DNA from: Mizuhopecten yessoensis
Lineage: Eukaryota
Assembly (NCBI RefSeq): GCF_002113885.1
Contig: NW_018404269.1
Location: 307,286 to 371,285 of the forward strand
Reading direction: 5' to 3'
DNA: 64,000 bases
Shown here: in pieces, positions 1 to 64,000 of the stretch
Layout: the number at the start of each line of letters is the position of its first letter
Numbering within the stretch: position 1 is the first letter of the stretch
Made by a program: the position numbers and the translations under genes
Notes under the pieces: generated by a model
Database searches by the model: none
Told to the model about the DNA's origin: nothing
What the model saw: only the letters and a program-made list of their open reading frames with translations

Positions 1-3000
1 TCGAAATTGAAAAAGGTTCTTTTTGATTAAGACGTCAGTAATATAAAATGTATTTCTTCCTGGTATATGTTGCTCTGACACTCATCATAGCTACTAAAGG
101 AATCAATTTTAATCTAAAATTTAATTTTCACTGTTTCATTACGGTTGTTGATACAACCACGTTATAATTAAAATTATGGAAAGAACATATATCCTTCCCT
201 TGTTCCTATTCATCAACATTACAAAATGCCATTCAGAAGCAAGAAAAACATGACATTTGTATTATTTCGCCAAAAATTCCCAAAACAGGCTCATCACAAA
301 AGCCTGTCAACAAATTATTAAGGGAGGCTACTCTCTCATCGATTGCGCACGTCGAACGTCCATTTCGTTCGTTAAATGTTTACACAATATACGAATCGAT
401 GTATTCAGACGGAAAGAAATTTAATTTAACACTTGAGTTCCTGTCAGGTTTTTACATTTTTGGTCTCCAAGTGGATTGAATTGGGCAATATAATCTTGTA
501 TACTCATTGAGGGCTGCTGGTTTCTGCATGAGTTCGTGTGTTAGTCTAATGAATGCGGAATGTTCTCTTCGGCTGGCGTCAATCGGATAACTGTCATGGC
601 GTCCACAGGCGGCACGTGGAGACAGACCTCGGATCGTTACATGGCTAGTAGAGTACGTAGTCTGAATATGTCGTCATCAGATATTGTATTGATGTCATTG
701 AACCAGTCAGCCAAACGTTTATGCAGATCAAATAAATATAATCGTTACTGAATAGAAAACATATTGATAGTTGTCTTCTACATTAAGTAATTTTAAAAAT
801 GTTTACAACAATTTACAAAAGTAATGCTTTGCCCGGGTGTATTCTTGATTACAGCGTACAAACCTTCGGTAACATTAACACTCAATTCTGTTGTTTTTCA
901 TGTTTGTCATCTATACGATCCCATACAGTTACTTTTCTTCCGTTGGTTTAACGCATATTTAGACTTCTGATGTTGTAAGCTTTTCATCTCGAATACTTAC
1001 GATATTTATACGCAATTCAATATTTAAGCTTGTAATATTCTTTGATTTAAAATAAACCAACGTTAAATGTAAGGATCATACAATATAGCCGTATACCTTT
1101 TGTAGTGATGAGTGAACTTTGCCATCATTATTGAAAATATTCTCAAACTAAGCTAACTTCCTTGTTCAAGTACAAAATTGTTAAAATATATATATTTATC
1201 TATCTTTTTTTTCGTATTCTATTATTTTGAGGAATTTTGAAGAGAGTTGAAGCCAAATACGTATACAGTGGTTACGCTTTACTTTCTGAATGTATTGCAT
1301 GATATATAAGCGAGTTACAGGAAATAGTTTGGGTTTGAATTATCCTTGAGTATTATATTGGTAATTTTGAACTAATTTGTGAACATGTAAACCTTTTTGT
1401 CGTAGACCAGTTATCTAAGATTTTCATAAAGGATCGAACGGGGGAAAGGAACTTCCTGCACAGTACCTAAACTTTTGAGATTATATTGGTATATTTACAT
1501 TTGCATGGCATTGTCACTATATAGCCTCTTTGAAAGCTGTGTCGTTGATGGGACTTTATAATTAATTACCATGCATANTGATTTTTTTTATCTTTGGATG
1601 TTTTCTAACGATAGCAACAACATCGACAAGCTTTGCCATGAAAACAACTAAACCTACAAGTCTAGCAATATGATACTTCAAATATATCAAAGAAACGCAT
1701 AAATTTGTGTTTCATATATCAATTTCATACACAGGCATGGAGAGTTGATATGTACTATTTATATACTATTTATATAGTTCAGCTTGTAAATTACTAGGTA
1801 GGATATAATTGCTACTTAGCCATCATGGAAAACTATAAAACACTATAAATAATATACCCATTTCCCTGGGAAATGTTGCCCTCGCCATTGGTCCCATCAT
1901 CGCTTCGTTTGAATATTATATGATTTATTGACCACCAAATGACCGCTAGGGGAATGGCGGACTAAATCGGTTAGAGTGAAGGTTTACAGACAATTTGCCA
2001 GAGATGGTGCCACATCAGGGATACGTCAGTGAGCAGGACTAACCATGTATGAACGATATCATTGCACGACCCGTTAACACAGATCACAACCATCGGCTGG
2101 AAACCAAACGAAAGAATGTGGCCAAATGTTACTTATGGTTGTGTTGGCAATTAGCAACGAACGATGAACAACGAACATAGGACAAGCCAGTCAATGGACG
2201 ATGTAAGATTGGTTAGTCATTAAACATCGAAATTGAAAAAGGTTCTTTTTGATTAAGACGTCAGTAATATAAAATGTATTTCTTCCTGGTATATGTTGCT
2301 CTGACACTCATCATAGCTACTAAAGGAATCAATTTTAATCTAAAATTTAATTTTCACTGTTTCATTACGGTTGTTGATACAACCACGTTATAATTAAAAT
2401 TATGGAAAGAACATATATCCTTCCCTTGTTCCTATTCATCAACATTACAAAATGCCATTCAGAAGCAAGAAAAACATGACATTTGTATTATTTCGCCAAA
2501 AATTCCCAAAACAGGCTCATCACAAAAGCCTGTCAACAAATTATTAAGGGAGGCTACTCTCTCATCGATTGCGCACGTCGAACGTCCATTTCGTTCGTTA
2601 AATGTTTACACAAAATACGAATCGATGTATTCAGACGGAAAGAAATTTAATTTAACACTTGAGTTCCTGTCAGGTTTTTACATTTTTGGTCTCCAAGTGG
2701 ATTGAATTGGGCAATATAATCTTGTATACTCATTGAGGGCTGCTGGTTTCTGCATGAGTTCGTGTGTTAGTCTAATGAATGCGGAATGTTCTCTTCGGCT
2801 GGCGTCAATCGGATAACTGTCATGGCGTCCACAGGCGGCACGTGGAGACAGACCTCGGATCGTTACATGGCTAGTAGAGTACGTAGTCTGAATATGTCGT
2901 CATCAGATATTGTATTGATGTCATTGAATCAGTCAGCCAAACGTTTATGCAGATCAAATAAATATAATCGTTACTGAATAGAAAACATATTGATAGTTGT

Positions 3001-3797
3001 CTTCTACATTAAGTAATTTTAAAAATGTTTACAACAATTTACAAAAGTAATGCTTTGCCCGGGTGTATTCTTGATTACAGCGTACAAACCTTCGGTAACA
3101 TTAACACTCAATTCTGTTGTTTTTCATGTTTGTCATCTATACGATCCCATACAGTTACTTTTCTTCCGTTGGTTTAACGCATATTTAGACTTCTGATGTT
3201 GTAAGCTTTTCATCTCGAATACTTACGATATTTATACGCAATTTAATATTTAAGCTTGTAATATTCTTTGATTTAAAATAAACCAACGTTAAATGTAAGG
3301 ATCATACAATATAACCGTATACCTTTTGTAGTGATGAGTGAACTTTGCCATCATTATTGAAAATATTCTCAAACTAAGCCAACTTCCTTGTTCAAGTACA
3401 AAATTGTTAAAAAATATATATTTATCTATCTTTTTTTTCGTATTCTATTATTTTGAGGAATTTTGAAGAGAGTTGAAGCCAAATACGTATACAGTGGTTA
3501 CGCTTTACTTTCTGAATGTATTGCATGATATATAAGCGAGTTACAGGAAATAGTTTGGGTTTGAATTATCCTTGAGTATTATATTGGTAATTTTGAACTA
3601 ATGTGTGAACATGTAAACCTTTTTGTCGTAGACCAGTTATCTAAGATTTTCATAAAGGATCGAACGGGGGAAAGCAACTTCCTGCATAGTACCTAAACTT
3701 TTGAGATTATATTGGTATATTTACATTTGCATGGCATTGTCACTATATAGCCTCTTTGAAAGCTGTGTCGTTGATGGGACTTTAATTACCATGCATA
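1..3797. repeat. Near-identical direct duplication (1-1577 vs 2227-3797, offset 2226), probably a haplotype-overlap assembly artefact
   Basis: Copies differ only by scattered SNPs and small indels; copy 1 stops exactly at a single N (1578). Confidence 0.85.
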
Positions 3798-4086
3798 ACG
3801 AGACACAATTCTTAGCGTATTAATACAACATTGACCGGAACTACAATATCCAATATAAATAAACATGACGGCTGCTGAAATATCGCAGGGCATTGTGAGA
3901 TTTGACAATGTCATGTGCAAAATAAAAAAATAAATAAAAAACACTTTTATTACAACGAAAACAAGACCAAGGTCTGCAATATCGTACAAAATGCACATCG
4001 GTTGAAATCACCAATGCCGGCAATGGAAACACTTTTAACGCTCATGCAATTTATCAAAAAATCGTCTGTTACACTGCACTGATCAA

Positions 4087-4210
4087 CAGGGGTTCGTTAC
4101 AAATGTCTGACATACACATATTTTATAGACCTACTGACACATATGTTACAGACCTACTGATATGAGTCACATCACAAATAAACATTTCAGACATTTGTAA
4201 TAAACCCCTG
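4087..4210. mobile_element. Small MITE with ~24-bp terminal inverted repeats (TIRs)
   Basis: caggggttcgttacaaatgtctga ... tcagacatttgtaataaacccctg; the same end recurs near 49433. Confidence 0.65.
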
Positions 4211-6699
4211 TGCTCCGTCGCAAGATCACTCACTTCAAACGCGTCTCGCAGCCAGTTTCCTCAGTTACTGACGACATGTCAAATAACGAGTCTGTTATAG
4301 AATCTACAGACTGTAGTCAGATAAATAAATTCACGTTTGGATTCTTCAGAAAATGAGCAAAGAGAAAAGTTCGAATCAACTTCCAAAAATAGCTCCCTCG
4401 TGGAGGGCAAGGTCGGATTTACGGTATTCACTGTATTAATGCATGCGCTAAATTTGTTCAGGAGAAAAATCGAAACAATTTCAAATCTAACTTTCAGCTC
4501 AGAGTTCTATTGATAAACCTAAATCACCCTATAGACATATCATACGCAATTGTATTTATACTGAATTGTTGAATAACATTGAAGTGTTTGTTAAAAGTTC
4601 AAAGTACTACTTTGTTTACCAATCAGCACGCGACAAACACGCTGTTCAAACTATTGAACGAAATTTTGTGGACTGTCGATAAGGTGGGCATTTTTAATTT
4701 TAAATATAAATTATAAGTTAAAAAAGAACATAAGAGGCAGAGAAAATGTAAATATAAGTATTCAACTGTTTTTGTGTGGTATTTATGATAGCGCGCATTA
4801 TGTTGTTTGCTTGCAAAGCTGTGTCATTCAAATAGATCATAAATACCATACAAAAACAGTTCAATGCTTAATTCAATATAGAAAGTAAAGAAAATCTTGT
4901 TCATTTCCATCGATAACTAGAAGTATTTAATTAATACTACATACTTATATCCATTCATTTTACGTAAGAACCCTGTTTACCATTTCTGTAAACAGTCATT
5001 TCTTTACTTAAAACTATTTCCTTGGTTGTAAAGAAAACAAATATTCCAACGTCAACAATTTACCAAAAGTCGATGAAATTATTATTCGTGATTCTTTCAG
5101 TTATAAGTTCATAAGTCTGATTTATATGAGATGCAACACGGTATTTGATTTGTCATTAGACAGTTTGTAAAGGTATAACAATGGTATTTCTTCCGCAAAT
5201 TTCTCTTTTGCAAGTTAGGTCCGGATGGCGATTAGTAATGACGTTAATGATCACGATTGACCCCGACAGGTCATGAAATTGATTAGTAATGACTTAAAAG
5301 ACGTTAGTGTGACTTCCTAAAGTCATTCCTCACTATAAATGTTTTCGCTGTCACCAATCCACGGCACAGTGACCCAGATTTTTCAATAAAGTCTTTAAGT
5401 ATCATCAAATTGTTGCCTCTGCAATTGCAATGGGGGATAGCCCTACTATATTTTGACATTTGCATCGCGTTGCCAGTAGATGTCAATTTGCGGCGGTACA
5501 ATCACGATATACTACCGAAAATATCGAATCTCAAGGGTTACGTATGTACTCCCTAATTGTTCAATTTCTATTTCTAATTTTAATCAATCATATGCTTATA
5601 CAAATCCTACCAGTCACTTTGAATAGAAGTAAACTTCTTAAAAGATATTTCCTGCAAAATTATACAATATTCATAATAGAAACGGTGTACACACAGACAA
5701 TCTGTAGCAGTTCTCTGCTAGTGGAATTTCATCATAAGAAGTCAGGTTTTGTTGAAGACAGTGATATCTAGCTAACACTTCATGTTTTACACTATTCCCC
5801 TTTGATAATGTCGCTCTCTAGTTCTGCATCAATGGCGGACTCAAGCTTATTCGTAATCGTATTCATCTTGTACTTTGTCAAGGGTCGCAATTTTAATCTT
5901 TCCTTTGTTCATACTTTGCGCTAGTTCTATCGATTTTGTGCTCGAATAAGAGATTTGTTGGCACGTTGATATTTTGTTAAAGGTGCATTAGTTCAGCTGC
6001 AATATTTTTTATATATTTTTGTAGCAATTAGAGGGGTACTTATAGATATTTGATTATTTTTAAATCATGACTTATTACACCTCATCCACTCCGTATACCT
6101 GCACCAGGTATCCTATCATTTTCCTTGTGCGACGTGTGAAGATGCAACCTGTTATTGTACTTTCTAATTGGCCGTTACCTTGCAGTTGGAACCTATCACG
6201 GTTTACCAGAACTAGTAGTTTAAAAATAAATCATCTGTTGAATCCAGAAGTTGAAAAAGATCTAACGTTATAAGAGTTTGAATAAGTCATCTATACACTT
6301 CGGCTGTATTTCTACCTATGTTTCAAACTAGCGGATCTTTTTTGGGCCTTTAGCATTACTGATAAAGAGGTCATATGATTCCGGTAATCGTTTTCATTAT
6401 AGATACCTTTCAACAAATACAAATTTGTTTGTATGTCATGAACTAGATTATAAGATTTATTAAAGTATCCCTATCTTCAACAAATACTGACTTCTGATGA
6501 TGCCATTCATTCAGAAAACAATGCTGTAAGTGCAAATCGTTACGAACGCTACCCCTTACAAGGTCATGGCCATCAGACTATGATGACACTGTTGGTGAAA
6601 ATTAAGGTAGGCCAAAAGAAACTAATATGAGATTGAAATTGTTGCTGTTATGTAAACATATTGATAGGATTGAGGCTGTACATTGGAGTGCAACTAAGC

Positions 6700-7530
6700 A
6701 GGTGCCTGCATTTAAGAAAATCTCCTATTCAATTGGACCTGAAAGGCTTAAATTACCAACACTGGCCATTCAGAAGGGTCAGGGGTGATATTATCAAAGT
6801 ATTTAAATTATCGAGCAATATCTGCGATAGCATGGCAGCGTATTTTCCTAAACACTGGAACGACAAGGTCCAAAGACAGGGACAAGGTCTAAAGACAGGG
6901 GACAATTCCAAAGACAGAGGACAGGGTCAAAAGGCAGGGGACAATGTCCAAAGACAGGGTACAATGTCCAAAGACAGGGGACAAAGTCAAAAGACAGGGG
7001 ACAATGTTCAAAGACAGGGGATAAGGTCCAAAGACAGGGGACAATGTCCAAAGACAGGGGACAAGGTCCAAAGACAAGGAACAAGGTCCAAAGANAAGTC
7101 AAAAGTCAGGGGACAATGTTCAAAGACAGGGGATAAGGTCCAAAGACAGGGGACAATGTCCAAAGACAGGGGACAATGTCCAAAGACAAGGAACACAAGG
7201 TCCAAAGACAGGGGACAATGTCAAAAGACGGGACAATAGGACATTCGAAAAAGCTATTTCCACAGCATTGTAAACTAGATATTAGAAAAAACTTTGTTGG
7301 TCTGTGCGATGTCATAATATGGAACAATATCCCCGCACCAACAATCAATTCTTTAAAAAACAGATTTGATAAGCATTAGGAAGATCAAACGCTTTCATGT
7401 TCTATAGAAATTGGAACTTTTGTCACAATTGATTATTTAATGTATTATTATAATTGCATATTTGAGTCCGGTGTAGAGGATCTTAACTGATCCTGTACTG
7501 GTAATAAACTAAACTTAACTTAAACTTACA
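6700..7530 (+). mobile_element. 3' remnant of a CR1/L2-clade LINE, interrupted by a minisatellite
   Basis: Translates to RRVRGDIIKVFK ... GHSKKLF ... KLDIRKNF ... WNNIP ... INSLKNRFDKH, typical of the CR1/L2 ORF2 C-terminus; short-repeat tail aataaactaaacttaacttaaactta at about 7504-7528. Confidence 0.75.
6861..7237 (+). repeat. 20-bp minisatellite (TCCAAAGACAGGGGACAATG)n, roughly 18 units
   Basis: Directly visible; contains an N at 7095; produces the repetitive ORFs in the track. Confidence 0.95.
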
Positions 7531-9094
7531 TCATGTCCAGCAAACAGTTATGAAATTATAATATATTCTCCACAGTTGTACATGCACACAATACTACGGC
7601 GTGCCAGAACGAATCTTCCGTTTTCGTATTGTCCGTGGAGTCCAGCTGATGCTACTATGTTTAGAACACCTTGTTGCTAAGCATTGCTTTAGCTGCAGGG
7701 TAAATGTTTGGACCTTGTGTACTTATTTCTCAGGGAAACGTTTTTAAATGAAATACCGAATAGTGATATTTCTCTCGTTCTAATGAATATGAAAATTTAC
7801 CGAATTCATCGTTATTTAACAACTCGGCAATTCCAGATATCTTATCCTTATGTTACTGCGATTTTTAAGGACGTAATAAAAACCTCAAATATAATGTATC
7901 AATATGTAGAAGCACATTTTGCACTTTAATCCTTAAATAAATATCTAACAAAAAAAAGGTTGATTCCTCTTTGACAATATCAAAGATGTTAATTAAAGTC
8001 CTGCTGGTCATGAAGTAATTATGAAAATGTGAATCTGGTTTTAAGCCAATACCTAGGAAAGGGGGAACAATTGAGAAACTTAGAATTCATTGGAACCCAT
8101 TCTGATTTCCTCTAAGGGGGAAAAGTACTGTTCGTTTGTGGTTTACTGCCATTACAAAAAAAAGACATATGAGGATGTCAAATGATATTAGAAAAGGTGT
8201 CAAAATAGAAACCATGGAAAGAATAGCAAAAGAGGGGCTAGCAGAAAGATAGGCGTTTCATATGTTGTCATGGGGAACATAGAAGCGATCCTTGTATCCG
8301 TGTTACTTAAGTTGGTACCATGAAAGAAACGATTGTGATGAGGTCACATTAATGGTCGCTTTCTATGATCCTGCATTTGTACATATTACTAAATATGTTC
8401 TGTTTCGTTATCTACAGATATTTTGTCCATGCTGTCTTTACTCCCAACTATCGTGGTGCGTTTTGCCAATTTGGAAATATAAACAAGCACAAACATGTAT
8501 TTGAGAGATTTCTGGACAATGTGTACAAAAATAATATATAACAGCAAATTAAATTAGCCAGTACAAGTGATGAATGACATTTTACCCCCTGTTCAATGAT
8601 TTATATTTTGTAAACTCGTAGTCTGCCCATTGCGCTGACTCCACACGACTATTGCGTGAGTTGGGTTGACTGTTGACGGATACCAGCACGCTTTACTATG
8701 TACAGTTGACTGTTGCCTGTCCGCAACCCGTATTTTTTACGTTATAAATTTGACGGTTGCCTGTCCTTGGTTGCGTGTGTATGACCAACTTGCATCGTAT
8801 ATAACATCGCTTTCAGCAGCCCTCGGGTATCTCGGTCTGTTCGATACTTGTTGCGTGTTCGGCACGATGATTTTACGCGCCATTGTGCGTGCCGTGCCTT
8901 CGTGCCGCTGAGGATAAGCATAAATATTTAATTCAGCGCCCGCAAAATAATTCTCCATTGTCTATTTCAATCAACATTGTTGCGTTGTTCCTCTGGCATT
9001 AGTGTCAGAACCACCGTAATGCCTGGGGTAGGGGAACACGGCCGACAACCAGAGATTATCTGTTCCTCATATATATGGACGTGAATAGGGAGGT

Positions 9095-9690
9095 ACTCAT
9101 TTAGACTCAGCAACAAGACCAAGAAGGATGTATATCTAAATAAAATTGGAGGAGGGCCTATCTGAACACAGCAATAAGACTTTGGAGGTGAAACATCTAG
9201 ATACAGTAATACGAATGTTGGGGGGGGGGGGGGGCATATCTGGACACAGGAACAAGACTTTGGAGGTGAAACATCTAGATACAGTACATGTAATACGAAT
9301 GTTGGGAGTAGGGTATAACTGGGACACAGTGGCAAGGCTGTTGAGAAGGACGCAATTTTAGACAGAAAGGAAACACTTGAAGTCACAACAACAAGACTGT
9401 TAGAAGCGGGCACATTTAGTATCAGCAAGACTGATGTGGGGTACATTTAGGTTAACATAGCAAAACGGACATAGAATGGAGCAGACCGGGACACCGTGGC
9501 AAACGTGTGGGTTAGAAAACATTTAGACACGGCGCTGAAATCACTTAACTGGCATATGTAGACACAATGGCGAAGCTGTTGTGATATAGTACATTTAGAC
9601 ACACCACGAGGGTCGCTCACAGATATACAATGTAGTATGATAAGAACCAGCACGTAGACTGGGAAAATGAGTATGTAGACACAACACACG
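9095..9690 (+). repeat. Degenerate tandem repeat (GGACACAG...ACATYTAGA subunits; one ~78-bp near-exact pair)
   Basis: aagactttggaggtgaaacatctagatacagt occurs twice (about 9176 and 9255), followed by repeated acatttagac-type motifs. Confidence 0.6.
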
Positions 9691-9715
9691 TAATGCCCAG
9701 GATAGGTCGTATTAG

Positions 9716-10080
9716 TAATAATAATAATAATAGTTCGAGGTTCTTATATACCCCTTTATCAAAACCTGGTTCGTAGGTCGTCTCAAAGCGATTCACAAAT
9801 TATTATCCGTGGTTATCGGGTCTTTGCAACAAGCTAATATCTTTCTCAACTCCCTACATACCTCAAAACCTTGCATACAGCCACAAGGTGTTACCATTTC
9901 GGCGCTCACAGCTTGCCTTCGACAATTCTAGCACTGACGAAACCACGTACTCATTTACAGCTGAGTAGGCTGGACCGAGCAGAGTAAAGTATCTTGCTCA
10001 AAGATACAACACAGTGCCGTGCCGTGACTCGAACCCGCAACATTTCGGCCTGCGTCCTACCACTAGACTACCGTGCTTCC
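9716..10080 (-). mobile_element. tRNA-derived SINE with CORE-like central domain
   Basis: Reverse complement gives a tRNA-like head (gtagtctagtggtagg...gggttcgagtc), a CORE-like ttgagcaagatactttac segment and a (TTA)n tail. Confidence 0.65.
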
Positions 10081-11925
10081 AGTAGTCTGCCCCATCTGCG
10101 ATGTAATGACTTTTTTTTATTATATATGGACCGCATATCATTTTACTAGTACATGTATGTGCATGTATGAAGCATTTTCCAACAAACCATTCAAGTGCAA
10201 TGTTCTAACAAACACATCCCCTTTTTGCAAATGTTAACAAGCAAGCCGTCATGTTTCTGTCTTTTGTTGAATGAGGATACACGCATTTATTATTACATTG
10301 TATTATTTTTGATAACGAACAAACTAAAGCCGAAACCTTTTACTCTTGAGATCTATTAAATCATATCATGCTTATTACCAGAAAGTTCCGTCGAATTACC
10401 ATGAAGATGACCTGAAAAATATGTTTTTATGCTGCCAAGTGTTGATTTCATGTGTTTACGAGTTTTCTCGATAACATGACATTTTGGATGGATAGAAAAA
10501 GCATCTTGCATAAGATATGGCGTCAGTGATTATTGTTTATTTGTCAAGTTGAGAAACTAAATGATGAGGGAGAGAACGAAGCTAGTTGGGGCTTTTAAAT
10601 GCATAATGTGATATAGGGTGTAGACGATATGTACAAAGTTGTTTACTTTCATAAGCCAGACTTCGCTCAACTTACACAATGTGAAAGGTTACGCTAATAC
10701 AGCGGCCATAACGTATCCTCTTTGGTTCTTGTCGTTATCGTATGGTGACTATAAATCAACAAATTACATGTATAAGGTATATGTATATATATTCCTCCCG
10801 AAATATATCCAGGTAACACAGGCAAAGTAGGACAACTGCAAACAGTGCCAGGAATATCAAAACACGCCCAGCGTGTGCATCACGTGACAAATATGTGTAC
10901 GCGTAACAGAACAGCCAACTATAAATAATTGCATTATCTATGTCAACTTGTAAAATAAAGGTTCACGCACACTGCGATAGACACAAAATCGAGATTGTAT
11001 TACATTTTTCTTCGTAGAAGAGAAATGATCAACTTATTTTTGTACAAAAATGGTCAAATATTTAATCTGTGCTTTGAAAATGTTGGTGATATAATCAATT
11101 CGGGTCGAAGTGGCCTTCAGTAAAAAAAAAATGATCACTTTCTCATCCTCATTATATATTCAACCATTATAAAGACGCATACGTTTATTATTTCTTAAAT
11201 ACATTGGGTGAAGTAAGTCAAGCGAATATATTTGTTATTCAAATGACTGTGTGAAAAAAGATCGCACAGGATTTGTTTTACTATATATTGTGGCCACTTC
11301 TGGCCGCCACTCCCTTCTATGTTCTGTGGTTATAGCATTATAACTCTTCCGACAACGTACTGTATTAACTCAAATTCATCTTTACCTGTTAACTAAATTA
11401 CAATAGTTCACAAAGCGACCATAAATCAATGTATTGAGTAATGAAGCGTGGAGAATTGGCACAGCGTAGCAACATCAAATATATGTTTGGGGGATGGGGG
11501 CGACCTTGCAATAACATAAATAGGCGGGTTCATAGGGAGACACTTCCAAATACTGTTACTAGGACAGACCTAAAAAGAGTAAATGCAAAAGTACATAGAA
11601 GAAGTAAAGAGCGTTGGACTAAAGTTCCCACAGTACATAGAGGAAGTGACATTGAAAGAGGCTAGAATCGGTATATCGCGGGCAAAAGCAAAGGTTTTTC
11701 TATTAACTCCTGCAAGAACACGTTCAGAAGAAGCTTTTTGAAGACAGCAACTCGAGCCACTGCAGCGACGCCCGGTGCACCTGTACACATTTCGTAGTGA
11801 CGAGTCTCAGAGAAGACTAAAGATGACTTTCGGGGAGTAGCATACTTAACATGGAAGCATTTGGTTAAGGTGGGGATGAGGTAGAGGAGCGATCTCTCAT
11901 CTAGCATATAAAATATAAAATGTAA

Positions 11926-12141
11926 ACTTTATTTATTTTACAACAATTATGAAACAAGTTATTTCAAATTATATTAATCACTCTTGTTGGCCCGGATGTT
12001 AGCGCGGGGGGTCTTGTTGTGGGAGGAAACCGGAGTACCCGGAGAAAACCCACGTGGTCGAGCAGGTGGCCCCATACCTTTTCACACCCAGCCGCCTTGA
12101 TGAAAGGCAAGTGCGCTATCCACTGCACCACCCAACCACCC
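11926..12141 (-). mobile_element. V-domain-type SINE
   Basis: Reverse complement has GGTTTTCTCCGGGTACTCCGGTTTCCTCCCAC, an A-box-like head and an A-rich tail; a second copy lies at 49672-49830. Confidence 0.75.
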
Positions 12142-13207
12142 TTATCTAGTATATCCGCACATCTCTCATTCAAATCGCTCATCGTGCATATCCGAAAATT
12201 AGAGAATCGATGGGTAAGATATACAATTCGATTCAACAGTATCAAATGATAAGTAAGCGGATGATTTGCTCGAATAACAGACTTTTAGGTCAGAACACGA
12301 GAAGCAATTCAAAATGTCGTATTTCTTGTTTATACTGGTATCACCAACAGCAACACTACGCCTGAAAGTCCCATCCTGACCAACTGTTAGTTTACAAATG
12401 ATATTTTTTGTTCGTTCTCTGTTGAAGGACGGATGTACCTGAACAAAAGAGTTCCAAGATTTATCTTGCCTTGACGTGTAGTTAAATCATACATAGATAA
12501 ATGTATGTAACCTATAATCTGTTAAAATGTGCCACACATGAATAGCCTGACAAATGTTAGATAGTCCGCTTTTTAGTCATTAAATTGATCACGAGTCATG
12601 AAATTCTTATGTTTTATCATTATAATCATTTTCATAACTGTAATCATCATATTGACATTTGTGTTTCGACTTTGAATTGGTATAATTCTATTGAAAGCTC
12701 ATAGAATTTCTTGGACACTAGAAAAGCATAAACCTTGATATCACACAAGTACTGGAATATCGCCGAAACACAGCAGGAATCACCTTTAATCCAATATACT
12801 TCGATTCAAATCCAAAATTTACAAGGATATAAACAAGTTAACAATGTTAACATGCCCTACATACTTGCTATGTCTAACAACGTATTATAGAGTTGACTAT
12901 AGTTGAGTGTCGATGTGCAAGGTCAATTCCAGTAGGCTGATACAAGGGAAGTAACTCAAATTGATATTCAGCAAAACTTCACTTCAAGTTGCATTAAGTA
13001 AGCACTTTATTCATATTCGAAATCATAAAAAATATATAAAAGTGATTTTCAGATAAAATTCCTGACCTCATTTGCAGCAGCTGGATTAATGAATCAAAAT
13101 CACACTATCACACACAAAAACAACAATACAAATTACAAATTGGTCACTATAGGTACACTTTTATAAAGTGTTGTCATAACAGCCAAGTAAAAAAGGAAAT
13201 TAAATAT

Positions 13208-13570
13208 TGAAGGATCCCGTACCACTGCCAAAAGCTGAAACTAGGCATTAGAAAATATTTTTCCGGTATGACTTTAGCTTTCATATTTTATTTCTCAACA
13301 CAGAACCAAACCTAAAGGGACTTTTATGAAATATAAAGTGAAAAATATATAGGATCAACAAAAGTGTTCTGAGGAGGAAAAGAATAAGAGGGGCTAGACC
13401 TGGATTCGAACCCTGGACTTCCGATTGTTATACTGTCGCTTTAACCCACTGCGCTACCTTGTCAGTGGAAGTAGCCTTCCCCAATCGTGCTACAGCTATA
13501 ACGAAGACGATATTAAGGGGAGGTCACTGTATATACCTAATAAGAGATTACAGTGGGACAATGATTCTTA
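13208..13570. mobile_element. Non-autonomous DNA-transposon-like repeat (Kolobok-like ends) with an internal tRNA-like cassette
   Basis: Ends aaggatcccgtaccactg ... cagtgggacaatgattcttaa resemble the element at 47999-48260; the internal minus-strand tRNA-like segment 13391-13465 recurs near 18968 and 48892-48960. Confidence 0.5.
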
Positions 13571-14445
13571 AGGAATAGACATTAAGAATAATGATTATTA
13601 CGGATTCGTTGCAAATGTATAAAACTAACACCATAGATAGCGCAAAGATCTTTATAAGACTAACATCATTATAACCAATAAAATGCAAATAACATAACAA
13701 ACATATGCAAAAAGCGAGGATCATAATAAAACATCATTCTAAATGAAAATGTAGAAGTTGCTTCATTTAGAATAGTCCTCAAATCGGTACGGGTTATTTA
13801 CGCGGGCTTCAGTTTTCGCGATTTCGACCAAAAATTAGACATTTGAATTTACACAGATTATAATTTTGCTATCTGAACATTTTCGCTGTGTTTTAGCACA
13901 GAGATGGGACATTCAGCGTATAAAGTTTCAAATGAACAAATGAATAGGCTCTATGACAGCATATTAAGCAACAACAAAATAACGAATTTTGATTAACGAA
14001 TCATCAACAAAACTATAAGTTGTGTGATACAACCTCATACGTCATTACCTGTTATGTACACAATCGTCATAACCACGTACGTGCTATTTCATGACGGTTG
14101 AAAAATGTATTAATCGTGGCTCATTGTTGCGTTTGTGATTATGATTCCGCTGAACACATTTTTGGAAGTATCCTGGTATACGGTATATACCATTGAATGA
14201 CAGTGAATTATTATGAAACCATTATTCATAATTCATTATATAGACAATTTAATAGCCTTTCTTATCATAAGTAACATGTAAACCTAACTAAATGCATAGC
14301 GACACTACGTAACAGAGCGAATCAATACACCTTACCCCGTTAAAATCTTAAAAATCATCAGCCATAAAAACATAAAAGTCAAGCAATCCTTATGCAGCAG
14401 AAAGTTTCTGCAGATGTGACTAAAAACTTATATGACGTCATCCAT

Positions 14446-14702
14446 CTAAAGGAAGAAGAATCTGAACAGGTATGCTATAATGAAGACTGCGATGATGAGA
14501 ATGTAGACCATGGCCCCCGACCCGTCTTGCTTCAGCCCCAATGGGCGCGTCTGGAGGGCGCTGATAGTGTTGTCCCACTGTGCTACAATTGCTTTTCGAG
14601 CTCCCGACCACGTCTGAGAGCCCTGCAGGCGGTACTGATAGGGCGAGCATGGGCCGAAGTAACACTTGTATGCTAGAACAGGGTCGGTCAACATCAGCTT
14701 GA
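14446..14702 (-). CDS. FMO: FMO coding exon 6 ([11 protein letters not shown]...[10 protein letters not shown]...membrane anchor, stop)
   Basis: ttttacag|TC; FMO-typical FGPCxPYQYRL segment; hydrophobic tail, then stop at 14446. Confidence 0.93.
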
Positions 14703-17700
14703 CTGTAAAATAATGTCTTAAATACAGTATTTGGCGGTATAGTGCAAGTTGGGTATATCAATTATCGTTGTATATGTTAAATGTCATTTCAGTGAACTAT
14801 CAGTAAATAGAAAATATAAAACAAAATCTGTTTTTCCGCTTAACAGGAAAGATGTGTTGTATTTTTTGACAGATCGATCACCGTATTATGGTTTACAATG
14901 TTTACAACGAAGCCAAGGAAAAGTAAAATTGATGACAGCCTCTGTAAAGAACACGATACACACACGGGTGGGTGCACCTTCAAAACACGGTATTAGTTAC
15001 AGCAATCCAACAATGATATAAACTGCTCAATATAGCTGTTTCTTCATTGACTCATCGGTGATGCTAAAAGCCAAAAAGGTGGAAATCCCAATTATATTAC
15101 CTGTAACTGAGCGAGATCGGGTTATCTCAGTCGAGGGATAAGATTCTGTAACAAAATCCCAACCGAGGCCTGAGCCGAGGTTGGGATGTTACAGAATCTT
15201 AGCCTGAGACTGAGATAACCCGATCTTGCTCAGTTACAGGTAATTGCTTTTTTTTCTCGCACCTTTTATTTCGAATTTTGCTAAAAAATACAAGAATCCC
15301 GCCTTATGACGTGGGATATCTCTGTCTGAGGTGCGAGAAGAAAATGCATAGAACATCTCATTTTTATGACTTTCAGAGGAAATTAGAGGAGTTACTGGAT
15401 GATGACGTTTGGAATCTGAATACTTAACAATTCATCACAGATAAAGACACCCTAGGTGGGCTGTACTTACGGAAGTTGGGCCTGTTGCCGTTGACAGTGG
15501 CTAGCTGGTCCATGTAGTTGATGAAGTCAACTTGTATGGTGTGACGCGCTGACTTGACGTAACGGGACGCCATCATGTCCCTTTTTTGTTGGATTTCTTC
15601 CCACATCTCTTCCTTCGGAGGCAACGTCACATCACCCTGTGGAATGCAATCAATATAAAGTTTTAACTGTCATTAATAGGTTTGAATATTATTTAAGGAT
15701 TAACTTGAATATATTTTTCATGTTATGAAGATATAACACAAAAAAAACGGAGAGTACACTCTTTTTTTGTGTTATAGCTCATTTACATGAAAAATATATT
15801 CAAGTTAATCCTTATAATTTTATCTGCTATACACAATCCTGTGGAAATACACTTTTATTGATGGACTCTTAGAAATAATTGCGCCGCTGTATCAGTCAAT
15901 GAAAAGCGACGTTACAAACGGCGACGTCATTTTTTTACGTTATGGGCTGATAACATAAGTTTTTAAGCCAATGAAAATGCTTGTTACAAGCAAAATGAAA
16001 TCATAATCAGATACTTTAAAATCAACCTCAAAGTTCTAACTACAGATTTCTGCGCCCGTAATTTCCATACAGTATATATAAATATATCTGACTGATAAAA
16101 GCCTATAATGTTTCTTAAATTGCCTGGTATTGCAACTCACCTTGAACACACGTGTTGCGAGCCGGCATTGCATCTCTGAGATTGGCATGAGTGCTCCGAT
16201 AGGTTGAAAACAGCCAATCACAGCCAGTGTGTTTCTGACCTGGTCTGGAGGGAACATGTACTTGTACATCTTGATCTGGTTATCCTTCACATCCAGCACA
16301 GATTTATCAAGAAAAGGAAATCCGAAAACATAGCCTGTGGCAAGTATCACGTGATCCAGATTGTCTACCTGAGTGTCGTCGTCAAATATCACGCCCGTGC
16401 GCGTGAATCGTTTAATGTTAGGTTTGATAACGATTGATCCACAGGATATCCGGTTTGGAAGATCGTCATTTGCTGTTGGATGCTGGGACATTGGGCTATG
16501 TTTAGGCTCAAGGGCGTAGGATTTGTGATTAAACCTTTTATTCAATGAGCTCTTCAACAACCAGGCGATAAACTTTGCGGGAAACACGTTAATGACGACG
16601 TCCAGCCATCTCTGTACGACAATCATATCCAAAGGCAGTCCAGACCCACCCATACGGGAGAATACCCAGCTACCTCTTCTGGTAGAAAGGTACACCTGGG
16701 GACGATTATCAAAATCATTGTATAGTAAAGTCAGCAAGCTGAAGAAATATCGAATTAATGCCATTTTTTAAAGACGTCAACATCACCTATCTAAATTTTA
16801 GAAAAGTTAACAAAGTTTTAGCATTGTGTAAAATAAGCGCAAGAACCACACTTGATTGATTATATATAAATTAGTAATAGATACAGTACGTCAAAAATAA
16901 ATTGCAATGTAGCGTACAACATTTTCGTTCTTCTCGGGCTCATCGGTGTTTCTGAGGTCTAAAAGTTGGAAATCTAATTATTCGTCAAAACTACTGTAGA
17001 AACCTCTTTATTACATAAAATTCAAAGGAGCACATTTTCACCATGCTAGGAGATAGATAACTACATGTAGTTTGGTAATATTATTGGATGTGAATATCTA
17101 TCATTTATAGCTTAAGAACTACAGAGGAGGACGATCAATGATATCGACACACCTGGGATGCTACCCGGCTGAGCTCCGCGGCAGCGTCACCGCCAGAGTT
17201 ACCAATGCCAACAACGACAACAGACTTGCCCTCGTATCCTTGGGTGCTCTTGTAAATGTGCGAATGAATAACGTTGCCCTGGAACTCTTTAAGACCCGGA
17301 AAGTCAGGTTTGTTCTCGTAGGCATGGTGACCAGTGCAAACGAGAACGGCGTCGAATACTGACTCTTCTTCCTTACCAGTCTTCGCGTCCTTCACCTTTA
17401 TAGTCCACTGTCCGGTCTTGTAAAAGTCAGACGTAGGTTTGACCATCAACACCTAAACATGTAAATAGAGTTTGTCGATAGTCAGAGCAGATGTTCATAC
17501 CAATACAACCGTAATGGATAGTAGTAGGGGCTAGATGAAAAGGAAGGACGCCAATAGTCTTAATACAATCTTAATGGAAAGGAAAAGCAGGGTGGGCTCA
17601 TACATGTACTGTGGGGGTGGGAATAACAAAGATGAATTGTTAGTAAAATATAACGTCTTCGTGAAATCATTCACTGAGAAAACATAACATTGACTTCCGT

Positions 17701-20700
17701 CTTTTCTCAGTTTATTATCAAGAACATACCTCTGTTTGGAACCGTATATATTTCTTCAGGTTGAAGTTGTCCACGTACGTGTCGAAGTATCGTTTAACAT
17801 GGGTGTTATGGAGAAACATAGGATAGTCCTTGGGGATTGGGAAATCGCTGTAACACATCATCTCCTTGCTGGTGTTAATCACCGTCGACTTCATCACACA
17901 TGCCTGACCATATCTCGCAGATTCCGTGTAGTTCCATAGTCCTCCTACACCGCAATTACAAGTGAACGTATTCAGCTCCGTCATACAGCCAAAAACTTGT
18001 TTTTGAAACACAGCATATTTTTGGGAATATAAAACGTCACGGAGTTGCTTTAAAAGTTTCCGTTGGATGTAAGTTATGTGTGTGTGTGTGTGTGAGAGAG
18101 AATGAGTGAACGCATGCACGACAACTTGTTATTAAGCTACCTTATTTGTAAAGCATTTTTTAGTGTGCCACCTAGTAATTTTTGTTGTATTGTTGATTGT
18201 AATTTTTTATACCCAATCCAGTTGTGTTATGGCAATAAAATATGTATAAATCGATATGCGATTGGAAGGTTAATATTTTTAACTTTCAGGTCATTTTGCT
18301 ACTGGTGTTGGTTTTATGTTTACATCTGAAATAAAGTTCCTGCTTTAATCATGTTTCAAATACATTTTTAACGATAAAGCCAAATCTGCCGTTAGTTTTC
18401 GGTACGTAAAACTTATCAACAAAAGAAGTTCCTCAGCGAGGGACGGCGAAATATCGTATGTATTTATCTCATCACTCTCTTTTTAAAATTTACAAAGGAC
18501 ATAATATTTACGAATTTTGCATGGAATAACAAAATATATAGGAGTTCAGAGAATTATTTCCAAATCTCCCCACGTAAAAACGGGCACAGTTTGTTATGAA
18601 GTCACATATACTATTTAGATATCCAATTTTAATTGGGTCTCCTGGGTAAAGGAGATTTTCTTGTTTTGAAAGTTGTTTTAAGAAGTTCTCTAAAAGTGAT
18701 ATTCCAAGAGAATTAAAGTGGTTCTTTTAAGAGGATTTTAGAAGCATTCATAACAATGTCAATGGTTTCCGCATGGCCGTTTTGAGCAATCGCTAAAGTG
18801 TTGGAGACCCGGCGTGGAAAACTCGAAAATCTGTTTTTCGGCATAACTGAAGCTTTGATAAATCGTTTTTGAAACGAAAATCATACCTTGCAAATTTTAA
18901 AAATATATAAAGATGACAAACACAAAGAATACCACCAACAGTGATCTGAGTGAAACAAATATCAGCGGGCTAGACCAGGTTTCGAACCATTATTCTGTCA
19001 GTAAAACCTACTCAGCGAAATATTCGATTGAAATGTGCTGGCCAAATTGCGCTACAGTTATATACAAAACGAAAAAAGTGGAGGTTAGTACAAAAGACAC
19101 GACAGGGACATTTCTAGTGTTTTACTTGCATAAGGACACTTAAGGAGGTATGTGTTATTAGATAATCCGTTGACTTCAGTCAGATAGGGATAGTCGAGTG
19201 ATCTGAGCTAGCCTTGTGACCTAACGTAGCCCGGTTTTCTTAGGTCACAGAAAGTCGGGCTTTATTATTCTAACAGCCTAGTCTATTCCAATTCATAGTT
19301 CAAATAACAAACTCCATTTCTTATTGGTGGCAGTTTTAGCAACAGATAGACTGAAGCCACTTTGGCGTACTTCCCAACACATCACACGTGAACATTGTAA
19401 ATGCCAACAAGTAGATTGACATAAAGTCGTTTTCCTTGACTTAACACATACTCAGGCCTACAGTTTCACATGCGAAGTGTTTTATGAAAGAGAACAAAAA
19501 CACAATCTGGAAAACGCTTACAATAAAGTTACTTTCTGTGGATTTTTTTTCATCTAAACCTTCAAGCGTTCTAATAACACTGCTTTTTTCGTTTTGTTCA
19601 GCAACATTGACAAATATATCCCTCAATGAACAAGATCATGAAAAGATAAAGAAAGCATGAAGTCAGATACACTAGGGTCTTTATAGCGACCTTGATAAAT
19701 TGATATGTACACATGGTCCAAATGTACATTTTTCATACAAAAGACATATGTTCGGCAAAGTGTGAGTGAAATCAACTTGGAGGCTGATTTTATTTCATTT
19801 GTTGTTTTAATAACTGTACAATACTAAACTAGCATTGAGTGCAATCTATATAACAGTGGAAAAATAGGACTGAATAGAATGACCCACAAACATCCCCAAT
19901 TGCATAAAAATTGACATAAAGACCAGGAACTAAGAATATTATCTAATTTCATGAACAAAATAGTTTCAAACCAAAATGTATTCGTCGTTTCTTGAACCAT
20001 TCTTCTTCAACCAAAAGCAAATGAAATGGCTATAAACAATTTTGAAGATCAGAGAAGAGGATAACGCATTTCTGATACTAGAAACAGCTTAATAAAGAAA
20101 CATTCGACCACCAAATTGACAAATTCTATAGCAGTTTATTATGATAAGAAAAAAGTTGGTACTTCTGAAATAATCAGCTGTTTGGATATCCGGTTTGGAA
20201 GATCGTCATTTGCTGTTGGATGCTGGGACATTGGGCTACGTTTAGGCTCAAGGGCGTAGGATTTGTGGTTAAACCTTTTATTCAATGAGTTCTTCAACAA
20301 CCAGGCGATAAACTTTGCGGGAAACACGTTAATGACGACGTCCAGCCATCTCTGTACGATAATCATATCCAAAGGCAGTCCAGACCCACCCATACGGGAT
20401 AATACCAAGCTACCTCTTCTGGTAGAAAGGTACACCTTGGGACGATGATCAATATCATTGTATCTATTTTTAAAGACGTCAACATCGCCTATCTAAATTT
20501 ATATAATACTCATGAACATGACATCCTGTGACCGTCATAAAAAAACAGTTATCTTTAACTCCGTAACTAAGCATTCCAACATAACAAATTATCTTTCATG
20601 CCGTTAGTGTCAAGCTATGGAACAGGTGATACACATGATCATGGAATATTAAACTTGCTTAACTACACAGGAATTTCATAACTATAACAGTGTCGATGAT

Positions 20701-21145
20701 AAATATTTAGATTCAAAGCTTTACTGAAAATGAATCCTTGTTCCTGAAACAACATGACTGGGCAAATAGAAGTAGTCCCGCCCATAGATATGTTAACTTT
20801 GGTCTGGTATGGACCTCACTATCGATACAAATGACCATGTTCACACAGGGCATTATTTGATCACCCATGTGTTGCTGACATGCTGTCGTTGATGCGCATC
20901 GTCATCTGGATTAACGTCATTTCCAGTGACGTGTCCTGCGTTGTACCTGACATGCTCAAGAAATAATTTCCAGATAGAAAATGAATTAGTTATGAATTTC
21001 CCTTCTATAACCTTAAGTATTAAAAAAAGTGAAAACGAAACGTAGCTACTACGCTTAGAGCTTCCTAATCTCAATCAGCAACATGTTCCTTGAGGCATGA
21101 GACGGGAGGCATGCTTTATACATATCATATATTCTACGGNGGATT

Positions 21146-21184
<39 letters not shown>

Positions 21185-22675
21185 TTGTGGATTGGCTTGA
21201 TAAGTGATAAGTGATCAAAAACCATATCAATATTCAAATAAGTGGCCGCCGATTCATTTTTCCTCCAGCTAGTATCTAACTAGGCAATTAAAATTTATAT
21301 CTAGTGGTTATTCGTATGTTTTTGTTTAAGGTCAAAGTATGTGGAAGTCTGGTAGGTAATAGTCCGAATATTCTTATTTAAGCAGTTTTTCATTGCAAAA
21401 TTTGACTTTTGAAACTCGTTATATCGACTAATGAAAGACGTTATAATGAAATAGGTTGCGTTGTAACGTTCTTAACTCGCATAACGATTCGTTTTGTTGT
21501 TTGGTTCATTTTTGTTCAAATTGGCCCTTCTAGGCATTCTTATGGAGGTTCTCACCAAACATGTTCAGATTATAATGTAGGTGATATCACCATGATTAGT
21601 TAGATTTACACGTACCTGGGGTCAGGACCTCGGATTTTGTTCAGCTAAAGGACAATCTGGCGTGATTTTTTTTCGAACTGCTGCTTTTAGTGATATTGTT
21701 TTTGTTTCCATGCTTTGATAGGATATGTGGCACGTTTAGATGTAAAATGAAATGCATCATATAGTATATATATAACACAAGGTCCCAACCCCATGTACCG
21801 CGGTCGTATTTGGAAATAATGACGTGATATCACCTTGTCACTTCTGAAAACAAAGATCTTTTTATGAGCGTACAGCAGCATCCGTGATAAGACACGTACT
21901 AGTCCTATATCATCCATTATGATTATTAGAATAATGCATGTATGTATCTGCATACTTAACCTGGTTGAAATTAAACCATTTGTCGTGAAATCATCCATAG
22001 AAACTATTTAACCAAGCATGATAAATAGACTTAATAGTTATGTGTTAGTATGTGGCTTGGCACTGCAATAAGGGATGAACGTAACAAATTTTAGTTTATT
22101 TAATGGTAGCCTTTCAGACAGTTAGTGTATGCACGCATCACACTGGTAATCGAACTAAGCCTGCGAGTTGTAGTTATGTTTGCTCATGTACAGAAAATTT
22201 GGTGGAATTCGGTCAATTTTAGGGGAGTTAATGATCAAAAACTAAAGCGTGAGTAACGGAAAGACAGAGACAGATGTACCGACAAACCTAACTTAATTCT
22301 CTCGCGTTTTCTCTAAAAATCCAGAGAAATTTGTATTTTGACAAAGAATAAAATGAATTTTGCAATTTAAATGCTATGTATTAAAAAAACAAAACGATAC
22401 AAGTAATAACGACGCTTCCCCAAATTCCATTCAATGCTAAAATTGGACTTTTAACATTTCTGTATCTTACCGTACTCCTTTAACATAAGAGGCTACGTGC
22501 ACTGGTCGGCCATTTTTAATCGGATATGATGTAAAACTTCTAACATTGTTAGAATTTATAGCTTACCGATGTCATCCGTCCTCTCGAAACAAGTTGGCTC
22601 AAGTCCCTCGTCCAGTGAGCATTTGATGGCTGTTATCCCACTGGCCCCAGCCCCTATAACGGCAACAGTTCGCAT
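14446..22675 (-). CDS. FMO: Flavin-containing monooxygenase (dimethylaniline monooxygenase [N-oxide-forming], FMO5-like), 6 coding exons, 533 aa
   Basis: Exons (minus): 22675-22567, 17944-17730, 17452-17153, 16695-16141, 15636-15471, 14702-14446. All introns are GT-AG with matching phases; 1602 nt = 533 aa + stop. Motifs: FAD-binding GAGASG, DDIGGLW, FMO fingerprint FxGxxxHxxxY ([11 protein letters not shown]), NADP-binding GIGNSG, ATGY, and a hydrophobic C-terminal anchor ([15 protein letters not shown]). Paralogue number cannot be assigned without a tree. Confidence 0.95.
15096..15244. repeat. Long hairpin (MITE-like) in FMO intron 5
   Basis: attacctgtaactgagcgagatcgggttatctcagtc ... gactgagataacccgatcttgctcagttacaggtaat. 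Confidence 0.85.
15471..15636 (-). CDS. FMO: FMO coding exon 5 ([11 protein letters not shown]...[15 protein letters not shown]...RPNF)
   Basis: ttccacag|GGT ... C|gtaagt; phase 1. Confidence 0.93.
15694..15814. repeat. Long hairpin (MITE-like) in FMO intron 4
   Basis: taaggattaacttgaatatatttttcatgt ... acatgaaaaatatattcaagttaatcctta. Confidence 0.85.
16141..16695 (-). CDS. FMO: FMO coding exon 4 ([10 protein letters not shown]...ATRVFK)
   Basis: ccccag|GTG ... AAG|gtgagt; 555 nt; ATGY motif. Confidence 0.95.
17153..17452 (-). CDS. FMO: FMO coding exon 3 (VLMVKP...[19 protein letters not shown])
   Basis: tttag|GTG ... CAG|gtgtgt; 300 nt; carries the FMO fingerprint and NADP motif. Confidence 0.95.
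17730..17944 (-). CDS. FMO: FMO coding exon 2 (GGLWNYTE...IRFQTE)
   Basis: Acceptor gtgtag|GA (weak pyrimidine tract) completes DDIG-GLW; donor GAG|gtatgt. Confidence 0.92.
20184..20501 (-). pseudogene. Partial duplicate of FMO exon 4 (5' part) plus upstream intron flank, inside FMO intron 1
   Basis: Aligns to about 16444-16800 (offset 3740) with a ~40-bp deletion in the intronic part; amino-acid changes W>L, F>L, V>I, S>N, H>R; acceptor AG retained (ccaag|GTG). Confidence 0.9.
22567..22675 (-). CDS. FMO: FMO coding exon 1 ([37 protein letters not shown])
   Basis: Not in the ORF track (too short); read manually. ATG at 22675, donor G|gtaagc at 22567, phase 1. Confidence 0.95.
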
Positions 22676-22719
22676 CTTGACGGAATTATGTTATAATTGT
22701 CGCTTTGTCTAAGACGTGC

Positions 22720-22726
22720 TTATATA
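22720..22726 (-). promoter_or_regulatory. Possible TATA box (TATATAA) for FMO
   Basis: About 45 nt upstream of the FMO ATG on the minus strand; the AT-rich background makes this weak. Confidence 0.3.
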
Positions 22727-22973
22727 ATACACGCAGGCTGTAAAAAGGTCTCTGTCGGCTGTCTTATCAGTAACTATATAGGTCAACAGTGGCCTTCACC
22801 TGCTGTCACATATCATAGGTGTTGTTCCCGTACAGATCGAGCAGGTCTTTTCGTACAGAACACTTGGCATGAGCATGCAGTCTGTATCGCAGAAAGAGGT
22901 GGTGCGTCACAGCTACCTACAATTCTGCATTTCAAATTGTTAGATGGAAGACTCTTAACAACTGATTATGTGT

Positions 22974-23097
22974 TAGTCCGAATTATTCTGACGTTTTATC
23001 GACTTTTTTTCATATCGGTCTGTCGTCGATTAACGTCGTTAATCGACGACAGACCGATATGAAAAAAGTCGATAAAACGTCAGAATAATTCGGACTA
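22974..23097. mobile_element. Fold-back MITE: near-perfect 124-bp palindrome with a 9-bp target-site duplication (ATTATGTGT)
   Basis: TSD at 22965-22973 and 23098-23106; the arms match except T7 vs A6. Confidence 0.9.
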
Positions 23098-23606
23098 ATT
23101 ATGTGTAAACAGATATTATGAATTGATCACAAATAATTTCGTTACGAATTTTTGTGGCAAACTTTTAAATGGATAAAACAAAACCATGCTTTTAAATGAT
23201 TTCCCGTTACCCAAGGGGTAGGAACCGATTATTCTATTAAAATGTTGCACATCCACATGATCACACGTAAACATGCTATTGTTCTATGAGTTTCCTTTGA
23301 GCCATACATTTATATATATTTTAATCAATCAACGAAATTTTTTGAAACATTCCAGTTGAAGTATTACCGTTGACTAATGTTATACACATCTGTTTTCCAA
23401 GCTGATTGCATCAAGTACAAAGAACAAGTTAGAACTTTGCTTAGCCGACATCATGCTGCATTCTGTTTGATTTTGGTGCTTTACTGGAAATCAAATCAGC
23501 AGAACGTTTTGTATTCGTTACACAATGTAATCCTAACATTCTTTATTTCAGGATTTCCTTCACAAACCTCCTATGAAGGATATGGGCACCAAAACATCCT
23601 TCATAC

Positions 23607-25545
23607 TAGAGAATAATATAGACATATGTAATACAACGTGTGCTTTACTGTATTTCAGATTGTCCCATCATTTGTGACTAACAAATCAAAATAGACGAGT
23701 TCTTATCTATGATGGGACAACCTTGTAGTGATACAATACCCAGTCACCACTACTCGCTGAATCTACCCTTGGCCCTGCTCAAAGATGCCAGTGCTCAACT
23801 GCCCTATTGACGGCTGTACATACGCCACCCCTGATGTGGATGCCATTGTGGATGCAGCTCTAATCACCACTCATGCAACAATCCACAATGCCAATGCTTC
23901 ACCTGCTGCTATCGCGAAGGTTAAAAAAGTTAACCACCAACCATATCATCCGCCGGCACCAGTGAGGGCTGGTCATATTTCCTATCCAGATGGACTGACT
24001 ATGTTGAAGCCACCAAGGTTTCCGGCAAAGACATAGTGAATCAAATATTAAAGTGTTGCGAGGAGCACCTACGAAAGAATCGTACTTGTACTGCTGGTGG
24101 AACATTACCGAATAAATCTGAGGCAGAAGTTATCAGGGCTATGAAGACACTACACTATCTCCAGCCATGTGTATCTTTGGCAGGTCTATCAAGCATTTCA
24201 TTCAAGTTCTTCCTGGTCGATACAGACCACATAACACCTGGCAGGAGACATTGACCGCCAGAGAAGATGCACTTAGAAACAGACACATGAAGGCCGCTGA
24301 GCGTTGGTCTGAACACACCAAGCAACTACCACCGCTCGTCATTGGCAATCATGTCTGCATTCAAAACCGGACATGACCCAACCCTCGGAAATGGGATAAA
24401 ACTAGCAAGATAATTGAGGTCCGCCTACATGACCAGTATGTGGGAAGAATTGATGGTTCTGGTGGAGTAGCACTACGTCACAGCAACTTCCTCCGCAAAA
24501 ACGTTCCAGTTCATCCCCAGAGAACGCGAATCAGTATCGAGGATGACATGAAGAATGCTACCTCTAGGCCAAACCACACACCTGAGAGTCCAAAAAACTC
24601 CATTCACATTGAACAGGTTGTATCACCCAGCCCTGCTCCACCGCCAGCCATTCATGTACCACCGGAGAGTCCTATGTTACCAGATTAGGCTAATTTACAA
24701 AACACCATGGCTAATACTCTACTTGCCACCACCCTGGAACCACCACCGTTGGACGAGACCACGAACACACTTACCCGTTCTAAGCCAGCCACATGCGGTA
24801 CACCGCTGCAAAGGCTTTCGGTATCTCCAATTCCGTGTCCATCTACTTCTCCAGCTACAGGACAAAGTCAGCCACCTACACCTCGGGTACCGCAACATTG
24901 CCCATCAGCCACTGCTACTCGGGGATCCATATCCACCCGAAAAAGACTTGCTTGCCTAGACTCCAGATACTATGATATGTCTACCATATACGTGCCAGAA
25001 AAATCCTCAATATAAACAGGTTTATGGACTTATTATCCAGTGCTTGACAGAACAGTTTAAACAACTTTAATTATGTATATTATAATCTGTCCTTCAGTGT
25101 ATATAGTTACTTCATTAGAGACACACCAAAGACTTGGGGAGATAGAGAATATTCTCCCACACCTGACAGATTTATCTCCCGTTTTGCCGGTGCTAGATTT
25201 ATCTGTCTCCGCCCTAGGGTTGAGACGGGGGGATTCCCCTATTCATAACAATGGCATGACGTCACTTCAACAATACAATGAGGTCACGTCAACAATCCAT
25301 CAACAAATTGCCTGTATGTGTTTTGGGTCCATGTTTACCTTTATTTCACATTAAAATACGGCAAGCCTCGTTCTGGACAAAAAATCTTAGTCCTCGGGTT
25401 GAGATTTCTCTATCTTACACAACCAGTAGCGATAGATTCTATTAATATAGACGTATGCAATACAACTTGTACTTTACTGTATTTCAGATGGTCCCATCAT
25501 TTGTGACTTACAAATAAAGTGATCCAAATAGACGAGTTCTAATCG
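23607..25545 (+). mobile_element. Internally deleted, degenerate Ty3/Gypsy-like LTR retrotransposon
   Basis: Direct repeats about 23607-23709 and 25143-25545 (the latter with ~290 bp extra); gag-like N-terminus MPVLNCPIDGCTYATPDVDAIV; integrase C-terminus-like PGRYRPHNTW...LPPLVIG..V.IQN...KWDK...DGSG; purine tract ggggagatagag before the 3' repeat; stops and frameshifts throughout. Confidence 0.8.
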
Positions 25546-27516
25546 ACATACATAGTTCTGCATGTGTATACCTATATTTTATTCCAGAGAATTATTTAAG
25601 GGCGGTGTTTTGGTTTTGATTTTATATAACGTACTATCAACGGCTAAGGTCATTTAAGGACCAAGGGCAGCGGACCAGGAAAGATACACAAGAATATATA
25701 TCCGCTAGCGTGGTCCAAAGACTCGACCAAAATAATCGTATTTCTTCGGATTTCACAGGTTATCATACGCTTAAGGCAGAGGGATTTTTCCAAGCAATGA
25801 TTACAAACCACCTCTTAAACCTAAATTAGTCTTAACCTAAAGCAAGATCTTGACATGTTATAAACAAAATAGTACTTTTTTTATTTGCAATGTTTGTAAG
25901 TCATTTTATAACTGAACTTAATATTATGAAGTGATGCTAGAACTTTTCAATTCCTGTCACATGACCCTCGATTTCACATTTGTATACTGTTAAAATAAGA
26001 CTAATCATTCTACGATGGTTTTACATTGTCACAACCATCTTAATTAACTGTCGGTATGCCTCTCACCAGCCAGTAAAAATGCAATTAAGCTCCACATGAC
26101 CAAGGTATGCGATGATCTTTTGATAATTTGTCATTTCGTAACATTCAGTTCGGTTACAAAAGAGATTTACAATTGACATGAAAGTATGCATTTCGAACGC
26201 CGTAAGAGATGTAAGCGTTACAAGGTAATTTGCTGAATCAATTATAAATCGCAAAGGGCTTGCAACGTGGTCAATGGTGTCAGATAGCAAGCTTAAAGCA
26301 GGTTGAAATCTGTCGTTGTCCTAGATTAACGATCTAGACGTATTTGAAGAGGCCGACGTGGGACAGGTTATCCAAGTTGAAGCTCGTCACAAAAACAAAG
26401 CCGGACAATATATATATAGTTGAAAGACCTTGTCTTGCAACGTTTCGTGAAGTTGGAAACGGCAGAAAGACATTTGTCGTTTTGTCAACATGCCTGGTAC
26501 TCCATACATAACGACGTCATGCATGTCTCTCTCTATATATATATAGCTAGTTAGTCCGATTTAGAGTTACCCAAAATGCACATGTACTTGTTCATGTAAA
26601 AAAGGGAATTATTTTTACTTTTTTTAGAGTGCTGATCCAGGAAAGAGTGGAGAGTAGGGAGCTGGGATTCTGGAGTTAAAACCATCCAAACTGTCATTGA
26701 ATTACGTGTATCTTAGAAGTCTAATGTTGTTGATAGGCTTAATTGTGGACCACCAGCCCTTAAAAGATTTTGTAAGGAGTTAGCCAGTGGCTTTTACTAC
26801 CTTAGCTACCCCAACTTTTAAACTTAGTTATCGGACGTCAAAGAAATCAAATTGTTTTGGACAATTCAAGTGTAAATGGTGGCCTCTCAGGCATGGTACA
26901 TGTAGCTAGGCTAGCTATCGTCTAGTCATAGGTTTCCGTGCGTTATATATTTCTGCGCAGCCATTTTATCAAGCTATATCTCGTTACTATGTGACCTGCT
27001 GGACACTACACAAGGATATTTTTTGTATACCAAACGAAGTTTTGTTCGTGCGGGCCACTATGGAGAATTTACTTTTAGTGTATATAGCTATATTTCTTTG
27101 AACACTAGTACTAAATCAAAATAGACACACGTTACGGAAACTCCGACGGGAGAAAGTTTAAAATTGTTGCATCTGATTTTTTTTTTAAATAGAATTTTCT
27201 GTTGCTAGTTTTTTTTTCTATTAGTAGATTGTGTACATGTCTATTACTGTCATCCGTAATTTCAACATTTTTCTACCGATATGATCAGGCATGAGTGCGC
27301 GGAAACCGATAACACAGGGATCTAAAACTGATGATTAAAGGGAAGTAACTGTTACAAAATATGTCGAAACTAAATAATCTATAGTTATGCGGTATTGACA
27401 GTCACGCAGGATACAAATGCTTTTAGTCGTTTTCTATGGGTTGTATTGCCTCAACCTGATTTTTATTTTCCTTTCTTTTATAATTAGCACGCATTAAATA
27501 CAAACCGAAAGTAGCG

Positions 27517-27548
27517 CCGGAAGTAGCATTATGTTCTGCGCAGGCGTA
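27517..27548 (+). promoter_or_regulatory. ETS/GABP site (CCGGAAGT, 27517-27524) and NRF1-like site (TGCGCAGGCGTA, 27537-27548) upstream of CRAT exon 1
   Basis: Exact ETS core and a near-consensus NRF1 motif about 95-125 nt before the ATG; this pair is typical of nuclear-encoded mitochondrial/housekeeping promoters. Confidence 0.55.
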
Positions 27549-27641
27549 CAAACTAGTAAACTAAGAAATAATTGTTAATTCAGTCAGTATCTTTACTTGT
27601 GAACTTTGTACCTGTCGCTGTCCTCATATACAAACAGTGTC

Positions 27642-27668
27642 ATGTTGCGCATACTGGGTCGAGCTACG
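27642..27668 (+). CDS. CRAT: CRAT coding exon 1 (MLRILGRAT)
   Basis: ATG + 9 codons + strong donor ACG|gtgagt; phase 0 matches exon 2; presequence-like; lies downstream of ETS/NRF1-like motifs. Confidence 0.8.
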
Positions 27669-30600
27669 GTGAGTATGTTTATCAGTGCTTTTCACGAATG
27701 CGTTGCAAGAATAGCTTTCATTGACAGAGAATCTAGAACCTGATCGATTAGCTGCGCTAACGTAGCTTTCCGATGTCAGACGAGAGATTCTTTTTATATA
27801 TTGCGTCGTCAGAGGCCTAGGAGGCCGGGTATTAATATAAGTACTACTAATCGATCATAACTGTGAAGATAAACAATGACACTTGGTAATCTGCATTATG
27901 TCACTTAGATGTACCCATGCGACTTTCCAGTCTTTTTAAAACAAGTGGTGAACACGTACCGATTTCTTAAAGTTTAAGCAATTCACTGACTAGTTAATAT
28001 TGGATGTTTGATTAACCTGCGACTCATCAGCAGCGAGTCATCAATATGTAACAGGAGAAAGAGAGATATGCAACAGCCAGAACTGGGTTCGAACCTGGAA
28101 CCCTCTAGATCTCTACTATTTAAATTGAACTATCTGGTGGTCGATGATCGACTCTGCTACATTCCTCCCTCCTTTTTCTAAGTCTATGCCCCCCGAAGAC
28201 ACAACTATAATTACAACCCAGGTTCAGGTATCCCCTTGCCAAGCGTACCCCAAATGCTTGAAACAAGGGTTGGCAAGCTGGCCAATTTTGTGACAAGAGA
28301 GCTAGAAGGTAGGATTGTAAGTGATCATAAAATGCACAAACTGCAAGCATTATGTATACTGCTTCAAGTTTCTGGTGGATTTTCCACCACTTTACATTCC
28401 AAAATTGATCCAAAGATGACATCTGTGAAACCATTTTTTGCTTGATTGCCAAAAATGATTCCGAAACATTAAGTGAAGCTGAAACATGCACTTACAGTAT
28501 ATGTGTATAGATCTGTTTCCTTTAAATGATTCCCCTACCACTCCCATAAAGTTTAATATGCATTTCAACAGGACTAATTACCTAGATTTGATGTGAAATG
28601 TATTTATAAAAAAACAATAAAAAAATATTAAATAAACAAAATGTTATCAACGTGTTCTATTGTAAAAATTTGGCAGAGCTTTAATATACACGTGATCTAT
28701 GATTTGAACTCTGGGATTGTTGAGATTGTTGCATTGGACATATATATTGCTCTAACTGACTTGACTTCCTGCAAGGTCAACAGCTGAAGTGTTCTGGCCC
28801 AACTTTGCTTAAGTTATTGTTATATTCAAATATATCCAAATTGAAATTAAAGGGGGGAGGGGTTACAGTATAATATGAAAAACCAGTGTAGTGGGAGATA
28901 GAGTTCCGTAAACGGTCTTAACAGTTAGTATTAGCTTACCAGTATTCCTTTATATATAATCTACTAGGGTGCATCTTTTCAGGACCCTGTAATTTATTTG
29001 GAATAATCTTTAAAGTAGGGTTGTCAAACTGGACTCATCAATAGAGAATTTTACAATTAAGCTAGTTAAACATGGAGCTCGATCCCTATAAATGTCAGAC
29101 TATTCAGTTATTGATTTTGATGACTGGGTTTACAGTCTTCCAACTGAGTAACCACTTATCCGTTGACAACCCTACTTTAAAGTGTAATAATGTATTTTTT
29201 ATACTTTGCTTAATCTTCCATGCATCTATCTTAAAATTTTGTATTCAGATGTCTTTATTCAGACACTGCATTCATTTGTAACCTTACTGCATGCACAGTA
29301 GGCTTCGTGTTTAGTTCCACTTCTTTGATATATAATTTATGATATGTTAAAAGCTCCATTTCCATCAGTGGGAAATCAAGGGTATTTGATGAACATGTAT
29401 GCACATACAAACAGTGTAAGTATGTTTCAAAAATATTTTTTAGTTCAGTTTTCCATGCATAGCCGATCGGAAATCATAACAGTGTTCGAACTAACATAGA
29501 CCCATGCATGCATAGACACCATGAAAATCACCATAGGTCTATGGGGAAAATTTAATTCATAGACCAAGTTGAAGTTAATCTCTAGGATGTGTGTTATTCA
29601 ATGATAAATATAATAGTGTCAAACAAAATAATGTTTTTGTCCATTATTATAACACATATTTTCTTACTTTGATGATATACACCACTAAATATGCAAGTTA
29701 AATTTTCTTGGTAAAGGTCTGGTCTACCATAATTTCCGTAGGTCTATGACAAATTTATATATTTACATTTGCACTGCAGCCCACTTCATAAACATTACCA
29801 GCAAAAAATGAATTTCATTCGAGTATGAAAGCATAAACTCTTGTGACGTAACACGCGGTTTACTTATGACGACATAGATTAATCTTGTTCAATGAGAATC
29901 TTGTCGCTTCGCTTCGGATAACATGGAGAATGCCCCTATGTCAAACGCTCAAATGACTAGTTAGTTATTGGCGCCAATTTTATTTCAATAGGGCTGTTCC
30001 ACCAATGTCGTTTAAAGGACGACACATATATACAAAACGCAGTAAATAAATTAGTTATTTAAGAACAAATAAATAAAATGAAACAATTGTTCTATAATAA
30101 AAATGTAAATACATTTGTATATGGATTGAACAGCGTTTTTTAATTTTTATGCCAGTATGAATGCAAATCGGTTAGATCCATATAGCAGGCTTCATGCAAT
30201 ATGGATGAAACCGATTTGCGTTCATACCGGCATGTAAATTTAAAAAACACTGTTCAATCCCTATATAAATTTTAAACTCTAAGACTGCCACAACCAATTG
30301 AAAACTTTAAACTTTCTGTATGATGTGCATACTTTAACACATATTTGTGTATACACAGTACAGTATATCGACGTTTATGGATGCATGATTGTAAAAGGTG
30401 GTCATTATAAATTGTATAGTCATGGTCCTTATCAAGTGTTATCTAGGTAATCAACTTCTTGTTTTAATATCCTCCCATATTGAAAATAAAAGAGGATTAT
30501 ATGATAATATAATGATGGATCAATCCTTCCATCTGAATGAAACATAAGTTTTACAGGTAAACCTTGTTATACTGCCACCATTTGTGCAGAGAAAATTTGG

Positions 30601-33600
30601 CATTATGAAGGGGTCTGGCGATAAATTGAAGGTACTGTATAAGGAAATTCTCAAAAAAAAAAAAAAGGGACATGGAAATACATGTTGGCAGTAAAATGAG
30701 ATGACAAATGAAATGAAAGGCATTATATCAACATTTTACTGTACTTCTTCCACCTCTTCACACGAGACAAACACACTGTCTGTACGTCACATGGGATACT
30801 TTTTTAAGCTTCTGCTATCCTATATGGCTATACATTTAGTGACCTTGATCTAGTTCTAATTTACATATCTCTGAATTCTACCAAGGAAGGGAATCGAGCA
30901 GCTCAATCGAGTTAAATTATAATGTTCAACATCTTGTTGTCTGACACACTGAAACACAATACATACTAACATGTTATTAGATTAAGTGACATCATTAAAT
31001 CAATGTTTTTAAGCAGTAGAAGAAAATGCAAAGAACATGTAACATTATCAAGTGACACCCTTCTATAAAAAAAAAAGTGGGGGGGGGGGGCGCAGTGGCC
31101 AAGTTGTTGTACGGCGTCTGACATTCTGCTACCACTTGAGCCCTCAAACACTGGGTAGCGGGTTCAAGACCTACGTGGGGCAGTCGCCAGGTACTGGCTG
31201 TAGTTCGGTGTTTTTTCTCTGGGACATCCTACTTTCCTGCACCACCAAAACCTGGCACGTCCTTAAATGACCATAGCTGTTAATAGGACATAAAACACAA
31301 ACAACCAAAACCAACAATTGTTTTTTAGCCACAATTTAGGAAATATGATATTTATATAATGACAGTTATATTAACCCTTACACCACTGTACATGTATAGA
31401 CCATAATGGACTTATCCATATCAATGCATGGTAGAGTTTATTAAAGTTACATAGGGGTGAAAGGGTTTAGTATACCATAGAATAAAAGCAATACATCACA
31501 TTCACATATATATATCATGATCAGATATCTGTGATTTATGCATGGACATATTTACATACTAAAATGTATTACGTTCTCATGATCATTGCATGGCCTTATT
31601 TTTAGTTATATGAATGGTTATAAAAATAATCCAGAAACATGTACATCTGTAAAGTGCCCATGCTGTTCAGATCTTATAATGTACGTGTGTTTCTGATTAT
31701 TTTAAAATCTTCTCATATATATATACAAAGCTCATAAAGTCAATATAGTACTCGCACTGTTTGATTTGCCTCCACAAAAACAGTTACTCTGTAACATATT
31801 AGATAAAGCATGTGGTAGGTAGTGCTTGCAACTGTTACATGCAAAGTTCTATCCTCTATTTATATGATGAACCAGTACATATAAAGGCACTTAATTACAG
31901 TAAATACTCATTCTTTACCGTACATGTATCCTTTTCATGATAGATGAATATACATAATTTGTACATAGTCGATACACCAGACAGATTGATAGCACGACTT
32001 CACAGGTGAAAATGTGGGACACTTCATGTCATGATATAGTTCACAAGATTCACCTATATAACGATAGGTATATGCTGCTCATGACCATTGAGAAGGTTAA
32101 AGTCCACAGTGATGATCTGACAGCTCTAACAAACATGATCAGCAATAAACCCACATGCTTACATGGCGAGTAGAGCTGCTAGGGTAATACTGTTAGTGCT
32201 ACACTGCTGAAGATCAAAACTAGGTACATATGTGTGCTTTATCTAAATTCTTAGTATGACAATATTGACTTGTGTTTCATTTTTGATTTTAAGGTAATTT
32301 TGAATATCTTTACAATCCATGTATTATTATTAACCCTTTCACCCCTATGTAACTTTAGTAGACTCTACCATGCATTGATCTGGATGAGTCCATTATGGTC
32401 TACAGTGGTGAAAGGGTTAACAACATTGTAGATTGATGAATAGATCTGCAGAGTTATAAATGTATTTCATGAAATGTGTAATAACTATAAGGTGTATATA
32501 TCTATATTTAGTTGCACCTGTAAGCCTGAATCTTGAGTTACAAACACAGGTCGTCTGTATTATAATTTGTGTCAGCTGGAGACAGTGGTACTAGGAATTG
32601 TGGTGTAAAGTCAGTATTTAAGATATTTATAGACTATTGCTGCTCTTTTTGTGTCACCTGCAATGCGAGGCGACATACATATACAGTAGGTATTACTTAA
32701 CAAGATTTCCGTGCGATAACTTAAGTTCCCTTGGGTTGATTGAACTCAAACTTGGTACACAAATTGCATATACTAAAATAGCTCAGACAAATACGCATTT
32801 CAGAAGTGAACGTGCATTTTTGATGGAGTTATGCCCCCTTTATTTCCAAATAAGGGTATTGTGTATTAAATGCAAGAACGTTTTTATTTTTGAATCAATT
32901 CTTTTCAAATTTTGTACGGTAATAACTCAAGCCAAAACACGTACTTTTCTTACTAAAAGCGCTGAGCAGGTGACACATCCACTCCCATGGAATTCTTGTT
33001 TAGTTATCTCAACATACATGTAAGTTATTTAATGGCGGTGGATGTGTATAGTAATGTACATAGTGGATGAAACTTCATTTCAAAATATTTATCAATTGAG
33101 GAAGTTTCAAAAAACACCTTGCAAGTATATGTATATATATGTAGGTATACTTACAGAAATCAGAATTATATGTCTTGGTTGTTGACACCCTGACTATCCT
33201 CGATACTCTAGGGGTTACACTCACTTACGCTCACGATCTGCACCGCTGGAATATATGTCAAAGCAAACTTGAAGGCACAGGGCTAGCAAATTGATTGGTC
33301 TCAGGTAAACCCTGCCCAATCACTCTGCTGATATCTGTCCTTTGAAGACTATAGAGTTGCGACTCTCGACTTCAAAGCCAGTCAATTTTACTGTTACTCA
33401 ACTGCGGGATTCTTTAGATGCACATCAGATTAAAGGATCTATTTTTTGATATTACAAGTAAAGCGATCCATGTCCCTGTGGATCAAAGCTGCAGTCTTCT
33501 TGGCTCATGCATTAGGTGGCACACACTGAGCCTTTAATTTTGTCCTGACATATTCCAGGGGTTTAGAGGGCAGAAGTGAGTGTTGCAATCCCTGGAGTAT

Positions 33601-36600
33601 CGAGGATTGTTGGAAACATGAAACATTGCTTTCTATTTTAGAGTGCCCACCCTAAAAGGTAATGTTTTGTCTTTCTGCAGTCCCGAGGAATAGTGAGAGC
33701 TGTCCAGTGTACGTCCACAGCCATGACACACCCACCTCCAGGCAAGATGTTCTCCCTCCAGGCGTCTTTGCCCCGCCTTCCTGTCCCTCCCCTCGATCAA
33801 ACCCTCAACAAGTACCTGAAGTCTGTCAGACCCCTGCTCAGTGATGAAGAATTCAAGAACACAGAACAGGTTGGTACTATTGTAATCATGATGTAATTTT
33901 ACATATGTTACATTGACCTGTTGCCGTAGTTTTGGCAACACGTTGACGTCAGTAAATTATTTAAATTGTGTAACTTGACTTTACCTACATTTAAGGACAT
34001 CCTACTATATCTGATATGATTTTATGTTTAATCCCCTATATATGTACCCTAATGTTACTTACGCCATATATATATATTTATCCAGTAAATGATATAGTCC
34101 AACTTGAGCTTTTCATTTTATTTTTCTTGCATATTTAATTAAATTGCCATGTATTTTTATTTGTCAACCTGTTTGTGAACATGGACATGTCCATTATATG
34201 GGTGACTACTGTTAAAAAGAAAATCTTAGAAATACATTGCATAAAATCTATAAAAAATGCTTAGAAATGATGTTTTTCCAAATATGGCACCCAGTTTTTG
34301 TGATGTATAGTATTACAAGATGTATGCTATTACATTAGTAACGGCAACATATTTTTACATCTCATTTCAATTATTGGTGCTTAAGCATCAACACAAAAAG
34401 ACCATGAAATCAATTTTCATCCACTGTTACTAAACTTTCTCCCTGCTCATTTCATTACAATTTCTATTATGTTGCTTACTTAAATCTGATGTAATGATAA
34501 ATTCACCCTAATCACGGAGGGCGGAGAAGGTGAAAATTTAACTTCAGCGTAAACTCCTTGGTATACAGTAGTATAATATCATTACTAATACATTGAGGTC
34601 ATTTACTAACCATACATATTATATATAATTTTTATACATTTGATTTTTGTAAGAGTTACTTCTCTTAGTATGTTTGATACATCATATTTCATGCTGCTAA
34701 TAAATGTTTTATTACATAGAAATTAAGAATTTCATGTACCTGTGTTATAATGCATGTATTTTTTGTACCTTTAAAATGTCATAAATTAAACACGTAAACT
34801 CGAAGTCAGCGTTTCTAAGTCTTATTTGAAGGTGTTTTTTTTGTGTAGACTCTTTTATAGTGAAGATACACGTGTAAGCTTTTATGTATGTATCCTTAAA
34901 TATGTTAACAGTATCATGTAGCAGAAATGAAATGGTAGTATATATAATGATACTGAAATAAGTAAGTTCCTATTTAATCAACATAATGATTAGTCATTAT
35001 GTGCAATAGGTGTATGTCATGTCTAAAACAATTAAAAACAAATTAGATGAAAACTGTGTTATTTCAGTATTTTAAAACATTAACAGACATGCTCATTCAT
35101 TTGATATGTTCAATAGATAGTACAGGAATTCAGTAAAAATCCAGGACCCAAACTTCAGACACTTTTGGAACACAGAGCAAGTCAGGAAGAAAATTGGGTG
35201 AGTATAATGTTAAACACATTTGGTTTCGTTGTAAATTAGTGCTAAATGCAATGNNNNNNNNNNNNNNNNNNNNNNNNNNNNNNNNNNNNNNNNNNNNNNN
35301 NNNNNNNNNNNNNNNNNNNNNNNNNNNNNNNNNNNNNNNNNNNNNNNNNNNNNNNNNNNNNNNNNNNNNNNNNNNNNNNNNACGTAACCCAACAAGTGTG
35401 CCATTTTGGTGAATGCTTCATAAGCTTTTACATAAGGCAATGTATTTTTTCAATACACGTACAAAAAACTACAGTCTGGTGTATATTGTCATGGTAAATT
35501 CCTGAACAAGGAGAAAAAATTGGTTCATATGATATGCTCCCACTATAATAGCTTACAATCGGCTATTAGAGCCCACTTTCTGGAACTATATGATAAGTAG
35601 AATGAAAAGATCACATGATTTACCATCTGAGTTACACCTGACAATTTCATTATCTTAAAAAGAAGGAAAGCATATGTTTGGTTTTTTGGGGGGTTAAGTT
35701 AAGACATTAAGAATTTTCATACATGTAAATAGCATTATAGACAGTGAAACTTTTTTTTTTTTTTAATTTTGCATAATATAATTAATACCAGCGTTGTCTA
35801 CAAGTGAGAGTATGTGTGTAATGTCTGTTTGATATAGATGTAAAAAAAAAAAAAAGGAGAAAAAAAGATTTTTTTTTCAGTAATTAATACCACTGTATTA
35901 TATTATGCATGCAATGCAGCAAGACTGTATCATGCTATCATTCTGAAATACATTATTGTATTTTGACAATGTTAACTTTCAGCTGTCGGAGTGGTGGATG
36001 AAGACTGCCTACCTTGAGTTTCGGTCACCTGTTACAGTAAACGTCAGTCCAGGAATAGTGTTCCCGCGCCAGAGCTATAGAGACAAGGAAGGACAACTCA
36101 GGTCAGATTCAGTAGATATCATTGACGTTTACAGCGGAAGTTAAAGAATCGTAACATTCTGTAAAATAAACTTGAATTGGACCTAAGATTAGCTGTGTGT
36201 TGACTTTTTAGCCCACCATCATCTGATGGTGGGCTATTCAAATCACCCTGCGTCCGTGGTCCGCCATCCGCCGTCCGTCCGTAAACAATTCTTGTTATCA
36301 GTATTTCTCAAGAAGTACCAGAGGGATCTTTCTCAAATTTTATATGCAGGTTCCTCTTGGTCCTTAGCTGTGCAGGGCAACTTTTGAGACTGATCGGATA
36401 AACAACATGGCCGACAGGCAGCCATCTTGGATTTTGATAGTGAAAGTTTGTTATCGCTATTTCTCAAGAAGTATCAGAGGGATCTTTCTCAAATTGTATA
36501 TGTAGGTTCCCCTTGATCCCTCGTTGTGTATGTTTTATTTTGAGACTGATCATAAAAACAAAATGGATTAAAAGAAGAGCTAAACAGATCTTTCTCATAC

Positions 36601-39600
36601 TGCAATGATCGATTCTATTTCTTTCACATTAAGTACTGTACTAGTAAATATGTGAGATGACAAACTCACTTTGAAGGTTGGCTTTCATACACATCAGTAT
36701 TAAGTCTAGATCAAAAGTTACCTCAAGGTGCATTTACTGTTAACATGACTCGATCAAACAGATTAGAGGAAAGAAAAGATCGAACTGACAAAGAACTAAT
36801 GAAGATGGTACAAAGGTGGACGCCAAGATCCCTCTGGGATCTCTTGTAATTTAATAGTCATTTGTTTTGATTTATTTGTTGGTGTAAATTGAATGTTATT
36901 TCCTGCAAGTTTTCATTTTTTTTTTTTTTTTTCCCAGATATGCAGCCAAATTAATTGCTGGTGTCTTGGATTTCAAGCTCATGATAGACAAGTAAGTTTT
37001 TTTAGAAAAAAAATAAACGAAAGTTTAACTGCAGTGACTAACCGGGTCTGTACAAGATCTGTTACATAGCATTAACGTATATATCATTCTACTTCTATCA
37101 GGAGGTCCACGAAGAAATGACCAGTATAAGGTGAATAAAAAAGCAGCTCACTACAACATATGAGTTGGTCCTCGTATTATGGAAAGTCATGTACTCACAA
37201 AATGATCTTTTTTTGGGGAGAACCACAATATTTGGGCCCAAACAAAATATCTGATTTCACATTAACTTGATTGCCTACAAGATATTAGTTTACTTTACTC
37301 TGTCTATAGTTATATGTTATATGTCTGTTTGTTAATAAGGCTAAAATAAATTACTTGTGTTTCCACTATCATCCTCAGAAAAAACAGGGTAGGTAGATTG
37401 GCAATTGGGTTTTTTGGGAAAATATTTTTACTATGGTTATATAGAGCAGGAGTTTTGACTTGAACAGTGCATTATCAATAAATGCCAATAAAAACTTTAT
37501 GGTAGGCACGAAAATCTAGGGTGGGTAGGGGTAGCGGAAACAAGATTTTGTTTTGAGGCCTAAAAAAAAGTAACTAGCTATAGGTCGCCTCTGGTATTTA
37601 AAAAATCTAATTTTATAAATAATTCTGTTTTTCCATCTCTAGCCAGACGTTGCCAGTGGAACACATGGGTAAGAAGCCCCTGTGTATGACCCAGTACTAC
37701 AAGATCTTGTCTGCGTGTCGTACACCTGGCAAAAAGTGTGACAGTTGGACCTGCTACCCTCCCGACCAACCAAACGCCCCAAAGAGCATTATAGTGGCTC
37801 ACAACAACCAGGTGAGTCCATAGCTACTGTACAAAACTCCCTTGGTTTGTAACATTAAGCTTTGAAACATACTGGAAGCATGTTCCACATCCAGTTAAGT
37901 ACGGTATGGTGTTCATGTTTTTTCGTTGAAAGATAGGTGATTTGACTACGTTAGGTATTCATTAGTCCTCCTTTGGAAACTGTAAAATGGGTTAAATACA
38001 TACTGGCATACTGTAGGTGAATAATAGAATTGTTGAGGATAAAAAATAAAGGCTATTAGGATGATAAAGGTAAAATTGATAGTTTGAATAAGTAACAATG
38101 TCCATTCTGGAGGGTAGAATACTGTAAAGTTGCTAATATTCATGAGGGTTTTTAATTTTGCTGTTTTCGTAATTGCTTCAAAACTCACAAATTTTGTACC
38201 TCATGAAATGGTTTGATTTTGGCAAGAACATCCACATTTAACACGTCAGTGATGCCAGTTGAGTTGAGGCTTATACTGAGTCTACGGTAGTCCTATAGAA
38301 TTGAATTTAGTTATAATTGGCACTCAGAACTATTTACGAGGTTCTCCAAAATGAGCTTAGACCAGTTGTACTTCGCGAAAATAAAACCCTGCAAATAAGT
38401 TAAGTAAACAAAATTATGAAATTTTGCACCCCTGAAATTGAACATTTAAGTGATGTGAATGAGGAGCTGTGTTCTGGAAGGTAAAATGTAGAAAATGATT
38501 TGTATGATGAACAATATCATGGAGGGTTAAAAAGATATAGTAGCAAGGGTGCTAGTGTTACAAAGGAAACTGATCTCTGTTGCAGTTGTTTGCACTAGAT
38601 GTTTATGGTTCTGATGGAAAACCACTGTCTGAGGCCCAGATCTATCGTCAGCTGAAGAGCTTAGTACAGGAATCTGACCAGGTGGCCACGCCCGTGGGAC
38701 TCCTCACCACAGAAAACAGGTCCACCTGGGCCAAGGCCTACAGCGAACTAGCCAAAGGTAACAAGTACTAAAATTACATATACAAACTATCAGTTCCCAT
38801 GAAGATGCTGCAAAATCCAACATTATGCTTCTTATCCATGATATTATATACTGTGAAATCACTCATTTTTGTGGGGGTTTTAATTTCCTTGATTTCGTTT
38901 GTACTTTTCATCCACGAATTCATAGGTCCAAGAAGTAATAACAGGTTTGGCATGGAGATATTCCTCATATGAATGGTTACTTGTAGTCAACGAACTGATG
39001 TACACACAATTTTTTTTATTTTTTTGTTGAAACCCACGAAAGTATCTGATTTCACAGTAATGTGATGCAGTAGCAGTCCGAGGTCAATATATCTGTTCTC
39101 GGGTCGATAAATCCAGGTATCTACCAAAGTTAAAGGGTGCAATTGTTTTATTATTTTCAAAACAGTAATGTAAGCAATCTGAAAAAACCCACCAAAAAAG
39201 CCTCGAAAGCAGAACGGTGCATTGTTCGGAGACACATCATAATTCTATTTTTAGACACATCCAGTCCTTCAACAAAAATCATGCGCTCCAAGTCAATATC
39301 GGTTTTTATCGGTGGACACATGATGCACTCCTGGCCAATAACTTGTCGTGAATAATATGAAAAAATAATATCTGATAAAATTCAATACAATGAAAGGAGA
39401 AGCGATATTATCTTTTGATGAATACAAATGTATGTATGTTCTCTCAATATAAACAATAATCCTTTAACATCTAATTTTTGCTTTTTGTCACAACTTTATG
39501 TATTTATATTATGCACTTAGATTTTATTTCAACTTCAGAGTGAATCGTTTAAGATTTGTGAACTTGTACCGAGGATGCACTTTAGCTTTACACGAGCACA

Positions 39601-42600
39601 CCTTTAGATGCATGTATGATACATATCTATTTAACTGTCCACAGATAAAGAAAACAGTGCCAGTCTAGACCGGATCAAGCACAGCATTTGTGTGGTATGT
39701 TTAGACAACAACCTACCACAGGACATGAGTGATGAGCGTAGCGTGGCCGCACGACAAATGTTACATGGTGGAGGTGATTGTCTAAACTCCGGCAATAGGT
39801 GGTTTGACAAGACAATACAGGTAAATCATTTAATTAAGACCTGTCTATACTGATAAAATATATATCATATACTGTATATGATCATTTGTAAATGAGTGTA
39901 CTACTCAAAGAAATTATAAGATTCAGATATTGTAAAAAAAGACACTTGTATGTACATGTGTAGTTAATTAGACTGGCCCCCTTCTGTAGAATATTATATA
40001 GATATTAAGTTATTTACTTGAATGTCAGATTCTAAACTAAGGAGAGTTAACTAGTGTAGTAAAATGCAGTTGAGAAATTCTTCATAAAAGCTTAGGGGCT
40101 AGTAGGCAGTCTAATGTGAAGTAATGATAATCAGGTATCCTTTCTCTACCTCCAGTTCGTGGTTGGGAGGGACGGTATCAGTGGACTGACATATGAACAC
40201 ACATCAGCAGAAGGACCCCCAGTGGTGATGCTGCTCGACCATGTCGTTGCTTACTGGTAAGTTTGATTGTAATGCTTCAGTGACAGGTGCCTTAATGAGT
40301 ATACACAGATACATAATGATAGGCTATATGATTATGCAATGACAGTGTGGTGGTTTTAATCTGTTTTGTTTGTGATTGGAATAGGCACTTTCTATAGGAA
40401 AGTAACTTTGTGTAGCAAATCAAAATACAAAGAGTAGCAGCTGGTAAAGAGCTACCTAATACCTATACCAGCAGTCCAAGGCCGCATTTGTTCATCATGA
40501 TTCAAACGGTTGGACCGGTTGGACCACAGTTGTTCGTTTATGAAATAAGGCCGGATCTAGTAATCTGATGCTGCTTTCAGGCGAGCCTTGACAAAACCTT
40601 GTAGACCAGTCCAGTGTAACATATTCACTTCAGTCAGGCAAACATCAGTGGTAATTAGCTAGTATCTATGATAAATAATGATATTCAGATACATTTAATA
40701 TACCATTGAACTTGTTTGTGTGTATATATATACTGCACACATAGTTATTATACCCCCGCAACGAAGTTAGGGGGGGTATACTAGAATCACCCTGTCTGGA
40801 TGTCTGGATGTCTGTCATCCGCAGTAACTTGTCCGGAAAACTCCTCCTTAACGAACTGGTGGATTTCATTGAAACTTTGCATGAATGATCAGTATCTTAT
40901 GTAGTTGTGCACCAGCATTTTAATTGGGATTTCGACCCTTTTTGATCGAGTTATGCCCCTTTTTGCGAAATACTTGTCCGGAAAACTCCTCCTTCATCAA
41001 CTGGTGAATTTCATTGAAACTTTGCATGAATGATCAGTATCTTATGTAGTTGTGCACCGGCATTTTAATTTGGGATTTCAACCCTTTTTGGTGGAGTTAT
41101 GCCCCTTTGTGCAAAATACTTGTCCGTTCAACATCTCCTTATCTAACAGGTGGATTTCATTGAAACTTTTCATGAAAGATCAGTATTTTATGTTTTTGTG
41201 CACTGGCATTTTGATTTGGGATTTCAACCTTTTTGGTGGAGTTATGCCCCTTTTTGCGAAATACTTGTCTGGAAAACTCCTCCTTAATTAACTGGTGGAT
41301 TTCATTGAAACTTTGCATGAATGATCAGTATCTTATGTAGTTGTGCACTGGCATTTTAATTTGGGATTTCGACCCTTTTTGGTGGAGTTATGCCCCTTTG
41401 TGCGAAATACTTGTCCGCGCAACGTCTCCTTATCTAACAGGTGGATTTCAGTGAAACTTTGCATGAATGATCAGTATTTTATGTATTTGTGCACCAGCAT
41501 TTTAATTTTGGATTTCAACCCTTTTTGATGGAGGTATGCCCCTTTTTGCGAAATACTTATTACTGGTGGGAGACTATGGATTGCTTTGCAATGCTTTGCC
41601 TTAGTTAAGCCTTTAACTTACAGTTTTGGTTTATATAGCAGGTGGGGTATTAGTTAGCCTTTGGCTTACAGTTCTAGTTTAATTTTGTTAATTTTCAGAA
41701 ATGAATAAATTGTAGATTTATAATACCTTCCAGTCCCAAAAATTCTTTACAAAATATTGTGTGTACTGCATACTTTAGATCAGTTTTGCAAATTCTGTCA
41801 CATAAAAAAATTGTTTAGTTATTTTCTGGTTTTAATTTGGATACAAGCTAAACATTCACAGTCTGCTAGCTATGATTGAATGTGTTTAATGGTTATATTA
41901 CTGTACTAACAGTTGCAGTTCACAACAACCATGAAAACCCAAGAAATTAAATACACAGGTCATGTGATAGAGTAATATATTCTATCTTGGAAAAGAATGC
42001 CTGTAGTGTTGAAGTAATTAAAATGGTACAATATTTCTGTCATTTCAGTTCTAAAAACAAGTCATCTGGATCAGATTCCCCCGCTCCACCCACACCAACA
42101 AAGCTCACCTTTAACCTTAGTACGAACATCAAGGACATGATAGCCACAGCCCGGACCCAGTTGGATGTGTATGTACTGTTGCATTTACCTCTCCTGATCA
42201 TTATACTTTCATTATATTTTACAATGTATTTTATCCAAGAAAAATGCTTTTAAAGTCAATTTTTCATGTAAGAAACTGTGTATAAAATTAATCACACAGT
42301 AAATGATAAAACAGTCTCTCAGTTATTACGAACACTTTACTATAAAATGATTGTACTTCGTTAATCTACATACGTTATTCAGCCAAATTTATTTTGCAAT
42401 ACATAGTACATTTCTTTACTACTAAGGTTTGTGTAAATGTCTATCTATGTATAGATCTGATTTGTTTTGACAATTGTGTTTGGTCTGTAGATTGGTGGAC
42501 GATGTTGATCTTAATGTGTTCGTGTTCAACGATTATGGCAAGAACTTCCCCAAGTCACAAAAGATGAGCCCCGACAGTTTCCTACAGAATGCTATACAGC

Positions 42601-45600
42601 TGGCATACTACAGGTTAGTATAACTGGTTCTGTGACATGTAACTGATTCTATGACATGTATAGCTATATAGTTTATACCATCTTTTATCACAGCAGAGAT
42701 TTCATGCTAGCTCAGCTGATTTACAGTGTTGAATGAGCTTCTGTGAGCTCTGTCATCGAATGAGCTTCTGTGAGCTCTGTCATTGAATGAGCTTCTGTGA
42801 GCTCTGTCGTTGAATGAGCTTCTATGAGTTCTATCTGGCGTTGAATGAGCTTCTGTAAATGAGCTTCTGTGAGCTCTGTCTTGTCATCTATCTGACTCTT
42901 TATTTAATTTTTCATACATCTGTTTGTTTTCCATTAGTTTTTCCATTCCTCAACTGTTTGTCAGTCTGTTGAAAACTTATGTCAGGAGAATAACCTCTTA
43001 ACTGATGAAAACATATTAATAAAACTTCATTTATAGGCATACATGTATCTAACCTCTTTATGGGATTGTGCCATGGACCATTTCCAGGCCTCTCACCTCA
43101 AGGAAGACGAATCAAATGCGGTCGAATTTCAAAAAAAAAATCTTGTTTGGAGTATAACTTATCCACACTGTAATGAATTATCATAGATCAGCTATTTGCC
43201 CTAAGTAGATAATGTATTATCGCCAATTTTCTACCCTCAGTCTATATATATATAGTCAAAGTCAACAAATGAAGACCATTAGTGTCATAGCAAAGCTTTA
43301 ATTCTTGTTACAGTTAACTAATGACAAGTATATCATCACTTGGAGATCTATGTATGCCGCATAGATCTGGTGTGAATCCATCAGTAAAGCTTCAAGTTGA
43401 AAACAGCTTCAGGGGTTAGATATTTATCTTGACTAGCATATTATTTCCAATTTGTTGTACCTTTTTAGCTCACCTGGCCCGAAGTGCCTAGTGAGCTTAT
43501 GCCGTGGCGCGGTGTCCGTTGTCCATCCGTCATCCGTCCGTCCGGCGTCAATATTTTAAACGACTTTAAAACAACTTCTTCTTAATAACCAAAAGGCCTA
43601 GGGTGATGATATTTGGCCAGTAGCATGCTGGGGTAAAGGGCTATCAAGTTTGTTCAAATGTATGACCTTAACCTATATTCAAGGTCACAGGGGTCAAATA
43701 TGTGAAAAACATTAAACAACTTCTTCTGAATAACCAAAATGCACAGGGTAATGATATTTAGCCAGTAGCATGCTGAGATGAGGGGCTACAAAGTTTGTTC
43801 AAAGAATGGCCTTAACCTATATTCAAGGTCACAGGGGTCAAATATGTGAAAAACATTAAACAACTTCTTCTGAATAACCAAAATGCACAGGGTGATGATA
43901 TTTAGCCAGTAGCATGCTGAGATGAAGGGCTACAAAGTTTGTTCAAAGAATGACCTTCACCTATATTCAAGGTCACAGGGGTCAAATATGTGAAAAACAT
44001 TAAACAACTTCTTCTAAATAACCAAAATGCACAGGGTGATGATATTTGGCCAGTAGCATGCTGAGATGAAGGGCTACAAAGTTTGTTCAAATGAATGACC
44101 TTCATCTATATTCAAATATGTGAAAAACATTAAACAACTTCTTCTGAATAACCAAAATGCACAGGGTGATGATATTTAGCTAGTAGCATGCTGAGATGAA
44201 GGGCTACAAAGTTTGTTCAAAGAATGACCTTCACCTATATTCAAGGTCACAGGGGTCAAATATGTTAAAAACCTTTAAACAACTTCTCAATAACCAAAAG
44301 GCCTAGGATGATGCTATTTGGCCAGTAGCATGCTGTGATGAAGGGCTACCAAGTTTGTTCGAATGAATGACCTTGACTTATATTCAAGGTCACATGGGTC
44401 AAATATGTTTAAAACCTTTAAACAACTTCTTCTGAATAATTAAGAATAACTTACGATATTTGGCCAATAGCATGCTGTGATAAAGGGCAACCAAGTTTAT
44501 TCAAATGAATGATCTTTACTTATATTCAAGATCACTGGGGTCAAATATGTTTAAAACTTTTATACAACTTCTTCTGAATAACAAAGAGGCCAAGGATAAT
44601 GATATTTGGCCAGTAGCATGCTGGGATAAAGGGCTATCTAGTTTGTTCAAATGAATGACCTTTACTTTTATTCAAGGTCACAGGGGTCAAATATGTTTAA
44701 AACCTTTAAACAACTTCTTCTCAATAACCGAATTCTTAGGATGATGATATTTGGCCAGTAGCATGCTGGGATAAAGGGCAACCAAGTTTATTCAAATGAA
44801 TGATCTTTCCTTATATTCAAGATCACTGGGGTCAAATATGTTTAAAACTTTTATACAACTTCTTCTAAATTAGCCAAAGGCCAAGGGTGATGATATTTGG
44901 TCATTTACAGGCTGGGATGAAGGGCTACCAATTTTGTCAAAATGAATGACATTCCACCCATATTCAAGGTCACAGTGGTCAATACATGTTTAAATCTCTA
45001 AATGACTTGTTCTGTATAACCAATAGGTCCAAGGTAATGATATTTTGCCAAAAGCATGCTGGGTTGGAAGACTTTAAACTCTGTTCAACCTAATGTCCTT
45101 GTTCGCCATTCAAGGTCACAGGCATCATATGTTTAAATCTTTTAATAGGTTCTTATGAATCAAACACTGATATTCTGCTTGTAGCTGTATTTTAGTCCAC
45201 TTTTAAGATTACAAGTGTGAGATTTATACCAGGTGAGCTATTCAGGCCCATTCGGCCTCTTGTTTCTAAACAATAGGCTTCATGAGATGAGTGGGAATTG
45301 TTTCAGCAAAACACTGTGGGTAAAAAGATAAGAAAATTTCAGAATTATGATCTTCAATGAATTGATAGCTGGGTTCTACTGATGGTATTCAAATTTTAAA
45401 GTTCATCTCTGAAACAAATTCATGAAAATCTCATTTATTGTTTTACTGCTGTTAAGAAAAGTTTCTTTCAACAGCCTCAGAATATCAAAATCATTTATAT
45501 CTTGGTTGCTTCATTTGACTTCAGAATACACAATGAGCCAGCACCCCACTATGAGACTGGTACCCTGCGTATGTTCCACCTGGGGAGGACAGATACTATC

Positions 45601-48600
45601 CGGTCATGTTCCGAGGCCTCTCTGGAATTTTGTAAAGCTTTTGTGGACGCCAATACGTCCAAGGAACACAAGGCAGAGTTATTGAGGAAAGCGGTTCAGG
45701 CACACAAAAACTACACCAACGAGGTATGTAATACCAGTATCACACCAGGCACACAAAAACCACACCAGGCACACAAAAACAACACCAATGAGGTATGTAA
45801 TACCAGTATCACATGTACACCAGGCACACAAAAACTACAACAACAAGGTATGTAATATTTGTATCACACCAGGCACACAAAAACTACACCAACGAGGTAC
45901 AGTATGTAATACCAGTATCACACCAGGCACACAAAAACAACACCAATGACAAACCAGGCACACAAAAACTACACCAACGAGGTACAGTATGTAATACCAG
46001 TATCACACCATGCACACAAAAACAACACCAACGAGGTATGTAATACCAGTATCACACCAGGCACACAAAAACTACACCAATGAGGTATGTATATATATAT
46101 AAATACCAGTATCACACCAGGCACACAAAAACTACACCAGGCACACAAAAACTACACCAACGACACACCAGGCACACAAAAACTACACCAGCGAGGTACA
46201 GTATGTAATACCAGTATCACACCAGGCACACAAAAACAACACCAATGAGGTATATAATAACAGCATCACAAAATCAGACCATCATCTTGACTATCAGAGT
46301 TTTCAGTTTCGTTTATAACATTAAAAACAACTCTAGAGCAAGTAGAGTAAAACCCCACTTCCTCAAACTCGATTCACTCAACCTATATTCCTGGAACAAA
46401 AATGTGTCCCCAACTCTTCATGGTGATAGTATTTATCCTATCAGTATCTATTCGTCTAATAGTTGTGACCTGTCATGCCTGACAAATATTTTACCTGTTT
46501 ATCACACCGGCACTGCCGTCAATATGTCTTCAGGCACAGGCTGCGGTCCACGCTCATTGTGCTTGATTAGAGGATTAACGGCAGTATCATAAAGCAACTG
46601 TAAAGTTACCCTGTTGTAGCTGCTTTATCATTTTGTGTGCATTTTTATTTTTCCAGACAACGTTTTAACATCAATTATTTGGTGGAAATATGAATTCACT
46701 GAGTGTGTAAATCCATATTTTGGCATACAATATTAAGCGGAAATCACGTAGCGGATTCTTGACCAACTTTAAAGATATTCAAACTTGAATACGCCGTGAT
46801 TGTTAATTTCGTTATCAAACAAGGATTCAAAATTTTCCTCATTTTAAAATGAATGAAGGGTTCCTTTCGTTTTTACATTTTGTAAAATTAACGTAGCCGA
46901 TAACAGTATGGCAGACTATGTCAAAATGAAAAGTATGCTACACATGCAGCTTTTAAATTTTATTTACTGTCTTAATACCGGTGGCTATATGTTTTCATTG
47001 TTTAGCTGTTTTAAATCTTATTAAATGCAGTCATCTTGATTAAACTTCTTAATCGAATACCATGTATTCCTCGAACTATTGATCTGGACCCTACGAGGTC
47101 GAGTTAGCGGGGTTTTACTGTAAGTAGTAAATGAATAGGTTAATAGGTGCAGATATATAGGTGATGGTTGGTTAATTTTCAGATTTCATAATGATGCGAG
47201 GTTTACTGAGTATCTTTTTAGTTTTACAATTTGAAAATTGACTAACAAGAGTTAAAAATTATAGATACACATGATAATCAGTCATCACAAGTTTGGGAAC
47301 CTTTCTCTCCCGCAACATTTAGGTACAATGTATATAAACATCTAGCAGAGTATATGTTTCTCTTGGGAATAATACATTATTCCTGTTTCCAATCGGGGAA
47401 TATTCCCATGAACTATGACGTCACAGCGGAAAATGACGTCACAAAGCAATGTTACTTGATGTGGTTTTTAGAGGATCGACCAATGAAAGAATGGCCAGGG
47501 TGTTACACATTAGAAGGTAACAAAAAATGGTTACCAACTCCTAGCTGGTTTATCAATTGAGTTATGACTGAGGAAACCTAAAGTGGTTTTTGGAGAAACA
47601 TTTTTAATCTGTAAGAGTTTTGAGCTGTTTTGTATTCATAAAGCATAAACAAGCATATTTACATGTAATGTATTTAGAGTTTGGGTGTTGCAGGTCATAC
47701 AAGGAATGGGTATTGATCGTCACCTCATGGGACTAAAACTGGCAGCAATAAAGAATGGTATGAATGTCCCAGACCTCCATATGGATATGGCTTACACCCT
47801 CAGTACACACTTCAGGATGTCAACTAGCCAGGTACAGTGTACTAACCTTAATTATATCTCTTACTCTGAAAACTAGAATCCCATTTTTATCTCATACAGA
47901 GTTCATGGTCGACTTATGACCTCTTCCTTATATTTGTCAAATAAAGATGTTTCCAAATTTTTGTTCTATTTATGAATAAAAAGCACACTTATTTGCCCTT
48001 AAGGGTCTCCGCACCACTGTCAAAAACTATTACTATGTATTTCCAGCATGACTGTAGCTTTGATAAATTATTTCTGAAACAAAAACCATTCCCTATGGGA
48101 CTTTAATGAGAAATATTAAGATGAAATAGACAAAATGTAATATCCAACTGTATTCTGGGTGTAAAACAGATCAACATTTATATCAATCCAAACAAAAGTT
48201 ATTGGGAGGTTATACTGTATATACCAAAAACCACAGTGTCATGGGACAGGTATCCTTAATATAAGTTACAGGATCTCCTGCCTCATACTTCACCCGATGA
48301 TGTCACATATGTACCCGTTATCTTAAGTTATTTGGTGCTTCTGTCTGAATATATGTCGTTTATAAAGTTGAGTAAATCTTACCCATAGAGGAGAGGTGTT
48401 TGCTTTAAATAAAACATTAATTTCACAAATTGGAATGGTCACATGAGAAGGGAGACAACTTGAGGATCCCTGTCCCATTGCAATGCTGTTTTTGTCTCGC
48501 TGCAACGAAGTAGTGGAAGCGAGACTAAGGTGTTGTTTTTACGGCGATAGCGGTGGCGTTAACATTACGTTTTTGCGTTTAACTTAGTTTCACTGAAAGT

Positions 48601-50134
48601 ATAAGTGCTAAACCAACCAAATTTGGACTATAGATGCATCTTAGGTATTACATCTCAACACATGCATCAAATGCTGGATGCAGCTAATTACCTTTCATGG
48701 TCCATTGACTTTGTCAGCATCTTCATCAACATTAAGATTTTGTGTTTAAGTTAGTTTCTCTGATATGTGCATTGATGGTTTAAGCAGGGCACAGGTGAGA
48801 CATATCAATCTGATTGGCTTGTTCCTATATATATAGTAACCTTCCATTTGGATATAACTAGCACAGCTGGACCTGGACACTTCCATTGTATAGGTAACTC
48901 AGTGGGTTAGACTGATAGTAAAACAATCTGAAGTCCAGGGTTCCAACCTTGGTCTAGCCCAGCTAATTTTTATGGAAAAAATATTTTGCGGTTTGAATAT
49001 TTGTATTTGTTATAATTATGTATGACATCAAATATGATGTGACCTTGATCTGAATGACATTCTTTATGACTATGGATATGAAACAAATCTGTAAGACCAT
49101 CATCAAAACAGACATTTGGTTTTCATAAAGATGTTATTTGAAACAAAATATAAGCATAGTGATTTTAGATATGATGTGATATTAACTGAATATTCCTTTG
49201 AATCAAAAGGTGCCAGCACACTCAGACTCAGTATTGGTGTTTGGTCCGGTTGTCCCTGACGGCTACGGTGTATGTTATAACCCACAGGAATCACAGGTAA
49301 GACATCTCACAGGTAGTGTCATGTTGTGTATATGGATTTATCAGTAGAATATACTAGTTAGGCTTCAAATTGCATCCAATTTGGAATGAATAAAAACGAT
49401 ATGTGATATAAATTGATGAGGCCGGTGATATCACAGGGGTTTATTACAAATGATATATCGATGTCGATCATAGTATGATAAAGATGTGAAATCTTTTTAT
49501 TTCACATTCTGAAAAAGAACACTATTTCACATCTACCACGGAATTAGATTAGATTGCTATCTAAGTCCCTACATCTTATGACTAAAATTCTTTACATTCT
49601 GATGCATGTTTATAAAAAATGAAGTTTTAAGACAAAAAAAAAACTGGTTCTATATCTTTCCTCGATTGGACGTGAAAAGGTATGGGGGTCATGATCACCT
49701 GTCTGACCACATGTGTTTTCTCTGGGTACTCGGTTCCTCCCACACTGCATGCTAACATCCTGGCCAACAAGAGTGATTAATTAATATAAGTTGAAATAAC
49801 TTGTTTCATAATTGTTGTAAAATAAATTAAGTAAATATATATACATTTTTTTTTAACTTTCACTTATAGTGAAATCTTATCAATATAAAAGGTTCTACCA
49901 CTTTTTACGCTTCATGGATGATAAAACCCAAGTGTACTGTAATGTAAAACAACTGAAATCTAGTTAGATCATGTTTGTTGTATAATATCCTTGTATATTT
50001 GTTAGGTACACTTCGGAGTGTCAGCTTTCAACATAACTCCTGAAACAAGCTCGAAGAACTACATCAACATGCTGAGGAAGACACTGCTGGAGATGAGAGA
50101 CCTTTTCCAGGGATCAATGAATTCCAAGCTTTAA
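27642..50134 (+). CDS. CRAT: Carnitine O-acetyltransferase, 15 coding exons, 627 aa, predicted mitochondrial and peroxisomal (SKL)
   Basis: Exons: 27642-27668, 33681-33869, 35117-35197, 35983-36101, 36938-36991, 37643-37811, 38586-38757, 39645-39820, 40156-40256, 42049-42168, 42491-42613, 45525-45723, 47694-47831, 49210-49296, 50006-50134. All GT-AG with phases consistent; 1884 nt. Motifs: [15 protein letters not shown], catalytic YEH(TSAEGPP), [15 protein letters not shown] and IDRHL (carnitine-type, not ChAT VDN), [14 protein letters not shown]; ends ...NSKL*. Confidence 0.95.
28060..28145 (-). mobile_element. tRNA-derived SINE head (family also at 50593-50681 and 51008-51103, plus strand)
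   Basis: Shared tagctcaattggta...ggttc(a/g)a.cccagt.ctgg...tgcatat...tcctgtta. Confidence 0.65.
29008..29182. mobile_element. MITE with 20-bp perfect TIRs
   Basis: ctttaaagtagggttgtcaa ... ttgacaaccctactttaaag. Confidence 0.75.
30123..30260. repeat. Long imperfect hairpin (MITE-like)
   Basis: ggattgaacagcgttttttaa...atgcaaatcggtt ... aaccgatttgcgttcata...aaaaaacactgttcaatcc. Confidence 0.8.
31089..31315 (+). mobile_element. tRNA-derived SINE
   Basis: A-box-like cagtggccaag, B-box gggttcaagacc, V-like core, (AAAC)-rich tail. Confidence 0.7.
31371..31469. mobile_element. piggyBac-like MITE (TTAA|CCC...GGG), copy A
   Basis: ttaacccttacacc ... ggtgaaagggttta; inverted relative to the copy at 32330-32420. 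Confidence 0.7.
32330..32420. mobile_element. piggyBac-like MITE with TTAA flanks, copy B
   Basis: ttaa|ccctttcacc ... ggtgaaaggg|ttaa. Confidence 0.8.
32646..33001 (+). mobile_element. Helentron-associated non-autonomous element (HINE-like)
   Basis: T-rich start, subTIR tgtgtcacctg ... caggtgacaca, short 3' stem, then ttgttt. Confidence 0.65.
33196..33607. mobile_element. TIR element just upstream of CRAT exon 2
   Basis: atcctcgatactctagggg...acactcactt ... aagtgagtgttgcaatccctggagtatcgaggat. Confidence 0.7.
33681..33869 (+). CDS. CRAT: CRAT exon 2 (SRGIVRAVQ...[13 protein letters not shown]...TEQ)
   Basis: tttctgcag| ... CAG|gttggt. Confidence 0.93.
35117..35197 (+). CDS. CRAT: CRAT exon 3 ([14 protein letters not shown]...ENW)
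   Basis: caatag|ATA ... TGG|gtgagt. Confidence 0.9.
35254..35381. other. Assembly gap (Ns) in CRAT intron 3
   Basis: Run of n; exon 3 (NW) joins exon 4 (LSEWW) directly, so no coding exon is hidden. Confidence 0.95.
35983..36101 (+). CDS. CRAT: CRAT exon 4 ([14 protein letters not shown]...)
   Basis: tttcag|CTG ... AG|gtcaga. Confidence 0.93.
36205..36847 (+). mobile_element. HINE-like element with GTCC microsatellite and two ~157-bp internal repeats
   Basis: tttttagcccaccatc..gatggtgggcta hairpin, (CCGT)n, 3' ggtggacg + agatccc..gggatct stem + cttgt. Confidence 0.8.
36938..36991 (+). CDS. CRAT: CRAT exon 5 ([17 protein letters not shown])
   Basis: Long poly-T tract, cccag| ... AA|gtaagt. 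Confidence 0.93.
37337..37563. mobile_element. Possible PIF/Harbinger-like MITE
   Basis: taa|ggctaaaa...tgtttcc ... ggaaacaag...gaggcc|taa. Confidence 0.45.
37643..37811 (+). CDS. CRAT: CRAT exon 6 ([19 protein letters not shown]...HNNQ)
   Basis: ctctag| ... CAG|gtgagt. Confidence 0.93.
38586..38757 (+). CDS. CRAT: CRAT exon 7 ([14 protein letters not shown]...[16 protein letters not shown])
   Basis: ttgcag| ... G|gtaac. Confidence 0.93.
38851..39057. mobile_element. Tc1/mariner-type MITE with TA target-site duplication
   Basis: ta|ctgtgaaatca ... tgatttcacag|ta. Confidence 0.75.
39645..39820 (+). CDS. CRAT: CRAT exon 8 (DKENSASL...LHGGG...NRWFDKTIQ)
   Basis: ccacag| ... CAG|gtaaat. Confidence 0.94.
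40156..40256 (+). CDS. CRAT: CRAT exon 9 (catalytic His, [10 protein letters not shown])
   Basis: ctccag| ... TG|gtaagt. Confidence 0.94.
40748..41680 (+). mobile_element. HINE/DINE-1-like element with five ~145-146-bp internal repeats
   Basis: ttatacccccg...ggggggtata 5' hairpin, short tgtctgga microsatellite, repeat anchors at about 40861, 41006, 41152, 41297, 41443; 3' ggggtatt subTIR. Confidence 0.85.
42049..42168 (+). CDS. CRAT: CRAT exon 10
   Basis: tttcag| ... GT|gtatgt; PTKLTFNL segment. Confidence 0.9.
42491..42613 (+). CDS. CRAT: CRAT exon 11 ([26 protein letters not shown])
   Basis: ctgtag| ... AG|gttagt. Confidence 0.94.
42729..42880 (+). repeat. 27-bp minisatellite (TGAATGAGCTTCTGTGAGCTCTGTCAT)n, about 5 units
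   Basis: Directly visible in CRAT intron 11. Confidence 0.9.
43462..45265 (+). mobile_element. HINE-like element carrying about 11 tandem ~145-bp units
   Basis: tttttagctcacctg...gtgagct 5' end, (GTCC)n, unit anchors acaacttc at about 43571, 43716, 43860, 44004, 44134, 44279, 44422, 44564, 44710, 44855; 3' caggtgagc + aggcc..ggcct stem + cttgttt. Confidence 0.9.
45525..45723 (+). CDS. CRAT: CRAT exon 12 ([19 protein letters not shown]...AHKNYTNE)
   Basis: cttcag| ... GAG|gtatgt (first of several repeated donors). Confidence 0.92.
45697..46252 (+). repeat. ~49-bp tandem repeat derived from the CRAT exon-12/intron-12 junction
   Basis: Unit CAGGCACACAAAAACTACACCAACGAG|GTATGTAATACCAGTATCACAC; the first unit overlaps coding sequence. 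Confidence 0.95.
46344..47121. mobile_element. Tc1/mariner(pogo)-type non-autonomous element
   Basis: agtaaaacccc...aactcga ... tcgagttagcggggttttactg|ta. Confidence 0.6.
47694..47831 (+). CDS. CRAT: CRAT exon 13 ([12 protein letters not shown]...MSTSQ)
   Basis: ttgcag| ... CAG|gtacag. Confidence 0.94.
47999..48260. mobile_element. Kolobok-like non-autonomous element (TTAA flanks)
   Basis: ttaa|gggtctccgcaccac ... gggacaggtatcc|ttaa. Confidence 0.5.
48489..48823 (+). mobile_element. Short HINE-like element
   Basis: tttttgtctcgc...gcgagac hairpin; 3' caggtgagaca + caatc..gattg stem + cttgtt. Confidence 0.65.
49210..49296 (+). CDS. CRAT: CRAT exon 14 ([29 protein letters not shown])
   Basis: Weak acceptor tcaaaag|GTG ... 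CAG|gtaaga. Confidence 0.92.
49672..49830 (+). mobile_element. 5'-truncated V-domain-type SINE (same family as 11926-12141)
   Basis: Shares gtgaaaaggtatggg, ttttctctgggtactcggttcctcccac and ggccaacaagagtgattaat...aacttgtttcataattgttgtaaaataaa. Confidence 0.75.
50006..50134 (+). CDS. CRAT: CRAT exon 15 (VHFGVSAF...FQGSMNSKL*)
   Basis: tttgttag|GTA ... TCC AAG CTT TAA. Confidence 0.93.
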   Translation, partial: VHFGVSAFNITPETSSKNYINMLRKTLLEMRDLFQGSMNSKL

Positions 50135-50592
50135 TGTATACTACCTCTGCCAAGTATATATTTTCATGCTAGATCTTTATTTGTGAAATATTTGGAGTGT
50201 ATTTTCCCACAAAGCCACGTACACCAGTTATGTAAGGATATAAGCGATTATTAAGAGTTACCTCAATCAGCAAGTTTGTACAAGCCTAAATCTAGTGTTA
50301 TTGATTTTTCTTCAGTACTATAGCAATGATAGAAAAATCAATCACTTCCACAATCCTTCCCATTTAAATATCTGGATTGTTATGCCTCTTAATTGATTGA
50401 CACAATAAATGGTCTTTATTTTTAGATTCCAAGATTGATTGATGCACTCATGGGATTCCAGCAAATATAATTCATGCACGTGTTTGGTTGTTAGTCAGAC
50501 TAGATACACATGTATAGATGCAAATGAAGTGAAAACACTCCTTTTTGATATATGAAGCTGAACTGGACAGGGTCAATTGCTGGCAAACACTG

Positions 50593-50681
50593 CTAGCTCA
50601 ATTGGTAGAGTGTCAGTCTAGAGTTTGGAGGGTTTCAGGTTCAATTCCCAGTCTGGCCGTGCATATTTCCTTTCCTGTTAC
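50593..50681 (+). mobile_element. tRNA-derived SINE copy in the CRAT 3' region
   Basis: A box tagctcaattgg, B box ggttcaattcc; no intact cloverleaf. Confidence 0.65.
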
Positions 50682-51007
50682 AGTGGTGCCTGTGACTAAA
50701 TCTTAATTGTTTCAAGAACTCGGTAAATGCTTGATAAGGAGATACTCGAAACTGGGTTGTAAACAGTGTTTCGGGAGGCAAAGACTTAGATAAAGGAGGG
50801 AGGAATGTATATATAGTGGAGCTTGACTGGGCCAATCACNCTTGTCAAGGGGGTAAAATAACCCGGATAGAGGTAAAATAAAACGTATGGGGTAAAATTT
50901 TACTCCTTTCCAGGTTATTTTACTCCTAGACGTTTTATTTTACCCCTAAACATTTTATTTTGCTCAGTTCTGAGTATTTTACTCCTTTTCTAATCACCAG
51001 TGTGACG

Positions 51008-51103
51008 ATCAGATAGCTGAACTGGTACATGCAGAGCATCCTTATAGAGTTCAGAGGGTCCCAGGTTCAAATCCCAGTCTTGCTGTGCATTTTTTATCCT
51101 GTT
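51008..51103 (+). mobile_element. tRNA-derived SINE copy in the CRAT 3' region
   Basis: tagctgaactgg ... ggttcaaatcccagtc ... cctgtta. Confidence 0.6.
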
Positions 51104-54100
51104 ATATGAAAAGTGAAATAGATACATACTATGTTTGTGTATCTATTTCAATACTAGCCTCTAAGACTTGTAAGTAATTGGAAACCTGTGTGTTAATTAA
51201 GTATGATATCATGTACAGCTGATATATTTCATGTTGTCTAAATTAAAACATGCATACACACTGCTTACCAGAGAACAATGATATATGTAAGGTGTGTGAT
51301 ATAATGAAACAATGTATATAAATCAAGACAAATCCAATTCAGTCTACACATTGAGCCTGTTCTTCCTGCTCCGAGGTTGCCTACTAGAGTATGCTGGATA
51401 ACAAAATGTCTTGTTATACCACATTATCATAAGGAAATCATATATAATGTAGGTTGGATAGATCCACTTTCATTGTGTCTCACAAGAGAAATAAAAAAAA
51501 TCTAGCCTCTAGACTTGTTAGTAATTGGAAACCTGTGTGTTAAGGAATCTCTGGTTATGAATGGTGCAAGTACTCACTGATATGGTGCAAATGTGAGTAC
51601 AGTTGTGTCACCTAGTCTAGATCTAGTGCTATTGCTTTTTTGCTACTTTCCTGTTTTCAGGTTTAAGCTTATAACCGTGTTGCTGAAATCTGAATAGAGT
51701 GGCATTACTATTTTTCATGTGTTCATTCCCCTAGTGATTTAAGGTCAGATTTATATTAATTTAGCATACGTTTTGTAATAGTTGTACATGTAGCTAATGT
51801 AAATGGTGCTTTAGTCAGAAAGTGAAATTTGGTTTGAGCAGAGAGAGATGTTTGTGAAAAGAAATTATCTGTTACTGTATGATTTCGTATTTAAAAAAAA
51901 GTGATGCATATTTCTTTCTTCCAACAAATAAGGAATCGTGTTGTTTATAATGATCTTAATTTGTTTCCTTTTTTACAGCTATCTGATTACTGTGATATGA
52001 ACATTCTCCATTTTTTACTTATATATTTATGAGGATAAAGTTTGGTAATTTTGCTGAGTATAAAGTACCAGATGTTTATTGTGTTGTATATCTGAAAGAG
52101 TGAACGTGATATTTTCCTTTTGGTTATAAGCAATATATGTATTAGTTTATGATGAAATTAAAAATATCACTTGAAAATAAGTTATTCCTTTTGAGGGCAT
52201 TTGGTAGGGTGAATACTTCGTGATAATAGTTAACAGGAATATAATCACATGGCCAGGACTGTTACTTAATACATACTTGTAATGTAATGCTTTATAGCAT
52301 TTGGAATGGTGAAAACCTCGTGGTAACAGATAAGGGCTATAATCACTTGGTCGGGATTGTAAATTGATACATAATATATTATATTTTATTGAATGAAGAT
52401 ACAATCAATCCTGGGCTTCATTATACTGTGACTTAAATCACACAGATGTGTGCAGTTTGGGATTTTTCCAAGCAATATTTCAGTCAAACAGGTGAAGTTA
52501 AAAAAGGTATACATCTACAATACCATTTAATTAAATAGTGTGGTGGTTTTGTTTATGTCATTATTGGTCATAAAATTCGGTCTCGAATTTGTCATTAATT
52601 ATCCATGTGATGTGCTGATTTATTTTAGTATTATTTGACCCTGCCTGGTTTGAAGAAATTTTTCCAAGGCTTATATTTATTTGTTGCAATATTGTATATT
52701 ACACTCGTTTGAGCTGAAAGATTTCTGAGACTGTAGTAACTCCGTAATAACATTCATTTTTCCAAACGTAACGATATACATGTACTGCTATCTTCCTACC
52801 ACCTCTATGACTATAGGAAATAATGAGAAACGAAAATATCAATATACTACAAAACGATATTATTTTCAATTGTAATAGTAACATTCCTGATTTCTTTATA
52901 AATTCTTTAATTTCAGCAGTGAATGAGTTAATATTGACAAGGAAACTCATTGTCGAACAGTCCTTATTTAAAAATATATGAAACATGTAATTTCTCATAT
53001 AGATATATAATTATTATGCATATTTGCTGATAAAATTCTTTTTACATCTATCTTGTGTTAAACTTAATTGTAAAAAACATACTTACATTATTTTCATATC
53101 GTCCTTTTGCATAATTGTCTAAAGATATACACTGTACTTGGCTATTGGAAACCTGGCCACAGTTTCACTTCAAATTCCTTAACATTTATATATTGCTGTC
53201 AGTTGGAAAGTCTTAATCAGGGAACTTCCGTATGATAAGAAACGTTTATGAAACTGAAGCTAGAATTGAAAATCTGTCTTAGCTAGATATATGTAAATTA
53301 ATTAATTAAATATTTTTTTTATTATTCATAAGTTAAACAGTCTTAGTTATTTAAAGCAATGATAATAAATATCAATGGTATCACTATGAGAGAGTGTATA
53401 TTTTCATTGTGTATGAAAGAGATATATTTGAAGAGCATTTGACCTCCCATGCTTGAGTGATATCCTTAATGATTCGTATTAATAACGTACAACTCGGCCT
53501 AGCCGTTCTACATTTACATTTTTAAAAATAGTATCAATGCTGTATTTAAAATCATTTATATGATTGTGAATTGCAACTCTGTATCAGTTAACATGTATCA
53601 GTTAACATGCAGGATAAAGTTGCATTTTATGCAAATTTCGTTATGACCATCTCGAAAATGAATCGAAAATTATGGGTTTCAATATTTATATGTAAGTATA
53701 GGACAATATTAAATGATACAGCGATGTTGTTTAAGTAGAATGAATAATAGGGCGAGTTTTGATGGAATTGTGTAACACCACTTTATTGAGTCGTAATGGA
53801 TGAAATCTAGTTGTAGTAATTTTTGCCGGGTTATACTGAATAAAAGTGGTACATGTACACGATATTTTCACACCGTTTTTATTGTTTTATTTAAGCATCC
53901 TTAGGGTTTTACGTGAACTAACTAGCAAATTCCTTGGTTGTGTACAAATTGTTTTAAGTGAAAATAACAGCGGTAAAATTGGACGTGAAGATGGATTATT
54001 CAATCACTAAAAGAATGCAAACATTTTGCACACAATTTCATATTATTTTTATTTTTTTACCAAAATAGAAATATGGATTATTTGATCTGACTACCAATAA

Positions 54101-54779
54101 GCAAACGTTATGATAAATTTAAAGACTCCAATATCACGATCGCTACTTTACCTGTCCTCAGTATTAACATGCCTACAATGTATACGTACCAGCCTTCCCT
54201 GTTTACGGAGTGTAATTCATTCAGTGTATATCAAGATTAAACGTGGATACCGCATCTTTGGATGACAGTGGTTAAACCGTCTTCCATGACTTGACAGGAG
54301 ACACCATGGCAAGTGCTACGTAAACTGTTTATGGGGATTTGGTTATCTTCTCTGTTCAGGTTGTTGTCCTTTCGCATTTATTTTCAATTTCGGGCTTATG
54401 TATTGACTGTTTTAGATACTTTGGTGCGTTCTGGTGCCATTTGGATGTAATGACGCGTGGATTCTGCTGGGAACTTGTCAAGTTCAAGAAATATACAAAA
54501 CTCGATCCGTTTGGAGACATGGTAAATAGTATAGAGAAACAAGTGTGTGTTCACTATGTTTGAACCACACCATTTTCACCTCATCTGTGCACAGAAGCCA
54601 GCTTTTAGACTGAAAATTATTAATGATGTGGCCTAAATTCGACTCGTCTAGCTGTTCATTATCACGTACCGCATTAATAGCATTTTTTTTATTAACATCT
54701 GATTTTAATGAGATTGCTTTGACTTGGATCTGCATGTTTAGTCTGTAGTTGTGTCTGCAGACAAATTAAACCATCCAAC

Positions 54780-55560
54780 ATCTTAATTCGTGTTTGCAAA
54801 CACTATTACCTTACCTGCCGGTTTGCTAGGTTCATTTTAACCAAGAAAGCATTGCCTATACATTTTTCCACTTTTCGAAAGATGGAATACAAGTGAATCG
54901 TGCTTCTGTTTTCCAATATCTTCCGACAACCAGTTAACGATAAGGAAATGGACACGACTCATATTGTATTGGTTTCCAAAACTTCACAAGAATCCCTATA
55001 AAATACGTGTTATTACTGGCTTTACTAGTTGATAAACTAAGCATTTGTCTGAACCTAAAACTTAAGTTCATTGACGACGATATATTTGTTAAGTTCGATG
55101 GCAGGACTGTAGGCATTCCTATAGGGAAAACAACTCTACCTTGCTTCTGGCCGACTTGTTTTCGTCTTCATATGAGGCTGACTTTGTTGAATAGCTTATT
55201 AGGACTGGTAACAAAAGCATTGCCAATTTTTCTATTTACTTTCAAATACATGTATATCGAAGATGTGATATAATTAAATATCAAAAACAAATATTGACCG
55301 CGTCGATCGTGTATATCCTCCTGAGCTTGGAAATTGATGATACTATAAATAATCTCTTCTACTTCATTCGTTTTCCTCGATCTTAACTTACTTTAAGATC
55401 AACAGGAACGACTTACTACTGAGCTATAAAAGAGTGACGATTTCGATTTACGTCTGTTTCCACATCCTAAGGTATTTCCATGTCGCAATTGAATCGAGAT
55501 GCAGATTGATGAAGAATATGGACAACCGATACCACCACGATCTCAACGGGAAATATGCTG
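54780..55560 (+). mobile_element. Degenerate Penelope-like element reverse-transcriptase remnant
   Basis: Frameshifted motifs VCKHYY, YWFPKLHKNPYK, DIFVKF..VGIPIG, LADLF..YE, YIED (YIDD-like), IYPPEL, FLDL. Confidence 0.8.
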
Positions 55561-58500
55561 TTTCTTCGTATGCTATTAAAGTCGACGTTTTATCATGCCT
55601 TGTTCTTTTGTTGTCACTTTCCCGGTTCTTGTTTTTTGTTACTAAAGCTAGCCAAATGTAGTTAAAACTATTCTGGGTAAGCCCAGTATAATATGTCATT
55701 CTCTAAACTAACCTTCTCTTATTCATGTAACTGAAACCGAACGTTCTGTAGTTTATTTTATCACCGATTAGCTTATTGTGGTTTATACTCTTCAAGACTA
55801 GCATAACAATTTATGTCACTCGAGGTTGGCATTTGCTGTAATCTACCAAACGTTGTTGTCATCGATGTTTTAATAATCTAACTATATCCTTTCGTTAAAA
55901 AGTCAAAACACGTTTCTTAAGAATATTTTAGTCAAAAAGTCGTTAAGAAATCATTGTAAGCGGCCTTTTGTAATTGAGATGTGCTTCGTACATGTTGATT
56001 GCTCTTTGAATGTTCATCAAATTAACATTGTTACCTGCATAACTGAAAACATTTCACTTTTTGTTTTGATAAACAGAACACTCGATCCCCGTGCTCAAAA
56101 CGAATGAAGTCATTTTCTCGCTGGTTGGTCTAATTTGCGTCATTATTAATGTTGCCCTGAGGATGACAGGAAATCCACTTTCTCGTCGACCTGTATACGT
56201 ACCTGAAGAATGTTGAATGTCGTATCCAACAGGCAGGATGTCAGCAATGTTGCTACAGAATAGATTAACCAGTTTCAGTTACTGCCAAACTCTACATAAT
56301 TTTAAGCTTGAAAATCGTTAATTTAAGTTGCCTCGGGTTTTACAGAACGACAGTTAAGTATAACTAATTAAGAGAAGACGGCCTTTTGACATTGTCTTCA
56401 CGCAGTGATAATGGATTAACTTTCACACGATATTCACTGCTGTTTTGGGCCTGGTGGTGTGGCCTATTGTACAAGTATTTACGCGATGTTGTAGTACTGC
56501 CATCACGACTGACTCGATGCTGGTTTGATTAGAGGCCATGCTGGCAAACCAATTGTACCAAGTGGCTTAGATTCGCACAGTATCCTTTGACACACGAAAA
56601 CACACGTCTATAATAAGGCTACACAGGGTACTGGCTTGGTTGATTATCCCTGTCACAGTTAGGTTTATGTGTAATTAGAACACGTTTTTGAATGTAACTG
56701 CACTACGGTGTATTTCAGTCTCCACAGTCCTTTGTGACAAATTTGGACATAATGTAGGCACGACCATAAACCTCAAATACTTTCTAAAATGTGACAAATT
56801 ATAACAACTACCCCATTAAACACTTCGCAATTTGACCAGTGAAACAGTAATGTAATACAAATTGAATGGGATTGAATGGGATATGGAAAGATGAAAGGAT
56901 CTTCTTTTTATGAGTTGTACATAAATTCGAGTACAGAGAAAATTACGGCATGAAGACATGCCTATCTGTAATGGACGGATTTGTCGCAGTAGTCAATTTA
57001 TCAACACGACGGTAAACATATTACACATTTTCGTCGAACACACTATACGCGCTTAACAATTGCAAATTGCCCAAATAATTTCAACGTTTAATTTAAAAGC
57101 TTACTGGTAATCCTAAATTGAAATAGATTTGTAATCGTACGCATGGTTTGTTGTATTGACACTTTGTATATCATTTACATGGTTTGTGTTATTTACGTTT
57201 TGTAATCGTACACAGTGCAAGGTTGTCATCTTGTAGTTTAACCCTCTAGTTTAATAATTGCTATTTCTCAAACCGTTCTTAAATTTGCTTTGTAGGTTTC
57301 TCTTGGCCCCAAGTTTTATGTTGATACTAATAAGAAATATTGAATGACTGGCAGGTTTCCATCTTGGATTCGGCAGTAATTTTGTAATTGCTGTTCCTCA
57401 AAAAGAACTGGATGGGTCAGTCTCAAATTCCATATATAGGAGGGAGGGGCTTGGGTTTGAAATGTGCCTGCTTTATTCTATTTTGCCAAAAGCTTTAAAG
57501 GTTATTATTCTAATGTATTATAAATTGAAATACAGACTTTTTTATATTTTTTATTGAAAATATTATACTACGTTATGATCAGAAGTCACGCACAACATGA
57601 TGCAATTACAAGTGACTTGACAATCAATCGAACAGAAAAGAATACAGTGTGAAGAATGGAAAAGGTCAAATTTATATTAATCGAATACAGTTTTTACAAT
57701 CGTAGGCGCCAATATCCTAAGGCCAGAATCTCTCTGCGGACTAATCTTCCCTGACAACACTGGTATATGTATGCTCTATTTTAATTAAACTTTGCCAATC
57801 GTTGCCATACATGCACGCATGGACGAGGTAATGTCCTAATACATAAATACCTGCACTGTAATAACATAGTACGGTGCCAAATATAGAAATAAATGCCTAC
57901 GTTATTTTAAACTTTGTATTGATCCCAAAGGACATACGAACTATGTCTTTATACACTACTAAAGTTAGATGAATTACCATAATACACCGTTTAACCGTTT
58001 AAATCAGTTCTTAGTGTGTTAAAGGTAGACCAGACATCAACAAACTAGGCCAAATAAATCATTGCATTGTTTATCGTCGGATCTTTACAAATGTATGTGA
58101 TTTAGGTTAACCAAACGATTAACCTGACAGTTGACTTCCACTAAACCAAACTACAACAAAGAAATGATTCTATTGTTTATCGTCGGATCGTTGTGTGTTT
58201 TGGGTTAACCAAAACATTAACGTAGCATTTCAATTCCACTTAACCGAACAAATGGAAGACCAGCCATACAAATGAATTTATTAATGTCTGATCAACAAAT
58301 GTTTGTGTGTGTAAGGGAGATAACCTGTGATTTCCAACAAATCAGTGACAACAGACTCAGCATATCCGGAAGCCCAAACAAATTAACTGTTAAACACATG
58401 TTCTTTGTGTGTTCGATGTAACATTGTCACCGGCTCGATCAGTAGCTTTTACCACATTCAAGGAAAAAATCTGGCAAATCGAATTCCTCAACTGAATACA

Positions 58501-58599
58501 CAACATATGATATTTGCTCCTTTTATATAGATTGATATATTGAGCTTACTCGATCGTAACATCTGCATACCATACAAGAGTTATTGGAAATATTTTTTA

Positions 58600-58965
58600 G
58601 TGATAATATATCATATTCTTAATATATGATATATTTTATATACGATGTATATAACATATGTTATACTTAATATACGATGAATAAGTATGACATACGTTTA
58701 ATTTATATACGATATATAAATATAATTTATGATATACATAATATACGGTACGTATATATATAACATGAATATATACTGTATAAAATGTATTTGTATATCA
58801 CCTATAATATACTTGATATACGAAGTATATTGCCTATTATATACGATGTATATAACATATATATGATATACTTAATATACGATGTATATATATATAGCAC
58901 ATGGTATATGTAATACTATGTGTATATATATACATCTGTTCGTATATATATGTATGATATGCGAT
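58600..58965. repeat. TA-rich low-complexity/minisatellite (ATATACGATGTATATAAC-like)
   Basis: Repeated atatacgat motifs in >80% AT sequence. Confidence 0.75.
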
Positions 58966-59615
58966 CGATAAGATACCAAGAGAGGAGTTATCTGCTTAAC
59001 GTACAATGCTACCTTTCTTTCGGTGTTTACCGATAACACTCTCGTGGTTGACATAGTGCTAGCGCTGTTAGGACTATACATATCATTTGTATAACTATTT
59101 GTTTTAAAGACAGACGACACACATTTAAATTACCCCTGCCTTTTATAGTCGTAACTGATCCAAGGTGACCATACAAAACACAAAAATTGATCGCGGGGGA
59201 GGAGTCTGTAGCTTAAGAAAACAATTCAACTGAATAATTATAATCTCAACACTATGTTTGTATAGGTCTACTGACAGCTCTCTATTAAATGGTCGTGTTC
59301 TTTTGACAGATATGGGTAGGCGCCATTCTTGTGGGGCTTAACAAAGCGTGACTCGATTGAATTATAATGGACTATATGATTGACGTCACTGTAGATATGT
59401 GTTTAAGGTTCAATACTTTGTAACTATTCAATGACATGGTAGGTTCACGGCCTTCGTTTACAAAATATGATTTATTTATAAATGTTAGTATATATGTTAG
59501 TATATATATACAGAGTTCTTCGTGACATGCCAACACCAGACAGACTGACAATGCATGGATCTGCATAGATAGGTCGGTACCAATATGCTGAAGACGCTTC
59601 TGCCATTGTATCAAT

Positions 59616-60128
59616 ATGGCTGAACTAATAGACTTGGATATATGTTCTAGCCCACAAGGGGAGGTTGTCAAGGTAACCAGTAATCCCCGGGCAAACTTAA
59701 TGTTTTATATACACTGTATAAGTAACGTTTTGGATTTGAGTGAACATCCTGCCAACATAAAAAAATTAAGGGATTACAGAAACTTTCATCTACTCACCGA
59801 CGATGAAATCGACGACCTTCTGATTATTTCAGTGCAATTTTACCCAGCAGTTCTTATAGACAAGTGTATCATTTTAAATGATGATAAGTGTGGAAAGTAT
59901 GAGAATAGATACGTGGCCCTGGCGGATGCTCACATGGACTACCCAGTGGTGGAGAGTATGACCATTGGTGGAGAGGAGTACCAGGTGATGCGTGCCATGT
60001 ACTTCACAGTATCTTTCGCCGAGGAGTACTATTACATACCCATGTCTCATTTTAATTCTAGACTCGACATACTGAAATCGTCCGCACAGCGTTATAGCGA
60101 CAACGGCACGTGTTGTACGATTCTTTGA
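59616..60128 (+). CDS. Uncharacterised intronless 170-aa protein with C-terminal CaaX-like motif (CCTIL)
   Basis: 513-nt open frame from an ATG in good context (AATATGG) within very AT-rich DNA; non-repetitive, globular-looking composition; C-terminus GTCCTIL*. Family not recognised. Confidence 0.7.
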   Translation: MAELIDLDICSSPQGEVVKVTSNPRANLMFYIHCISNVLDLSEHPANIKKLRDYRNFHLLTDDEIDDLLIISVQFYPAVLIDKCIILNDDKCGKYENRYVALADAHMDYPVVESMTIGGEEYQVMRAMYFTVSFAEEYYYIPMSHFNSRLDILKSSAQRYSDNGTCCTIL

Positions 60129-63100
60129 AGTCACAGACTACATAGTGCTTTTCTGTCTCAAACTTCATACTTTCACCTAGAAGCGTAATGTGATTCACGA
60201 AGCCGTAATGTGAGTTTATTTAGGTACATTTTGATAATTACACATGTGTTTAAATTAACTTGTAAGATGATTTACACTCAGGTTGCTTTATCAACCACAC
60301 CTATGAGATTGCTATGGAACTTTTTGTTGTAGTTGAGTCTTAAATCCTGAATGGATCATATTGAAATTACCACACTACGAGACTTAGCTCTTACATGTGC
60401 AATCAATGTGATTTCCCTAATGTCAATGGGAAAATTCTACGAGGACAAATAGACAGCTATATTTATAATTCTGATTTGTTTAATCTGTTAAACCATGTTT
60501 GTGAAAGACAATCTCAGCAATCCTTGCATTAAAGAAACACGACAGAGAATAACAACTTCACCAAAGAAACGGTAAAGTCAATATCAACGCATTAGAGGGA
60601 ATGAACAATTCAACATGGACATTTAAAAGCTTATTTGGGCAAAACACCAACAGCACAGAATGACGGTGGTTTATAGGGTGTATTAATGAGTATACACGCC
60701 ACCATTTACATCTACATACAACTTAGGTTTAAAATCACATGTATACATTGACCTACGGAACAGACTGGTGTTATCGAGAACTTGTTTTAATAAAAAAAAA
60801 AGGAACACACATCTTGTGTTAACAGCTAATAAAAGGATAGTAAATAGAATTTCGTATTACACTGGATCTCATATTCTCTCAGAATGCAGAAAATCTAAGC
60901 ATGAAATACAACTAGTATCGACTTTCGAAAGGACCATTATTTCTAGTGAACTTGTAGTGGATGACATGTTATGGTTACCTGTATATGCGAATATGCTATT
61001 CTTTCTTGGTTATCGTATCACATGATTAAGTCGACTTTTAAAGTAATTATGTTTACGATAATGTTAAAGCTACGTAAGATATTTTTGTTTTAAGATATAT
61101 TTTATTTGTGTTAACTTATTAATTTATGTATGATATAAAGACAATATTAAATGACAAATGTGATTGTAGAAGTACATTACTGTTACCTTTTTATTATAAG
61201 CGTAACGGACATCCTGAAAATGAAACTAGCATTTGAAATCTGTCCAGGTATTTCCTCGCTCTATTCAGGTTGTAATGATCTCCCAGTTATACACTACAAC
61301 TATCATCCGATCCACAACTTTGTAACTATGAATTGAGTGCTTTAGTTTTATGTTTGTATTTTGTATAGATTGTTTTCTAATACGAATAACAAAACACAAA
61401 ATGTCGTCAAAGATGTAATTTATTAATACAGTATATGTTTGTCAAAATAGAAATATGAAACTGTTTAGCATTTCATCTAAAATATGTGGCTCTTAACAAT
61501 CTACCGACATTTTCTAATCAGAGATTTAAGAAAAAAACTTTCATTTTGCTTAAATGAAAAAATTGATCTAGTCATCCTTATACTTTTTTTCATGGAAAAG
61601 CCTTTTGTTGTTGTGGTTCGATAATCGGGAGTTCGGTGCCTATGTAGGAATAGTATTATATTTAGCCTTTATTGTTTTCGATATAACAATATTGATACTG
61701 CTTCTGTATCATTTTCCAAATTGTCCATAGACTGAACAACTTGTCCTTGTAGATCACTCTGGTTGGTGATGTAACCTTTTGTCTGTAAACGACAGGTGTC
61801 TGGATTACAAATGTCACAGTAACATAGTTATGTATACAGCTACATCATTAGACATGCATGTGCACTTGACGATTTCCCAATGAGTTTTCAACAGAACTGA
61901 CAATCAAAACCTTATTTTATCGTTACGATCGTTACAGAAAAAAAACGTCTTATAAAACTAATGTTTGACAAATCATTGCCATTCATCTACGACTAGACAC
62001 AATAGACGAAGTATCCGAATAAAGCCTACCAAAATCAAATACTAGGAACGAAATATCTAATCGACTTTTATTAAAAAAAAAAAGATTTCTAATTCAATCT
62101 GAATTTAGAGTGTCTGAAATGCTCATTGGCACAAATTTACACTAGCAATTTGTCTATTCCGTGTTTTTTTTATGGTGATAGTTGTATAATAAACTGTCCG
62201 TTGTGAGCTTACAATGAGATAGGATTAAAAGAATTTTCATGCAACAGTTCCTCAACAGCCGATAGATGGATAAGTTCAGATAACAACAGTAGAAATAGTT
62301 CAAGCTCAAAAATTAGAAATTTGTTAAACGAGGAATATGTTTTTTAGGGCAAAAAAGTGTCAACTCAGATCATAGAAATACTAATATTCATTGGATCTAT
62401 CAATATCTGACGTTTCTCCGGGTCACACGTTTGTATGAAAGTTCCAATCTAAATTTTATCTTTGATAAAGCCATAAATGAATAAAACTCACCTTTGCATT
62501 TTCATTCAATAAAGCAAACCATGGTCTGGTGTCCTCACCTTATAACTTACTTTCAACAGCGTTCCAGCTTACTCAGTTATGTTGGTAATAAGCCTTGATT
62601 AATTACAAAATAACTTTCCTGTTACATTTTCATTTGAAACACTAAACAAGGCTGATGAAGCCAGAATTCCACTGATCCTTGTTTTGGTAAATATAACTAC
62701 CTTTTTTACATTCGAATACTTTGCCATTGAATCCAGTCGTAACAACGATGAAACGTGATCAGGACACTCACCATAGATACGTTTCTTATTTAAGATAATA
62801 TTGATTGATATTAAGGTTAATGGTAAGTTGTTGATGAATATGAGATTTTTACCTTGCTCTGCTTATAATATTGGTACTCTATATATCGTGTACTTGGTTT
62901 ATTTAAGTTCATGTAGGAATTAAAAGTCAGCTTGTTTGGTCATTTTCCAATAATAATCAGTCACATAACTGTAAATTGCTTCTAATTTGGGACATACGTG
63001 GTGACATAGTTGGTATAAAACCATACGTCAAAGATAATGTATGATATATTATCAACTTATTCTTCAATCATAAAAATGTATGTTTGATTGGATTACTCTA

Positions 63101-64000
63101 GTCATTATGCAGAATCTCCAGCAGATGGACCGTGACTATGTGATAAAGAAAATCTATTTGAATACATGATGTTCATTGATAAGAAATGATATACACTTAA
63201 GATTGTCGTTATTATATATGTAAAGATAACATTAATATATGTAAACAGTCTTAACCTGTATGAGATGTCAGAAGTTGTAATGTACTGTAAATGTTCCGGA
63301 CATACAGCTAATTACCATATAATATTATGTTATGACACTTGTCAAATGGGATGCTAAGATTGTGTTTTAAATTAAAATAAATGACTTCGTTGGTACATAT
63401 TGTACTAATGACAGAACCTTTGTCTTAAAAACAATTAACCGTATTTATTTTAATGAATATATACCCTTAATATAAAGGATGTTCACCCTTTATGCATTGT
63501 TATTTATGTGATTCGTGGGTTGTATATGTGTTTCGTGGGTTGCTATATGCATCCACGCTCAAAGATATTTACCCGAAGACGTCAGTTGTGAAAGATCTAT
63601 TGAATTTATTTCAACACCTTACACGCTAAGTTCCATTCTTACCTGTATAAATATTGAGTATATGAATACAGCCATTCTTTGCACTAGTTTCATCATTGTA
63701 AAAGTATTGATGTTATGAATAAATCCAAGAAGTTTGTCTGTGTATGTTTAATTTGAAAAGAAAGTTATAGAATTCCTTCCCTGAATAAATGTGTGGTAAT
63801 CAATATATGTACAATAGATTCTAATTACACGTGGTTTATTAATAAATTCTTTTCATAACAGCGATATTAATCTATAGTGTTCACTACAGGAGTATGTCAC
63901 CATGACAAAAAGCTCAATTAAGTTCGCCTGACCTATTATTATAACCCGAATTGTACACGTGAGAATCTCGAAATTAGAATTTACATTTTAATACAAATAA

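Follow-up and report, generated by a model that had tools for sequence, protein, structure and literature searches.

A minisatellite across the exon 12/intron 12 junction of scallop CRAT carries a ladder of potential splice donors

Results

The CRAT locus

The window, the whole 64,000-nt stretch of Mizuhopecten yessoensis DNA analysed here, holds the CRAT gene on the plus strand (27642..50134). The model of 15 coding exons translates exactly to P0001, a 627-aa PF00755 protein whose source label is Mizuhopecten yessoensis and which is 100% identical to the window-encoded protein; the exon 12 sequence matches carnitine O-acetyltransferase proteins. Coding exon 12 of 15 (45525..45723, plus strand) is 199 nt long and ends in phase 0 after E510. 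Its authentic donor, GAG/GTATGT, occupies 45721..45729 (plus strand). Intron 12 has 1970 nt, the shortest CRAT intron 322 nt, and coding exon 13 follows at 47694..47831 (plus strand), with the start that the original prediction had named.

In an alignment of 72 proteins (69 + 3, mostly mammals, eight of them scallop-like), 71 lack any insertion at the exon 12/13 junction. The one exception, mouse CRAT isoform c (P0037), has five extra residues, the last of them Q, exactly at the scallop junction. Other indels of the alignment lie after residues 156, 212, 270, 328-329, 363, 403 and 443, all of them CRAT intron positions. The comparison suggests that the exon structure is conserved and that intron 12 is ancient, its position apparently being common to mammals. 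The junction sits nine residues N-terminal of the Arg of a conserved DRH motif, a residue that presumably binds carnitine; the literature search found no paper on a carnitine-binding Arg. The AlphaFold model of P0001 is poor (mean pLDDT 45.9) and would place the junction near the end of helix 490-512.

Other repeats lie in and around the gene. Satellite arrays of 144-146 nt occupy 40827-41558 and 43550-45063, in CRAT introns 9 and 11, and a very high-copy dispersed repeat lies at 45100-45267. At 42615-42870 a 19-nt duplication follows the exon 11 donor by a few bases, with a 27-nt array beyond it. Elsewhere in the window, 168-3193 is a tandem duplication with 2226-nt spacing, whose open frames at 168 and 2394 are nearly identical; 14400-21100 carries exons of a flavin-containing monooxygenase on the minus strand (PF00743), one exon being present twice (near 16700 and 20400); and the open frames at 23761-25012 resemble decayed retroelement pieces, the two that were scanned having no Pfam match.

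Anatomy and origin of the array

The array runs along the plus strand from 45697, where the original prediction had it begin, to about 46270 rather than 46252; there its worn last unit merges into unique intron sequence. It comprises 13 head-to-tail units of 20-60 nt (49, 20, 55, 49, 54, 31, 54, 49, 60, 20, 31 and 54 nt, followed by the worn unit), within the 10-160-nt class of minisatellites. The basic unit of 49 nt is, as had been proposed, the last 27 nt of exon 12 joined to the first 22 nt of intron 12. Unit 1 thus encloses the true exon-intron boundary and the splice site is reiterated in the intron by eight further donor copies. Nine of the 13 units carry a donor; the four that lack one are the 20-nt and 31-nt units, two of each length. 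Variant units comprise these deletion units, three with a GTACA insertion, and others with insertions of 6 nt and 11 nt. The repeat finder and TRF are concordant on the array, which with TRF scores of up to 392 is far beyond chance.

The 12-mer core of the unit occurs 13 times in the window, with starts from 45697 to 46223, always within the array, and the array stretch has a single place in the genome assembly (G000) by a search that skips common words. A dispersed element as the source of the unit was rejected on that result. The exon-derived 27 nt of the eight extra donor-bearing copies are within 0-2 letters of the true exon end, so the array would be young or homogenised; those before the donors at 45896 and 45981 are identical to it over all 27 nt. 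TCAG stands at both edges (45696..45699 and 46274..46277, plus strand) and is likely the microhomology of the first duplication. The array may thus have arisen by slippage-type, microhomology-mediated duplication of roughly 50 nt (about 53 nt) between two TCAG motifs, with later growth and shrinkage through further slippage or unequal exchange. The 20- and 31-nt units would be deletions of the 49-nt unit, the former probably between two ACACCA motifs.

The donor ladder

All nine donor-like sites lie at the positions originally claimed, so that the description as a minisatellite with eight potential donors behind 45723 was correct. GTATGT follows 45723, 45792, 45847, 46035 and 46084; GTACAG follows 45896, 45981 and 46195; GTATAT follows 46249. 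Five of the nine match the donor consensus at seven of nine places, and the real CRAT donors match it at five to eight.

The second donor, after 45792, is identical to the first from -3 to +6. Its use would extend exon 12 through the candidate segment 45724..45792 (plus strand), adding 69 nt and 23 aa in frame, as the original prediction had stated, and giving a 650-aa protein. It is the sole extra donor predicted to keep the frame. Use of 45847 would shift the frame and bring a stop within exon 13, 21 nt from its start. Extension to any of the six donors at 45896 and beyond would run into the TAA at 45853 and yield 553 aa. The seven further copies (45847, 45896, 45981, 46035, 46084, 46195 and 46249; 45845..46255, plus strand) would therefore introduce premature stops if the exon were extended. 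These seven of the eight extra donors would truncate the protein at stops more than 200 nt ahead of the last junction. Stops so placed normally trigger nonsense-mediated decay (NMD).

Sequencing data

Four of 19 listed sequencing runs were compared over 45100-45818. DNA contigs of two of them, X1 and X4, which come from two studies and from other animals, contain the unit junction. Their array bins have 1.5-17x the single-copy depth, reaching 9-17x, a summed contig depth that gives no copy number. The GTACA variant is present in X1 contigs and absent among the X4 matches listed. The two runs also differ in array depth, which is not convertible to copy number, and variation in array length between animals is plausible, though putative.

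X11 is taken, by guess, to be RNA. Its contigs cover exon 12 at a depth of 22.5 and leave the end of the upstream intron 11 uncovered. Its 833-nt exon contig stops at 45725 and the DNA contigs stop at 45726. The former end fits an assembly fork at a first-donor-only node, where GT-C would lead into exon 13 and GT-A into read-through. Per copy, the array in X11 has about 2-15% of the depth of the exon, and this depth shows no fall after 45792 (a weak measure). Of the words in a stretch with an exonic share of about 0.19, X11 contains 0.44, and so it includes much intronic sequence. Its read-through past 45723 is explained by unspliced RNA or DNA, and downstream donor use is also compatible with it; since there is none across the intron 11 end, the pattern fits slow removal of intron 12 or some downstream donor use. 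X19, the one raw-read RNA run, has zero depth on exon 12 and is uninformative on splicing, its reads falling only on the dispersed repeat at 45100-45267.

The species has one annotated protein, of 627 aa, which is made from the donor at 45723. No longer isoform exists among the four cluster members of the species, all four being at most 627 aa. The first donor is most likely kept in use: annotation and X11 contigs, both indirect indicators, agree on it.

Junction-spanning arrays elsewhere in the genome

TRF detected 55 arrays of at least 200 nt and at least five copies in 26 other stretches of the assembly, a sample of 228,269 non-N bases that is not random, 11 of the 26 stretches coming from one contig. 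Five of the 55 lie in 70 kb of the window's own contig, and the window itself contains two. By a rough estimate, an array would be expected to begin no more than one unit length from a donor in 2-13% of genes with 14 introns. A donor-like motif is present in 18 of the 55 units versus 10.3 expected from shuffles.

One of these arrays, L025:427-1255 (G000:C1400), is a confirmed parallel. It lies in a TGFBR3-like ZP gene, where its 36-nt units set in within an exon, about 22 nt inside it, and repeat the donor CAG/GTTAGT at least 14 times; the proteins of two other scallops join at this exon junction without insertion. Pfam and Atlas gave no identification for the exons, which homology search assigned as TGFBR3-like. 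That a sample of 228 kb yields a second case suggests many such arrays, and in the scallop genome they look common. In the same TGFBR3-like gene, a 50-nt array (L025:6674-7121) immediately follows the transmembrane exon's donor, and its units carry GAG/GTAAGT, nearer consensus than the real donor. At L005:3078-3986 a 38-nt array starts from ACAG/GTAAAT after a 55-codon open frame, a possible third case with a putative exon. The arrays at L018 and L026 were considered as further cases and are not supported or unclear. The literature search found no paper on scallop arrays of the junction-spanning kind.

Discussion

We propose that the array is a minisatellite specific to this locus, its first unit lying across the CRAT exon 12/intron 12 junction, that it is likely neutral and that the first donor is likely kept, a reading to which we assign a probability of about 0.8. 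Neutrality would follow if, as is likely, the spliceosome stays with the most upstream donor (45723) and the other copies leave with the intron. Rare slips to donors 3-9 would produce mRNA that is truncated and prone to NMD; at donor 2 they would insert 23 aa where homologues almost never have an insertion. The array is probably harmless. The single annotated protein, the 71 of 72 homologues without insertion and the end of the X11 contig at 45725 argue for first-donor use, which would also match most known arrays of this build. The density of minisatellites in the sampled stretches, and the one among them that copies another gene's donor, speak for the proposed reading as well. Against it stand the X11 read-through past 45723, the identity of donors 1 and 2 over -3 to +6, the fact that contigs drop rare forms, and the two extra donors used in both CBS and 6-16, as given in excerpts of PMC1557585.

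A leaky donor shift, in which 45792 serves a minor but measurable share of transcripts (at least 5%) and a 650-aa protein is made, seems unlikely, though it is the most probable of the alternatives. The identical 9-mer and open frame would permit it, the low read-through in X11 is compatible with it, and in CBS and 6-16 the extra donors closest to the authentic one are in use (excerpts of PMC1557585). However, no isoform of this kind is annotated, X11 depth has no step at 45792, weak as that measure is, and the insertion would fall close ahead of the conserved Arg of DRH.

The broader proposition is a splice dial of variable length: use of 45792 would duplicate a helix end in a CRAT of 650 aa, the donors beyond it would lead to NMD, and array length would set CRAT output between scallops, in a genome that may hold hundreds to thousands of donor ladders. 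We regard this as improbable. Were it true, such ladders would be a natural test bed for the choice of the first among identical 5' splice sites outside mammals. The narrower version, in which a functional variable repeat tunes CRAT output by sending transcripts into NMD, is very doubtful. The truncating outcome predicted for seven of the eight extra donors would suit it, and human repeats whose length is linked to splicing are documented (excerpts of PMC10078293). It nevertheless presupposes use of the potential donors and a putative length polymorphism, and arrays like that of CRAT are expected by chance at this density of repeats. For the tuning of CRAT splicing or NMD suggested by the original prediction we found no evidence, and the annotated protein and X11 contigs point to the first donor.

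Recruitment of a 24-nt unit as a micro-exon cassette, or intron gain in progress, is scarcely credible. Seven units do have AG and GT 24 nt apart in phase 0, as had been noticed, but the octapeptide AHKNYTNE, attributed to many units, is exactly encoded in three of the seven. Acceptors were scored with a crude model built from the 14 acceptors of CRAT, on which the real sites, left out one at a time, range from -5.1 to 9.6. Of the 11 internal AGs, ten have scores between -1.5 and -6.4, against a median of -3.1 for 1037 decoy AGs. The sole positive score, 1.2, belongs to the AG before the best micro-exon-shaped unit (AHKNYTNE; 45873..45896, plus strand); the score lies inside the real acceptor range and the real donor is 149 nt away, which leaves this AG as the one candidate acceptor. 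From an array donor the next AG is 25-79 nt away, which would mostly be too short for an intron. No micro-exon joint is present among the X11 matches listed, in contigs that drop rare forms. The doubt already voiced about micro-exon use was thus well placed. An intron-gain model had been proposed for the amphioxus 'mirages' (excerpts of PMC3087553). In the Rogers model a duplicated exonic AG/GT creates a new intron position; the array lies within an existing intron, and as the position of intron 12 is apparently shared with mammals, the intron-gain reading falls away.

The chance of an assembly artefact is negligible: repeats are prone to mis-assembly and the exact unit number does rest on the assembly, but the unit junction in DNA contigs of two studies, the raised depth of their array bins and the GTACA variant in X1 argue that the array is no mis-assembly, in support of its existence rather than its unit number.

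On the neutral, first-donor reading the array alone matters little, as one more junction-spanning minisatellite that is probably silent. Should its length affect how CRAT is spliced, the array would provide a marker for selection in this farmed scallop. A genome-wide count combined with RNA-seq could test in a mollusc the rule that the most upstream donor wins.

Repeats of this kind have been described before in human and lancelet genes, to which the CRAT array adds a further case. Repeats linked to splicing in human have been catalogued (PMC10078293), and the comparisons below follow excerpts of the sources cited. One close counterpart is the 37-bp VNTR of human F7 intron 7 (IVS7), whose first unit also lies across the exon/intron boundary, so that identical donors follow the real one, and only the most upstream of them is used (PMC1557585). 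F7 units include 4 exonic nt compared with 27 in scallop CRAT; they are uniform and their polymorphism is shown, whereas CRAT units vary in length and polymorphism is putative (PMC1557585). The 31-bp VNTR of human CBS intron 13 (IVS13), c.1444_1467+7(16_21), resembles the CRAT array in a mostly exonic unit that copies the donor, with 24 exonic and 7 intronic nt (PMC2630376). Two extra CBS donors are reported to be used, as cited in PMC1557585, whereas those of CRAT are only potential. The human 6-16, lamin B2 and PDGF minisatellites reiterate donors as the CRAT array does; 6-16 uses two extra donors, lamin B2 and PDGF only the authentic one (PMC1557585). Among these five human arrays, three therefore use only the first donor and two use two more (PMC1557585). 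The amphioxus mirages (Adh3, BflGb6 and BflGb9) are likewise invertebrate, minisatellite-like duplications of exon-intron boundaries with AG/GT signals, and they splice normally (PMC3087553). They belong to a different phylum and their units measure 10-72 bp in Adh3 and about 157 bp in the globins, compared with the basic 49 nt of the CRAT array (PMC3087553).
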